Shown here: positions 1-64,000 of the stretch, in pieces | How positions within the stretch are numbered: the first letter of the stretch is position 1 | Layout: every line of letters starts with the position of its first letter | Source: Octopus vulgaris | Lineage: Eukaryota | Reading direction: 5' to 3' | NCBI GenBank assembly: GCA_951406725.2 | Contig: OX597816.1 | Location: forward strand, 69,130,001 to 69,194,000 | DNA length: 64,000 nucleotides | Program-made: the position numbers and the translations under genes | Notes under the pieces: model-generated | Told to the model about the DNA's origin: nothing | The model's input: only the letters and a program-made list of their open reading frames with translations | Database searches by the model: none

Positions 1-2622
1 TGCCTATCAATTTGATATAAACTGAAAGTCAAGTATTAATATAATATTCCAATATTAAAGACACTTCAACTATCATATTTCTGTATAAGGTGAAATTCTA
101 TAAAGGAAAAGACCGATATAAAATAGACACTCAAGGGGTTAGTTTAATTTCTAAAATTTATTTTAAAATTCCAGATCAGTTATGGTATCAGTAAAAAGAT
201 TAATTACAATGTTTCAAATTGTTAAGCTCAAACTATCATACAATATGCTTTAATTGTATATGCCCTTACTAATATGAAATTCTGCAATATTTTAAATTTA
301 TTTTTGTATAAACTAACATATAATACATCTCGTAGTTTCAACTGAGAAACATACTTAACTGGGCCGAAAGAGTAAGTAAATATACTCTTCATAATAGTAT
401 ATTAAATTGTAAGTCGTATAAATATTATTTGGTTATAAACCACATTATACAACATATGTCTTGAATATCTCTATTATATTTCACTTATCAAAACTTCTAG
501 CAAGAATACTTTCAATAGCAGACATCATTCCTGGAAAATATATTCAAAATGGAGATTATATTCGTTTTATTTATGACATTATAAAATGGTTTCCAGTCTT
601 TTATATATTTTCATGAATCTGCTTTAGTTTAAGTATATATACTCAATGGTATTAATGAATATTTGAATATTCAAAATCGCATGCTTACTCGTCCACAAAA
701 GTGTGCGAATATATGAGTGTGCACGTACTCAGTTCTGCTTTAACATGAACATAAAACGCTTCGTATTCTTCGGTGACTTCTTTCGAAGGTTAGTCATTTC
801 GCTTTTCTTTTAATAATCTTAGTAACAGATTTATTACCAGAATCTAAATTGAAATGTAGTAGCATGTTTCATGCGTTTAAAATATCAAAGGCTTTAGCAA
901 AAAATGACAAAGTCGATAAAGTTTTTAACTGCTTGGTGTTGGATCGTGGGTTCAAATCTGCATCACATATAAACACCAGGGGTGGAAGTTTTATATTTTC
1001 CCTTTACTGATATCTCTTGGAAATAGCAACTACATATCTAATGATGTATCTAATATATGCTTACATCATAAATAATAGACGCGCTTCATATTTTGTAGCT
1101 TTAAAATTTTCAGCTTTTTTTTTCATATTTGTTTTATAGTAGTATTTTATTGTCCTGTTTCTTTTTTATGCATGAAGTTATACTGGCGTTACTATGGCTT
1201 TTTCAGTTTCGGTGAGTACCATATGATTTGTTTAGATATTATCACAAGAATTTTGAATAGTCATCGTTAAAATTATAAGTTCACATTTCAGTTTGCGACT
1301 TTATGGTTTGTTTGTTTATATTAGAATTGTAGAATTTAAATTGTTATACGTGTTGTATTCTGTCATTAATTATCTATTGGTCTAGGGAATTCTAATGTAT
1401 ATTGACGAGTTATACACAAGTATTTTCGTTTCCATACTTAATTTTGTTTGTGCTGTATAGTATGTAATAATCCCGTGTAAATGCAGTGGGTAGTAGCAAC
1501 ATAGTGTTGAAATCGCGAATATAACTTTCACATTTGCTGTAGAATTTATAAATCACATTGAGTGCGAGGAACGTATTTACACTTTTACATGTCTGCAGTT
1601 TCCTTTTGTAGTATATTATTCAAGTTAATTTATAGTTTAATGCAATTCATTGTTCTTTTTGTTTTCTGCTATTATTTATGATATGTTTATATATTCTATT
1701 GTTCGTCTGCATTTGATTTATATATTCTAGTGTGGCTGGTGTGATATGATTTCAATCGGTGCGATATCTAACGTATCTAGTATTTTGTTTATGTCTCTGT
1801 TGCAGACTGGCAGAGTGTAATATATTTTTAGACTAGTTTTTCATTGATTTAGTGTTTGTTTATTTTCGACTATTTCTTTATTTAGAGATTCGCTTGTGAA
1901 AGAGATTCTAAATGTTCTGATAGAGGATTTAATACCGATATTTTGTATGCGTATGAATATTAATTCCCACTACGTAAGTAATTGTTAAATATCTGACTGA
2001 AATGGAACGAAACGGCGCTTTCCAATTAGGAAGCTGGTTTTCAGTCATCGGAGATAAAGTGTGATACTGTCATAGAGAACATCATTTACAAATTGATTCT
2101 AAAAATAACGGGTCAGTTCGACCTGTTACTTCTTTTCGATTTACAGGCCAATCGTTAACACTCCGTGCTGATGACCATTCCATCTAACATCTGTTTTCAA
2201 TTTTGCTCAATGAAAAATTGTTAATATTTTGTCTACATAGGGATAGCATAACTGTGCTAGATTTCTTTAGTAATATTGCCTATGCTTTCATATTCACACA
2301 TTGATAAATGCCATGCCGTAGGTGTGAAAGTCTACCAGTTTCGAACACACGTAAAAGAAGAACGATGATTGAAGCGCTATCAACATTTCTCATAAAAACT
2401 AATTGGTAACTTTCGTCCCAAAATTTAGCGGTTCGTAAAAAGAAATGAAACTAAAAGTACCAAGCTTTTGAGAATAATAAGTATTTGCATCGATTCGTTC
2501 GACTAAAACGCTTTCAGAATGTGACACATCATAAACGCAGTCTGTTGACTGAGGCAATAAAAGATGAAAGATATTATATATATATATAATCAAAATAAGC
2601 AACAGCTATATCTTAGGTAATT

Positions 2623-2706
2623 TGGTACAATCGTTTCATGCTACTTCATTTTATTAAACATTGTAGGTATTACATCAGTTTTAAAATGTTTAGCAATCTT
2701 CAGCCA
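2623..2706 (-). ncRNA. Minimal type I hammerhead ribozyme motif (inverted copy)
   Basis: Reverse complement reads tgg-CTGAAGA-ttgct...agcat-GAAAC-gatt-GTA-cca. Confidence 0.65.
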
Positions 2707-2735
2707 TTGTCCGTTTGATGGAAGACTTCTATAAC

Positions 2736-2819
2736 TGGCTGAAGATTGCTCAACATTTTAAAACTGATGCAATACTTACAATGTTTAATAAAAGGAAATA
2801 GCATGAAACGATTGTACCA
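2736..2819 (+). ncRNA. Minimal type I hammerhead ribozyme motif
   Basis: tgg-CTGAAGA-ttgct[long loop]agcat-GAAAC-gatt-GTA-cca. Core boxes intact, stem I tgg/cca, near-palindromic stem III ACGATTGT. Confidence 0.65.
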
Positions 2820-2970
2820 AATTACCTAAGATATACTTGTTGCTTATTTTGATTATAATCACCCCATGTATTTATATGGGTGATACCATACAAAATTCTG
2901 GTGCCTCTGACTTAAGTACCATATTCATCTGAATCTAAATTTTCCTGAACTATATATATATATATATATA

Positions 2971-3402
2971 AACAAAATAGCTAGTCATAAAATCTTAAGA
3001 AGAAATGAAGTAGTAACGTGCACTAAACAGTAAAGCGAGTAGCCCAAACAAAGTTTCTACTAGTTTAACCTCAGACGGATAACTATATATTTTGCCGGTT
3101 GCAAATCAGTGACCGATGGTCACTTTGTTTACAATATATCGCTGGCAGAAGCTGATCTCAGCTATCACTCCACTGCGCGGGTGTGCGCGTCTGATGTGAG
3201 CCAAAGCGTTCGAAACTGGCCGGTCCCATCATCCTGTCAGTTCTTGGGGGTTAGTTGTTTTTCGCTCCCCCTACAAACGATATATTGTATATAAATGGTG
3301 AAGAAAAAGATTTGAAAACCAGCTGGTTGAGAATCCGCCTGCGGTTAAAGTAGTACTAACATTTATCTGCCACTTTGATGTTGCTACTCGCTTTACTGTT
3401 TA
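2971..3402. mobile_element. Fold-back Penelope-like element, family shared with 44345-44674
   Basis: IR ends taaacagtaaagcgagtagc (3024) / gctactcgctttactgttta (3402). 53 bp unpaired tail at 2971-3023. (TA)n on both sides. Degenerate hammerhead CTGATGT-gagc..gttc-GAAAC-tggccg-GTC at 3191-3225. Confidence 0.65.
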
Positions 3403-3429
3403 TATATATATATATATATAAACATATAT

Positions 3430-3700
3430 ACAATTTTTTTTCTTAATGATATAAAAAACCAAGGCTGTGTAGATTTTAAGACATTTATAGATAGGTCTTA
3501 CAGCTGTTTCCAGGATATTTATTATATCCATCGGAGACGTTGTGAGAGGAGTGTTAAGAAATAGTTAACTTAGATAACATATAAGATAGAGAGTGAGGTG
3601 GAGGAAATAAAAGAATGTAGATGTGAAATATGTTGGGATATTGCATTTTTAGATCCATTATTTAGGCAGAATGGTATAGATATATGATTCCAATACCTTA
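3430..3700 (-). mobile_element. Penelope-like 3' remnant with degenerate hammerhead (boundaries approximate)
   Basis: Minus strand 3495-3538: gtct-ccgat-ggatat aataa atatcc-tg-GAAAC-agct-GTA-agac. Stem I gtct/agac, palindromic stem III ACAGCTGT, first core box damaged. Runs toward the TA tract at ~3401-3430. Confidence 0.5.
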
Positions 3701-4178
3701 TAAGTAAAATCCATTAATATTTAAAATTAGTCATTCCAGGTATAGAGTTTATACACAGTGGTAATGAATCAAGGGTTTTATTCAAATAAATCTCACTCCA
3801 CGTTTTTTAATATTAAATTATTAAAATTCTATTCACCGATATCGGGCAGATGAAAACATATATAATGACAACTGGAACTTCACAAGTGTTCAGCACTGAT
3901 GTTGAGGAAGACTCATCAATAAACATTAATTCGAAAACAATTTCCAGAAAAATTAATCCATATGGAACTAAAGCGCTGTACGCTTGGTTGAAATGATTTC
4001 CTGTGAAAGTGCAACCTCTTTCCATTCGAAAATTATATATGTATTTATACAGGGTGCGTAAGATATTTGAGGACAGGTTTATGTTTATAAAAACAAAACC
4101 AGATATATAATAAGAGATAGTAACTTTATTTATCAAAAAATACTATGAGGATAAAAATAAACCTTCTTTTCTATAATG

Positions 4179-5589
4179 TTATTCAATAAAATCACCTTCA
4201 ACTTCAGTAACTGCTTCTATATGAGATCTAAATCATCTACACGCCGGAATCAGGTGCTCCTGGTTCATTTTAGACATTATTCTGACTATGGCGGCTTTCA
4301 AAGAATCGTTGGTGTTATGGGCATATTCATTGACCTCTCTCTCAACAACGTGCCACTTGTAATTGTCCAATGGGTTGAGATCTGAGAAATTAGGAAGCCA
4401 AATGTTAGGGGTTATGTGATCATGAACATTTTCAGCCATCTATTCTGGTATTACTAGAGCCATGTGTGACAGTGCAGAGTCCTACTGAAACACATTTGGC
4501 CTTCCATTGCATACAATGTCTATCCACGTCACAACAATTGTATCCAGGACCTCAATGTAAGCGGCCGAGATAACTCTAAGGCTTTGTGGAACGACGTACC
4601 GAGGCATCACAAGTCCTCCATTGCTGACAACTTCTAAAACCATGACAGCTGCACCAAATTTTGTATATATAACACTTGGAAGTTCAGAATGGTTTGCACA
4701 TAGCCATACTCTCTTTTACACTTTAACTTGTTTCAGTCATTTGACTGCGGCCATGCTGGAGCACCGCCTTTAGTCGAGCAATTCGACGCCAGGACTTATT
4801 TTTTGTAAACCCAGTACTTATTCTATCGGTTGCTTTTTGCCGAACCGCTAAGTGACGGCGACGTAAACACACCAGCATCGGTTGTCAAGCAATGCTAGTG
4901 GGACAAACACAGACACACAAACATATATATATATATATATATACGACGGGCTTCTTGCATTTTCCGTCTACCAAATCCACTCACAAGGCTTTGGTCGGCC
5001 CGAGGCTATAGTAGAAGACACTCGCCCAAGATGCCACGCAGTGGGACTGAACCGGGAACCATGTGGCTGGTAAGCAACCTACTTACCACACAGCCACTCC
5101 TACTGTTAAGTTTTTGATCTCGGTCGAATTTTTTCTTATTTGAGAAAGACTAAGTCAAGTCTTCTTCTAGTGGATGTTTCAATTTGTTTAAGATCTTTTT
5201 AGATCTGATGTAGTGGTTTTCTTTTGCTTTCTTCGTCATATAAGAGTTATATCTGATGTCTTCGTGGACAAATTTCTGACTGTTCCTTCTGACACATGAA
5301 GATCTTTTCCAATTGACCTCATGGACTTTCTGGGATTGAAATCTATCGTCTGTTAAACTTGCTGGATAAATTCAGTTTTTTTTATGATTTCAGAGCATTT
5401 AGAGTGCGTTTTAAGCTTCGATTCAGGTGATACGTTTCTATCTTCAGACCCTGACTCATTAAGAACTTTGTAGACAAAAGATCTGGCAAAATTTAAAAGT
5501 CCAGATATTTCTAAATCGCTATGCTCATACTTTATAACCACAATAACAGCATGCCTCTTCATTTCTGAAATGAGCCAAGGGTCTGCCAT
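4179..5589 (-). pseudogene. DD37D transposase pseudogene interrupted by a SINE
   Basis: Fragments FSNKKKFDRDQKLN (FSDEK motif), TKFGAAVMVLEVVSNGGLVMP, FQ*DSALSH...WLPNFSDLNPLD. I counted 37 residues between the 2nd and 3rd D. In-frame stops and frameshifts. Confidence 0.9.
4709..5103 (-). mobile_element. SINE family A (tRNA-derived head, CORE-like cttgggcaagtgtctt box, internal (TA)n)
   Basis: Reverse complement of the full copy at 63082-63500. Splits the transposase between QKLN and WLC. Confidence 0.9.
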
Positions 5590-5679
5590 TATTATTTTCT
5601 GAAAAAAGATTATACAAATATGCAAGAATGACCCAAAAATGTATGTCCTCAAATACTTTACGCAACCTGCAAAATGTGA

Positions 5680-5855
5680 CCGCGATTCTTTCCTCCGTCT
5701 TCTCTTCCTTGGATCTTTCCTTTCCTTATGTTTCTGACGAAGAGCTCCGCTCGAAACGTCGAATCCTCCTTTCTTTCCTCAGCGTCCAATAACACCATAC
5801 CTGTTTCACGTCCTCGTGTTGTGTTATCTCTTTGTGTTTTCATGTTTGGATTAAC
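5680..5855 (+). mobile_element. Short hammerhead-bearing repeat (Penelope-like 3' end) abutting (TA)n
   Basis: Clearly alignable to 26941-27120. Both end ...catgtttggattaac before a TA/GATA tract. Confidence 0.7.
5730..5764 (+). ncRNA. Minimal type I hammerhead ribozyme, intact core
   Basis: gttt-CTGACGA-a-gagc tcc gctc-GAAA-CGTC-gaat. Stem III is only the palindrome ACGT, so it can form only in a dimer. Confidence 0.7.
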
Positions 5856-6339
5856 TATATATGTGTGTATATATATATACCAGAGATAGCGCAAAGTATA
5901 TATATATATATATATACCAGAGTAAGCGCAAAGTAAGCACCGGAGATAGATAGGTAAGATAGATAGGTAGATATCTCTCTAGTAAAATGCTATGTCTATT
6001 ATTCTTCTTTGCAATATTACCTTTTATTGTAGCTGAAATACTACGCTGATCATATCAGGATATGAAAAAGGAACGAAATAAATTTGAAACTTCTTTTAAA
6101 GTTTGCTGCAACGACATGAATAAAATATTGCATCCAGAATATATCTTGAATTTAACCCGACAGACTACTGTTAGCACATCATACCTTTTTGCTGCAACAT
6201 TGATAAGCATACGAATTCCCACTTACGCAACTACTAAATAACTCTCGGTAAGAAGATGAGTAGGGAAAAGAAATAGCAGTAAAAAAAAAATTCTAGTAAA
6301 ATTGACATGATTATTAGATATTTCCATGCCAGCAGGTAG

Positions 6340-6695
6340 GATAATGTCTAATATATATATATCTCTCTCTCTATCTATATATCTATCTGTCTATCATTTG
6401 ACAATGAATCTATATATCTGTCTGTCTATTTATCTATCTATCTATCCATATCTATCTAACTGTCTATCTATTAATCAATCAATCAATCAATCTATCTATC
6501 GACCGATCAATATGTGCATCTTCTTTGTAATTATATAGGAACTCTGTATCTGTGTGTGAGCATAAAACATATATGTATATACATATGTGTGTGCGTTCGT
6601 GTGTGTGTATACATATATATATGTGTGTGTGTGTCTCTCTCTCTCTATATATATATACATATACACACATATATGCATATGAATACACACACACA

Positions 6696-6728
<33 letters not shown>
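6340..6728. repeat. Compound microsatellites (ATCT)n, (ATCA)n, (TG)n, (TA)n
   Basis: Direct inspection. Confidence 0.95.
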
Positions 6729-6731
<3 letters not shown>

Positions 6732-6905
6732 GATAAGAAAGTTTGTTTGGTAAAGCACGTGGGTGAATATATAAGAAAATAGTAAAGTGTGAAAAAACGA
6801 CAGAAGGCTTAAATGTTAAAAAATATATATATTTGTGTCAAAATGTCTGGAGAATATTGGAAAAATGTTTTTCCTTTCCTTAAAATGACATAATTTTAAA
6901 ATTTC

Positions 6906-7004
6906 GGATCATCAACGCAAATGAGACTGAACAAGGAAACATTCTTCATTGAAAAGTACAAACCCAGACTCAACCATCCGAACATACTGACACAGAGAAA
7001 TTAA
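6906..7004 (+). pseudogene. C-terminus of Penelope-like GIY-YIG endonuclease
   Basis: GSSTQMRLNKETFFIEKYKPRLNHPNILTQRN* matches the R..E..FI....P.LN motif that ends PLE GIY-YIG domains. Confidence 0.7.
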
Positions 7005-7139
7005 CAAGGGAAAGGGAAAAAAAATTTTAAGCGATTATCTCCCTTACACCGGAAGAAATCACTCACTACCTCCCCTTATTTAGAAATCTCCTGAAAATAA
7101 ACACAACGATAACTCCATGCAATATAAACATAACGTCAC

Positions 7140-7179
7140 AAGAAATTTGAAAAGCTACACGCGAAACCGGTAATTTCTT
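7140..7179 (+). ncRNA. Degenerate hammerhead motif
   Basis: aagaaat-TTGAAAA-gc tacac gc-GAAAC-cg-GTA-atttctt. 7 bp stem I, palindromic ACCGGT, two substitutions in CTGAAGA. Confidence 0.55.
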
Positions 7180-7330
7180 TAAAAATTTTAAAATTATGTC
7201 ATTTTAAGGAAAGGAAAAAAATTTTTTCCAATATTCTTCAGACATTTTGACACAAATATATATATTTTTTAACATTTAAGCCTTCTGTCGTTTTTTCACA
7301 CTTTACTATTTTCTTATATATATATATATA

Positions 7331-7430
7331 TATTGGGTCATCCCATAACTAATGCGATATTTTTATATATCTATTTTTTTCAAAATTAAGATAAGCAAAG
7401 TTCGTTTTTTATCTAAAATATACACTCCTT
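7331..7430. mobile_element. mariner-type terminal fragment
   Basis: TA-ttgggtcatcccataa start resembles mariner TIRs. No partner TIR seen. Confidence 0.35.
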
Positions 7431-7578
7431 CAATTTGTTTTAAATGATCCCTGATGTTAAACTGTGTGTTGAAACACATATCGTATTTCGGGGTGGTCAT
7501 TTTTTTTTGTCAAATAAACACAAAAACTATATATTTGTTTTTCACTCGTTTATTCTTTTAGTTTAACTCATGTCCATT

Positions 7579-7621
7579 GTCCAGACATCTTTTGTCACAC
7601 ATCTGTGACCTCTTCAGTGAC
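7579..7621 (-). ncRNA. Degenerate hammerhead motif
   Basis: Minus strand gtca-CTGAAGA-g-gtcaca gatg tgtgac-AAAA-gat-GTC-tggac. GAAA box mutated. Confidence 0.45.
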
Positions 7622-8556
7622 ACTTTTCGTTTTCGTGTGTGCTCTTGTTCCACTTACTCCAGGCTACTCTTCTCTGTGTATCCTCATGTGCGCATGCGTT
7701 TGCGTTCGTGTTTGTGTGTGCATGAGTATGTATGCATGTGCATGTATATACTTCTGTGTGTGTGTCCTTGTTCTTAGCAGCAGTATGGCCTTCCCCGTAG
7801 CCCTATCCTCCTACCCCATTGTGTTCTTGCTGTCCTAGGAGACGAAAATTTGGAACAGTTTCTGTCTCTCTGTGTTTGTGTGTTCGCCAACGTTGTTGTC
7901 AACGTCGTAGAAGTTGTTGCTGTTATCGCCATTGTTGTCACCGCCGCTGCTGTTGTCATTTTAGTTATGTTGTTCATATTGTTTTGTCCTTCCATAAAGT
8001 TCTTGTCTGCGTGCATGGTTTCGCTTCGTATATTGTTTGTAGTCAAATCCTTTATATAGATTTATTTAGTTATTTGTTTATTTATTTTCTCTATCTCTAT
8101 TTCAATCACTATATCTTATATTTATCGCAGATATGTGACAAGTATATGTATATATTTGTCTATCTATTTAAGAATTTAATTTTTTATATATTTATCTACC
8201 TATATTTATATATGTGTCACGGGTATGTGCATATATGTCTGTTGTGAGTGTAAACCCTGCATCTGTGTATTATTTACATTGTTTGTCCCTTCTACAGAAG
8301 CTTCTGTCTAAGTAACGATACAGCCCATGTATTTACAGCCTTCACTAGATTCGGCCATTTAGCTTTGACTTCATTACCTTCCTTGTGATCTTCTGATGTA
8401 CTCCGTCTCAATTTTCGTTTTCATTTCATTTCATTTCTTTAAAGGTATTTTAATATGCTGCCACAATTTTGCTGAATTTTTTTTCTGTAAAAAAATGTCA
8501 TCCTATATTAATAGTATGTATATATATATATGTATGTATATATATATATATGTACA

Positions 8557-8924
8557 CTAGCTGTTGGACCCGGCGTTTCTCGTGTTTTCCGTGTTGAAGT
8601 TAAGCCCACCTCTGACCTTGTCAACTATTACCCATTAAGATGGTATATCTGGTTCGGCAGGCTGTTGCAGGATGAGTAGATGTGTGGCAGACGGAGGAAA
8701 AATGGTGACGAATTTGCTTCCATTCAAACGCCCGATTGATCTAAAAAAAATCGATGCCAATGGGGCATTATCGAGTTTTCTAAAACTTCCGGTCTTATTT
8801 GAACTTCAGGGCATGTGATCTACCTATGGGCCAAAGATCATTAAAACAGGTTGGACGGTGTTGGAGGAGGTAGACACACACACACACACACAGACAGACA
8901 CCACTACACATTTATGTATATAGA
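8557..8924 (-). mobile_element. Non-autonomous Helitron
   Basis: Minus strand starts A|TCtatatacataaatg, then (GTCT)n/(GT)n. Ends with a GC-rich subterminal hairpin remnant (cgagaaacgccggg) and CTAG|T. Confidence 0.75.
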
Positions 8925-9371
8925 TATATATTACATGTATGCAGTTATGTATTATGATGAATGCGAATTATAAAGTATGAATAGGAAAATGTTTATTTAT
9001 TGTAAAAGTTCAGACACCTGCTTCGATTTAGAATTACAAATTATCAGGAAGTAGCAACAATCACTTTCTCAATCATTATACTAAATCTGAACATTTGATA
9101 ACAAAAAAGCAACAGTCGTAAATTTGGTCGTGGTGGAATGATTGCTTGAATTCTGACAATGTAATATTTTTTTTTACAACTTTGGAATAAAATCAGAAGT
9201 TATACTTCTAACTTGGCACATCTATCTATCTGGAATTGGGTGAGTTTATATATATGTGTGTGTGTTTGCGAGTGAGTGTGTGTGTACACATATATACGTA
9301 GTACATACATATACATGTATATATACATTTATATACATACACGTCCATATATCTAATGTATCTATCTATCC

Positions 9372-9410
<39 letters not shown>

Positions 9411-9416
<6 letters not shown>

Positions 9417-9752
9417 TAATAAGGGTAGAAATTGATATTAATCGATTAAAACCGGTGGCTTAGCGTATTTAAAAAATCTGAAGATTAAAAATTGTGTTAC
9501 ATACAAAGATTAAGAGGAATGACCACTGACGTGGATACCTAATATGCTAAACATAGACGTCAAATCGCCATTACCACGAAAAGTGTGTTCTCACGAAAAA
9601 TATCAGCAACACGCCAAAATGTAAAAAATGAGCAAGGCATTTTTACATTTTGGCGTTTTGCTTAAAACACACTCTTCGTGGTAATGGCAATTTGACGTCG
9701 ATGTTTAGCATATTAGGTACCCACTTTAGCGGTCATTCCTCTTAATTTTTGT
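9411..9752. mobile_element. Fold-back element with one-sided tail (probable Penelope-like)
   Basis: Arms 9503-9589 / 9666-9752 plus inner stem acgccaaaatgtaaaaa / tttttacattttggcgt. ~92 bp tail at 9411-9502 abuts (TA)n. Tail is related to 55590-55686. Confidence 0.65.
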
Positions 9753-9772
9753 TCTCTCTCTCTCTCTCTCTG

Positions 9773-9810
<38 letters not shown>

Positions 9811-11204
9811 CACACACACACACATATACATATAATTGTATATCTATGTATGCTTTGCGTCGAACTATGCGTATTCATATTAATTCGAAGTTATAATTGC
9901 ATTACTGGAAGAATTATAGAAGTGAAAAAAAAAGCACAGAAAAAACCACACGGATATTTGCTTTTGTGTGACAACCATTTTCTAGTGGCTTCTAAAGAAG
10001 GTTGATTCTGGCTTTCTGTGAATTATGAGTAAGGCTCTTTTAAAATTGTCAATTCAAAATAACGCGATGGAATTGTTAGTTGCTGAATGGTTTTGTTTTC
10101 TTGTGGAGAGTTACTGTTACAGTCTGTTAATTTCTGTTTTATGCAGATTCTGCTATGTAACAGTAATATCGATGATCGTTTACTTATAGGGAACGTCAAT
10201 ATTCTTTCTTGTTCTGTTTAGGTATAACCGTTTTTAGAAAGAAAATTCTGGAGGATTATAAACGACAAAAGTTTATGATAGACATTAGCAAACTTATGTT
10301 TTGGCAGTAAGAAAGACTGTTTCAATCTCTTGTATGTAGAAAACATGGTAGTATGCTTCCGTATATGAACGATAAAACACGATGTATTAATAAGAGTTGA
10401 ATGCTTAAATTTAATAAGTAGTGCGACTCACTGTGCCATGGAATGATAGTCCAGTTTGCTTAGTCTGTCCATTATAGGTAAAATATATCATAATACTTTT
10501 ATTCTTGAATTTGCACAGAAAATGCCTTCATTCCAGAAAGATAAAAATCACTAGAAATGGAACTGCATCCTTGCCTAGTTCAAAATCCTCGAAGATTACC
10601 TTCCCATATAGAAATGTTCCATTCTGAAATTAAAGAATATGAATAAATTTATACCAGGTGTAAGTAATTCTGTATTAGGATATCTATGAAAGCTATAAGA
10701 ACACTTTTCTACAGAGGTGTCTCTTGGTTTCAAAGGCGATCTTTTATTCCACGTCTCTATAGTGAGTTACGACGTGACTAAAATCGCAAAGTCGCGTCCA
10801 AACATTTATCTTCGAGGCGCTTAAAAACCATACATCCAAATATATCCCATTTTTGCAAAACGAAAGCCTGGAAATTTCAAGTCTTATAAAAGGCCACACT
10901 ATGGAAAAAAATTCATAAACTTAATAGGAGTCTTCAAAAATATTTTTTGTTTTAAATTTGAGCGCCACTATCAATTTAATTACCGCCAATATTTTGGACA
11001 TGATCCTAGACCAGACAGTGCTATCTCTAATATACACTCTTTATTTTCGAGGAATTCTAATCCGATCCCCGGCTGTAATCATTAACTTGGAAATCAGTAT
11101 CACTAGAATATCTCGGCTATCCTCAAATAGAAATACTGTTTATGGAATTGCATGTGCACCTATTTACAATAAAGTATTGACCAGACTTGACCATAACTAG
11201 AAAC

Positions 11205-11208
11205 AACG

Positions 11209-11249
<41 letters not shown>

Positions 11250-11495
11250 GTTATGAGAAGTATTATCCGACAATTGATAGTTTCAGGCAGATTTCGACTA
11301 CATCACCTGCGACACCCGCGTGTTGCTGAGGTTTGCTCAGCATTGTGTTCATTGTTGTTGTTGTTATTATTATTATTATTCAGAATAACAACGAAAGAGA
11401 ATTGATTAAACACGTTTCCATATAACGAAGGTAAATACGCAATAAGAACAATGCGATACGGATTTTACTAAATACAGATAGACTGTGTTCATTCC
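11205..11495. repeat. Two-module repeat separated by (ATT)n tracts, copy 1
   Basis: agaagtattatccgacaattgatagtttcagg...gctcagcatt-(ATT)n-agaataacaacgaaag...aaatacagat. Repeated at 17210-17477. Confidence 0.85.
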
Positions 11496-11729
11496 ACTCT
11501 CCATCCCGCTCTCAATATGAGTTACAAAGAAATAAATAACATAGCTGAAGTTACTTTGCAATTTAGATGTCGCCCCAAAAGTTCTGGAAGGTTTCTTTAA
11601 AGCGTTGTAAATATACTGGGCCATTTCCGGTATAACGACACTATATTTCTTCATATTACACCAAATCTATGAATTTATCTCTCTCCGTGTCTCTGCCTCT
11701 GTCTATCACTTTCCCTCTCAGCGTCTATG

Positions 11730-11768
<39 letters not shown>

Positions 11769-12984
11769 GTATATGCAGTTACAAGCACACACATACTTAA
11801 TAGTTATTCTGTCGGCAAAACGTCGATCTCTATACAAAACGATAAAGAAGACGACCCTGGAAACGGTCTTCGAACTGCCTGTGTTCTGCTGATATGAAAT
11901 CAGTGTATATTACTAAGGTTCCATAGTTATTCCACAGCTTTAATCACAGATGGTTTCGATAGCTGAACGTCTCGTATATGTATATTCAAACATTAATGCA
12001 TGATAGATATCCAATTGAATTTGCACAGTCTCGATTGACATTTTCAGAGCATCTGATTCAATTTGGAAGAAAGCATTATAGAATACCAAATTTCAATAGA
12101 CATTATCTCATTCTATAACATTCTATACATAGCAATTTGACAACCTTTTCGAGACGCATGGTTCTTACCTTTGTCTATTGAATATTACTAATTCAGAACT
12201 GCTGCTGTAATCTCATCACTATTATATTTTGCTTACAAATGAAATTAATGTAAATACAGCAGTACGTTGGTATTGTTAGTAAAAAGGCGACACATATGAT
12301 TATCTTTGTTTGTTTTTGGATATTCTGCTATACTGAACACATTCCTGATTAACGAAAACAAAGGTATTATTAATGAAGCCGATATTGAATTTAGATTCCC
12401 TGTTTAAAAGTCTGTATTATTAAGAAAAATTAAATGTATATGATGGAAATTGAAGTCATCCACTTCGACGCTGAAATTTTAAAGGCAAATTAATTAGAAA
12501 TCTAATCAATTCCATATCCAATACTATATATTAAGCGCTATTTGCGATTAAGACTGCTCGCTGACGAGGTATCACGAGGCCGAAAGATCTTTAAACTCAA
12601 CGCTCCCTTTCATAAAATCATAGATTTTCTATTGTTTAATTTCGATATGAAGGTTTTTTTTCATTTGCTAAATATTTTGCTATTACAAGTAGATTTGCTT
12701 TGTCATAAATACTTACCATATTAATTACGTTAGTCCCTACCTATTTTAACTCTCCAGATAGGGACATGCGGCATGTATTTCAACATCACAAAAAAGAATA
12801 AATTTTGGGGGATATATTGACATGCATTTGAGATATTCTTCTCTTCCAACGAGTTAAAAAAAAAAAAAAGACGTCGTAGCATTTGGTAACAGTTCAGAAT
12901 CGAGAAATTTACAGCAAATAAGTGTAAATACATTTTAAACACTTCAAGTGTATTTTGTTTCATCAATATACAGACAGCGAAATG

Positions 12985-13305
12985 CGGCGAGCTGGCAGAA
13001 ACGTTAGCACGCCGGGCGAAATGCTTCGCGGAATTTCGTCTGCCGTTACGTTCTGATTTCAAATTCTGCTGAGGTCGACTTTGTCTGTCCTTGTTTGTCC
13101 CCTCTATGTTTAGTCCCTTGTGGGTAATAAAGAAATAAAAAACGTTAGCACGCAGGGTGAATTGCATAAAGTGTTTCGTCTGTCTTTACATTCTGAGTTC
13201 AAATCCCACTGAGGTCGGCTTTGCCTTTCATCCTTTCAGAGGGCCGATAAATTAAGTACCAGTTGCGTACTGGGAACGGTCCTTGTGCCTAGAGTAGAAA
13301 AGAAT
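12985..13305 (+). mobile_element. SINE family B (tRNA-derived, gcctttcatcctttcggggtcgataaa central domain), nested dimer
   Basis: Head ggcgagctggcagaaacgttagc, B-box gttcaaat. Tail gtctgtccttgtttgtcc...aaagaaata, then restart at aacgttagcac. Confidence 0.85.
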
Positions 13306-13311
13306 ATACAG

Positions 13312-13314
<3 letters not shown>

Positions 13315-13351
<37 letters not shown>

Positions 13352-13408
13352 ATATATATATATATGTATGTATATATATATATGTATGTATATATATATA
13401 TATGTATG

Positions 13409-13479
<71 letters not shown>

Positions 13480-13655
13480 ATGTGTTTGTGTTTGGCTGTG
13501 TGTGTGTATGTGTTTGTGTTTGGCTGTGTGTGTGTGTGTGTGTTTGTGCTGTGTGTGTGTGTGTGTTTGTGTTTGGCTGTGTGTGTGTGTGTGTTTGTGT
13601 TTGTGCTTGTGTGTGTGTGTGTTTGTGTTTGGCTGTGTGTATGTATGTATGTTTC
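13315..13655. repeat. (TA)n/(TATG)n followed by patterned (GT)n with recurring ttggct
   Basis: Direct inspection. Confidence 0.95.
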
Positions 13656-13869
13656 TCTGTATGGGTGAAGTTAAAAATTGGTATCTTCAAGTCTATTCTA
13701 TGAAAAGTTATGTCTATATTTAGTCTTTCTTTTTTAAACTGGAAATCCTTTAGGGAACTAAGTATATAATAACAGATTGTACTATTCACGTAATTTGATA
13801 TCATTGCCTTCTCTATGCTGCTCGCAAATATTGCTTCCACAAAACGTTCAAGTTCTATAATATGCATTT

Positions 13870-15260
13870 CAAATTTTTCACCAGCAATTTCGGGGGACAG
13901 AATAAGTCAATCGCATCGAACCTGGCACTTAATTTATTGACTGCAAAAACGCTAAAAAGTGAAGGTCTCCTCAGCAGAACTTGAGACTAGAACGTAAGAA
14001 CGGACGAAATGCCGGCAAGTATTTTTCCCGGTGTGCTGACGATTCCGCCATATCACCACCTTATTCAATTCTCTAATATTAGACAAAATCATTAACTTAA
14101 GACTGACAACATGTCTGAATTTTAAATCATTTGAGCGAAACGGATAACTCACCATTTTCTACGATGTAACTAAATGTTTCCTATGCTTGTACGTTTGATC
14201 AACGTTCTATTTGACAACTGAATGATGTTGATGATTTAAAGGGTTGTACATTTATTTTCCAATTTGGTACCCAGAATTAACGCTTTCAGTTAAGGCGTTA
14301 GGAGATGCGTTTAACACGTTTAACACTCACTCGCATAAGTAAGAAAATGTTAGAATCGCGAAGTCAGGCTGACATTTACAAGTTCGCTTACGCTAACTAG
14401 TCATTTGAACAAATATGTATTCTCTGATATATCAAACACCTCGAATTTTGGTATTTCCACGATGTTTGGCTCGAAGAAATGATAAATAACTATGACTAGA
14501 TAAAAGAAAGTATGTGATACGAACACAAAGTTGTCATAATACGGTGTATCTATGTTGCACGTGTCCGGCTGTGCTTTACATTAACACTATAAGAATTATT
14601 TCTATCTCCGAGCAAACATTTCTATTGTTTAATGGAAATGTGTTTAATCTTTTTCTGTTTTTTTTTTTTTTTTTGCTATTTATACTATACCTGTTCACAC
14701 ACATTTCGAAATAACACTAAGTCTATCATAAAAGTTGGCTCGTTTCAATATAGGAGATGATGAAATTGGCAAAATCGATGCAACAGCAGACAAAAATACC
14801 ATACTGCATTTAATTAGGTCCTTTCACATTTTGAGTTCAATTCCTACCGGAGTAGACCTTGCATTTCAAAATATTCAGATCGGAAAATTACTAACCAGAG
14901 AGCGCGACAGGTGCTTATTTCATCGACCCCGAAATGATAAAAGACAAAACTGACCGCGGCAGAATTCAAACGGGCCAAACTGTCACTAAAGATGTTGCCC
15001 GGTATATTAACGGTTCTACCACTGCGTCGTGTGCCAATATTCCTTTCTACTATAGGCACTATTCCTGAGATTTGGTTGGAGAATGGAAGCTAGTCGATTA
15101 CATCGACCCCAGTGCTTGACTGGTATTATTTTATCGGCCCCAGAATGATACAAGTAAAAGTTTCCTTCGGCCGAATTTGAACTCCGAATCTAAAATCGGG
15201 CCAAAATGTTAAGCTTTTGTTCGGTATATAAACGATTCTGGCCCCCTCGCTGCCTTGCTG
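13870..15260. mobile_element. Several diverged SINE B copies (13870-14050 -, ~14800-15020, 15045-15257 -)
   Basis: Recurrent catcgacccc, gaatttgaact and acgattc motifs. Confidence 0.65.
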
Positions 15261-16090
15261 TGTGTTAATTATTAAAAATTAATTATGAATTTCTTTGGCA
15301 TAATACAGTAATACTGTTTGTTGGTTTGCATTTGGATTCTGAATAAATTATCTCTAATTATGGTGCAGATGCTGTTGAAAGAATATTTGTAGGATACTTG
15401 TGTAGTGGTTGTATAAACCCCTCTAACATATTCGCTTCATATTAAAATCGTTGTATCCACTTTAATATAACCACTTTGCTGTTATTCCTTTTACCAAATT
15501 CGATGAGATGAGAAGTAAAATTAAAACCTGTAATATTTGAAATTATATCCTAATGGGCTGTTACTAATTGCCTCAAATAATTTAGAGCAATTTCCTCATC
15601 AACTTATATTTTATTTGTCACTGGTTACGCCTTCCATCCAATGAGTTATATCAATATAATTACAGTAGGAACAATAATTGGGTGCAGGATTATTACTCAT
15701 TAGGAAAGAGATCATATGACAGTTTGCTGTGTTTCAAGTTGCATTTACTAGCTGGATCAGTGGCATAAACAAGCATTTACTATTCAATATTTGATGTGAA
15801 TTAAATTTCAAACAAGTATTAATTTAACGCAAATCGTTGATTAATATCAACAAGAGATACTGATGCATCTTTTAATAACACTGTCTAACTCAGTTCGAAT
15901 TCCAAAAAGACAATATTGAGATTTGGCATGAGATTAACGGTTTGATTAAGCAAGCCGATAGACGAAACTTGTCGTTCCATTCATCCTGGTCTCTACTTAA
16001 AATGTAACTTAAGTCAGACCATTAGTAAATGTTCAATTGATAGGAATATAAAATATTACCAACCCTGTAAAATTTACAGCTTTATACAAC

Positions 16091-16303
16091 CGAGGGGTGC
16101 TGACAAGGTTCTGACTTTGGGTAAAAAGAAAAAATGCAGGTGGATCAGTTAATTGTGATTCTGTTCAATCTTCTCAGATTCGTACGCTAATTGCAGCGCC
16201 CCTTCAAATTTTCTAAGCCCTGCAAAATAACTCGGTAAGTTAGACCTCCCACCGGGAATTTTTGCGACAACCTTAAAGCCAGGAACTTTTCAGTAGCCCC
16301 ATG
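16091..16303. mobile_element. mariner-derived MITE
   Basis: Imperfect TIRs ggggtgctgacaaggttctgacttt / aaagccaggaacttttcagtagcccc. Confidence 0.65.
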
Positions 16304-16484
16304 TATGTTGCCCCAACATATTTTCTATGTAAATAAATTCAACCAGCGTACAAACTTATGCATTTATTATGACTATTTAAGTTATAAAAACTGATATCTA
16401 AATTCTAATACTTAACTCATATTAGCGCAGAACTATTCACGGTGGAAACTCTAGACATTAAACTGTTAACGAAAATAAGTAATT

Positions 16485-17000
16485 TATTATTATTACTGAA
16501 TGAGAGAGCAGAGCATGCTATCAAAGTGACACTGATGCTTCTCGTCCGCAATGCTTGCTTCTGAGTAATCATAAGCATTCCCTCTATTCAGGCCACTTTT
16601 TTCAGTCAATTCCGTTCGTTCTCTTTTCGAAATACGTCTGTAGATGCAAAGAATTTGCTTTGTATATGTTTGTTACGGAAGGTCCTATCCTTTTTAAGCT
16701 GTACGCCTTACTTATTCTGCCCTTCATCAAGCATATTTGATATACATTTTTACCGATTTAATTAACTTCCCATTGCTTTTGTGGCTGTACTATTTGAGAT
16801 TTACTATCTTCATGTCTACACAATCTTCAGCACTTATTAAACATCATTCTCCTTTATTCCTGTTCACAAACAGCCAATAGACATCTCCTTGAGGATGAAA
16901 TAACCTATACCTCGTTAATAATTTTTAGATCATTCTTCGTCCATTTGCCTATACCACCTCTATACCATATTATGCTTAAGGCCCTAGAGGTATTAGCGCA
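16485..17000 (-). pseudogene. R4/Dong-clade non-LTR retrotransposon fragment ending in (TAA)n
   Basis: Minus translation ALSIIWYRGGIGKWTKNDL..KLLTRYRLFHPQGDVYWLFVNRNKGE*CLISAEDCVD...EGMLMITQKQALRTRSI. Matches the R4-type HPxADVxRLYxxRxxGGRGL and EGxLxAAQDQALxT motifs. Confidence 0.75.
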
Positions 17001-17209
17001 GATAATATTAATAACATTCAGTTCCGATAATATTAATAATATTTAGTTTTGGTTTCAAGAGTTCTCTCACTCTACGCAAATATTCCCAACATAAATTTCG
17101 TTTCTTCTCGTTGGCTTTGATGCTTGTATCCTTTTGTCAATCTCTTTCACTTCCTCGTCCGTTGACAATTTTATTCTTTCAGAATATTTTATGTCATCAT
17201 AATCATCAT

Positions 17210-17328
17210 TATTATATTATTATTATTATCAGAAGTATTATCCGACAATTGATAGTTTCAGGCCAATTTGGACTACATCACCTGCGTCACCCGCGTGTTG
17301 CTGAGATGTGCTCAGCATTATGTTCATG

Positions 17329-17364
<36 letters not shown>

Positions 17365-17477
17365 TAGAATAACAACGAAAGAAAATTGATTAAACACATT
17401 TCCATAACACGAAGGTAAATACGCAATAAGAACAATGCGATGCGGATTTTAATAAATACAGATTGACTTTGTTCATC
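17210..17477. repeat. Two-module (ATT)n-associated repeat, copy 2
   Basis: Alignable to 11205-11495 across both modules. Confidence 0.85.
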
Positions 17478-19762
17478 CAAATGAAGAATATTTCGACAGA
17501 ATGTCTGCCTTTCTTGGGTAAAAATGAAAAGCATGAAAAATAAACAGAAATACAGGAATTAGGAATATTGTACAATTCAATAAACACAGTCAATCTCTAT
17601 TTATTACAAATTTTATCACGCTCTTCTTATTGTGTATTGTAATAGTAATAGTAATAATAATAATTATTATTGTTGTTGTTTTCGTCGTCGTCACTATAGC
17701 TTAAATTTTAGATTATCAATTTGAGACTCATTGCTTTAGGTACGTTGACGCAAATTTAAATAATTATTAAACACTTCGGCAAATAATTTGATATGAGCTC
17801 CATAATTTGAAACAAACGTGATATCAATATATCATGTGAAGGGAATTTAGTCATTCGATTTCAAATGATTTATCAATTAAGATGGCTCCTTGGATATATG
17901 AATTTAAAGATTGATGTAGATAACTAGATAGTTCCCGGAATCAATCTTAGAGCGTAATTTTTCATGTATGGGAGTGACCTTCTGCAGCCAAATCTCAAAT
18001 CACATTCTACCCCTTTGATTAAGAAAAAATGGCGTATTAGACAGTGTAATCTTACATGACATCTAAAACGGCTGTTTGCTTAATCATAGTTGACCTTGGA
18101 AGTAAACAACAATAATGACAACAGCGACAACAAACAGCATAATTTAATCCATAAACATGAAGACTGACATTTATGCACATTTTACAATTGCCTTGATGTA
18201 AATGACAAAATATGGCTACCAGAGAGGATCAAACGTGGATCATTTAGACGATCTTCAACACTGCAAATATAAATTAAAGTTCAATGAGGTTAATGGCAAT
18301 AATTATCATTTATTCAAAATCTTTATTTGACTGTGTCAGTGAGTTTTCATATAAGGCTGCATTTTAAATCGATCTATTGACAATTATGCACACATATACA
18401 TCATTGATATGATATTAGCTATGCATCTAGTTGTAGACTAACCTCATTAGAGAAAGATTTGTCGTGAATTACAAACCTAACACGTCCTTAAGCCAACGTA
18501 ATCACAGGCCAATACAAATCACTGCAATAAAAGCATTTATATTATTCCGAGGAACATAAGTCAATTTGCATCTAAGCTTTATAATCTTTTAATGCAATAC
18601 TAATGTTTGCCATGGATCAGATCAACTGGAAGTTTACAGATATCTTATTGCTAAATTATGGATATAATAGTGGTGTCGATAAAACAAAGATGGATATGTG
18701 TAAGAGAAATTTCATAAAACTACGATGACGTACAATTAAGCATATCATTAGAGGCTAAAATCATAATGCAAACAGCATCAGGTGGTTTAGTTTTATTCAC
18801 CAATAACACATAATTTGCACTTCAGTTAAGCTAGATTATTCAGGATTTCTTTCCTCATGTTTACCATTTAATGTATCAATCGATTAAAATATAAATGAGA
18901 TAATTATTTTCCTGGGTCATTTTATCATGGTTGAGGCAGATACCAGTAATGATCCACTTTATATCTTGTTAAATAAATAATTATAGCTAATGGATTCTAC
19001 AAATGAATGAGTAATATAGGTTCCAATCAAATATCAAATTGAAATTATTCAAATTCGTCTACATGTCAGATAAATCTTGTATAATTGCCACTGATTCAAT
19101 TTATAATCAATCTTGTTTATCACCTGTATATTGTAAACAGAAGCTTATACAAATATATAAATACAAACGTGAGTAAGCAAATAAACAAAAAATGAATACA
19201 CACACACATAGTTGCCTTCGGCAAGATATTTCATTAACGCTAATGTTTTTCTTTTAATTCACTAAAACGGTTTTATTTTCAGATCACTATCCTACCACTT
19301 AGCTCTATTTTCTTCATCCAAAATGCGTGGGTAATTTTTCGTGTCACAGTAAGTGTAAGGAAAAACAACCCACTTTATACAACTATACGCTACTTTTGGC
19401 AAACCTGATTACAACATTGAGTTGGAAGAAAAGCAGTGAAGTTGATATTATCAATGATTGTGATCAGTTTGTTAAAGAACACCTCGCACAAATTGAATCA
19501 GTAGCACTTGAGTCGGTTATTGCACTGTGAAGGAATTACTACGAGAGAACAAATAAATGCGACTGAGATCTAACGATATCATAGGAACTAATATTTAAAA
19601 TGGATTTGGTACTTTTAAAATTGCATGGATGAACTATGGGGAAAAGCGATGAATGAATAATGCATTCAATAACTACGAGACATAACTAAGTGTTAGGCTA
19701 ACTATCAAAGTTGATTAAACGACTATCCGATTCAAATTGAGGTACATGGTCTCAAATTTTAA

Positions 19763-19972
19763 TTAACCCTTTAGTATTCATATTACTCTAATGTAATGTT
19801 TAGTTATTCATATTTTCTTGAATTAATTAAGCATTATCTTATACTTTTGTAATTGTATATTTTTAGAATGATTTTGTAGTGTAGGTGTGACAGGCTGGAT
19901 ATGGCTAGTTTGAACATAAAATGGGTGCAGTATTTTGGCTGGATATGACTGGTTTAAATATTCAGGAGTTAA
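19763..19972. mobile_element. piggyBac-type (TTAA) MITE
   Basis: TTAA-ccctttagtatt ... aatattcaggag-TTAA, degenerate TIRs, internal ggctggatatg repeat. Confidence 0.5.
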
Positions 19973-21457
19973 AGTCTTTCTCGATCCTAGCACTTGACTG
20001 GAAATTTATTTTATTTAGCCTGGGTTGAGGATTGAAATGCAAAGCCGACATCCGCGGATTTGAACTTAGGACGTAAAGCTGGAAGATCATAGCAAAGCTG
20101 CTTTTATTATAAGTCTTAACATAGGGGACTAAAGAGAAATATAAAAGTAAACTGCAAAAATCTGAGAAGTGTTGAGAACATTTCTTCTAGTATTATTGCA
20201 AGTAAGACTAAAGTTTCTAATGGAATAATACTTTGGTTGTCTTCGGAGATTTTGGACAACAGAACTCTCATCCATCCACAAAACTCAATCGTATAATGAT
20301 ACCTCAACACCATTGTTGGGACTAGCATTGAATGGCCAGGCCACTACGATTAAAGAAAGATCACCCAAAGTGAACAATGTGACAGCTGAAATGCTATGCT
20401 CTAGTCAGACATTTCGAGTTGACCGCATAAGTAAAATTTGATCGGCTGAAGTTCTTTGGAAACCCATTAGATAAATGTTCCTGTTTGGGGCTGCAGACTT
20501 AGTCCTCCGCTAAGATCAAAATATCATTATCTGCTTCTTGCTATCTTCAGTGGAATTCATTCTGTTGCAGGCATCAATCCAAGTCACCCTCTGAAACAAT
20601 TTTACTCTTCCTCCCAAAATTTCCGGAGGTCATCCTAAAGACGTTATAGAGGCAATATTAAGCGTATTAATCAACGCCTTCCGTGTTACTTCCTGCGGTT
20701 TATAAAATAAAATCCTCATTACAAAATGATAGCGATTTCGAAAATAAAATTCATTTAGTGTCGAGTTTAATAAGACATGCATCTATTTTAAAAACAAAGC
20801 AAGCTTAAAATACAAATACGTAAGTAGAGTTGTTAGTGTTAACGCAGGAGTTGGTTAAAATAATTGTAAGGAAATTAATCAATGATACGGCTGGCTGCAC
20901 ATACATATTCATGCATTCAAATGCGTGTATGATTATAAATGTGTGTGGACTCATATATGGAAGCTAGCTCATGTTATACTAAGCAAGGAATTGACAAACA
21001 TTTAAATTCGTTTACTAACTGGAGCAAAATGAATACTACTAGCCTTAGGGAACTAAGTTGAGCATTAAAGATATAAATAAAAGTATCTTCGATTGCCTGG
21101 GAAATGAATTTTTAATTTTGGTGTCCACCAACATAATTCTTGTCAGCGGCTTTTAATGCCGAGTGTTAAGCTCAACTTCCTTTGTCAATCTTATAAGAAA
21201 AACCTTTGAAATCTTGTACTGATTTTCAATACGGTAAACCTGTACATAACAAATTAAAAGAGTGGCTTATTGTCAATTAGAACCTGAAAGCAAAATCAAT
21301 AGCGGTGACGAAAGTGAAGGAGGGTGCTGACTAGCACCAATTATGCTGAAATAAAAGTTAAATTGACTCTAAAGCTACTAAAGCACTATACTTAATGATT
21401 GACAAAGGGAGGTAAGTCATTACCGTACATAACAGTATTGCGATTTCGAATTTTGGT

Positions 21458-21501
<44 letters not shown>

Positions 21502-21905
21502 CTTTTAAGGTCTTATAAACACAAACATATATATCTTTTAAACGTTGTGAAATCAAATAAATCTCCTAGTCCATTATGTTGGCTACAGTCAAATGGCGAT
21601 GACTGGTGAACCACTTTTGGGTGGGTTTCATCGAACTCTACCAATACATTGTAGGATAAATATATTAATATAACAATAATCCTTTGCTAGAATTTAGAAA
21701 TATTTTAATGCATCGCTACGCGCATTTCCACAGGTCACATGTCTCCTAGGATCACATCTCGGTTGAGAACAAGGGTTCAAGATATATCATACCTGATGCT
21801 TACCAGGTCTATACTCAGCATCGTAATTTACTACCGAATATCGGGGGAATTGTCAGTCGTATGGACTCTAGTATTGCAATGTTGGAATTAAAAATGCTAT
21901 TCCAA

Positions 21906-22560
21906 CGCGGTGAGCTGGCAGAATCGTTAGCACGCCGGACGAAATGCTTAGCGGTATTTCTTCTGCCGTTACATTCTGAGTTCAAATCCCGCCGAGGTCG
22001 AATTTGCCTTTCATTCTTTCGGGGTCGATTAAATAAGTACCAGTTATACACTGGGGTCGATATAATCGACTTAATCCGTTTGCTTGTCCTTGTTTGTCCT
22101 CTCTGTGTTTAGCCCCTTGTGGGTAGTAAAGAAATAGTTATTTCGGCCGTCGCCACGTTCTGAGTTCAAATTCCGCCGAAGTCGACTTTGCCTTTCATCC
22201 TTTCGATAAATTAAGTACCAGTAATACACTGGAGTCGATATAACCATCTTGTCTCCTCCCTTTCCTCCTTTCGGGGCCAATTAAATAAGTACCAGTTACG
22301 CACTGGGGTCGATATAATCGACTTAATCCGTTCGTCTGTCCTTGTTTGTTCTCTCTGTGTATAGCCCCTTGTGGGTAGTAAAGAAATAGGTATTTCGGCC
22401 GTCTCCACGTTCTGAGTTCAAATTCCGCCGAAATCGACTTTGCCTTTCATCATTTCAGGGTCGATAAATTAAGTACCAGTAATACACTGGAGTCGATATA
22501 ATCATCTTGTCTCCTCCCGCCTAAATTTCGGGCATTGTGCCTATAGGAAAAACGATTATT
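21906..22560 (+). mobile_element. Tandem/nested SINE B array
   Basis: Repeated ttctgagttcaaat-ccgccga-gtcgactttgcctttcat units. Twice joined by tail ...agccccttgtgggtagtaaagaaata restarting at g(g/t)tatttcg. Confidence 0.9.
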
Positions 22561-22899
22561 AATGTTGCTCTACTTTCATTATTGGGAAATTAATCGAAAT
22601 TGTCATAATTTCCTTGAAAGTCAAATGAATATTTAAGATATATAACTAAGCGTTTCAATTTTCATCATAACATTTTCGAACACATTTTAATCATTGAATT
22701 ATTCTTCTTGATGTAATTTCATCGTTCAACAAATACCCTTCTTTTTTAAATCCTTTCTTACCTTTTGCATACCTCCTTCCTTCATGCACATTCACCTTGT
22801 GTATTCTTCCATTTCTCTCTCTGCATCTCTTCCTATCGATCGAACTATTTCTCTCATTCACGCTAGTGTTATTTGCGTTTTATCAATCAGTCAAGATCT

Positions 22900-23482
22900 C
22901 TTCGGGCGAAATTCTTATCGGTATTTCGTCCGTCTTCATGTTCTGAGTTTAAATACATTCCGCCGACATCGACTTCGCCTTTCATCCTTTCGGCGTCGAT
23001 ACAATAAGTACCATTTGAGTACTGGATTCGAAGTAATCCATTTACCCTTCCCCATCAACATTTTGGCCTTGTGCCAAAATTTGAAATCAATATTAAGTCA
23101 TGTTAAGGCAGTGAGCTAGCAGAATCGTTAACATGCCGGGCAACAGGAATATCGGCATTTCGTACGTCTTTGCGTTCTGAGCTCAAATTCTACAGAGGTT
23201 GACTTGGAATTTCATCCCTTTCAGAGTTGATAAAATAAGTACCAGCCGAAGACTGGGCCTGTTGTAATCTCGAAGTAGTCAAGCTTGTTTCAAAATTTGA
23301 AATCCATATTAAGTAACTGTAAGGCGGCGAGCTGACAGAACCGTTAGCAAGCCCGGCTTAATGCTTAGCGGTATTTCGGCCTTCTTTGTGTTTTGCGTTC
23401 AAATTCTGCCGAAAAAGTCTTTAATTTCCATCCTTTCGGGGTCTAAGTATTTCTGTGCCCGTGCCAAAACTTGAAACCAATG
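22900..23482 (+). mobile_element. Three head-to-tail diverged SINE B copies
   Basis: Each ends aaa(a)tttgaaa(t/c)caat. Heads at ~23107 and ~23322. Confidence 0.8.
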
Positions 23483-23913
23483 TTAAATGAGAGTGAGGTA
23501 TGGAAATACATAATGGCCAGCAAAATATTTAAACATTGAGGAACATATAAAATGCATGCATCAAAATGTTTTAAAACAATGAGATATTATCAGAAAATTG
23601 ATTGCTATTACCTGATTTAATATTGATATGTATGTAATCTCAACATTGTTTAAATTTCGAGATCTTGTACCATAGTCTGAAAACTAAGTCGATATGTGAA
23701 ACAAAAGCATATAGTTAACTGGATCACCTCAAATTACTGTATCCCTACGGTAAGAAAATGTATGGACGATTTTGATGAGAACTGAAATCAGAATGTATTA
23801 GAGAAAGTAGTTTCTTCTCTCTACTCATTAATCTTCAGATATATTTTCCTGGTCCTTAATGAGATCCTCAAATAAACATTTTCTTTAATATACTAAGATA
23901 GGAGTTACTAAAT

Positions 23914-23951
23914 AGATCTCAGGGATTTTTCTAGAAAAATCCCTGAGATCT
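23914..23951. repeat. Perfect 38 bp palindrome
   Basis: agatctcagggatttttct|agaaaaatccctgagatct. Confidence 0.95.
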
Positions 23952-24894
23952 GTTTCAAATCATTCTTAAAATAAGGCTCTAACTTTTTATTCGATTATTT
24001 ATTAGTTTAGTAAACTACAATGAACGCTTCAGCAAACCATCACGGAATGGTAATGAGTGAAAAGTATATGGTGATAGGTTCGTACTCTCAAAATTGACAA
24101 TATTTGGCTCATGCGATCAGTTTCCTGACTTTGATAAAAGTTTTCAAGTTTTCTAATAACACGAAATAAAAGCAATAAGTACAGCCGGTTTCATAAGCTG
24201 ATTCTCTTATCTGTTTAGGTCTAATATATTACATTTCCCCCTCTTTCTTTGAGTTTGCAATACATATTTGCCGATTTGTTAATTGTGCATCTATCTTCAA
24301 AATTAATCAGCTGTCTGAGTCGGTAATAAATAAAATATATTTGCAATGACGAATTCTGTCTAACACATTCTAAGGTTAGAGTGATAAGTACACACAGTCA
24401 TCTAGAAAAATAATCATATAGTTTCTTCTTGGATGTAATTTTATATTGACGGAAGATATTTCCTGATGTTAGTGAAAATATTTGACTGATTAATCAAGAT
24501 CTGGTTCAAATAGTTTTCAAGAAAACATTGATTTCTACGATTAATAGAAAGCCACATATTTCCAATAGGTTATAGTTGATTAAACTGACCTCAGTAATTG
24601 ACTGGTACTTTTCCTTTATCGATTCAGGAAAAACGGAATATAATGTCAATCCCGGCGTAATTTGAACTCAGAATGTAAACGATTTTAACTAAATACCCCA
24701 AGGCATTTCGTTATACAGTCTAATGATTCAGTTAATCTATCACCATTAGTTTACTGAAAATATTCAAATCAGGTCGGTCAATTTATGAGCGATTTTATGC
24801 AACATTTACCAAAACTGTGCAAGTGGCAAGAAGACAAAATGAAAGTGAATGAAATAATTCAAGCACAAAATCAGGTAGGAAAATCGTTCCCATA

Positions 24895-25018
24895 TAGACA
24901 CTGCTTTAACTGTGGACACTACTTTAAATATCTTCACTGCATTAAATACAGGCTCTGCTTTAACTAGACACAGCTTTAAATATAAACATAACCTAGACAC
25001 TGTTTTAAATACAGACAC
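24895..25018. repeat. Degenerate ~17-20 bp minisatellite
   Basis: Recurring (a)gacact(g)ctttaa unit, about 6 copies. Confidence 0.7.
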
Positions 25019-26568
25019 ATTTTCGTGCCGATAAACATAGTCTTATATCCTCCGTCAGCTCCTTTTGATATTGTTATAGTTAGTTTTGTGCTTGTAATTG
25101 TAGTTGTTGTGGTTGTTCACTTTCTTCGTCGTCTTCTTATTTGTCCCTTCCTTCTCTCATTCTTTCTTTTGTTTCTTCCTAATATCACCTTCAACTCTTC
25201 GTAATCTTTCTCTTCAACCTATTCCTCGTCCTACTTCTCTTACTTGTTGTTGTTCTTCTTCTTCTTCTTGCATGCTACGTGAGAGATGAGAGTGAAATAA
25301 TATTCTTCTAATTTTTTTTTTCTTATAAATCTTTGCAAATTTCCTCAGTTGCTAAAGTGTCATGCAGATTGGTATGTGGTAATCGTTCCGAATCTCTACT
25401 TCTTGGAAACGACCCGGCCGAAATCAAACTTTCATTTCGTCGTTTCAAGGACAATAATGAGGTCACAAAACTTCTACTGGAAATGATTCCAGGAGCATTC
25501 TTTTCCTTCACTTTTCTTCCTGTCTGTCTGCCTGTCACCTTTTTTGGATGAAATCGACTGTTCACAGAACTTGAGAAAAATGGGTTTCGGTAAGTTCAGA
25601 AGGGTTCAAATCGTGACCCAAGTACTACTTCCGTATTTGAGGTCGCAAGCCAAGACAGGGTGAGGTAGATATTGCTTCAAATTTTGGCAAAAAGCTATCA
25701 GTTTAATGGGGAAGGGTTAATAGAAAACATCATCTCTCTCTACTTCGTTGGTGCGATATTTTATCTACCCCTAAGGGATGTAAAGCAAAACTGACCATGG
25801 CGGCATTTGAACTCAGAACGTAAAGAGCAGAAGAAATGCCGTGAAGCAATTTGGCCGGCCTGTCAAATATTGCTATATTCTTGACTGTGTTTATGTCTAT
25901 CTCAATAATTAATCTTTCAACGGCTTTACAGAAATGCTTACGCATCATTACATTCCCATCAGTGACAAATGAGATGTGAGACATATTCCTTTACTACGAC
26001 TAATATAATTCACTAAGTCAGTGCAATTCCTTAGATTTATAAATTTCTTCCGCACAATATTATTGTTTTATATAGCCATTATTAGTATCTAATATATTAT
26101 AGTAATACTTTATTTTCATATATTTCATTATATAAGTCTAAATGATCCAGATTAATTCAAGGCTCGCTGTGTGATCTCTTTCTTTGCCGAAAATTCGTAG
26201 TATTTTGAAATGTTATTTTCTTAGACAGTTAGAGGCTTGGATTTATACACAAACTACTTTTTCACCTTCCGTAGATGGTTCTAGATGGTCAGTGTTACGC
26301 GTAGATTAGCTTCGATACTTTGTTCTAGATCTGAGTCTATTAGGTGTCAACTAATAGAAAAAAACTTTCTTGAAACGCGTACCTCTTTATTTAGTCTTCT
26401 CCTTTTTTTTATATATAGCTTTCGTTGCATGAGTATGATGATGCCATACCGAAGGACCCTCTGAAACGATTTACTCGATCAAATCAATTTCGGTTCTTAT
26501 CTTATATCTGGTACAATTCGTGTAGAGTTCTTTTTGTCGGCTAGCTTCTTACTACAAAGCTACGCCTC

Positions 26569-26611
<43 letters not shown>

Positions 26612-26699
26612 ATGTATGTATGTATGTATGTATGTATCTCGTCTTCTAAATGTTTTACGTTCTTGTCCCAGTTTGTATTTTTCTACATATAATATATAT

Positions 26700-26908
26700 A
26701 CTCTTTTACTTGTTTCAGTCATTTGACTGTGGCCATGCTGGAGCACCACCTTTAGTCGAGCAAATTGACCACAGAACTTATTCTTTGTAGGCCTAGTACT
26801 TATTCTATCGGTCTCTTTTGCCGAACCGCTAAGTTACGGGACGTAAACACACCAGCATCGGTTATCAAGCGATGTTGGGGGGGGGGGGGACAAAAACACA
26901 CACACACC

Positions 26909-26935
<27 letters not shown>
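26700..26935 (-). mobile_element. SINE A 3' half
   Basis: ctcttttacttgtttcagtcatttgactgtggccatgctggagcacc... up to the internal CA/TA tract. Confidence 0.9.
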
Positions 26936-26940
<5 letters not shown>

Positions 26941-27120
26941 GTTTTTCATCCGTCTTCCCTTCTCTGGATCTTTTCTTTTCCTATGTTTCTGACGAAGAGC
27001 TCCGCTCGAATCGTTAAACCCTCCTTCTTCCCTTCCTTCCTGAGCGTCCAATAATACTATATTTGTTCCACGTCCTCACGTTGTTGTGTTTTCTCTTTGT
27101 GTTTTCATGTTTGGATTAAC
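26941..27120 (+). mobile_element. Short hammerhead-bearing repeat (copy of 5680-5855)
   Basis: gttt-CTGACGA-agagctccgctc-GAAT-CGTT-aaac at 26985-27019. Perfect stem I, one core substitution. Confidence 0.75.
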
Positions 27121-27651
27121 TTAGATAGATAAATAGTTTCATTTCATGTTTTAGAGTTTAAACTGTAATTCGTTTATAAACTATAGAACACGATATAAAA
27201 CTATAAATACTTATATGCCAACATGGATAGATTTATCTTAGAGTTCTAGATTGTATAGTCAATTTCCATCATGTCTATTTTTTGCTACCCTGTTTTGTAC
27301 CAGTCTGAATCCGTTACCTACTGGACACACCATCGGACAATAGTCTTGTTCAGGATGGCTATTAAGCCAGAAATAAGGGGTTACGGCTGTCCTCCTATCT
27401 CCTCGCATTAAACCTAACACATTCTTTAATGGCAAGTCAGTTTGGAATATTATTTCCACTTTTTAAGTAAGGATGGTGATGATTGTCGTTTGTCTAGAAG
27501 ACATTGTATATTCAAGAAATAAAGAATTTATGTTGCGCGTTGTTTAATATGCTAGCACTTGTCATGTTATTGATATACATATCACTGTCAATTTCATCTT
27601 ATTTCTCTTAGCCTATCTATGTATCTATATATATATATATATATATATATG

Positions 27652-27682
<31 letters not shown>

Positions 27683-27899
27683 ATTATATATATATATATA
27701 TATACATATATATATACATACATATATATATCTACCAACTTACCTACATATGTGAACGTGCGTGTGTTTGTGTGTTTGTATGTGTATATATTATGTATGT
27801 ATATGTGTATCCTATGTATGTGTGCGTTTGTCCATATATACAAATATATGCTAATATATTACGCTATACACTTCTAAGAAATTTACATGTATGTATAGC

Positions 27900-28062
27900 C
27901 ACTAAACCAGTTTTTATTTTTCTCCCTCTTTATTTCTGTGTACCATTCTGTCGAAGAGCGTAGGCTCAAAACGTAAAAGGTTTTCTCACTTTGCGAGCGT
28001 TAAAATAATACATTTGTTTGTTGTTTACACATCCGTCTTTGTCTCTTTTTTTGTGTGGATTC

Positions 28063-28066
<4 letters not shown>
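27900..28066 (+). mobile_element. Related hammerhead-bearing repeat, degenerate
   Basis: ccatt-CTGTCGA-agagc gtag gctc-AAAA-CGTA-aaagg at 27943-27980. Downstream gagcgt..aata and cttgt/gtcttt tail shared with 5680, 26941 and 38600. Ends at (TA)n. Confidence 0.55.
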
Positions 28067-28105
<39 letters not shown>

Positions 28106-28339
28106 GGGTGTGTGTATGTATATATATTTATAAATGGGGGTGTGTATGTATATATAATATGCATTTATGTATATGCGTGCGTATTTTTGTGTGCATGCGT
28201 GTATCTTCAGGATTATGTTTATGCATATGTGTGAAAGTGACTGTGTATATATGAAATAGTTGTGTTCTAAATATAATGTATCTTCGCCATTATGGGTTAT
28301 AACCCGTGTTCAACGTTCTTTATATATTTTCACATTTTA

Positions 28340-28560
28340 TGGCGGTGACCTGGCAGAAACGATTTCACGCTAGACAAAATGCTTAGCAGTATTTCGTCTG
28401 CCGCAATGTTCTGAGTTCAAATTCCGCCGAAGTCGACTTTGCCTTTCATCCTTTCGAGTTCGATAAATTAAGTACTAGTTGTGTACTGGGGTCGATCTAA
28501 TCGACTGCCCCTTCTCCAAAAATTTCGGGCCTTGTGCCGTCTGGAGAGGAAAAGTATATT
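28340..28560 (+). mobile_element. SINE B, full length
   Basis: ggcggtgacctggcagaaacg...gttcaaattccgccgaagtcgactttgcctttcatcc...gggccttgtgcc. Confidence 0.9.
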
Positions 28561-30007
28561 TTTCACCTTTCTTATTACTTTTCTCTTCTTTTCACCTTTT
28601 ATTTCTCACCATCTGGCTCTCTAAGTTCCTCTCTATCTGTCACTCTGTATGTCTATCGGTGTACCTATGCATCTATATTTAGAGTCTCTTTTTTATTCAC
28701 CGAGTATTTTTTACCTTCCTGTTCTCTCTCCCTCTCTGTTCCACTTTCTTTCTCTATCTGTCTATTTAATTTCTCTCTCTCTCAGACACACACAAACCTA
28801 GAAACATACACAAACATAGAGCGACATGTTTTAAGTATATTCTGTTTACGCCATTGACATGCTTCATAAAATTCTTTCCCTTTGCGGCTATAAACTAAAA
28901 TTAATTAGAGTTTCCATACAGATTTCGATCATAAAAATTTGATCAAAATTTTGGCACATTATAAATTTCGATAAATTTTCAAGAAGTCTCTCAAAAACAA
29001 TTATAAAACTAGGTATGTATTTACTCTGATATGGCTGTGTTGATTAAAAGTGTCCAACATCAGTTGCTTCCCTTTCTAATATAGGTGTAACATTTTAGCA
29101 CTGGGCCAGCAATTTCTGGGGAAGAATTAAGTCGATTGCATCGATCCCATTCCTCAACTTTATCGATCCAGAAGGGTGAAAGTCAAAGTCGACATCGGAT
29201 GAATCCGAACACAGGACCGTCGAAATGTCTGTCGCTAAGAATTTTATCTAGCATGCGAACGATTCTGCCTGGTTGCAGTTTTCTATATTCTCCAGTAAGA
29301 ATGACATTGCATTTAGTTCTTTCGTAAACACTTCTCTCTTATTCCCATTTCAAACATCTTATGACATAGGTTTACAAATTTGACAGTACCATGGTCAAAT
29401 TTCTGTAGGTAATATTGAAATTAGAATTCCTAGAATTCTTACATTCATTTATACTGTGCCTCTCACTAGATTAATTTAGTCGATCAAATCGGCAACAATA
29501 ACGATTATTTTTAAAGCCTCGTGCTTATTTTGTCTTTTGGATTTTGCGAAACTGTAAAGCTACGGAGCTGCAGTTATGTAAACATAGGCAAACTGTGCGT
29601 TGAAGTGTCAGAGACAAACACAAACGTATCAGTCGCATTCGCATGCACGTAAGCAGCAAGCTTTCGCACAGTCGTCCTCTTTGAAGATGATTGAGAAGGC
29701 ACTGATAGTCAGGCCATAATTGGAAATGAAACTTACCAGACATCCCTCCAATATGAAGTGACCATGAAACTGACCACGAAATCATATTTACGAAGCGAAC
29801 TTCTTAATCGTCCTACCTATCTATACCTGTACAATGAAATGTGATATACTTTAAAACTTTCTGCCGAGTTCTTTTTTTTTTTTTTCTAAATATAAAATAT
29901 CGGTTTCCCATATTTATAATAAATCTAAAATTGACTTCCTCCGAAATATTAGAACTATTTCACGTCACTTGTTTTTATATAGTGCAATTAGTTAAGTTTT
30001 AATTAGC

Positions 30008-31007
30008 CCATCGAACCACATGGTTCCGGTTTCAGTCCCACAGCGTGGCACAATGGGCAAGTGCCTTCTACTATGGCCTCGGGCCGACCAAAGCCTTGTG
30101 AGTGGATTTCGTCGAGGGAAACTGAAAGAAGCCCGTCGTATGTATGTGTGTTTTTCTGTGTGTTTGTCCCCCCAACATCGCTTGACAACCGATGCTGGTG
30201 TGTTTACGTCCCCGTGACTTAGCGGTTCGGCAAAAGATATCGACAGAAAAAAGTACTTGCCTTTATTTCATGTCCTTTCATTTCTGGTTAGAGGAGATTG
30301 GCACAAACAGTTCTCTATATCATCATTGAATTTTGATATTCTTTATATGCATGCCTCAAGTTGCGCTACTACGACATAAATTTTTATAAGCTTCTTTACT
30401 GCGTATTTGCTTCTGTACAATAGTGTACAGTCTTCGAAACGATACCGGTATGCTTCAGTAGTTTTCTTCTCATCAACAAGATTCTCTGTTCGGCCCTTCT
30501 AAGTAACACCTTAGGCGAATTACCTTTTGCGTTTTGGTTTAGGTTGATTGATACAATGTTGGCGAGATTTACGTCACAGAAACTGCAAAAATCGAAATAT
30601 GCATGAATATTCTTTTATTCTTTTACTGGATTCAATAATTTGACTGCGGTCATGATGGAGCACCACGTTTTCGTCGAGCAAATCGACCCCAGGACTTATT
30701 CTTTATAAGCCTAGTACTTATTCTATTGGTCTCTTTTCGCCGAACCGCTAAGTTACGGGAAGGTAAATACACCAGCATCGGATGCCAAGCGATGTTGGCG
30801 GGGGTGGGGAGAGGAAGACATACATAAATATATATAATACTTATATATTTATATATACTAAATATATAAGTTTTCTTTGTTATTTTGCACATTACTTAAT
30901 CATCGTTATATGTTTTATCTTATATTTAATCTTTCTATAATATGTAATTTTTCTAAATGGTATAATTTAATTTTTCATTATTGAATTGATAAAAGGTGTT
31001 TTTTTTC

Positions 31008-31068
<61 letters not shown>

Positions 31069-31226
31069 GATGGGATTCTTTCAGTTCCCGTCTACCAAAT
31101 CCACTCACAAGGCTTCGGTCGGTCCGAGGCTATAGTAGAAGACACTTACCCAAGGTGCCACGCAGTGGAACTGAACCGGGAATCGTGTGGTTGGTAAACA
31201 AGCTACTTACCACACAGCCTCTCCTG
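30008..31226. mobile_element. SINE A copies: 30008-30260 (+), and 30612-31226 (-) with an AT-rich insert in its internal microsatellite
   Basis: Matches to the 63082-63500 copy. The minus copy is split by ~30830-31010. Confidence 0.85.
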
Positions 31227-31546
31227 TATACGCGTCTATACTTATGTGTGCGTGCGTGTTTCTTATACAGTTCTATGTCGATAGAAGACGAAAGAATAAA
31301 GAAGAAATTTAATAAACCAGTTGTTTCGATTAAAAAGAAAATCAACATTGTTCCATCTGAGTTGCCAAACAGCTACAGCTTTTATTAAGCAACTGCATAA
31401 TCAAATGCGTAAGGCTCTTGTGTATTCACCCGACATAGTTAATTTTCTGAGCTCATTAGAATTTGTTAATCAATCTCGTTTTTATAAGTTTGACGCCATC
31501 GATTATACAATAACCTTTGAAATAATTCGACTGTAGTAAGAATATA

Positions 31547-31790
31547 GTGGAGGCGCGTGGATTAGTGGTTAGGGGGTAGGGTCCATGATCGTACAATTGT
31601 GGTTTAGATTCCTGGATTGGGTGACACGTTGTGTTCTTGAGCAAAACATTTCATTTCACTTTGTTCCAGTCCATTCAGCTGGTAAAAATTGAGTAATCTT
31701 GCGATGGACTGGCGACCAGCCCAAGTGGGTAATTTATACACCATGGGAACCGGCCCTTATGAGTCGGCATCACTCGATAATTTAACAGCC
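31547..31790 (+). mobile_element. SINE family C (tRNA head, ttgtgttcttgagcaa box)
   Basis: ggcgcgtggattagtggttag A-box, ggtttagattcc B-box, 3' gaaccggcccttatgag shared with 60655-60961. Related heads at 32240-32468, 38790-39131, 59436-59635 and 62480-62680 (all minus). Confidence 0.8.
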
Positions 31791-32804
31791 GACCCCACCC
31801 ACTTTTTTTTCTTCTTAAGCTTCAATATAACTTCTTGGAAGGAATTTCATCTCAGAACACGGAATGCAGGGTCTTATACAGCAACACATCTCATACAACA
31901 GCCCCAGAAAATCACCAAATACCCGTCGAAGATGAGTTCATGATTACTCATGTCCGAAAACATGAAAAGCGTGCTTTACCATGGCGTAATTGGGATTCAT
32001 ACACTGGAAGCCGGAATAAATACATCAAGGAATCGCATCCGATGGCCTAACTTCTGTGAGATTTAATAAGCAATTTAGTCAGTCTCAAAATTGCTTTAAA
32101 TTCCATCTCTGCGTATCGCAAATAGGTCATATTGGAACAATAAGTATACAATTGACATTCTCTGGATTAATAACTTACGAATTACTGGGTCGAAGGCATT
32201 GCATATATATATATTGCACATATATATATATATGCGTGCAAGTGTCTGAGCACTCCACAATCACGCGTACCCTTAACGTAGTTCCCGGGAAGCTTCAGCA
32301 TAAATGTGACAAGATTGTAACAAGACCTCGTCTTTGAAGCATAGATACAAGTCATTTTCCCCGAGCTGAGTGGACTGCAGCAACTTGAAATAAAGTGTCT
32401 TGCTCAAGAACACAACACGCCATCGGGATTCGGACTCATATCTTAACCACTAAGTAACACGCCTTCACACACACACATATTCAGTGAAGGTAAACTGTTC
32501 ATACGATATTCGAAGAAAATATATATATAACTCTATTGTAGGGTATGACCAGGAAGGCTACGCTGCCTATCAGATATAATGCTGTATATGTTGCGAAACT
32601 TTCAATATGATAGATATATGATAAGTTAATAAATTTCCCTTAATATCAAATAGTCAATGTTTCAGATATTGCAGATTATATCCTTTAGATTATACGTGAA
32701 GTTTTCGCTTGCCTTCATTTTCATTTCACCATTGTATAGTACTGAATAAAAGCTGATACTACACATTCCCTAAATTTCTAAGCTTCAATAATTTGGATAT
32801 AATC

Positions 32805-34296
32805 ATTTCTATAATAGGAACAAGGTCTGAGATTTTTATGAGGCAAGGTCGGGTCGTTTAAATCGACGCCAGTGTTCAACGAGTACTTATTTTATTCATC
32901 TCAAAATAACGAAAGGTAAAGTCACCTCAGCAAAATTTCCCACTCAAAATGTAAAAGCTGACGAATTGTGGCTAAGCATTTTCACTGGCGTGATAACTAT
33001 CGTACCGGGTCGCCGCCATATATTTTGCATATAATTTATTTTTTTATATACAGCCAGGCCTATTCCCCATTTTTTAGGAGGGAGTAGACACAACAAAACA
33101 CATACAGTAATCATTCCATTCATTTCCCAGCTCAAAGAGGCGAGCCCCGTCCTATGCTCGGACCAAGGCATAGAATGCAAACCCCAATATCAGCAGCGGG
33201 GCCCGACAGTATATACCGGTTTACTTCCGCTGCATCAAAATTGGATATAATATTCTTTTCTACTCATGGCATAAGGCACAACATTTTGGGGGAGGGAATT
33301 AAATCGATTAGATCGACCCCTGTACGCGACTTATACTTAATTTATAAAGTATGAAAGGCAAAGCCGACCTCGGCGGAATTTGAACTCAGAACGTAAAGAC
33401 AGACGAAATACTGCTAAGCATTTCGCCCGGCGTGCTAACGTTTCTTATTTCTTTACTGCCCACAAGGGGCTACACACAGAGGGGACAAACAAGGACAGAC
33501 AAACGGATTAAGTCGATTATATCGACCCCAGTACGTAACTGGTACTTATCTAATCGCCCCCGAAAGGATGAAAGGCAAAGTCGACCATGGCGGAATTTGA
33601 TTTCTGAACGTAACGGCAGACGAAATACCTATTTCTTTACTACCCACAAGAGCTAAACACAGAGAGGACAAACAAGGACAGACACACGGATTAAGTCAAT
33701 TACATCGACCCTAGTGCATAACTGGTACTTATTTAATAGACCCCGAAATGATGAAAAGCAAAGTCGACGTCGGTGGAATTTGAACTCGGAACGTAGCGTC
33801 AGAAGATATACCGTTAAGCATTTCGCCCGGCGCGCTAACAATTCTGCCAGCTCGCCGCCTTGGATATAATATTGATGTAAAAGATGGCGAGCTGACAGAA
33901 TCGTTAACAGGCCGGGCGAAATATTTAGCGGCATTTCGTCAGTCATTACGTTCTAATTTCGACTCTGCCTTCATCATAGAGAGGTCGATGAAATAAGTAC
34001 CAGTTTCGCACTGGATTCGATGTAATTGACTTGCCTCCTTCGACGCAAATTTCAACCCTCGTACCTATAGTAGAAAGGATATAATATTAGTTTCAAATTT
34101 CGGCACAAGGCCATCGATTTCGGGAGAGGGGAAAGGTCAATTGCATCGTCCCCAGTACTGAACTGCTACTTATTTAATTGACCTCGGGAGGATGAAAGTG
34201 AACCTCGGCGGAATTTGAACTCAGAACACCAAAACGGAGGAAATGCTGCTAAGCATGTTTCTCAGTCTACTAAAGATTCTGCCAATTCACCGCCTT
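32805..34296. mobile_element. Dense SINE B cluster: 32805-33018 (-), nested trimer 33255-33859 (-), 33886-34080 (+), 34090-34296 (-)
   Basis: Repeated SINE B heads and cores. ttggatataatatt is duplicated at 33241 and 33860. Confidence 0.9.
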
Positions 34297-34902
34297 TTAG
34301 AAAGTGTATAATATTGATGTAAGAATGGGAGAAGACTGTTGTATTGGCGGAATATATGTGAGCGTCAGCCGAGGTGCCTTCTCATGTTTTTGTACATCTC
34401 TTTATATACGGTGTTTAAATCCTACCGATGTGTATTTTGCACAACGTTACCGCCCTTGTGCCGACTAAATAAATGATAAGGTAAGGAAAGATCGGGTCAG
34501 TGTAATCGATCTATTTTGGGTATGTGTTAGTGTTAGTAACAATTATAAATGGATTGGCTTCTGTTTTTTTTTTCTTTTGGAAGTGATCGATTTTGTTTCC
34601 AAATTTTTTCTACTGAGGTATATTTGCACGATAATTACGAAAATCATTTTTATCTTTTAAAAACAGACTAACCGTTTTTGAGGTTACGTAATTTTATTGA
34701 TATTTAACTAGCTACTCTTATCACTACAAAAAAAAAATTAAAGAAGTTGCTTCAACTAGACATGTGCTGTCCAGCACACGGGTGAACTTCTTTGAACAGT
34801 GCTATGATCAAAGATATTCCAACTATGGTGAACACGTTTATACTCTCTCTTTCTCTCTCTCCCTCTCTCTCGCACGAGCGCACATACAAACACGCACAAG
34901 TG

Positions 34903-34933
<31 letters not shown>

Positions 34934-36869
34934 GTAAATTATCTTAAGTTTCCAGTTTCTGAAACATGGCTGGCTTTGATTTGAGATTTAACTTCTCATA
35001 TATAGAGCCCTAACACACACTCACACACACACAAGTACACACTTGCCGAACAGTTTTTTACGTCGAAAAGAAGGAACAACTATGATATGGTCTCTCTTAA
35101 AGAAATACACGTTATGGTTTAGGCAGCTAAAGGTTCCTTGCAAGTATTTACGTATTTTGTAGCTAAATCAACAGATACGATAAATACAAAAGCACAGTTG
35201 AAGAAGGAGAAGAAGAAGAAGGGAAACCAAGTCAAAAACTGATATTGAAACTGTATCATAAAAAAATATATTCAGTGTTTCTAGTTTATAAATGGTTGAA
35301 ATAAAGTTAGTTTTCGGCCCATTCAAAACATAGGGTTGCTCAAATCTAGCTAACAACACAATCACCTTCAGAATAAACAAATATTTTCAAATTATGTATT
35401 CAATTAACTGGTCTAAATGAGAGAATATTTGTAGGATTTTTCAGACTGGAAGAAAGATAAATGGTTCGATTATCCTCAGGAAACTGGACAAATCTGACGA
35501 AAACGAAATGTCATTTATAGTTGTTAAGTCAGACAACAGTTAACCATTCACCAAATCATTTGCTCGAAGAGGGATTTGCTCAGTTTTCGCCTAAACAATC
35601 CCCCCCCCCAAAGGCTTGTCTTCTAATTGCGGAACAGAAGACCGTCTTCCATTGCACACACAACGTCAAACATCTGCCACTAATCCAAGTAATACCGACA
35701 ATTTTTTTCATAAGCTATTGCCTTGTTCTTGATGAAGGTGTTTCTATTTCAATCTATGTATTCTTAATCACTGCTGTCCTACACTTTCTTAGTTGAAATC
35801 TACTCACATACAGCGTTGTGAATCATCTATTAACTTACAAAACCCCACCTTTTCTAGAAATAGTGTTATCATCGTGTCGGCAGAGATCCCTGTGGAATCA
35901 TATACTTCAGAAACAAAAGTGGCAATTTCATATTGCTTCCCTGTGTGAAAAGCATCCCAGTAATAAGAATGTTTCGTTAAGCCGAACTACATTCCAGGAT
36001 TAGGAACATGCTACCTCATTGCTATATCGCTTTAGAACTCGAACACTTCTTTCACATACACAAATATTAAGAACTCTTTAGACCGTTAAGAAATATTTTG
36101 TCCCACCTCTATACATTAATTCCATTGCTCTGCGGAAAATATACACGACGATGCACGTTAGTGTCAATGTCTAACTCATTGTTGTTGTTCAATTTCAGAT
36201 GTATAAAAGCCACAGAGACATTCAAGGTGTTATTGTTATGTAGCAGTAGATTACCTTCACGCTGCAAAAGTTTTCTCCAACAATGTGTAGTTTCTGCACA
36301 AATGACAGTCGTGAGTGTCATGTAAACCTGATGTTTAATATCGATCCTAATTTGAGACCATACTCCTTTCAAGGCGAACAATGCATTTTCGACATCTCTT
36401 TATCTTACGCTAATGAAATTTGACAGATCTTCTGACGATTTCAATGACGAGAGTTCAACATTTTTGATTATCCGAATTAATTATTAATTAACTTGTAACG
36501 GAAAAGACTGACTATTCCCCAGATAGGTACTCACTCGAAGTAACTTCTTGACATAATCATTATAATATTACGCGTGAATTAGTTGAAATTACAAAGTCTA
36601 GCCTCATATCCTTCTTCATTGAATAGTCTTTCGTTGCACGAAGGCTGTTACATGACACTAACCGAGCACAAGCATATCAAAAGTTAAGCTCATAATTTCC
36701 TAACATTTCCCAAGAAATATTGTCAGTATCAGGTAAAAAAAAAACCCCCAAAAAGAACAGAAGCATGTCATTGATCTTATGTATGTATTTATAACTTAAC
36801 CTTATGTACTTTCTAAAATATCTGACGAAACCTAGACAAACACCCAAGTACCTCAATTTCTTCGGCTAA

Positions 36870-37129
36870 TTAATTCACTCTACTGGAGGGATAAAGGTAG
36901 AAGGAGGTATTTTTGCCTCTTGGCTAAAACAGCTGTAAGATATTTTCCCAATTTCGCTTCCTGTATGTTATATATTTTAATAATTACTGACATCTTTATA
37001 TATTATATATGTAAAGCATAATATGTTATACATGTATGCATATTGTTGTAAGTGTCATTTCAGTAAATAAATAAATAAGCAATGTCTAAAAGTTGATGAA
37101 TACCGCCTATTGATCCCCTCCATTTTCTT

Positions 37130-37130
<1 letters not shown>
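36870..37130 (+). mobile_element. Possible Penelope-like 3' remnant
   Basis: AAAACAGCTGTAaga (36926-36940) matches the stem III/cleavage region of the 3495-3538 motif. Ends at (TA)n. First core box not recognisable. Confidence 0.3.
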
Positions 37131-37162
<32 letters not shown>

Positions 37163-37409
37163 ATTCCATATGTATACATCCAGTATGTTCTTTAGAGCCA
37201 AATGCTTCAATGAATTTCAAATTAAAATCTGATCCTTTAACCCGGATAGATTCGAAGTAATAAGAGTGCTATTAGCAAATTCCAAATGAGGAGGTGGGAG
37301 ATAATAAGATAGATAAACACAGCTTAAAACTTGCAAAAGTGTGAATATATGTACCAAGCCAAGGTCTGTTTATTTACTATGTCTCTCTATTACTGCCCTC
37401 TGTATGTAA

Positions 37410-37800
37410 TCTCGCTATATATAAAACTGAGAATGTCTGTCTGTCTGTCTGTCTCCCTAAAACTTGAGAACTACACAACCAATTTCATTAAAATTTTACA
37501 TATGTCTTACTTAGGGTACTTAACTTTTTGTCTAGGGCGAGCCCACAGCAATATCATATCTTCTCCACTACGATTCCCTAAAACTTGAGAACTACACAAC
37601 CAATTTCATTCAAATTTTACACATGCCTTACTTAGGGTCCATGTAGTTTCATGGGCAAAAAAATGTTCAACTTCTTGCCTAGAGCGAGCCCATAGCAATA
37701 TCATATCTTCTCCACTATTTCAGTATTATGTGTTAAAAGTGAAAAAAAACATTTCTCTATTTTATGTCCGATACTTTCACTTTAACAATAAAAATAATAA
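37410..37800 (+). mobile_element. Non-autonomous Helitron 5' part with internal tandem duplication
   Basis: A|TCtcgctatatataaaactgagaat(GTCT)n start. tccctaaaacttgagaactacacaaccaatttcatt occurs twice (37454, 37575). Confidence 0.65.
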
Positions 37801-38029
37801 TAACAATTGAATTATATGTAGTAAGTAATAATTAAAATCAAACTAAAGTATAATATAATCGTAACATAACAAAAGTAAAAATAGCAATTGGTATAAAATT
37901 GCATCAATGACTTGAACTTGAATAAGTTGTTTCACATGAATGGGAATAAATTAAAAATAAAATTAGTGTGCAGAAATGGAATAGTCCAGATGGATAATAA
38001 AAAATTAAATTAAAGAAAATACTATTGTC

Positions 38030-38380
38030 TATAAAGTATACAATGTAGAGGAAAAAGATTTGAATACCTGGAGGAAAGCAGCATCGAAAAGTGTCTTGGT
38101 GCGACTATGAAAGATATCTAACGAGAGGCGGTAAATTCGCCACAATAGAAGCAAGGTTCGAGTCAAAGGAGCATGCAAGGGAGTACTCGACTCGAACTTG
38201 CAAAGTGGAAATATCTTATTTTTACCTTTATATCTGGGACGTAGGATGTCCCGGATAAAAATTAAAAATGCCACCCCCCAATAGCAGTAGAGGTAGGCTG
38301 GATTGTAGCCACACTTCTATACAAGAGGGAGGACAAGATAAAATTGATCGAAATTGCAAGAGACGGGCTCACAATTCCAG
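38030..38380 (+). pseudogene. ORF1-like fragment homologous to 52326-52664 (probable L1/Tx1)
   Basis: LQSGNILFLPLYLGRRMSRIKIKN..VEVGWIVATLL aligns with LRTDEIVLLPVYHGRRASRVRVED..VDVAWLVAAILL. Confidence 0.6.
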
Positions 38381-38599
38381 TCTGTTACATATTTTGAATA
38401 TTGTTATCACTAGCGATATCAAGATATAACTTTGTATTTTATGTGTAGATGTATATATTTATATAGATGTACATGTAATATGTACACATATATACATGCA
38501 CTAGCACTCTGACCCGGCAACGACGGGTAATAATGCTAGAATATATATATATATATTTCATATTCACTCGATTGGCCATGGTGGACCGCTGAAATCTAC

Positions 38600-38769
38600 A
38601 AGTTATTTTTTCAATCTTTCTCTGTTTATTTTCTCTTATTTCTTTCTGGTGGAGATGAGAGTAGGGTCGAAACGTAAATGACTTCTTCATTTTCCGGAGC
38701 ATCAAACTTATACACTTGGTTGTTGTTCATAAACCTGTCTTCGTCTTTTGTTTTTTTACAGATTTTAAC
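38600..38769 (+). mobile_element. Degenerate copy of the hammerhead-bearing repeat
   Basis: tctttctggtgga...gagagtagggtc-GAAACGTA-aatga, followed by gagcat..aaac..cctgtcttcgtcttttg like 27900-28066. Confidence 0.5.
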
Positions 38770-38789
38770 TACATATGTGTGTGTGTGTG

Positions 38790-39131
38790 TAACTCTATTC
38801 CATCGGTCACGAATGACAGTGAGTGCACCTAAGAGTTTCCCCTCCGCGGTACAAGTCTGGATGGGAACGCACAATCTAGGTTTGTTTTCATGGAAAACCA
38901 GCAGTCGCCCTCCCCTCTCCACGCAAGCGATATTATCCAAGGGAAAGGAAAAGGGGCCGATACAGCTTGGCACCTGTGATGTCGCAACTCATTTCTACAG
39001 GTGAGTGAACTGGAGCAACGTGAAATAATGTGTCTTGCTCAAGAGCACAACACGCAGCCAGGTCCGGGAATCGAACTCACAAACTCACGATCATAAGACC
39101 GACTCTGTAACCACTAAGGCATGCGCCTTCA
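38790..39131 (-). mobile_element. SINE family C variant
   Basis: Minus strand gaaggcgcatgccttagtggtta...gagttcgattcccgg...ttgtgctcttgagcaagacac. Same body as 59436-59635. Confidence 0.85.
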
Positions 39132-39649
39132 CGTGTGTTTTTGTGGGGGTTGTATACATACATACATGCATACACACATACATATATAAGAACACCATTT
39201 AGGTGCATAAATGATATCAGCATTTGGCAAACTTCGTTGATTTTACACTTTGGAAAATAACTCCTACTCAAAATTTCTACATGATAATTGTTATTACCTG
39301 TCCCTTATTACTAAAAAAATGACCATAAAATCATAGGCATAGCGTTCATTCAAATATAATTTGAATGTCGATTTTTATATCTTCCGCATATCAAAATATC
39401 GAATTGGGAACATGGTTAAAATTTAAATACATATGGCAAATAGTATTCCTCGATTTGGAAACGAATTCTTCAAAAGTATTTTGTTGCTGATGAACAGAGA
39501 CACACACCCAGAGAATAAAGGAATGGTAGATGAATAGCTCTTTGTTTATCAACACGCCATGTACGACTACAACGTTAGAAAACAGAGTGATTGCATCCCA
39601 GATAAGTAAATTAGACAATCATCAAATATCAATCATTATATTAGGTCTG

Positions 39650-39880
39650 AATTTGTTGGATACAGTTACAGGAAACAGCTAGCAATTAGCTGAAGCGTCC
39701 AGGAATAAAGATCTGGGTAATATACGTCGATGTGACAACTGATTTGAACCCTGTGAAATTAACACTGGAGATTTGATGCACAACACAAACACGAGGTACG
39801 TCGGAAAATATTCCAAGACAATCTTCAGTTGTAGAATGAGACCCTGGCTAAAATATGCAATGCAGTCTTCAGAAAATTAA
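39650..39880 (+). pseudogene. Highly decayed CR1-type RT C-terminal fragment
   Basis: KDLG and MRPWLKYAMQS resemble KDLGV and VRPHLEYAVQF. Frameshifted. Confidence 0.35.
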
Positions 39881-40144
39881 CAATGAAGATGAAAATATAT
39901 ATTCCAGTAACATAGCAGGTATACTCACTCATGTTATGAATGATTACAGGTAACATGCATAGATATAAACATGTTTTCCACACACACACATATATATATA
40001 TATATTTGATTTGATTTGAAAACCCCACTAGAATGGGAGAAAGCGCTAATAATCTGAATGATATGATATATATATGTAAAAAATGTAATATATAAATAAA
40101 TATCTATAAATATGAACCATCCGATCTTCTGATTACCTCATTTC

Positions 40145-40194
<50 letters not shown>

Positions 40195-40289
40195 CATTCA
40201 TACATAAAAATGCTTGCTGATTCCAATATATTATATATACTTTAAGACAACGAAAACTGAATTGCATCTGCCAATACAAACTATATGGA

Positions 40290-40461
40290 AGGACAGACAA
40301 ACGTTTTAAGTCGATTATATCGACCCCAGTGCGTAACTGGTACTTAATTTATCGACCCCTAAAGGATGAAAGGCAAAGTTGACCTCGGCGGTATTTGAAC
40401 TCAGAACGTAACGGCTACGCTTTTCGCTCGGCATGCTAACGTTTCTGCCAGCTCGCCGCCT
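40290..40461 (-). mobile_element. SINE B with partial Tx1-like tail
   Basis: aaggacagacaaacg...taagtcgattatatcgacccc...gccagctcgccgcc. Confidence 0.9.
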
Positions 40462-41179
40462 TCAGTAAATGAATATAGCATGCATATAAATGCTGATATG
40501 TACACATACGTACATAGTACAATAAATGAATAAAGTAGCATACATATATATGCATACATGTACACATACATGCATACATACATAAAGCACAAATAAACAC
40601 TATATATACATGCCTTCAAGCAAGGCAAGAGTACGACAGACAAAGAAATCACGTGCTATACATGATATCATTTGCACAGCACATATCACATATATTAAAT
40701 GAGTAAGATTAAGGACAAAGTAAACACCTATGCCAGACTAATAGAAACTATGCAGTTAGTCTAATCGAAATTCAGCTTTATATTTTACCTTTGATGCTTA
40801 ATCATTGCTGTAACATCAACCTGTGGATGCTGGAATGTACAAAGCTAGAAGGGGCATTGCTTCTAAAGAGATTGCATCTATAAGCCATCGATGGTATGCT
40901 GAAAATATGTGAAATGTTCATTCCAGAAGCTTAGAATATATTGGAAAGTCATACATACTTGTAGACATAAAACATTATGTTTGTACAAACAGAAATCTGT
41001 GCTTGCATGCAAACATACATACATACATACACACGCACACATACATATATTTACATACTGGCATACATGACCATAGCGTTGATGGTATCAAAGTGGCATG
41101 GAAAAAGATTAGTTTCAACGGTGGATGTTGTCTCTTTCTCTACTTGTGAGAAGTTATAGAAAGAAGAACGAGGGAATAC

Positions 41180-41259
41180 ATATACATATATATATATATA
41201 TATATATATTGGTAGATAGATAGAAAAGTATGATTAAAACAAAGATAAATCAATAGTTT

Positions 41260-41304
<45 letters not shown>

Positions 41305-41318
41305 ATATTTATGTATAT

Positions 41319-41372
<54 letters not shown>

Positions 41373-41506
41373 TATGTATATATATATATTGTGTGTGTTA
41401 TATATATATATATATATATATATAATTATTGTACATATATATTCATATATATTGTATATATATAATAATATGTATACATTGTATATATATATTCATATGA
41501 TATATG

Positions 41507-41542
<36 letters not shown>

Positions 41543-41621
41543 ATTGTACATATATATTCATATATATTGTATATATATAATAATATGTATACATTGTATA
41601 TATATATTCATATGATATATG

Positions 41622-41665
<44 letters not shown>
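41180..41665. repeat. (TA)n field containing a ~115 bp tandem duplication
   Basis: ttattgtacatatatattcatatatattgtatatatataataatatgtatacattg... at ~41426 and ~41541. Confidence 0.9.
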
Positions 41666-41667
<2 letters not shown>

Positions 41668-42639
41668 GAATATATAGATAGAAGTATATAAATACACACA
41701 CACACAAATATATGTCTGTTTTATAATATCCATTATAATTCAATTTTAAGAACTTTTTTTATACTCCATAAAATTTCCGTTACTACAAACTAGGGATTAT
41801 CTTCAGAAAATAGCATTTCCCAAAGAATTATATGGAAATATAATAAGAAGATTTATTTGTATATTCCTATATAAAATTTGATGTTATTTCTTTTGACATG
41901 AAACATTGTAGAAACTAAATTCCATTCCATATGTATTTCTGCGTGCTATTTTCTTGGGAAGTTCTTCAACCATCCATTTTTAAGGTAGAGCTAGTCCATT
42001 ATAGATTTAACTCTCCCATTGTTGTATAAATAATCATAGTTTGCACGAGGAAAGAAAAACGATTTCTTAAATATATATTGCGTTACTATGGTACCTGAAA
42101 ATCTTAGCCTTTTACCAGAATCGTGTAAGTGCAGTTGAAAGATAAACATGCGTTCCAGAAAATTAAGATTTACAACCGAACCATAGCCAATATTTTCTCA
42201 AAGAAACTACACATTTTAAGGAAACAGGTTGTCAGCATATTTCGTATGTGTCATGCATTATTTATATTATATTGTTATCATACGTGCTCTATTTGAAGAG
42301 TTTCTTTTGAAAAAAGTCTTCTCTGAAACCATGACAACTGGAGGGAAATTGTCCGGGAATTATCATTTATAGAAAATTATGGTTTCCGCATGGATTATTA
42401 GCTTTCATTTCGCATAAAACTCACTGAATTATACAGCTGCCCAGCAAAAGTATGTCCTTCCTTATAAACTTTGCTTCTCTTTGATACAATGTTAAGCTAG
42501 CAGCAGAGCTATTAGTAAATATTTAATACAGTTTCGTTTGAAATTAAACGCTCTTTGCCTACTTAGCTTAACATTATCATGTAAACTTTGAATGAATAAA
42601 TACGTGTGTATATATATATATATTATATATATATAATAT

Positions 42640-44200
42640 CTGTAGTTTCGGCTCAGAGCTGCGGTCATGCTGATGCACCGCCGTTTTGCTACACTGTTAA
42701 TACTGACAGCCTCCTCCAATATGTGGCACTTGGTAAAGAATGGAGATTGATAGGGCTACCCTCATTTGCACCTCTTACCGTGATGTAGGTTCATCTGGGA
42801 TTCTCGACATGAAGTCCAGCATTGAATTAAAAATTCCTACATCTACTTTGTGCAGGTTCCTCAGGCTCTTTGGGGGAATATCAAAAAGCTGTGGGCGCCT
42901 GAAACCCTGGCTGTCGAAGTAACTGGTCCTGAAGTGCGATGGCCTTGCTGGTATCTTTGGCACTATGCACTGCCGTCCCGTTCTAGCATTGTTGTAGCTT
43001 TCAATGCCAAATTTTGGCACAATTTCTTCAAGGATCTTCCAGATGTATATTACTGTATACCTCTCCCGCCTACTCTCCAGGGAGTAGAGTCTTAGCTGTT
43101 TCAACCTTTCCTAGTAGCTCAGCAGTTGCAAAGGGACGATCTTCTTTGTGAATCTTCTCTCGATTGCTTCAAGTTCCGCTGTTAATTTCACACTGTTGGG
43201 TGACCATAGCTGTAAGGAGTAATCCAGGAAGCTGAGGGTGAATGTCCTCTAGAGGACCATCATGGTTTCCTTATCTCTAGTTCTGAATAGTATCAGGATC
43301 TATCCAGCCAGTCGTCTGCACTTTGTCGCCATCCTGGTAATGTGCACTTGGAAAGAGGTATCATCACTCATGTCGATACCCAGGTCCCTCACCGATTTAG
43401 GCTCTGGGATTGAAATTTCCTGTGGATCAGTGTACCCTGTAATTTTCACATTCAGTTTTGGACTCTGGTAGGGCAGAGCTTGGAATTTCTCAGCATTATA
43501 CTGCATATTATTATCCTCAGCCCATCTGTTAATTGAGTCCAACTCCTGCTGCAGATAAGCAATATCGCTGGGGTTCTGTATTTTCTGCGAGACTTTCATA
43601 TCGTCTGCATAGCTTGCCAGAGTGGCTATCCGGGTTCTTGAGGACATATGTGAGAGGGCCACTATAAAAAGCAGTGGTCCTAAGACTACCTTGTGGAACA
43701 CAGCTCACTATTTGTGTTTCCATAGATGTGGCTCCATTAGCCACTACTGCCTGACTTCTATATTTCAGAAAGTCATGTAATCACTCTCCAAGTTTTCCAG
43801 ATATGCCGAGATCATGCAGTTTGTGGCATATCCTGTACATAACTCCATGTCCCCCTACATGGCCTTGCTTTTTGCTTTTTGAGCCAAAAAAATTAACTAA
43901 CTAACATATCATACAATAATCCACCTGTCAAAAGCTTTTGCAAAATCTAGGTATATTACGTCCACATTTGAGTTGTTGAGTAACTGCCTCAACACCCAGT
44001 CATAATGTTGTAAGAGCTGGGTCAGGCAGCTCCAACATGGTCGAAAACCATGCTAGATATCACTCAGCAACTTATTTTCTTCAAGAAATGCGATTAGTTT
44101 CCCTCTGACTATCCGTTCCATGACTTGCTGATGCGTGAAGTCAGAGAGATAGGCCTATAGGTTTTGGCATCTGCTCTGCTTCACCCTTTATGGATTGGGC
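42640..44200 (-). mobile_element. 5'-truncated CR1/L2-group LINE (RT pseudogene plus 3' UTR)
   Basis: YRPISLTS, HGFRP.WSCLTQLL, VDVIYLDFAKAFD, VPQG/VLGPLLF, YADD, VRDLGI and LYSLESRRERY motifs. Frameshifts and a ~80 bp insertion at 43835-43915. Confidence 0.92.
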
Positions 44201-44307
44201 ATATATATATATAACAGTGCATATATATGAATACATACACTTATTAGCATTCCGCTAATACATCTGTTGACTACACCATCCCTCTTCGTCTTTTTTTTGT
44301 GAATTCT

Positions 44308-44344
<37 letters not shown>

Positions 44345-44348
<4 letters not shown>

Positions 44349-44674
44349 CAAAATAACTCGTTATAAAATCTCAAGACGGTAGAAAGTAGTATCTTATACT
44401 AAACAGTAAAGCGAGTAGCTACATCAAATTGGCAGATGAATCTTACTACTAGTTTAACCACAGGTGGATTCTTCGCCAGCTTGTTTTCGGTGCAAGCTCT
44501 GCACCTTTTATATACAATATATCACTAGCAGAGCGAACCCCTACTACACCCAATAGCTGACAGGTTCGCGGGACCGGCTAATTTCCAGCTATTTGACTCC
44601 TATCAGCCACCAGGAGTTAAACTAGCAGTTACATTCATCTTTCACTTTGATGTGGCTACTCGCTTTACTGTTTA
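44345..44674. mobile_element. Fold-back Penelope-like element (family of 2971-3402)
   Basis: IR taaacagtaaagcgagtagc.acatcaaa (44400) / tttgatgtggctactcgctttactgttta (44674). ~55 bp tail. Minus-strand hammerhead remnant gtgg-CTGATAG-...-GAAAT-tagccg-GTC-ccgc at 44568-44610. Confidence 0.7.
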
Positions 44675-45328
44675 TATATATATTTATTAAAGTCCCTTTA
44701 ATAAATACAATGGTCGACAAATCCTATAGGTGCATGCACTGGCAAAAACACACCTTTCACTCATATGAATAATGATTAATATAGATAACCTCTTTGAATT
44801 TTAATAATATGGTCCCATTTATATATCACCCCATAGTCAATTTTTATACTCTTAAAGGACTACTACCCAATCTTTTGAAGTATGTCTTACCTTTGTCTCT
44901 CTACCTCGCCCTCCTCTCTCTCCCTCTCTCTATCGTAAGCACAATCAAACACAGACACAAACCTGTCACTTCACCACTGTCTGTTTTTGGCATCTACCCA
45001 ACCACACACACAATCACGCACACACATACACACACACATAGACATTAATGCAGTTATATACATACACACACATAGGCACTCATTCAGAAAAGAAAACAAC
45101 AAAATCACCATTCATATGACCTGTACCCTATCACCTTCCTACTCTTAGGCTTCTCTCCTCCAACCTTGTTTGAACCCTTGAACCTTCTAGAATCTTCTAC
45201 ATTCAACCATTTTTGACGTCACTGCTTATAACGGATTTTTTAAAGAAACACTCATTATCGCTATGGGCTCCGTGTGGGCAGTCATCTAAAAGTTTTTGTG
45301 CATCTTGATGCTGACATAAGTTCCTTGT

Positions 45329-45411
45329 TTTTCGTCATGAGAAGGCGGCATAATGCACCCCTTATTCCTTCGAAATTAGGAATATGCAGCCTTCGAAACA
45401 TATGTCGAAAA
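45329..45411 (+). ncRNA. Degenerate hammerhead motif in a probable Penelope-like 3' region (~44690-45596)
   Basis: ttttc-GTCATGA-gaaggcggcata...tatgcagccttc-GAAAC-atat-GTC-gaaaa. 5 bp stem I, 11/12 bp stem II, palindromic ACATATGT. About 185 bp upstream of (TA)n. Confidence 0.6.
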
Positions 45412-45593
45412 TAAAGGAATTTTGTTAATTCGTCGTTCAACTCCATTTATTTGTATATAAAAAAACACAAATTTCCACACGAAAGCACGTGATCTCTGCT
45501 CTAGGCATGTAACTTCAACCGTGTTTTTCTGACGTGAATTTGCTATCCAGGTATCGGTTAACCGAATTATCCATAAGATAATTCATTCAACTA

Positions 45594-45634
<41 letters not shown>

Positions 45635-45897
45635 GTGTGTGTGTGTGTGTGTGTGTGTGTGCCAGAAATATGCTTGTAGAGTTTATATAAATTAGTAAAT
45701 AGATGTAAGCGATTTTCAATTCTCTTTTCTTTTCACATATAGAAACTTGTGCTAGTGAAAGTTTAAGATATCGAAAGAATGAATGAATTGTATAGGTAGA
45801 CATGAAAAAATTTCAAAAACACAAAAACAAATGAATAACAAATATGAGCAAAAAATATCTATAAAAATATGCAAGATATTAAGACGAGAACTTTCGT

Positions 45898-46110
45898 AAG
45901 GTGGCAGAATCGTTATCACGGTGGATAACATTCTTTGCTTTGTCTCATCTGATTTTGGTTTCTGAGTTCAAATTTCGTTCAGTTTTACTTTCTGAGTTAA
46001 AATTCTCTCCGGTTTTAAAATTCTGTCCTGTTTTACTTTCTGAGTTCAAATGGTTGATTTTGCTTTTCGTCCTTTCGTAGGCGATAAACTAGGCACTTGT
46101 TGAGTTCTAT
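45898..46110 (+). mobile_element. Diverged SINE B with internal B-box triplication
   Basis: ttctgagtt(c/a)aaat occurs three times in 45960-46050. Confidence 0.65.
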
Positions 46111-47104
46111 AATAGACTGGTGGGGAACGAAAATTTCATATTTGCTGAGTGAATACACGAAAAGTGTTAGTTAAATGAATTCCTAGTCACGTTGAAGTAA
46201 AAACAAATGATCTACAACTTGAAGAACAACTATCAATACGATGAACACATTTTTTTTATTCCCTCGTAAAATATTTATAAAATTCCATAGTCTTTTAACT
46301 AGCCTTCTAACAGCATATTAATCGTCGTTTCCTATAATCGTCTTAGAAAAATTTACATATTTCTTTATATAATCCACTAACTCAAAATTCTCTTCATATA
46401 ACAGAAACATTGAGATCCTATCTTCTTTTTCTCGTAAGCCAACTCATATCAAGTCATTTGTACTTCAGCTTTAGTTTGTTTACGTTTAATACTGAGATGT
46501 GAAAGGCGTTTTATATATCTGTGTGTCCTCTTAATTCAACATAGCAAATAAAGTAATTACAATCGTTGCAATTTTTGGTACTCCTCACATCATATAAGAA
46601 ATTACTATGTAATTTTTTTTGTGTTTGATATTGCTTTATTGTTGGATTTCGGTTTATTTTTTTCGCCTAGAGATTGCTATATATTGTTAATTAGTTCATT
46701 ATCATACTGTCAGTGATTAACTCAAAATATGTGAAATAATGCAGCTGATTTTTGTAAGCCAGTTTATATCTAATATTTATACATACAAACACACGCATGC
46801 ACATACACGCATAACAAAGGCGATTTTTTTCAAACACACAATATATATGAATATACCTATAATGATCCTCAGATTCATAACAATGTTTACCTATAAAATT
46901 TATTAATCTTCCACATTTATTTTTCCGTCTAAGCTCCTACTTGTAAATCACACGTACACACTCACACATGCACGTACACAAGCAAACAAATACACATATT
47001 TGCTAGTGAGTGAATGTAGGTATGTACATATATCTATAGATAGATTGATTGATAGCCAGATATATAGATTGATATACACATATTTATCTGTATAACATAA
47101 ATAT

Positions 47105-47305
47105 TACTCTGGGTCTGCTACCGACATCTTCACCAACCAAGAACATTCTCATCAATACCACACCAATTACTATTATATCCCTCCCACGTTTCACACATTA
47201 TCCCCAGCACTGATCACGAACCTAGCCGCCAGCACTATATCTACGCTCTCCAATCGGTTTCTATATCTTTCCACCGAGATTTGTAGCCATCTTCCTACTC
47301 TTCCT
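47105..47305 (-). pseudogene. Possible L1/Tx1 APE endonuclease N-terminal remnant
   Basis: LESVDIVLAARFVISAGD...VGG...VADP resembles Tx1-type EN starts. Weak. Confidence 0.3.
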
Positions 47306-47787
47306 TTTATATATATGAAAGTAGAACAGAAGCGTCTGCCACACACAAAAAAAAAAAAATGATATAAATGCATTGACACAACGCATTCCTTTTTCCATAA
47401 ATTCAATGCTTAAAAACTAATACCTGTTAACACTCAGCAACAATATTTGGACTTACAGGAATATACGAATGTGCGTGCATATCTGCACGTGCGAGTATAT
47501 CTGTATGTATATCTGTGTGAGTGTGTGTGTATGCTTGTGCATGTGTGTGTAAGTGTGTGCGTTTGAGTTGCAGCAGGAACTGCGACAAAGATCACGTATA
47601 GGAATGTGCAACAAAAAATTTGACATCAAATGGTGAATAGTACAGTGAAGATAACAGTCAGCATACATGCTGACAAGCTGCAACGAATCTTCCACGATAA
47701 TATATATATATACAATAATCCCTCGACTACCGCACGTGTTACGTTCCAAAACTCCACGCGATTGGTGAAAATTTGCTATACGGGCAA

Positions 47788-47821
<34 letters not shown>

Positions 47822-47824
47822 TCT

Positions 47825-47980
47825 TGAGCACAACCAGCCAAAACTGCAAAGATAATCTGGAACTCGACTGACGAAAGAAAACTCCGAATGGCCCGTCCTT
47901 GTTTTTTTATGTCCCTTTTTGTATCATCCAACTGTCTGGATGTATTGCGTTCTTGTCCCATTCTTTTTATTCTTATTTAT
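47825..47980 (+). mobile_element. Short hammerhead-like repeat between microsatellites
   Basis: cga-CTGACGA-aagaaaactcc-GAA-tggccc-GTC. Tail cgttcttgtccca is also found at 26657. Confidence 0.35.
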
Positions 47981-48025
47981 ATACATATAGCGACGTAGGT
48001 ACACTTTGGTCTCTCATATGTAAGT

Positions 48026-48058
<33 letters not shown>

Positions 48059-48059
48059 A

Positions 48060-48607
48060 GACGCAAAGTAGCTACTTCTAAGATCTCTAAACGGGATATA
48101 TTAATAGTGACAATACTAGACAGTAACGTTTTTTGCCACTATAACGTGACACTGGAAGCCTGTCTCCTAGAAATGGCAGTCAATCATCCTTACTCACAAT
48201 ATATAAACAGAGAAGCGGTGGAGAGCCGCTGGTTTCGTAAGGATCAAAGTAGCTAGTTCTAAAATCTCTGCCACCTTTCTGTCTATATATTGTGAGTAGG
48301 GACAATTAACTGCCATCTCTAGCAGGCAGGTGTCTCGTACTGGTGAAGGGTAAAGACGCAGAAAACATGGTCTACTGGTCGTGCCAAGCTGGAGGGAAGT
48401 GATTCGCTCCCCTACTCATAATATATCGTACAGAGGTTGTGTGGCATTAACCAGTCGGAAAATACGCTTTCCTGGGCTTAAAATGTAGTAACATAGTTCT
48501 TTATAGAACAGCCATGTTATAGTGGCAAACAAACGTTACCGTCTAGTGTTGTTACTACTTATATCTCGTTTAGAGATGGTGTTTTCGGAACTGACTTTCT
48601 TGTCTGC
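48060..48607. mobile_element. Nested double fold-back element with 30 bp tail between TA tracts
   Basis: Outer IR 48083-48148 / 48513-48577. Inner IR 48159-48221 / 48271-48330. Direct repeat caaagtagcta.ttctaa.atctct at 48064 and 48245. Confidence 0.7.
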
Positions 48608-48649
48608 TATATATACATATATAATAACACACACACACCTTGAAAGGGT

Positions 48650-48950
48650 TTCAGTCAAACAAATCGACCTTAGGCCTTATCTTATTTTTTTTAAAGGCTG
48701 GTACTTGTTCTATCGATCTCTTGCCGAACCGCTCATTTACGACGTAAACACACGAATATCGATTGCGAAGCGGTGGTAGTGAACATAGACACAAAGAAAC
48801 ACGCACGTAGACATACACAAGCGCACACACACACATATATATACATATACGACTAGTCTCTTCCAGTCTTCCTCTACCAAACTCGCTCTTATAGTGAGAC
48901 TGAACCCAGAGCCATGGGGTTGGAAAGCAAGCTTCTTACCACACAGCCAC
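48650..48950 (-). mobile_element. Diverged SINE A
   Basis: gccgaaccgct, acgtaaacac, tctaccaaa and cttcttaccacacagccac motifs. Confidence 0.75.
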
Positions 48951-49357
48951 AGACATATATTTGTGTGAGTACACAATTATCTCAAGGTTATCCTATTGGG
49001 ACAGACATATGAGTGCCAGCGTTCCAGATATGGTCACATAGTATTTACTCTTTAATTATGTCACTAGTTTCATTTCGAGAACTGCAGCAATGCTGCGGCG
49101 GCACTCGTAGTTTATCGATCCATAGAAGCATTAAACATTTTGACCGTGGGTTTAATTTTTACCTCTTCTCTTCGAAAGTTGTGAGTGAGATTTAAAGAGC
49201 AATTTGTTTTATATTTTTAACTGGTCGATTGACCTTATTGATGCACTCCAGATCGTCAGATATATACAAGTGTACGTGCTTGTTTACAAATTTATCTGGA
49301 CATACGTATCTATTTACGTTTTTATACAGTATACTCACACACACACACAAAAAGGCA

Positions 49358-49362
<5 letters not shown>

Positions 49363-49404
<42 letters not shown>

Positions 49405-49686
49405 ATAAACGTATGTATGTATATATAAATAAACGTATGTATGTATGTATATATATATAAACGTATGTATGTATATATATATATATATATATATATAAAC
49501 GTATGTATGTATATATATATATATATATAAACGTATGTATGTATATATATATATATATATATATATAATACGTATAAACGTATGTATATATATATATATA
49601 TATATATAAACGTATGTATGTATATATATATATATATATATATATAAACGTATGTATATATATATATATATATATATATACGTATG

Positions 49687-49720
<34 letters not shown>

Positions 49721-49721
49721 G

Positions 49722-49760
<39 letters not shown>

Positions 49761-49789
49761 GTATGTATATATATATATATATATAAACG

Positions 49790-49826
<37 letters not shown>

Positions 49827-50066
49827 GTATATATATATATATATATATATATAAACGTATGTATATATATATATATATATATAAACGTATATATATATAT
49901 ATATATATAAACGTATGTATATATATATATATATAAACGTATGTATATATATATATATATATAAACGTATGTATATATATATATATATATAAACGTATGT
50001 ATATATATATATATATAAACGTATGTATATATATATATATAAAAACGTATGTATGTGTATATATAT
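49363..50066. repeat. Higher-order microsatellite [aaacgtatg(TA)n] repeated >20 times
   Basis: Direct inspection. Confidence 0.95.
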
Positions 50067-51803
50067 GTTCATAACACCTGTTGTTTTAATTTGTGAGATT
50101 TTGTTTATTTCAGTAGATTATAATCAAAGGCATTGAAGACTTATTCGTAGTGTATCATATGATAATCCCTTTCATCTCCGTTTTTACTATTATTTTTCGT
50201 AAAACAGTGGGGATTTGAATTGGACGAAATTATGCCGCTCCTTCCAACACGCCGTGGGAAAACAGTGTTTACCCTCTTTGGCTCACTAGAACACATTTCA
50301 AACTTTTTAAGTATTTCCTTTGATTTCAGTTTTATGGCTGCGTCTCGCGTACATTTCGCATAATTCTTCTTCATGAGAAGGAAAGTATATGGTTGGTGTA
50401 GCAGCCCTAGTGTCTAACACTGACAGGTGGAAAGTAAACGTTGTCACCAGAAGTGTTAAGCTGTCTGTAACCTTGATGCTTTTGTTCTCTAGATAAATAA
50501 ATAAATAATATATCAGCCTTCTATCGCCACTTCAAAAGCAATCAGCATTACTCACATCAACTATTTAGAGTAACATTTGTAATTCATAGAATTTTGTATC
50601 ATTTACTTCAACTCACTCTGAAAACATTTTTATTCATTATTTATAACCATAGAGATACCTTTATTGGACAGAACCATAAATCTAATTTAAAGAATTTTGT
50701 CTCTTGCTTATCTGACACTATACAGATTTTCTATATCTTCAATGAAAATTTATCTTCCATGATAGAAATATGTTGGCTATGATAAAAGGAAATAGGGAAT
50801 TCCGAAGAATATTTTGCGAATTCGATATAGCTTTGATAATTTCCCAAGACCGAGAGGAATCGGATAAGTTTGAATAAATGCCTCTTTGATGGGAATTATT
50901 TAAAAGAAAGAACCGATTATATCCGCCGAACAACTATCCACAAAAGGTATAGAAACGTGTTTGATTTGAATCTATCGATCTGGAAGACGAAAGCAACAAA
51001 GGGAATATATTTAGTGATACAGTCAGCCATGTGTCAATGGCGCTAAACTAGTCAATTTATATTTTAGAGTAAGATTTGATCTTGGTACTGTAGACGAGCA
51101 AAAGTACTTGACACTTTGTAGTGCTGAAGTATTTCTCTGCATATGTTTTCAGCAGAGATTTTCAACGTTGATTATGAAAACAGAAGGCCATTCAACATGA
51201 TTAATGATGACGTACAGTAATTACCTCCCACGTTGTGTCTCGGAGAGCAAGATATTCTTATAGTTCTAAAATGAAAGATAGAAAATAGGCTATATGTATA
51301 GCAATTTTGTAGCTTCTGCTTTTGTAATTTAGTCGCACTTTTGTTTTACGAATCATATCAATGAGTTCAAGGATACAAATTAAAAAATTGATAGAGCGCT
51401 TGATAAAATGCTTCGTGTGTCCCAATACACCACGCTTTGCTTTCAAATCCCTCCAATGCCGATTTGCTTTCAGCATTTTGGGGACAATAAAAAGTGCAGG
51501 TATTGCCTTGGGGTTAAGAATTTCGCTCAACAACCGTAGGGGTTGTGATTCAGTCCAGTTCTGCAAAACATTGGGCTAGTGTTTTCTACTATACATTCGG
51601 GGTAACTAACGCCTCTTTAGTGGATACTGTTTAATGTTTAAGACTGCAGACATTAAGCAAATTTTTACTTTCATAATTTACATGAACTTATATTGAAACA
51701 AGAGTTGCTACAGAAACAATTCTAACTGGTCAATTAAAAATGTGAATACATCTTTCTCTATCTTCTTATGAGGATTATATTTATCTATCTGTCTGCCTTT
51801 CTT

Positions 51804-51835
<32 letters not shown>

Positions 51836-51847
51836 ATTGTATATAAT

Positions 51848-51878
<31 letters not shown>

Positions 51879-51920
51879 CACGCACTCACGCGTGACTGTG
51901 TGGTAAGAAGCTTGATTACT

Positions 51921-53382
51921 ATATAGCGTTTGTCAGTTGAATTTTTGGTTTTGCAAGTGACACATGTGTTTTACTTTTTTTTTTGCTGTCTTAGCGGTGC
52001 GACATTTTTCTTTTGTTTTAATGGAGAGGCGTCGGGTGAGGAGTTGCAAAAGTGTGAATTGTTCCTCTTCTGATTTTGTAGACTCTTCTTCTTCAGACAT
52101 TGTGTCGTCTGAGGAAGAAATGGAGGAGTGTTTGAAGAAGATGACGAAGTAAGGGAGACGAAGAATTATGTAGAGTTGACGAAAGAAAGAAGCGAAGACA
52201 TGAGGCTGGAGAACGTGAGCAAGTTCACGGAATGGTTAAAAGGGAGGGGAATGAAGTGAAGGTCTCTCCACAAAGGAGTTTTAAAAGAAACAAGTGAGAA
52301 GACAATAATTTACAGAACGTACACTGTGGCAGCCAGGAAAATTGAGATCATGTCAACGGCTCAAATAGGAAAGGGACTTAAACCAACTCGGCAGGGAAGT
52401 ACCTACCTCGTTAGAGGTAGAAAAGTTAGAACAGGGAAGATGCGGTCTCGGGAGGTAGCTACTGCCAGGCTGAATTCAGCACCACCGCTAAGAACTGATG
52501 AAATAGTTCTTCTACCCGTATACCATGGGAGACGTGCTTCCAGGGTTAGGGTAGAGGATATATCCCCAGAAGTGGATGTAGCCTGGCTGGTAGCAGCCAT
52601 ATTGCTACGCATGGGGGAGAAGGTGGTTGTCCTCCAGGCCCTCAGAACACCTCACAGGAACTAGTAAGAACAGAGCCTCGATACAGTGGTACACGTTGCA
52701 CTGGAAGGTATAGAAACAGGTGGGGAAACGCGAAGAAAGAGAAAAAAAAGGCACACGCTGTAAAGGACAATCCCCATCCCAGACAGCTCCTACCCAAATC
52801 CACTCTACTCCAACCAATCCCTACAGGCACTACTCCTCTCCATGCCCTACCTGACATTAACATAAGCGCAAACACACAGGAGACCCAAATTTCCCCACCG
52901 TCGCCCTTGGAAAAATGTTATAATGTACAGTGGAGACAATGCAGAAGTGTATAACGAAATAGACTCGTGGGACAATGTTAAAAAAGTGGGTGTATCAGGC
53001 ATAAAGGGAATGCCCGAGTACATTCGTTGTGTAGTGGCAGACCCAGCATACATATCAAGATTAAAGGACTTGGAGGAAAACCATGACTATGTGTCCTGGG
53101 TCCAGAAATCAGACACCAACTCAACGACTAAGCAAGTAAGTGTTTATGATATTTTAAAGAGGGTCAATGTAAATCTCATTTAAAGGAATGATAATTAGCT
53201 GTCGCTAATAATTATTATAAAAATGTATTAACAGGTTCCATGAAGTCGCACGGAGGTGGAGCCCATCGGCTTTATTTCATCTTTCATTATATTAATTTAT
53301 TCTTTCTATTCGTTTTGTATTTTGTCCCCACCTTGAGCTGTCCCTCCTACGTACAGCCTCTGTGACCAATTTCACAAAATAA
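51921..53382 (+). mobile_element. Internally deleted L1/Tx1-like element, unit 1 (ORF1 remnant)
   Basis: Starts tagcgtttgtca. Encodes MERRRVRS..SSSSDIVSSEEE and ...LLPVYHGRRASRVRVEDISPEVDVAWL. Ends tgtccctcctacgtacagcctctgtgaccaatttcacaaaataaa. Clade assignment is inference. Confidence 0.6.
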
Positions 53383-53396
53383 AGAAGCTTGCTTCC

Positions 53397-53907
53397 GGTG
53401 TAGCGTTTGTCAATTGTATTGTTGGTTTTGCGGTGATGTTTTCCCTTTTGTTTAATGGAGGGGCGTCGGGTGGGGAGTGGTGAAGGATTGTATTCTTCTT
53501 CTTCGGACTTTCTGTCACCTGAGGAAGAATTGGTGAAATGTCTAGATAGAAGTGGAGACAAAGAGTTACGCAGAGGCGGCGAAGGAAATAAAAAAGAAGA
53601 AGCAAGTAGTGAACAAGCTGCGAGTGACTGGAAATAGGTAAGTGGGACCAAAAGGAAAAGTAAGGGTTCAAACCTGGCGGCTGGATGTCTTTCCTTCAGT
53701 TACACATTGCAAAATTTGCAATGATCATCAAGTTTATATTGAAATTTTTTTTTTTAAAAGAAAAGATGTCATTTTTAACAGCATGACGTATATATTTTAT
53801 CATTCGAAACTGTTAAAATCGTAATAAACAAGTTCTTCACTCTCTATGTCAATCTGTCCTTCGTTGTCCCATCTATGTACGGCTTCCATAGCCAGTTTAT
53901 GAAATAA
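53397..53907 (+). mobile_element. Internally deleted L1/Tx1-like element, unit 2
   Basis: Starts tagcgtttgtca. Encodes MEGRRVGS..SSSSDFLSPEEE. Ends tgtcccatctatgtacggcttccatagccagtttatgaaataaa. Both ends are homologous to unit 1. Confidence 0.6.
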
Positions 53908-54902
53908 AGAAGCATGGTTCCGGGTTCAGTCCCACAGTGTGGCAACTTGGGTGAGTGTCTTTTGCTATAGCCTCGGGCCAACCAAGCCTTGTGAATGGAT
54001 TTGGTTGACGGAAACTAAAAGAAGCCCGTCGTATATATATATATATATATATATACATTTATGGGTGTCTGTCGGTCGGTACTTGTCCACCCCTCCCTAT
54101 CCCTTGACAATCAATGCTGATGTGTTTAAGCTTCGCCGTTCGGCAAAAAAGAGACCAATAGAATAAGTACTAGGATTACAAAGAATAAGTCCTGTGGTCG
54201 ATTCGTTTGACTAGGCGGTGATCCAGCATGGTCGCAGTCAAATGACTGAAACTAGTAAAAGAGCATATATATATACACAAAATATATAATTATATAATTG
54301 TAATGAGGACACTAATGAGTAGCGACACATACTAGAAACAGACGTCGAATTGTTCTAAGAACTACATTATTTACCATATTGGCATGGGCTGAAAGTGAGG
54401 GAAGTGAATAGAAAAGATTTTTAATAAGGAATTAAACATAGATCGATTTCTCGTTCAGGTATGTAAGTCCCTTTACTGTCATCAGTATGATACAAGTCAG
54501 TGTGTATAAATATAAACATTTATACATACCCATACGAATATATTAAGCGTCCACAAATGCATATACAAGTGTTATACAAATGTATACAAGCAAAATCTAA
54601 TTCGTTCACGTCAGCCACATGCTTATACGATCTAAAAATAATACCGGAGTGAATATATTTATCAAAGTGTTTTATATGTTTATTTATATGTAATTAAGGA
54701 TAAAATCTTAATAAGTTTTATCAAGTAGCCAGCATGTAATAAATCCATAGATATATCGAACTAGAATATCTGTTCTATACGCCTATTTGTTGCAGGTTAG
54801 CTTTCTGGGAAAGATTCTTACATGAAGCCAGGGGGTAGCAAACCCTCGGACTCGTGTAGGCAGCAGATTGGCATAAAAACAGAATACATATACTATGTAT
54901 GT

Positions 54903-55057
54903 GCGATCGGGCTGTGTGGTAAGATACTTCCTTCCCAACCACACAATTTCGGGTTCAGTCTAACAGCGTGACACCTTCGGTAAGTGTCTTCTACCATATA
55001 CTTGGGCCGACCAAAGCCTTGTGAGTGGATATGGTAGACGGAAACTGAAGAAGCGCG

Positions 55058-55129
<72 letters not shown>

Positions 55130-55325
55130 GTGTGTGTGTGTGTGTGTGCCAGTATTCATCCTCCTCGAGAGCTTGACGACCGATGTTGGTGTGTTTATGC
55201 CCCCATAACTTAACTTGACGGGAATGCTAATAGAAGCACCAGCCCTTACAAAAATAAGTACCAGTGTTAATTCATCGTCTAAAAAATCTTGAAGGCGGCC
55301 ATCTGCCTCATTGTATCTGCAGTCT
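54903..55325 (+). mobile_element. SINE A
   Basis: ggctgtgtggtaag...gggccgaccaaagccttgtgagtggat...(TA)n(TATG)n(TG)n...ccgatgttggtgtgttta. Confidence 0.85.
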
Positions 55326-55361
55326 AATAAGTAATGTAATATATATATATATACATACATG

Positions 55362-55686
55362 CATACTAGAGGGAAACCACCATAAAAAAAAAAGTGGTCT
55401 AGCATATGAAAAAACTGAAGTGAAACATGTATGCGAATAATCCATATTTCTATTACCATTTCTTATGTCTTGCTCGATTACGTTTTGGTTGTTTTGCTAA
55501 ATTTTTCTTGAGAATATTTCTAAGTGGTAAGACCATAGCGGATCTATTACTAGCATAAGGGTGTCCACATAGTGGTTTCCCTCTAATATGTATATAATAC
55601 AATTTTACTGAACTATATGCTAGACCATTGGTGTGAAATCGATGTTAATTAAATCAATATCCAATTTCTCACCCTCATTTTAAATT
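55362..55686. mobile_element. Fold-back element related to 9411-9752
   Basis: catactagagggaaaccac (55362) / gtggtttccctctaatatg (55572-55590). ~95 bp tail ending caatttctcaccctcattttaaatt at a TA tract. Confidence 0.55.
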
Positions 55687-57944
55687 TATATATATATATT
55701 ATTTCATATATAAACTAAAGAAACTGACTACTTACTTAGAGAGTCTACGTTAAAATCTGTGGTTATATATCGTTGTTAGTATACTTTCGCACTGCAGATA
55801 AAAAGAGAATCGAAACACATTTAGTAGGTTAATGAGCCAACAAGGTATTTATTAAAGTGTCCCACGACCTAGTGAGGGCAGTAGACAAATTTCTCTAGCT
55901 CAATTACTTCAATACCTATTTAATAAAAGTATATTACAGAAATCAGTACTGAAACATTATGATATTGAAAAGAGGAAACAGAAAGAAAAAAAAGGGGAAA
56001 ATGATTTTGGTTGAACGATCGATAAGATTATTGATATAATGATATATGTTGTGCTGTTATTACATAAACTAATAATCTCCCTAAGTATAATAACATCAGA
56101 AATACTTCAAGCAGTATACCGTGTCCCCGCCTCCCCGCGTGCTCCATACAGTATAATATATCACATAATATATTATCTTTGGCATTATATATTAATTTTC
56201 GCCTCGGAACTCTTTCACATTATACAAAAAGAAAGAAAAAAAAACTATAATAACAGACGTCTGTCACGCTTTCGTATTTCATCTCGCACTACAGTTTCCA
56301 TAAAAATTGTTTAAAACGACATCATCAACAACAAAGACAATTGTAATGAAATCGAACTTGCTTCTTTCGAATGAACAATACTCCTCTACCCCTTACCGAC
56401 CCAGTCTTTGCGTGACTTTTCTTAAAACTTGGGCAAAGGCCAAGATAATTTGCTGTTTCTAGACATATACTCTATAGAGAGTTGCTCGCTGGTCATATTA
56501 AATCGCTCAAGTAGCTATTTACTGAAACAAGATCAAAGGTTGTTCGCCGTAACCAAGATATAACTGAAGTCTATCAAAGATTGATTGTCAGAAACTATAA
56601 TTAGTCTCGACATCTCCAACTTTCTAAAGGCTTCAAGAGGATTTCGGCTTCGATCGTAAAAATGCATTTATAACACGTGTCAGCCAAACATACACTTGGC
56701 ATTGTGTAATTAATCATTAAATAATTAAATACTGAAATATTAAACTAATGAATTAATTCATCAAGGTAATAAAAGAATGTAATAAAATGTAAATACTTAA
56801 TGAAAGTAATCAATACAATTTAGTATTGATTTTTAGAGCATTTCTCATTAAATTAGTTTCGTTTCTGATAATTTTAGGATAGTGATTTGATTTAGTTCTT
56901 TGTTTCACAATGTTCTTAATATCTTTATTATTTATATTGCTACTCATCAAATCTGTTGTTTGAAATTTCTATATAGTTTCGTTTTCGATTTAAAACAATT
57001 TAATAGCTTTAAAAAAAATGTAAGTACTATTTACCTTCCATAATTCAGAATTGTCTGAACGTTCACTATAATTTTGCTGGTGAAATTTTATTATTCATGT
57101 TATGGTTGTTATTTTCTGTGTGGTCATATAGCGGAAGTTTTCTATCTTCTCAAATGTTTGGTTTCTTACAGTTGGCACAAAGCCAAGATTTTGCAGAGAA
57201 ATTTATTCTATTGAATTAACACTAATATATTGATGGTACTTACAAACATCAGTAAGATAAATGAATTAATTTCTTCGAATTACCATTGGTACCATTTCAA
57301 TATTTACTCTCATCCTTCTCTGTTTTTATTTTTATGATAATATTTCAATTCTTCTTTGGAATGGTGTATTTCGAAGCAAATAATGCTTTAAATAATAATA
57401 TCAAAATAATGAGTTAAAATTCCTTTGGATAGAGGAAGTCGTTGGTGGCCCGTGAGACAGAAAGCTAAATCTCCTGAAGGCAGGACAGATTTAGATCTAT
57501 CATAGCACTAAAGCTATATTTTGAATTTATCATTCTGTTTTAGAAATCTAATTTTTACCAGCGAAAATTAGATGTTGTTAACGCCATAAGAACTTATATC
57601 TCGAAGCGAGTAAATACTGGAAAGAAAATATTAGAAAGTTGTTTTATTTTTCGTGTTTTTGCTTCCGGATAACCGTTTCAAAAAAGAATTATTTTGCATT
57701 CCCAAAATTATAAATTCTTACAGCATTAAATATTATTGTTGACTTTTAGCAAAATGTCAGTGTCCAAAACCAGACGATCTAGGAAACACTCTGAATTCAC
57801 ATCTGAAGAACGCACTGAGGGATTCGTACTGTCCCTTCTATAAAACTGCATCTTCAAATTTACTTCCATCTTCGCAATATGTTTTGTAAGTTTTGTAAGA
57901 TGGCACCTTGCTTTCTCCTAAGTTTTTAAGGTTTCAACCATTAC

Positions 57945-58097
57945 GGGGCTCTTTCAGTTTCCATCTACCAAATCCACTCACAAAGCTTTGGTAAGCCCGT
58001 GGCTATAGGAGAAAACAAGGTGCCATGCAATGGGCCTGAACCCGGAACTATGTGGTTGAGGCGAAGCAAGCTTCTTACCAAATAGCTACGCGTGCGT
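57945..58097 (-). mobile_element. SINE A 5' half
   Basis: tttcagtttccatctaccaaatccactcacaa...cttcttacca. Confidence 0.8.
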
Positions 58098-58102
58098 CTA
58101 CA

Positions 58103-58148
<46 letters not shown>

Positions 58149-58170
58149 TGTAGACGCACGCGTGGCTATT
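58081..58170. repeat. 90 bp palindrome centred on (TA)n
   Basis: aatagctacgcgtgcgtctacatgca-(TA)n-tgcatgtagacgcacgcgtggctatt, one mismatch. Confidence 0.95.
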
Positions 58171-58477
58171 ATATATATAATTATAAATTAGGGTATCTAC
58201 GAGATACCAACATGCTGAAAATAGCAGCCATGAACCGACTCAAATCCACCTTAAGTTTTCATATAGCAACATGTAGAAAAGACAGCGACAAGATGAAACT
58301 AGTAAAAAAATACTGGATAATACTAAATCCCAGATTTCTGACTTTGCAGTAGAATGCACTCAGAATGAAACATAAATACATATATATATATACGAATACT
58401 TACATATACGAACGTATACATACATATATATGCACGTATGCATCAAGGCTAGTACAAAATGCCCGCTATCTTATCGT

Positions 58478-58516
<39 letters not shown>

Positions 58517-59058
58517 TTTATTTAAAGCAGCAGAAAATTCAACAAACCCTGTTACTCTGAGTATAAATCTCTTCTACAATGTAACAGATGTTATCAATAA
58601 GCATAAATGCTAAGGTAACGATACTGTGGTATGTAATGCTCCAATGGGATTATGAAATTGAAAGAATATAAAGACCATAAACATTGAAAGATAGATGAAG
58701 TACTTATGGATAAAGAGGAAAATAAACCTGTTATATGGTGGATATTGCAAGGCCTGGCGATGACAGCGTATCGGAAAGAGAAGGTTAAATATGATTCTTT
58801 AAAATGGTACATATAAAGGCTCATCATTGAAAAATGTGTGTATTGTACGTATTGTTGTTGAAACTTTATCCAGCTGAAAAAGCGTATTGCGAAGACAGAC
58901 AGATAGATAGATTGATAAACAGATAAATAGTCCAGTGGCCTGTTACAAAATGAGCCACTGTTTCATCAAACAAGATTCAATCCACCGTAGGTTTTCATTG
59001 AGTCGTCTTTTTTCTGAAGTTAATCCAGCAACGGAACACAGACAATCGAGGATTCTTT

Positions 59059-59095
<37 letters not shown>

Positions 59096-59102
<7 letters not shown>

Positions 59103-59393
59103 GGGTGTATGGCTCCAATCTTACAGGGAAACATTAGATTTAGGATTAAATCAAATTTCACAGTATATATATATAAAATATGAATTAGAGATAAAACCAC
59201 TATTAGGCAACTCAAACAGTGATAGACAAAAACCAATACATAAATAACAAATAATATAAATATAATTAATAGAATATATAAATATATAAAATTTAAAATT
59301 TATATTAAAAATTTTTTTTTTAATTTCATATATATATGATATGTCTATCACTGTTTGAGTTGCCTAATAGTGGTTTTATCTCTAATTCATATT
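59096..59393. mobile_element. Fold-back element with perfect 52 bp arms and one-sided tail
   Basis: aatatgaattagagataaaaccactattaggcaactcaaacagtgatagaca (59177-59228) and its exact reverse complement at 59342-59393. Tail 59096-59163. TA tracts on both sides. Confidence 0.75.
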
Positions 59394-59635
59394 ATATATA
59401 TATACATATATAATGTGCACTTTGCTTTTTCAGGTAAACTATATCCAAGGGAAAGGCAGGAGCAGATACAGCTTGGCACCTGTGACGTCGCAACTCATTT
59501 CTACAGCTGAGTGAACTGGAGCAACGTGAAATATAGTGTCTTGCTCAAGAACACAACATGCAGCCCGGTCCGGGATTCGAACTCACAACCTTACGATTGT
59601 AAGCTCGACGCTCTAACCACTGAGCCATGCACCAT

Positions 59636-59670
<35 letters not shown>

Positions 59671-60654
59671 GTATATATATCATTTTTAGTACAGTATGAT
59701 GTGATGCTGTGTGTGTTTAATTTTCATAGGTAACAGACGAAGCAACTCTCTATACACAAAATAGTTGTGTATAGAGATACACAACATCGTTTCCTAATTT
59801 GTTATATATTTTCAGAACATCCCACAAGGATTGCATGTAAATTAGCTTTCCACTTTTGTACGAAAATATTTACTCAATTTTGACTGAATGATCTATCATA
59901 AATTTTCACCAATAAATCATATTTTCCTTGAACAGAATTGCCTCGAAATTATTCCGTTTCTTTTTTGTTTTTCTTTTTGCTCTTTGTAAGTCAATAATTG
60001 TTGCCGCTAGGATTTATATTTTTATTTGAGTTGTTTCGCTACAAAGTGACAATTTTCAATTCTTTACAAATATTTTGTTTTCATCATTCATTTCATTAAC
60101 TTTCATTGTGACACATATTTTTGATTATGTATGTAGATATAAACGCGCCTATAAAAATATATGACATGATTCTTAGAGCAAAAACATGGGTACATCAATA
60201 TATTAACATGAAAGCAACAGTTAACAGCCTTCATATAAAATTTCAGTGAGAATTATCTAATTAGAAGGGCATTCAAAACCTTCCTCTATAAATGGAACAA
60301 TAGATAAAAACTCCACAGAATTAAACAAATATCGAGCAAAACTCAAGTTTACAGAGCAATGGTAATAGAAATAAACCTGAAACTACACTTATTAAATATT
60401 CACGCAGTACGCTGAAAGTGTGTTATAGGAATAATTTGTATAACATCTATATATATTAAAAATATCGCATCATGAGAAAGACCGCAAAATATATTGCATT
60501 AATCCATAATCTAAATTTAATGACGTCTCACAGTATCACTTAAAATGCAAAAGAAGACCAAACAGAGAAAAGCATACAAAATCAAAATCAAAACAAATTT
60601 CAGACATTAATAAACTATCAGCATGTATACTCCAGAATAACCTGCTATTGAACT

Positions 60655-60961
60655 ATAGTGTCTTCTTTCTCGAACCATGCCTGGCTCATAAGGGCCGGTT
60701 TCCCGGTTTACTTTGCGTATAGTTTCCCCACCTGGACGGGACACCGGTCCGTCGCAGGTGAGCTGCAAGATACAGGAGGAAAGAGTGAGAGAAATTTGTG
60801 GCGAAAAAGTCAGCAGAAGTTGGCCACCACCTTCTGCCGGAGCCACGTGGAGCTTAGGTGTTTCGCTCATAATCATACACATCGCCCAGTCTGAGATTCG
60901 AAACCGCGATCCCTAGATCCGCGAATCCGCTGCTCTAACTACCAGGCCATATGCCTCCACA
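60655..60961 (-). mobile_element. tRNA-derived SINE (family C relative)
   Basis: Minus strand tggaggcatatggcctggtagttagagc...ggtttcgaatctc...cctgcgacggaccggtgtcccgtccagg...gaaaccggcccttatgag. Confidence 0.8.
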
Positions 60962-61269
60962 TTGGACAATAACACTCATAAATTAAATAATAAATGTGAA
61001 AGATGTAAGTGGCTCTTCTGCAGCAATTATTTTGGATATACAAATGCGACACTCTACCTGTAGATCACTAAGAACCTGGTTCGTAATATTGACGATACAG
61101 CAGAAAATGAGCTTAGATATAAAAACATGTTTGGAATACATTTAAGCATAGCTCTCTAATTATTATATTGGGTAAAATAATACCAGTAACAGCACACAAT
61201 GCCAAAAGAAGACAATACCCATGAGGTTTGCAAGGTCTCCGGACGGGTCATATTCATGATATATTCATA

Positions 61270-61522
61270 TCATTCATTATCTTTTGCAACTGTTGCAAGT
61301 GTAAGAAAGACACTGGCAAGGAGAAGATCCCAATGTGTAGGACTAGGTTCTGGAGAGGAAGGACTGAAAATAGTGGTTAGTGTGATGACTGGATGGTTAG
61401 AAACGACAGCGTTGACGAAAGAGGGAGAGGTGCGGGTGTAGCTAGTGCATGAGTAGGACTTATGACAGCCAGTTCCGATGAAGAAAGGCTGCTATAGTGA
61501 CCAACAATAGAAGAGGTTTCCA
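61270..61522 (-). pseudogene. Decayed CR1/Jockey-group LINE 3' coding end
   Basis: LFYC..SSSELAVISP...HTNHYFQSFLSRT...W..L...VF pattern. Weak. Confidence 0.35.
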
Positions 61523-63081
61523 ATTCTGAAAATTGTTTCAGTCATTAGACTGCAGCCATGTTGAGACACCACTTAGCACGTTAAATAAATGCTAATGTTA
61601 ATCTAATTAATAAAGTAAGGGAAACAGATCTGATTAGACACATACGATTAGAAGTCGAACTAAACTGAAAGTGTAATTTATTTTAATCATGGCAATAACA
61701 GAGACGTATCCAGACATGTTCCGTTTTCATTAGATCTTGTAAAATATTTGCATATGGTTAGTTGGTAAAATATATTGGTTGTATTCTTAGATTTACATTG
61801 AAATATATCTATCCTCAATTATCTCTTTAATGCTTTGCACCAGTCTCAGAAATGTCAATAATCAATTACTCTTCTCTGTTGGTGTTCCAGTCTGCCAAAT
61901 GATATTTGTAATATTAATGACCTACATCATACATAATTATGTTGTTGATCTCTATTTGTGGTTTCGTAATGGATATTTCTATAAAATTCATTCAAGTAGT
62001 TCCTAATTGGTCGACTTTTATTTACAAACATCTCTCTCATGATGCCAACTTATATTTGTAATTGTTATCATGAATGTTCTAAAAGATTTATTTTGATTTA
62101 TTAGGACTAATTTAATTACGACACTAAGACAAACATTTCTGTCGTTACATGTTGCGCAATGTTGACAGAAAACCAATTTTTGTATATAGCAGTCCTCAGA
62201 AATACATTTTGATATCAAATTAAAACAATGTCAAGATACAAGATTATTGCCCTCGCCGATCCCACACTACTCGAAGATAAAATACAAGATGATCACATAT
62301 CAGCCATGTCAAGGCTCACCTTGGATTAACCTGAACATAACATTTAAAAAAGAACAACTAAAAGCAGCATTCGTTGCTTGCAAACAAGTATGAAGAGGTT
62401 GGATGTACCACGTTTTCACTAGTTTCTTTAGGTACCTATATCGTAGTAACGAGGCATTGAGCCATAATTGACCCACTCCTAATTGACTGAGGAGACCAAC
62501 TAGGATATGACAGCTGGAAGAACGCGTGTATGCAGCTCTACCCATGGTACATATTACAGCTGAGTTGACTGCAGCAAAGTGAACCGAAGTGAATTGTTTA
62601 TAGGCACAACACAACCTCCGATCCAGAAATCGAACCTTTGATTTTGTAATCGGAGCTCAACACAATAATCACAAGGTCATAAAAAAAACGGAATATTCAA
62701 GAAAATAAAAAATAAATGAAAGCAACTTAGAAGCCCCTCCACGATCGCTCAAGTTGCTAGAAATAGCGATCAAATTTCTCTCAAATCACGCTCTTGTACT
62801 AAAGGAGGAAGATGAATTTATAAACTAAAACTGAAAGAGGAAAATGAACATGATGAGCATAGTTCGAACATCATTGATGATAGATCCACTCGATCATGGT
62901 TTATTTTGCGGTTAATCAACAGCAACAATATTACGTTTCGAAACATCGTTTATATTAAGGTTAAATATTATATTAATAGAGAAATACTATATGATGAAAT
63001 TACATTCAAATAAAATACACAAGTAACAAGACGGAGAACTCAAATACAGTTTTCAGAGATTACTTCGACTGTTATTTTATA

Positions 63082-63242
63082 GGCGTAGGAGTGGTTGTGT
63101 AATAAGTAAATTGCTTCCGAACCACATGGTTCGGGGTTCAGACCCACTGCATGACACCTTCGGCAATGTCGTCTACTATAGCCTCGGGCCGACCAAAGCC
63201 TTTTGAGTGGATTTGGTAGACAGAAGCTGAAAGAAGCCCGTC

Positions 63243-63291
<49 letters not shown>

Positions 63292-63500
63292 TGTGTGTCT
63301 GCGTTTGTCCCCCAACATCGCTTGACAACCGATGCTGCTGTGCTTACTTCCACGTAACTTAGCGGTTCGAGAAAAAGAGGCCGATAGAGTAAGTACTAGG
63401 CTTGCAAAGAATAAGTCCTGGGGTTGATTCGCTCGAATAAAGGCGGTGCTCCAGCATGGCCACAATCAAATGACTGAAACAAGTAAAAGAGTAAAGAGAG
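63082..63500 (+). mobile_element. SINE A, full-length reference copy
   Basis: A-box gtggttgtgtaataag, B-box gggttcagaccc, internal (TA)n, 3' ggcggtgctccagcatggccacaatcaaatgactgaaacaagtaaaagag. Confidence 0.92.
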
Positions 63501-63696
63501 TATATTGTATATGAAATCTTCGATGAAATATTGCATACGATACATCACCAAATAGTGTCGGTCAAAGCGTTAGTGATAATGCGATTGGTTATACTAACAA
63601 TTTTAAGTTTTTATGTATATATAAAATCAGGTGCTTCGATATATATACACGTACACACATACTCACTCACACATACACACACATATATATATATAC

Positions 63697-63752
<56 letters not shown>

Positions 63753-64000
63753 ACGTTACAAAAATCGATGCAAGTATTATACATTTTGATATATTAGTAT
63801 AGACATGTAGATGTATATAGATACTGATTAATTTCTTTCGCTACTTGGTCATGTGTATGTTAAAACAACTCTAAAGTTTTACTTTGACAAAATTCACTTT
63901 TACTTGTTTCATATGTATTATATTAATTGAAATATTTTTTACTTACTATTTCTATATTTTATGCGTACATGTCAGCACTGACAGTTTGTCATGATGTTCT

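Follow-up and report, generated by a model that had tools for sequence, protein, structure and literature searches.

SINE subfamilies of Octopus vulgaris that have essentially one tail in common differ in their landing sequences; landing tracks the SINE subfamily, not the tail. The favoured explanation, held to be reasonably probable, is that the RNA of the tailed subfamily, designated X, reads past its tail into bases of the source locus, and that these bases would serve as an inherited "address" that biases landing through pairing with the nicked DNA.

Structure of the tailed SINE and its arrays

The X consensus was 231 bp in length, lacked any TTTT run, and ended in ~58 bases of L1/Tx1-group type. 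X possessed the properties of a SINE in that it was short, dispersed, present in high copy number and flanked by target site duplications (TSDs), and shared its 3′ tail with LINE-group elements (family D and a (TATC)n LINE, see below). Solo copies with TSDs were numerous, and non-low-complexity TSDs were observed in 40 of 102 arrays versus 0 of 300 shuffled pairs. ARAGORN detected no tRNA genes and Rfam gave no tRNA match; the head contained motifs which we take to be A/B-box-like. Position 48 was the first base past the loop of a 13-bp hairpin predicted in the head. Covariation for the hairpin predicted in the tail was weak, with a two-sided change in 1 of 4 pairs among 7 sequences.

In the window, that is, the whole 64,000-nt stretch of DNA analysed, three arrays were observed in which X units were joined to SINEs with an ordinary tail (Y), together with other related copies:

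12965..12973 (+), outer TSD of array 1, 5′ copy, 9 bp identical to 13303-13311
12984..13137 (+), X unit of array 1, SINE positions 2-95 plus tail, internal part absent
13080..13137 (+), L1/Tx1-type tail of array 1, 51/54 bases as in family D
13138..13311 (+), Y1 SINE (a SINE with an ordinary tail) of array 1, left from position 15 onward, including the 3′ TSD copy
21907..22136 (+), full-length X unit of array 2
22137..22258 (+), Y-type segment of array 2 from position 48, near copy of 22389-22519 (117 matches in 122 aligned bases)
22259..22388 (+), second X unit of array 2, positions 102-231
22389..22560 (+), terminal ordinary-tail SINE of array 2 from position 48, outer TSD not clear
33860..33873 (-), outer 14-bp TSD of array 3, 5′ copy, identical to 33241-33254
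33630..33859 (-), full-length X unit of array 3
33446..33629 (-), internal X unit of array 3, positions 48-231, 184 bp
33241..33445 (-), terminal Y1 SINE of array 3 from position 15, including the 3′ TSD copy
40275..40461 (-), sixth X-type copy, matched over 40289-40459, breaking off early in the tail
53853..53912 (+), distantly related Tx1-like 3′ end (40/51 bases) of a unit inserted in the head of another SINE

All five tails reported in the initial annotation were present, at nt 13080-13137 (+), 22080-22136 (+), 22332-22388 (+), 33629-33685 (-), and 33446-33502 (-). The restarts that follow them were also located at two head positions as described, namely site 48 at nt 22137, 22389 and 33629 (-), and site 15 at nt 13138, with one substitution, and 33445 (-).

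Genome-wide landing of the tails

Exact matches in the genome numbered 61,488 for a 34-mer of the tail and 91,523 for the tail end, and the junctions of the tail with site 48 and site 15 were matched 23,102 and 2,187 times, respectively. Since reversed control patterns had 0 matches, these counts are not due to chance.

Before counting, we removed the duplicate loci L019 and L123(-), the duplicate adjoining a gap at L109, and two LINE tails (L087 and L107). A further 30 loci, retrieved with a query extending one base downstream, did not enter the subfamily-landing and 132-array counts and were kept in the 245-tail, divergence-pair, TSD and junction-base counts. Among the 245 sampled tails, 147 were followed by a SINE restart (133 at site 48, 8 at site 15, 5 short, and 1 other) and 98 ran into non-SINE DNA; thus, restarting in a SINE head each time, as first proposed, is true of the window and not of the genome. 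Among the 132 sampled arrays, landings showed a strong enrichment for positions 48 and 15 of the SINE, as expected of targeting, with 49 ending at one or the other, a share above the threshold of 20% of flanks in one repeat given in PMC4494074. Because 79 of the 132 ended in ordinary DNA, many with target duplications of 15-17 bp, X is not confined to SINE heads. Array ends of the GG type were located at SINE site 48 in 41 of 67 cases versus 4.7% expected from the availability of GGTAT (p=2e-37), and outside SINEs the flanks of this type matched the site-48 sequence over 2-16 bases, with a mode of 5. The base at -1 of the landing was C in 15 of 36 cases and G in none.

Age of the units and insertion into older copies

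Divergence was 6.1% for terminal Y units versus 3.9% for the adjacent X units, Y being the more diverged in 31 of 41 pairs (p=2.5e-4), after removal of sites polymorphic at ≥15%; unresolved subfamilies could still inflate the Y divergence. The terminal Y units had several tail types. Locus L213 contained four tail-only inserts at site 15 with target-private duplications between them, and locus L083 a full unit nested at site 48 with a canonical TSD; at site 48, tail-only nests were rare, with 12 ambiguous matches from 7 loci. Insertion into older SINE copies is supported, and since the terminal SINE is older and TSD-separated nests exist, the arrays do not all derive from one ancestral dimer, the outcome named at the outset as fatal to targeting. 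The arrays also differed from a fixed dimeric SINE, with units of the same age and constant structure, in having an older terminal unit and 1-5 tailed units. TSD mismatches (11/193 in X-Y arrays, 26/641 in X-ended arrays, and 21/218 in solo Y/Z copies) were not decisive as an age clock, and in an empty-site comparison in contigs of four runs the signal was swamped by paralogues.

An origin of all arrays by copying of a single ancestral dimer or multimer, or of a few such masters, with no targeting, would fit the TSDs found around whole multi-unit arrays (13/32), the equal age of first and last units in X-only arrays (2.2% versus 2.3%, p=0.83), and the existence of truncated copies bearing junctions. 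Copying of whole arrays clearly contributes, but as the sole source of the arrays it is decidedly unlikely in view of the age and the several tail types of the terminal Y units, the target-private TSDs separating the L213 inserts, and the lack of shared rare variants in most (40/78) pairs of first and second units.

At least 2 rare variants were common to 19 of 78 X-X neighbour pairs (null 0.3%) and to 5 of 46 X-Y neighbour pairs (null 0.7%), the segment at nt 22137-22258 duplicates 22389-22519, and a 71-bp satellite was found on C16. These are in line with arrays produced by exchange between the DNA of SINE copies, through ectopic gene conversion and unequal crossing-over; such an origin is nevertheless very unlikely, as it leaves unexplained both the TSD-separated inserts and the non-SINE TSDs that start with the address of the subfamily. 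The probable part of DNA-level exchange is to make existing arrays longer, not to start them.

The position of site 48 directly past the loop of the predicted hairpin, and a few full units that follow a partial extension (L008, L163), would suit a reverse transcriptase that halts at hairpin position 48 or 15 and then switches template to a second SINE RNA at its 3′ end, making the array in one reaction. This is extremely improbable, because equal ages within an array are predicted, contrary to the older terminal units, and no reason is provided for the address-like starts of non-SINE TSDs.

Origin of the tail and related LINEs

The tail matched the ORF1-only family D of the L1/Tx1 group at 49-51 of 54 bases and the (TATC)n LINE at 38-40 of 47, with alignment scores of 50-92 versus shuffle maxima of 24-34. 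A derivation of the tail from an L1/Tx1-group 3′ end is supported by these alignments. The likeness to nt 53853-53907 that was noticed initially proved real and modest (40/51 bases, score 41 versus a shuffle maximum of 29); the element at this position, which is located in the head of the other SINE, was rejected as the tail donor, its match being weaker than that of family D.

Seven stretches of 7 kb upstream of family D yielded no ORF2, the frames beside the tail being ORF1-like only. The related LINE (L353/L087) encoded a 680-aa upstream ORF and the Pfam domains Exo_endo_phos, RVT_1, and zf-RVT, and its best solved match was human L1 ORF2p (8.5e-54, versus 4e-20 for R2). It thus possesses the architecture of Tx1, that is, an ORF1 and an L1-like ORF2 with APE, RT, and a C-terminal zinc motif, "Tx1-like" being used here as a label for architecture and targeting. 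All 30 of its 3′ ends inspected entered a microsatellite starting with TATC or TATA, and (TATC)n was also observed 5′ of the truncated LINE copies L120 and L110.

LINE tails were absent from site 15 (15 of 15 matches) and from site 48 (by-eye inspection of 30 of 34 and of 27 of 43 matches) in searches that required an AATAAA-type tail and the exact site, which other tail ends would escape. Thus, of the initial proposal that the SINE captured the tail of a LINE that targets the SINE itself, the origin in the L1/Tx1 group was upheld, but no LINE targeting site 48 or 15, and hence no partner sharing the target site as in SINEU/Tx1-Mar, was found with these tails at these exact sites.

Landing sequence and body subfamily

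ATTA was the landing sequence in 8 of 16 cases for the DEL subfamily versus 0 of 220 (p=6e-11), TAT in 8 of 9 for CAAC versus 17 of 220 (p=5.5e-8), and GG in 19 of 23 for TACC, the three classes having been defined after part of their flanks had been seen. The tail end of DEL is the same as that of the GG lineages. The tail haplotype 219C+221A was followed by AGA even where the flank was not a SINE (9 of 11 cases versus 4 of 35, p=2.9e-5), and by eye 219C was counted 86 times among the first 100 junctions at site 15 versus 7 times among the first 100 at site 48.

In the model of the initial annotation, a dedicated Tx1 endonuclease would recognize the SINE head, with different LINE partners for the subfamilies. 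The junctions are precise with a pyrimidine at -1, C at -1 is common to both head sites and the (TATC)n sequence at which the related LINE lands, site-specific Tx1-like elements occur within the genome of O. vulgaris, and a precedent is described for SINEU/Tx1-Mar in PMC4494074. The model is unlikely all the same, given the different landing of subfamilies with the same tail end and the lack of a LINE tail at site 15 or 48 (AATAAA-type tails, exact sites).

A proposed read-through model

According to the read-through explanation favoured here, Pol III would read through the tail, and an L1/Tx1-type ORF2 protein would bind the tail hairpin and nick with a loose preference for a pyrimidine at -1, after which the RNA bases past the tail would pair with the primer. 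Within an older SINE, the 5′ end would mostly be resolved by homology, giving a seamless full head and hence a new source carrying the same address. The address of the main lineage would be position 48 of the SINE's own head and that of the minor lineage position 15; whole arrays would also be copied, and local duplication would lengthen them. RNA extending past the tail is implied by L087, in which 26 restart bases are located ahead of the TSD, and likewise by 5′-truncated copies whose first base is within the tail and which run across the junction (L148, L167, L280, L288, and L289). A test for RNA-templated bases at the junction gave no significant difference: with 13 discordant cases among 49 TSDs, the downstream copy was closer to the address in 7 and the upstream copy in 4 (p=0.55). 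Since heads of nested first units did not significantly exceed solo heads in divergence (5.9% versus 4.7%, p=0.17) and often retained X-type markers (43G in 10 of 51), seamless head replacement stands as a conjectural step; linkage of head markers was too weak for locating the 5′ crossover.

More tentatively, X might be a non-coding retroposon whose RNA guide is both heritable and reprogrammable, in which each landing rewrites the few bases past the tail, and lineages using the same enzyme home to addresses of their own. The lineage addressed to the promoter region of the SINE itself could then have become self-reinforcing, older copies being rebuilt as new sources by the tens of thousands.

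Comparison with known systems

Pairing of RNA with the primer has been shown for human L1 (PMC3649969) and is cited for I, R1Bm, and R2Ol (PMC6007223). Pairing between the RNA 3′ end and the nicked strand that biases site choice, as proposed for X, is a feature of the L1 snap-velcro model (PMC3649969), of RTE-related SINE tails and the first TSD base (PMC6007223), and of the GGUU of SART1 (PMC7265360). In these accounts, the sequence that pairs is poly(A), a tail of simple repeats, or an internal motif of the element, whereas that of X appears to be flank from a former landing site and can point back at X itself.

The closest known parallels to X are the hotspot for Alu within Alu and SINEU/Tx1-Mar. 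Like X, Alu lands in members of its own family, sense-oriented and at a single-nucleotide hotspot (position 133 of Alu), with an L1-type enzyme (Levy et al., PMC2836564). The Alu hotspot lies at the A-rich linker and is explained by poly(A)/poly(T), whereas the matching sequence of X is mixed, subfamily-specific, and located in the promoter-bearing head, and its 5′ join is mostly seamless. SINEU/Tx1-Mar of crocodilians (Kojima 2015, PMC4494074) resembles X in repeat targeting by a SINE, two preferred positions, tandem insertions, and Tx1-type machinery; the SINEU target is a DNA transposon common to its LINE, in contrast to X, for which the target is the SINE itself and no site-sharing LINE was found. 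Dimeric and tandem SINEs and SINE-derived satellites (PMC10702118) share with X the multimers, partial-unit repeats, and local homogenization, and differ in that the truncation point of X is fixed and its terminal unit older. Both of these features point to nesting, and not to a fixed dimer or to duplication by itself.

Implications

Where non-LTR elements land is usually attributed to their endonuclease. Because tens of thousands of natural insertions of X separate the tail from the landing sequence, the share of RNA-DNA pairing in target choice is testable. Since the arrays join units of different age, caution is needed in repeat libraries and in the dating of SINEs. X offers a route from a dispersed SINE to a tandem array, and should insertion be steered by the bases past the tail, the RNA of an L1/Tx1-type enzyme might serve as a means to retarget it.

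Tail restarts and array ends

The initial annotation had described five SINE tails in the window, each followed by a restart inside a SINE head, and all five were present. On a 231-bp consensus built from 127 full units, the restarts corresponded to position 48 (site 48) and position 15 (site 15), the latter presumably lying within the A-box region of the head. Across the 2.8-Gb genome, whose size and SINE types suggest an octopus (227 contigs, with the window on contig C3), exact patterns gave 61,488 matches to a 34-mer of the tail, 91,523 to the tail end, 23,102 to the tail joined to site 48 and 2,187 to the tail joined to site 15, these patterns being of unequal length so that ratios between the counts are rough; reversed control patterns gave 0. 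The arrangement was real and genome-wide, but its first interpretation, capture by the SINE of the tail of a LINE that targets SINE heads, was borne out in part only. Tail-like sequence (window 33446-33700) was also observed in runs X16, X17 and X19, labelled as three other organisms, where depth does not equal copy number.

The window and 140 loci, merged into 131 sequences (1.02 Mb), contained 245 sampled tails of this subfamily (X), 147 followed by a SINE restart and 98 by other DNA. Among 132 array ends, counted only at loci picked without regard to the downstream flank, 41 were at site 48, 8 at site 15, 4 at a short site-48 piece and 79 in non-SINE DNA. Leaving out low-complexity cases, 40 of the 102 arrays that did not restart were flanked by target-site duplications (TSDs), compared with 0/300 shuffled pairs; 19 of the 40 were 15-17 bp long, and in 13 of 32 multi-unit arrays the TSD surrounded the whole array. 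Insertion of X is thus widespread, and a whole array is able to move as a single unit.

In a background of 344 kb of random loci plus the window, only 24 of 516 GGTAT words (4.7%) were intact site-48 heads, as against 41 of 67 GG-type array ends at site 48 (p = 2e-37); the corresponding figures for site 15 were 8 of 17 versus 0.85%. The downstream flanks are therefore enriched for both head sites, as anticipated initially, but this enrichment alone does not separate targeting from dimer inheritance.

Age and nesting of the units

Descent of all arrays from one ancestral dimer, the alternative raised at the outset, was contradicted by the older age of the terminal units and by TSD-separated nests. 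Restarting arrays mostly had as their last unit a SINE with the ordinary tail, of the Y1 type or an older one, and the entire array was often enclosed in an ordinary-tail-type outer TSD (13/33), that of array 3 in the window being a perfect 14 bp. With CpG and polymorphic sites taken out, divergence from the consensus was 2.2-3.5% for X bodies and 5.2-6.4% for Y bodies (the same SINE with the ordinary tail), and in 41 adjacent X-Y pairs Y was more diverged in 31 and less in 8 (p = 2.5e-4). At locus L213, four tail-only inserts occupied site 15 of an old SINE, and the duplications between them carried private bases of the target; L083 held a full unit at site 48 with a 16-bp duplication. Such canonical nests were rare, tail-only inserts at site 48 giving 12 matches at 7 loci, several of them ambiguous. 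Usually the 5' side of a nest was a seamless head, from which we infer, with partial support, homology-directed resolution of that side. Two or more rare variants were common to both members in 5 of 46 X-Y pairs (null 0.7%), but the greater age of nested over solo heads did not reach significance (p = 0.17).

Inside long arrays, rare variants were common to neighbouring internal units in 19 of 78 pairs (null 0.3%), so that local duplication or multimer-RNA copying adds units and lengthens arrays. X units with an internal deletion, the ends joined at short shared motifs (L117, L084, L014 and window 12984-13137), are consistent with reverse transcriptase template jumps. A satellite on contig C16 (G000:C16:12671036-12674988; L359-L364) consisted of ~71-bp units, tail plus first bases of site 48, at six places across about 3.9 kb. 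Closely spaced inverted SINE pairs were seen at window 33886-34293, at L087 4765-5290 and at L123, where two copies in opposite orientation had identical flanks. L008 and L019, about 81 kb apart on contig C7, had identical array and flanks and represent either a segmental duplication or an assembly duplicate.

Origin of the tail

A loose pattern search led to an abundant LINE 3' end, that of the (TATC)n LINE, a full copy of which encoded ORF1 (680 aa) and ORF2 (1,149 aa), the latter possessing APE, RT and zf-RVT domains and being closest, among solved structures, to human L1 ORF2p. Its 3' ends abutted a TATC- or TATA-type microsatellite in 30/30 copies, and its tail had 38-40 of 47 bases in common with the X tail. 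This L1/Tx1-type LINE (L353, L171-L200, L068) was young, with 29,263 first-look candidates, many having open frames of 1,100-1,180 aa, and copies stacked head to tail. The likeness of the X tail to the window element at 53853, noted initially, was real (40/51 bases), but family D, recovered by a negated-pattern search, was closer (49-51/54). Family D (1,294 first-look candidates) had an ORF1-like zinc-knuckle region directly 5' of the 3' tail (L147, L221-L250, L346-L352), no ORF2 was seen upstream of the tail, and its targets were dispersed, mostly starting with GAG. The X haplotype nearest D, 200A, 219C and 221A, was also that tied to AGA starts and site 15; this state is thus likely to be ancestral.

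Two diverged Tx1-like units lay head to tail at window 51928-53912 (+) within the head of SINE A, the other SINE of the window; neither had an ORF2 match, and the final seven bases of each were identical to those of the SINE A head sequence that precedes the site. The Y1 tail (e.g. window 13280-13311) formed a hairpin with a five-base loop identical to that of the X tail, and the two shared 22 of 26 bases, a marginal likeness (score 25 versus shuffle maximum 23). Y1 TSDs mostly started with the last bases of the tail.

The postulated LINE targeting SINE heads was not found. At site 15, 15 of 15 matches to a LINE-type tail end were X copies, and at site 48 the matches inspected (30/34 and 27/43) could be put down to variants of X, to SINE heads, to truncated copies spanning a junction or to chance; the searches required one tail-end type, so that different endings would escape them.

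A probable address derived from the flank

The first bases past the tail varied with SINE lineage. The combination 219C+221A occurred in 13 of 18 tails with AGA starts or site 15 versus 9 of 171 with GG or site 48 (p = 8e-11), and for AGA starts in non-SINE flanks alone the figures were 9/11 versus 4/35. Among 268 tails sorted into body subfamilies, defined after some flanks had been seen, ATTA landing was found in 8/16 of the deletion subfamily DEL (main class, 0/220), TAT landing in 8/9 of CAAC (17/220) and GG landing in 19/23 of TACC (130/220, p = 0.04). The DEL tail end was identical to that of GG lineages, which argues against partner choice by reading of the tail. The X consensus contained no T4 run; some copies held up to 26 restart bases ahead of their TSD, and others started within the tail and then crossed the junction.

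The first five TSD bases matched fully in 36 of 49 cases; in the 13 discordant ones, junction mismatches showed no significant preference for the putative address (the bases presumably read through past the tail; 7 versus 4), which speaks against such an address. At the -1 position of the 36, C occurred 15 times and G not once, a bias that RNA pairing cannot account for and that points to a contribution of endonuclease preference as well. A 13-bp hairpin is predicted within consensus positions 31-60, and site 48 is the base that directly follows its loop; at junctions the pairing partner of site 48 was absent.

Comparison with known elements and proposed model

Self-insertion at a single base is established for Alu, which like X has its own family as target (PMC2836564), as are SINEs targeting repeats (PMC4494074), primer pairing (PMC3649969, PMC6007223, PMC7265360) and tandem SINEs (PMC10702118). 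In octopus, a repeat annotation published in 2026 includes active families of L1-Tx1 and of SINEs, the text consulted containing nothing on targeting (PMC13282606), and the available portions of PMC4824008, PMC3747384, PMC4758252 and PMC5804259 hold no description of X. What appears to be new here is a subfamily-specific address, derived from the flank and pointing to the SINE's own head, for which no prior description was found in the literature titles and abstracts searched.

On balance, we favour landing by a loose nick combined with pairing of the read-through flank; the steps concerning transcription, enzyme identity and repair are those that we infer. A founder X would likely have landed in a SINE head, and its transcripts would then end in head sequence, matching every SINE copy across many bases. 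Seamless repair would retain the full promoter, so that nests may turn into new sources.

What the first reader, a model, noticed from the sequence alone, without database searches (positions are those of the whole stretch)
51886..54263. Two LINE-derived units inserted in tandem at the same site of a tRNA-derived SINE head
Seen: SINE head...aagaagcttgattac | unit 1 | aagaagcttgcttcc | unit 2 | aagaagc...SINE body. The units are diverged but share 5' ends (tagcgtttgtca, ME.RRV.S...SSSSD..S.EEE) and 3' ends (..tgtccc..cta.gtac.gc.tc....cca.tt...aaataaa), separated by a ~15 bp target repeat. Neither has a recognisable RT. Known: tandem insertion with target repeats is typical of sequence-specific non-LTR elements, and the Tx1 group includes families targeting small-RNA genes and other transposons. 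Inference: non-autonomous Tx1-like elements that target SINE heads.
Basis: partly seen in the sequence, partly recalled or inferred. Interest (0 to 1): 0.75.

Follow-up and report, generated by a model that had tools for sequence, protein, structure and literature searches.

The report
LINEs that track a SINE's head
In this animal genome (probably an octopus) a group of LINE jumping genes and their shorter passengers insert at one exact base in the head of the commonest short repeat, old families in old versions of that site and young families in young versions, likely helped by bits of the landing site carried on their own RNA; the window holds two decayed pieces of this stacked together.

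Summary
In 26 of 29 other copies of each unit's 3' end, the 15-mer follows (chance 67 of 5000). At least 1,418 exact junctions exist (318 + 1,100; reversed controls 0). One correction: the two units are not siblings. Unit 1 is a dead copy of family A, a 1.7-kb ORF1-only (HAL1-like) element whose ORF1 was under purifying selection. Unit 2 is a chimera of an A 5' end and the 3' end of autonomous family B (endonuclease, RT, zinc finger). An intact young relative (Y, 99% identical copies) exists. The SINE's target 15-mer changed through three age classes (13%, 6%, 3% diverged), and the LINE families follow it. The '15-bp duplication' is partly element-borne: all 11 full-length Y insertions in middle-age hosts carry the young variant at the 5' junction. 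Tx1 membership is likely but untested by tree. This scan already noted the system on other DNA of this genome (seven notes). My ten paper searches found Tx1 families that target other transposons, none that target a SINE; Repbase was not searchable.

The parts
51886..51904 (+). Remnant of the SINE head: 5' half with the A-box-like motif, ending at the insertion point
   Evidence: tRNA likeness of natural heads
51905..51919 (+). First copy of the target 15-mer, old (A-TCC) class, decayed
   Evidence: D10
51920..53381 (+). Unit 1: decayed copy of family A, an ORF1-only non-autonomous LINE-type element (intact size about 1.70-1.78 kb)
52021..52714 (+). Broken ORF1 of unit 1. 52287-52646 matches ORF1 of intact LINEs (38-41%, E 2e-21 and 2e-24). 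A 256-nt deletion after 52714 removed the CCHC knuckle
   Evidence: fold of a sister copy
53337..53381 (+). Short 3' tail shared by all families of the group; no poly(A); AATAAA is completed by the first target bases
53382..53396 (+). Second copy of the target 15-mer, exact old class
53397..53588 (+). Unit 2, left part: 5' end of a second family A copy
53589..53606 (+). A/B joint, with GAAGC shared by both sides and about 10 extra A-rich bases
53599..53906 (+). Unit 2, right part: 3' end of autonomous family B (last 13 ORF2 codons and stop at 53600-53641, then 3' UTR with a decayed antisense-of-target motif at about 53826-53838)
53907..53913 (+). Third target copy, cut short by a 15-nt deletion
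53914..54263 (+). Rest of the host SINE: B-box-like motif, body, (TA)n, tail

Best explanation
The locus is an old SINE whose head holds, at one fixed base, a decayed ORF1-only passenger (family A) followed by a chimera of a second A copy and the 3' end of an autonomous LINE (family B), likely built by successive target-primed insertions and a later deletion. Shown: the group inserts at this base genome-wide; it includes intact autonomous elements and at least two long-lived ORF1-only lineages; insertions stack head to tail; old families sit in old target variants and young ones in young variants; in the young family the distal part of the 5' 'duplication' follows the element, not the host. 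Inferred: the APE endonuclease nicks the bottom strand at the start of the 15-mer. The RNA would read through the AATAAA that overlaps the junction and carry target bases that pair with the primer, which would explain the missing poly(A). The RNA 5' end would carry at least 5-7 target bases that anneal upstream and prime the second strand. Each insertion rebuilds the site, so arrays grow, and it separates the A-box-like from the B-box-like motif, which would silence that SINE copy. My odds: targeting 0.97; anatomy of the two units 0.9; RNA-borne 5' target bases 0.8; 3' read-through pairing 0.6; SINE change driven by escape 0.15.
For: Flanks: 26/29 A 3' ends, 26/29 B 3' ends and 25/29 A 5' ends carry the target, against 67/5000 random windows. 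Exact junctions number 318 and 1,100 with reversed controls 0; 29 of 30 and 30 of 30 sampled are element ends. 5'-truncated inserts of 52 to 1,122 nt still sit in SINE heads. Y copies are 99.2% alike while their hosts are 88-93% alike. B has EN, RT and zinc-finger remnants 60-84% identical to Y ORF2 in the frame-intact blocks. Y ORF2 hits RVT_1, Exo_endo_phos and zf-RVT, and its best PDB hit is human L1 ORF2p, E 1e-66. Family A has 0/16 both-ended copies with an ORF2 hit; shared ORF1 changes by codon position are 53/48/141 (p 2e-15) while singletons are 223/201/178 (p 0.08). SINE classes are 13.1%, 6.4% and 3.1% from their class majority (n 16, 37, 19). Y-type 3' ends fall 58 AAC, 18 TAC, 1 TCC of 77, against 38/38/24 in the first 100 empty heads (p 9e-7) and 19 AAC of 72 heads not picked by pattern (p 2e-9). 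Discordance: 11/11 full-length Y insertions in TAC hosts end in CTAAC at the 5' junction, 30/30 sampled Y 5' ends do, and the reverse case is 0 of 36 both-ended copies. Irregular 5' joints are 8/11 in mismatched hosts against 5/22 in matched hosts (p 0.009).
Against: No RNA end was observed, so both RNA steps are inferred. Family A lacks the antisense-of-target 3' motif (0/27, against B 22/25) yet targets the same base, so that motif is not needed in cis. Three of 11 truncated copies still show the full 15-bp repeat (L147, L265, L276), so the top-strand cut is not always at 9-10 bp. Seven of 58 A flanks and 3 of 29 B flanks lack the target. One Y copy has position 4 discordant in a way the model does not explain (L178). 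Only about 2% of exact heads are filled (1,418 against 63,830; patterns of unequal length), so pressure on the SINE looks weak; the excess of variable SINE sites in the target (3 of 8-9 sites in 15 of 170 nt, p 0.03-0.04) is only suggestive. A-like elements with ORF2 more than 1.5 kb downstream, or among the 120 ORF1 hits not fetched, are not excluded (one search covered 58 loci).
Confidence: 0.8

Rival explanations
1. Targeting is by the endonuclease alone. The target-like 5' bases are a fixed element terminus with no role, and the succession of classes only reflects which heads were intact and accessible.
For: A sister family with 67% identical ORF2 inserts in (TC)n, so protein change can redirect the group. 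Family A lacks the antisense motif. PMC4494074 (passage) states that target choice is mainly set by the endonuclease.
Against: 5' termini match the SINE class of each family's era. 5' joints are more often irregular in mismatched hosts. Y prefers AAC over more numerous TAC heads that differ by one base.
Confidence: 0.2
2. SINE head, insert and SINE body move together as one composite retroposon, so the constant flanks are part of the element.
For: Nearly all copies have SINE flanks, and 5' junction bases are partly element-borne.
Against: Truncated inserts of many lengths sit in SINE heads. Y is 99% uniform inside hosts of two subfamilies that are 88-93% alike. Arrays mix families.
Confidence: 0.02
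3. The two units are an old local duplication of one insertion.
For: Shared 5' ends and tail.
Against: The 3' 310 nt of unit 2 match family B at 75-86% and not unit 1. The A 5' part of unit 2 is as close to distant copies (up to 85%) as to unit 1 (72-84%).
Confidence: 0.02
4. Sub-question: unit 2 arose in one event, by template switching from B RNA to A RNA during reverse transcription, or as three insertions (A, A, then a 5'-truncated B) rather than by deletion across an A|B tandem.
For: GAAGC is shared at the joint, and the extra bases resemble an A 3' end plus the first 7 target bases. L077 and L082 show A 5' parts upstream of B 3' ends with other breakpoints.
Against: Intact A|target|B tandems exist (L091-L093, L097) and old copies carry many private deletions. 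The extra bases differ in the second organism's contig.
Confidence: 0.35

Closest known systems
Transposon-targeting Tx1 families: Tx1 in Tx1D (Xenopus); Tx1-Mar with SINEU in Mariner-N4_AMi, Tx1-8_Crp, Tx1-4_AMi, Tx1-9_AMi (crocodilians). PMC4494074: passages and section 15 read
   Same: APE-type LINEs that insert into another repeat; passengers share the site; tandem copies sandwich a duplication.
   Different: There the targets are DNA transposons or LTR elements. Here the target is one base in a tRNA-like SINE head, the passengers encode ORF1, and the families follow three successive target variants.
Kibi and Koshi, (TC)n and (TTC)n targeting Tx1; Keno, U2 targeting (PMC4494074 and PMC4640811, passages)
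   Same: A sister family here with 67% identical ORF2 sits in (TC)n in 6 of 6 copies.
   Different: Relationship to the named families was not tested by tree.
HAL1 (half-L1), ORF1-only non-autonomous L1 derivatives (PMC5753468, passage; the original paper was not held)
   Same: ORF1 only, mobilised in trans (inferred), arisen more than once (clades A and H).
   Different: HAL1 is described from mammalian L1. These have a tandem-RRM plus CCHC ORF1 and are site-specific.
R2 and melanogaster-type R1 with co-transcribed 28S flanks (PMC3774820 abstract; PMC2718515 passages)
   Same: [quoted passage not shown]
   Different: Their target is conserved rDNA, so element-borne and host bases cannot be told apart in place. 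Here SINE subfamily variants mark which strand supplied them.

Membership tests
L1-group non-LTR retrotransposon (families B and Y) | ORF2 with APE endonuclease, RT and C-terminal zinc finger | tested here: met
   for Y; for remnants in B
L1-group non-LTR retrotransposon (families B and Y) | 5'-truncated copies with fixed 3' end and target duplication | tested here: met
L1-group non-LTR retrotransposon (families B and Y) | 3' poly(A) tail, as in mammalian L1 | tested here: not met
   no A-tail at the junctions printed; the length varies by about one A
Tx1 clade | RT groups with named Tx1 elements in a tree | not testable with these tools
   none of the 120 homologs listed or 8 clusters looked up carries a Tx1 name; no Repbase
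Tx1 clade | Type I ORF1 (RRM plus CCHC knuckle), consistent with Tx1 per PMC5203782 | tested here: met
   zf-CCHC over cut-off; model pLDDT 68.9 with two alpha/beta domains; best Foldseek hits are tandem-RRM proteins at E 4e-4 to 1e-3, low TM; VIA-align best Z 8.3 is not family-specific
Tx1 clade | Target specificity, over 20% of flanks of one repeat type (criterion in PMC4494074) | tested here: met
   26/29, 26/29, 25/29
HAL1-like ORF1-only element (family A) | ORF1 present, ORF2 absent, both termini kept | tested here: met
   0/16 both-ended copies with ORF2; none downstream in 58 loci, 1.5 kb window
HAL1-like ORF1-only element (family A) | ORF1 kept under selection while the family spread | tested here: met
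HAL1-like ORF1-only element (family A) | Descent from mammalian L1 (HAL1 proper) | tested here: not met
   ORF1 is RRM-CCHC type and groups with local LINE ORF1s
tRNA-derived SINE (host) | Head with A-box-like and B-box-like motifs and tRNA similarity | tested here: met
   best z 5.6 against shuffles, to a tRNA-Thr(TGT) gene among 27 distinct genes; box consensus recalled; no Rfam tRNA hit
tRNA-derived SINE (host) | Source tRNA and identity with published octopus SINEs (OK, OR1, OR2; OK and OR1 are recalled names) | tested here: inconclusive
   several tRNAs score alike; no reference sequences; only the citation was seen
R1/R2-type co-transcribed target flanks | RNA ends extend into target sequence | not testable with these tools
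   only contigs were offered; indirect support

The most novel reading that the evidence does not exclude
A LINE lineage and its ORF1-only passengers have chased one SINE through three subfamily turnovers by updating target bases carried on their own RNA (5' end, 3' read-through, antisense motif in the 3' UTR). They cut each hit SINE's promoter in two and push the SINE master to change the site: RNA-assisted target tracking in a transposon-versus-transposon arms race.
Probability: 0.2. Interest if true: 0.85.

Novelty: new variant of a known kind. Interest (0 to 1): 0.62.

Why it matters
How a site-specific LINE keeps or changes its target is hard to study when the target is conserved rDNA or snRNA. 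Here the target itself evolved in three dated steps, tens of thousands of empty sites are available as controls, and an intact young family exists. One-base differences between SINE subfamilies show which junction bases come from the element, so the share of RNA pairing and endonuclease in targeting can be tested directly. The finding also means that octopus repeat annotation should treat these nests as targeted insertions and ORF1-only families, not as fragments. The window locus itself is a dead, fixed relic.

Tried and rejected
Pfam on the window peptides gave nothing over cut-off. A homolog search with a B fragment against longer proteins found none, and the A ORF1 found one unnamed relative. 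ARAGORN found no tRNA in the window, and Rfam did not call the SINE head a tRNA. No RNA holder was listed for the Y element and only contigs were available, so nothing is said on expression. Self-nesting of the SINE, a lead from earlier notes: 1 of 249 SINE tails in my loci is followed by the target; my genome-wide pattern (3 matches) could not match the direct joint, so this stays untested. A real tRNA as target: 0 of 30 loci, a small sample of isoacceptors. Paper searches for a SINE-targeting LINE found none; some searches were for HAL1, R2 junctions, ORF1 type and Tx1L. Two papers were not held. The O. vulgaris repeat paper lists L1-Tx1 families (passages and one supplement row) and has no occurrence of 'target' or 'nested' in its main text; its library files were not seen and, like Repbase, may already hold these families. 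Dropped rows: the window's own copy from each flank tally; two short B ORF1 pieces from the tree (19 of 21 rows); L269 is a false pair within the 36; the single A-TCC row (L268) is not family Y by BLAST.

Full report
Observation. The genome is 2.8 Gb in 227 contigs, and the closest named ORF2 homolog is from Argonauta hians at 65%, so the animal is probably an octopus (inference). Contigs of run X18 (53131-53627) and of run X19, which has another organism label (53354-53731, 11 differences), cross the inner joint of unit 2. The structure is real and probably old.

Targeting. Searches with each end of the units gave 40-41 scored matches, of which 30 loci each were fetched. Leaving out the window's own copy, the 15-mer follows 26 of 29 unit-1-type 3' ends and 26 of 29 unit-2-type 3' ends and precedes 25 of 29 5' ends; random 21-mers match in 67 of 5000. 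The exact junction AAATA plus old target occurs 318 times and AAATA plus the T-class targets 1,100 times, with reversed controls 0. Of 30 sampled from each, 29 and 30 are element ends, from many different 3' families that share a short tail. Inserts truncated to 52-1,122 nt still lie between SINE head and body, which excludes a composite that moves as one unit.

Unit 1. It belongs to family A. Sixteen copies with both ends are 1.0-2.1 kb, seven of them 1.69-1.78 kb, and none has an ORF2 hit; none of 58 loci shows ORF2 within 1.5 kb downstream. The ORF1 is 33-48% identical to ORF1 of intact LINEs. Changes shared by three or more copies fall 53/48/141 on codon positions 1/2/3, singletons 223/201/178, so the protein was selected while the family spread and decayed afterwards. 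A model of a sister copy shows two alpha/beta domains whose best Foldseek hits are tandem-RRM proteins, followed by a CCHC knuckle. Unit 1 has stops and a 256-nt deletion that removed the knuckle.

Unit 2. Its first 190 nt match A 5' ends and its last 310 nt match family B at 75-86%; none of the 29 A-5' or 29 B-3' loci holds the same joint. B begins with a different 5' end and carries endonuclease, RT and zinc-finger remnants. Positions 53600-53641 are the end of its ORF2. A|target|B tandems occur elsewhere, so a deletion across such a tandem is the simplest origin; template switching or a third, truncated insertion remain open.

Intact relatives. A search with B's RT found young copies with open ORF2 of 1,138-1,150 aa. 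Family Y is 5.44 kb with ORF1 (488 aa, zf-CCHC) and ORF2 (1,140 aa; APE, RT, zf-RVT), copies 99.2% alike, best PDB hit human L1 ORF2p. It sits at the same base of the SINE head. A sister family, 67% identical in ORF2, sits in (TC)n in 6 of 6 copies. A second ORF1-only lineage (H, 2-3 kb) forms arrays, one of seven copies followed by a Y, and is a separate, fully supported clade in the ORF1 tree.

Tracking. The SINE's 15-mer has three main variants whose copies are 13.1%, 6.4% and 3.1% from their class majority (diagnostic body changes). A (74% pairwise) and B (80%) sit in the oldest class. Y-type 3' ends fall 58 in the youngest, 18 in the middle and 1 in the oldest class, that one not being Y. 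Empty exact heads number 63,830, with 38, 38 and 24 of the first 100 in the young, middle and older forms. The bias is significant against that sample (p 9e-7) and against heads not picked by pattern (p 2e-9). Three of 8-9 non-CpG variable sites of the SINE's first 170 nt lie in the 15-mer (p 0.03-0.04); with about 2% of heads filled, this does not show escape.

Junctions. Of the 18 Y-type ends in middle-class hosts, 17 were fetched singly and one lies in an array; 11 have a full-length 5' end, and all 11 end in CTAAC at the 5' junction while the 3' copy and SINE body are middle-class. All 30 sampled of 84 Y 5' ends end so: 18 seamless, 12 with one extra T. Among 36 both-ended copies of all families the reverse pairing never occurs. 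Irregular joints are 8 of 11 in mismatched and 5 of 22 in matched hosts. Truncated copies duplicate 1-10 nt in 8 of 11 cases and 15 nt in 3. I infer that the RNA begins inside the target and that these bases anneal upstream, as proposed for R2 and R1 (PMC3774820 abstract; PMC2718515 passages). No poly(A) is seen, and AATAAA is completed by the target, so 3' read-through pairing is also likely; neither RNA end was observed. Following a lead from note e1-8667107, I found that a 3' UTR motif antisense to the target changes with class: AGCTAC in 36 of 40 T-class and 1 of 24 A-class junctions, AGCTTC in 0 of 40 and 13 of 24, background 0 of 68. These copies are related, so the counts are not independent events. 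B has the motif (22 of 25) and A lacks it (0 of 27).

Known systems. Tx1 families that target DNA transposons, LTR elements, microsatellites and snRNA genes are described (PMC4494074, passages and section 15), as are ORF1-only HAL1 elements (PMC5753468, passage). Six searches aimed at a SINE target found none. Tx1 membership could not be tested by tree. Seven earlier notes of this scan describe the same system at other places of this genome; a word search of the notes for the junction discordance returned nothing, but only short summaries are visible.

Verdict. The feature is real. It is a new variant of a known kind: site-specific L1/Tx1-group LINEs with ORF1-only passengers that target a SINE head and follow its change. 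The window locus is a dead relic with one A copy and one A/B chimera. Interest 0.62.

Noticed in passing
window 38021-38345 (+): Isolated, broken ORF1 fragment of the same LINE group (E 4e-7 to the (TC)n family's ORF1), with no SINE head beside it.
   Followed up: partly
window 26555 (-): SINE head remnant that stops about 8 nt into the target and runs into unrelated sequence; possibly a truncated insertion or a deletion.
   Followed up: no
window 30014-30141 (+): Headless SINE that begins just after the target 15-mer, with no element tail upstream.
   Followed up: partly
L183-L188: Young intact sister family (ORF2 1,138 aa) inserted in (TC)n microsatellites in 6 of 6 copies; one is in tandem (L188).
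   Followed up: partly
L302-L303 (G000:C1:223694734-223706766) and L301: Arrays of about 2.0-kb ORF1-only elements, seven copies followed by an autonomous Y; mixed-family array in L301.
   Followed up: partly
L189-L190 (G000:C9:2664540-2680867): Three full-length Y copies head to tail; all three 5' joints share the extra-T form while the host is middle-class, so unequal crossing-over may have made the array.
   Followed up: partly
L091-L110: Old B copies often keep both ends but have different large internal deletions; a high deletion rate or a bias of integration is unexplained.
   Followed up: no
L009: One SINE tail runs directly into the target 15-mer (possible self-nesting), 1 of 249 tails.
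   Followed up: partly
L321-L350: Many dispersed tRNA-Lys(TTT)-like copies with small differences among the top tRNA hits; they may be a second tRNA-derived repeat.
   Followed up: no
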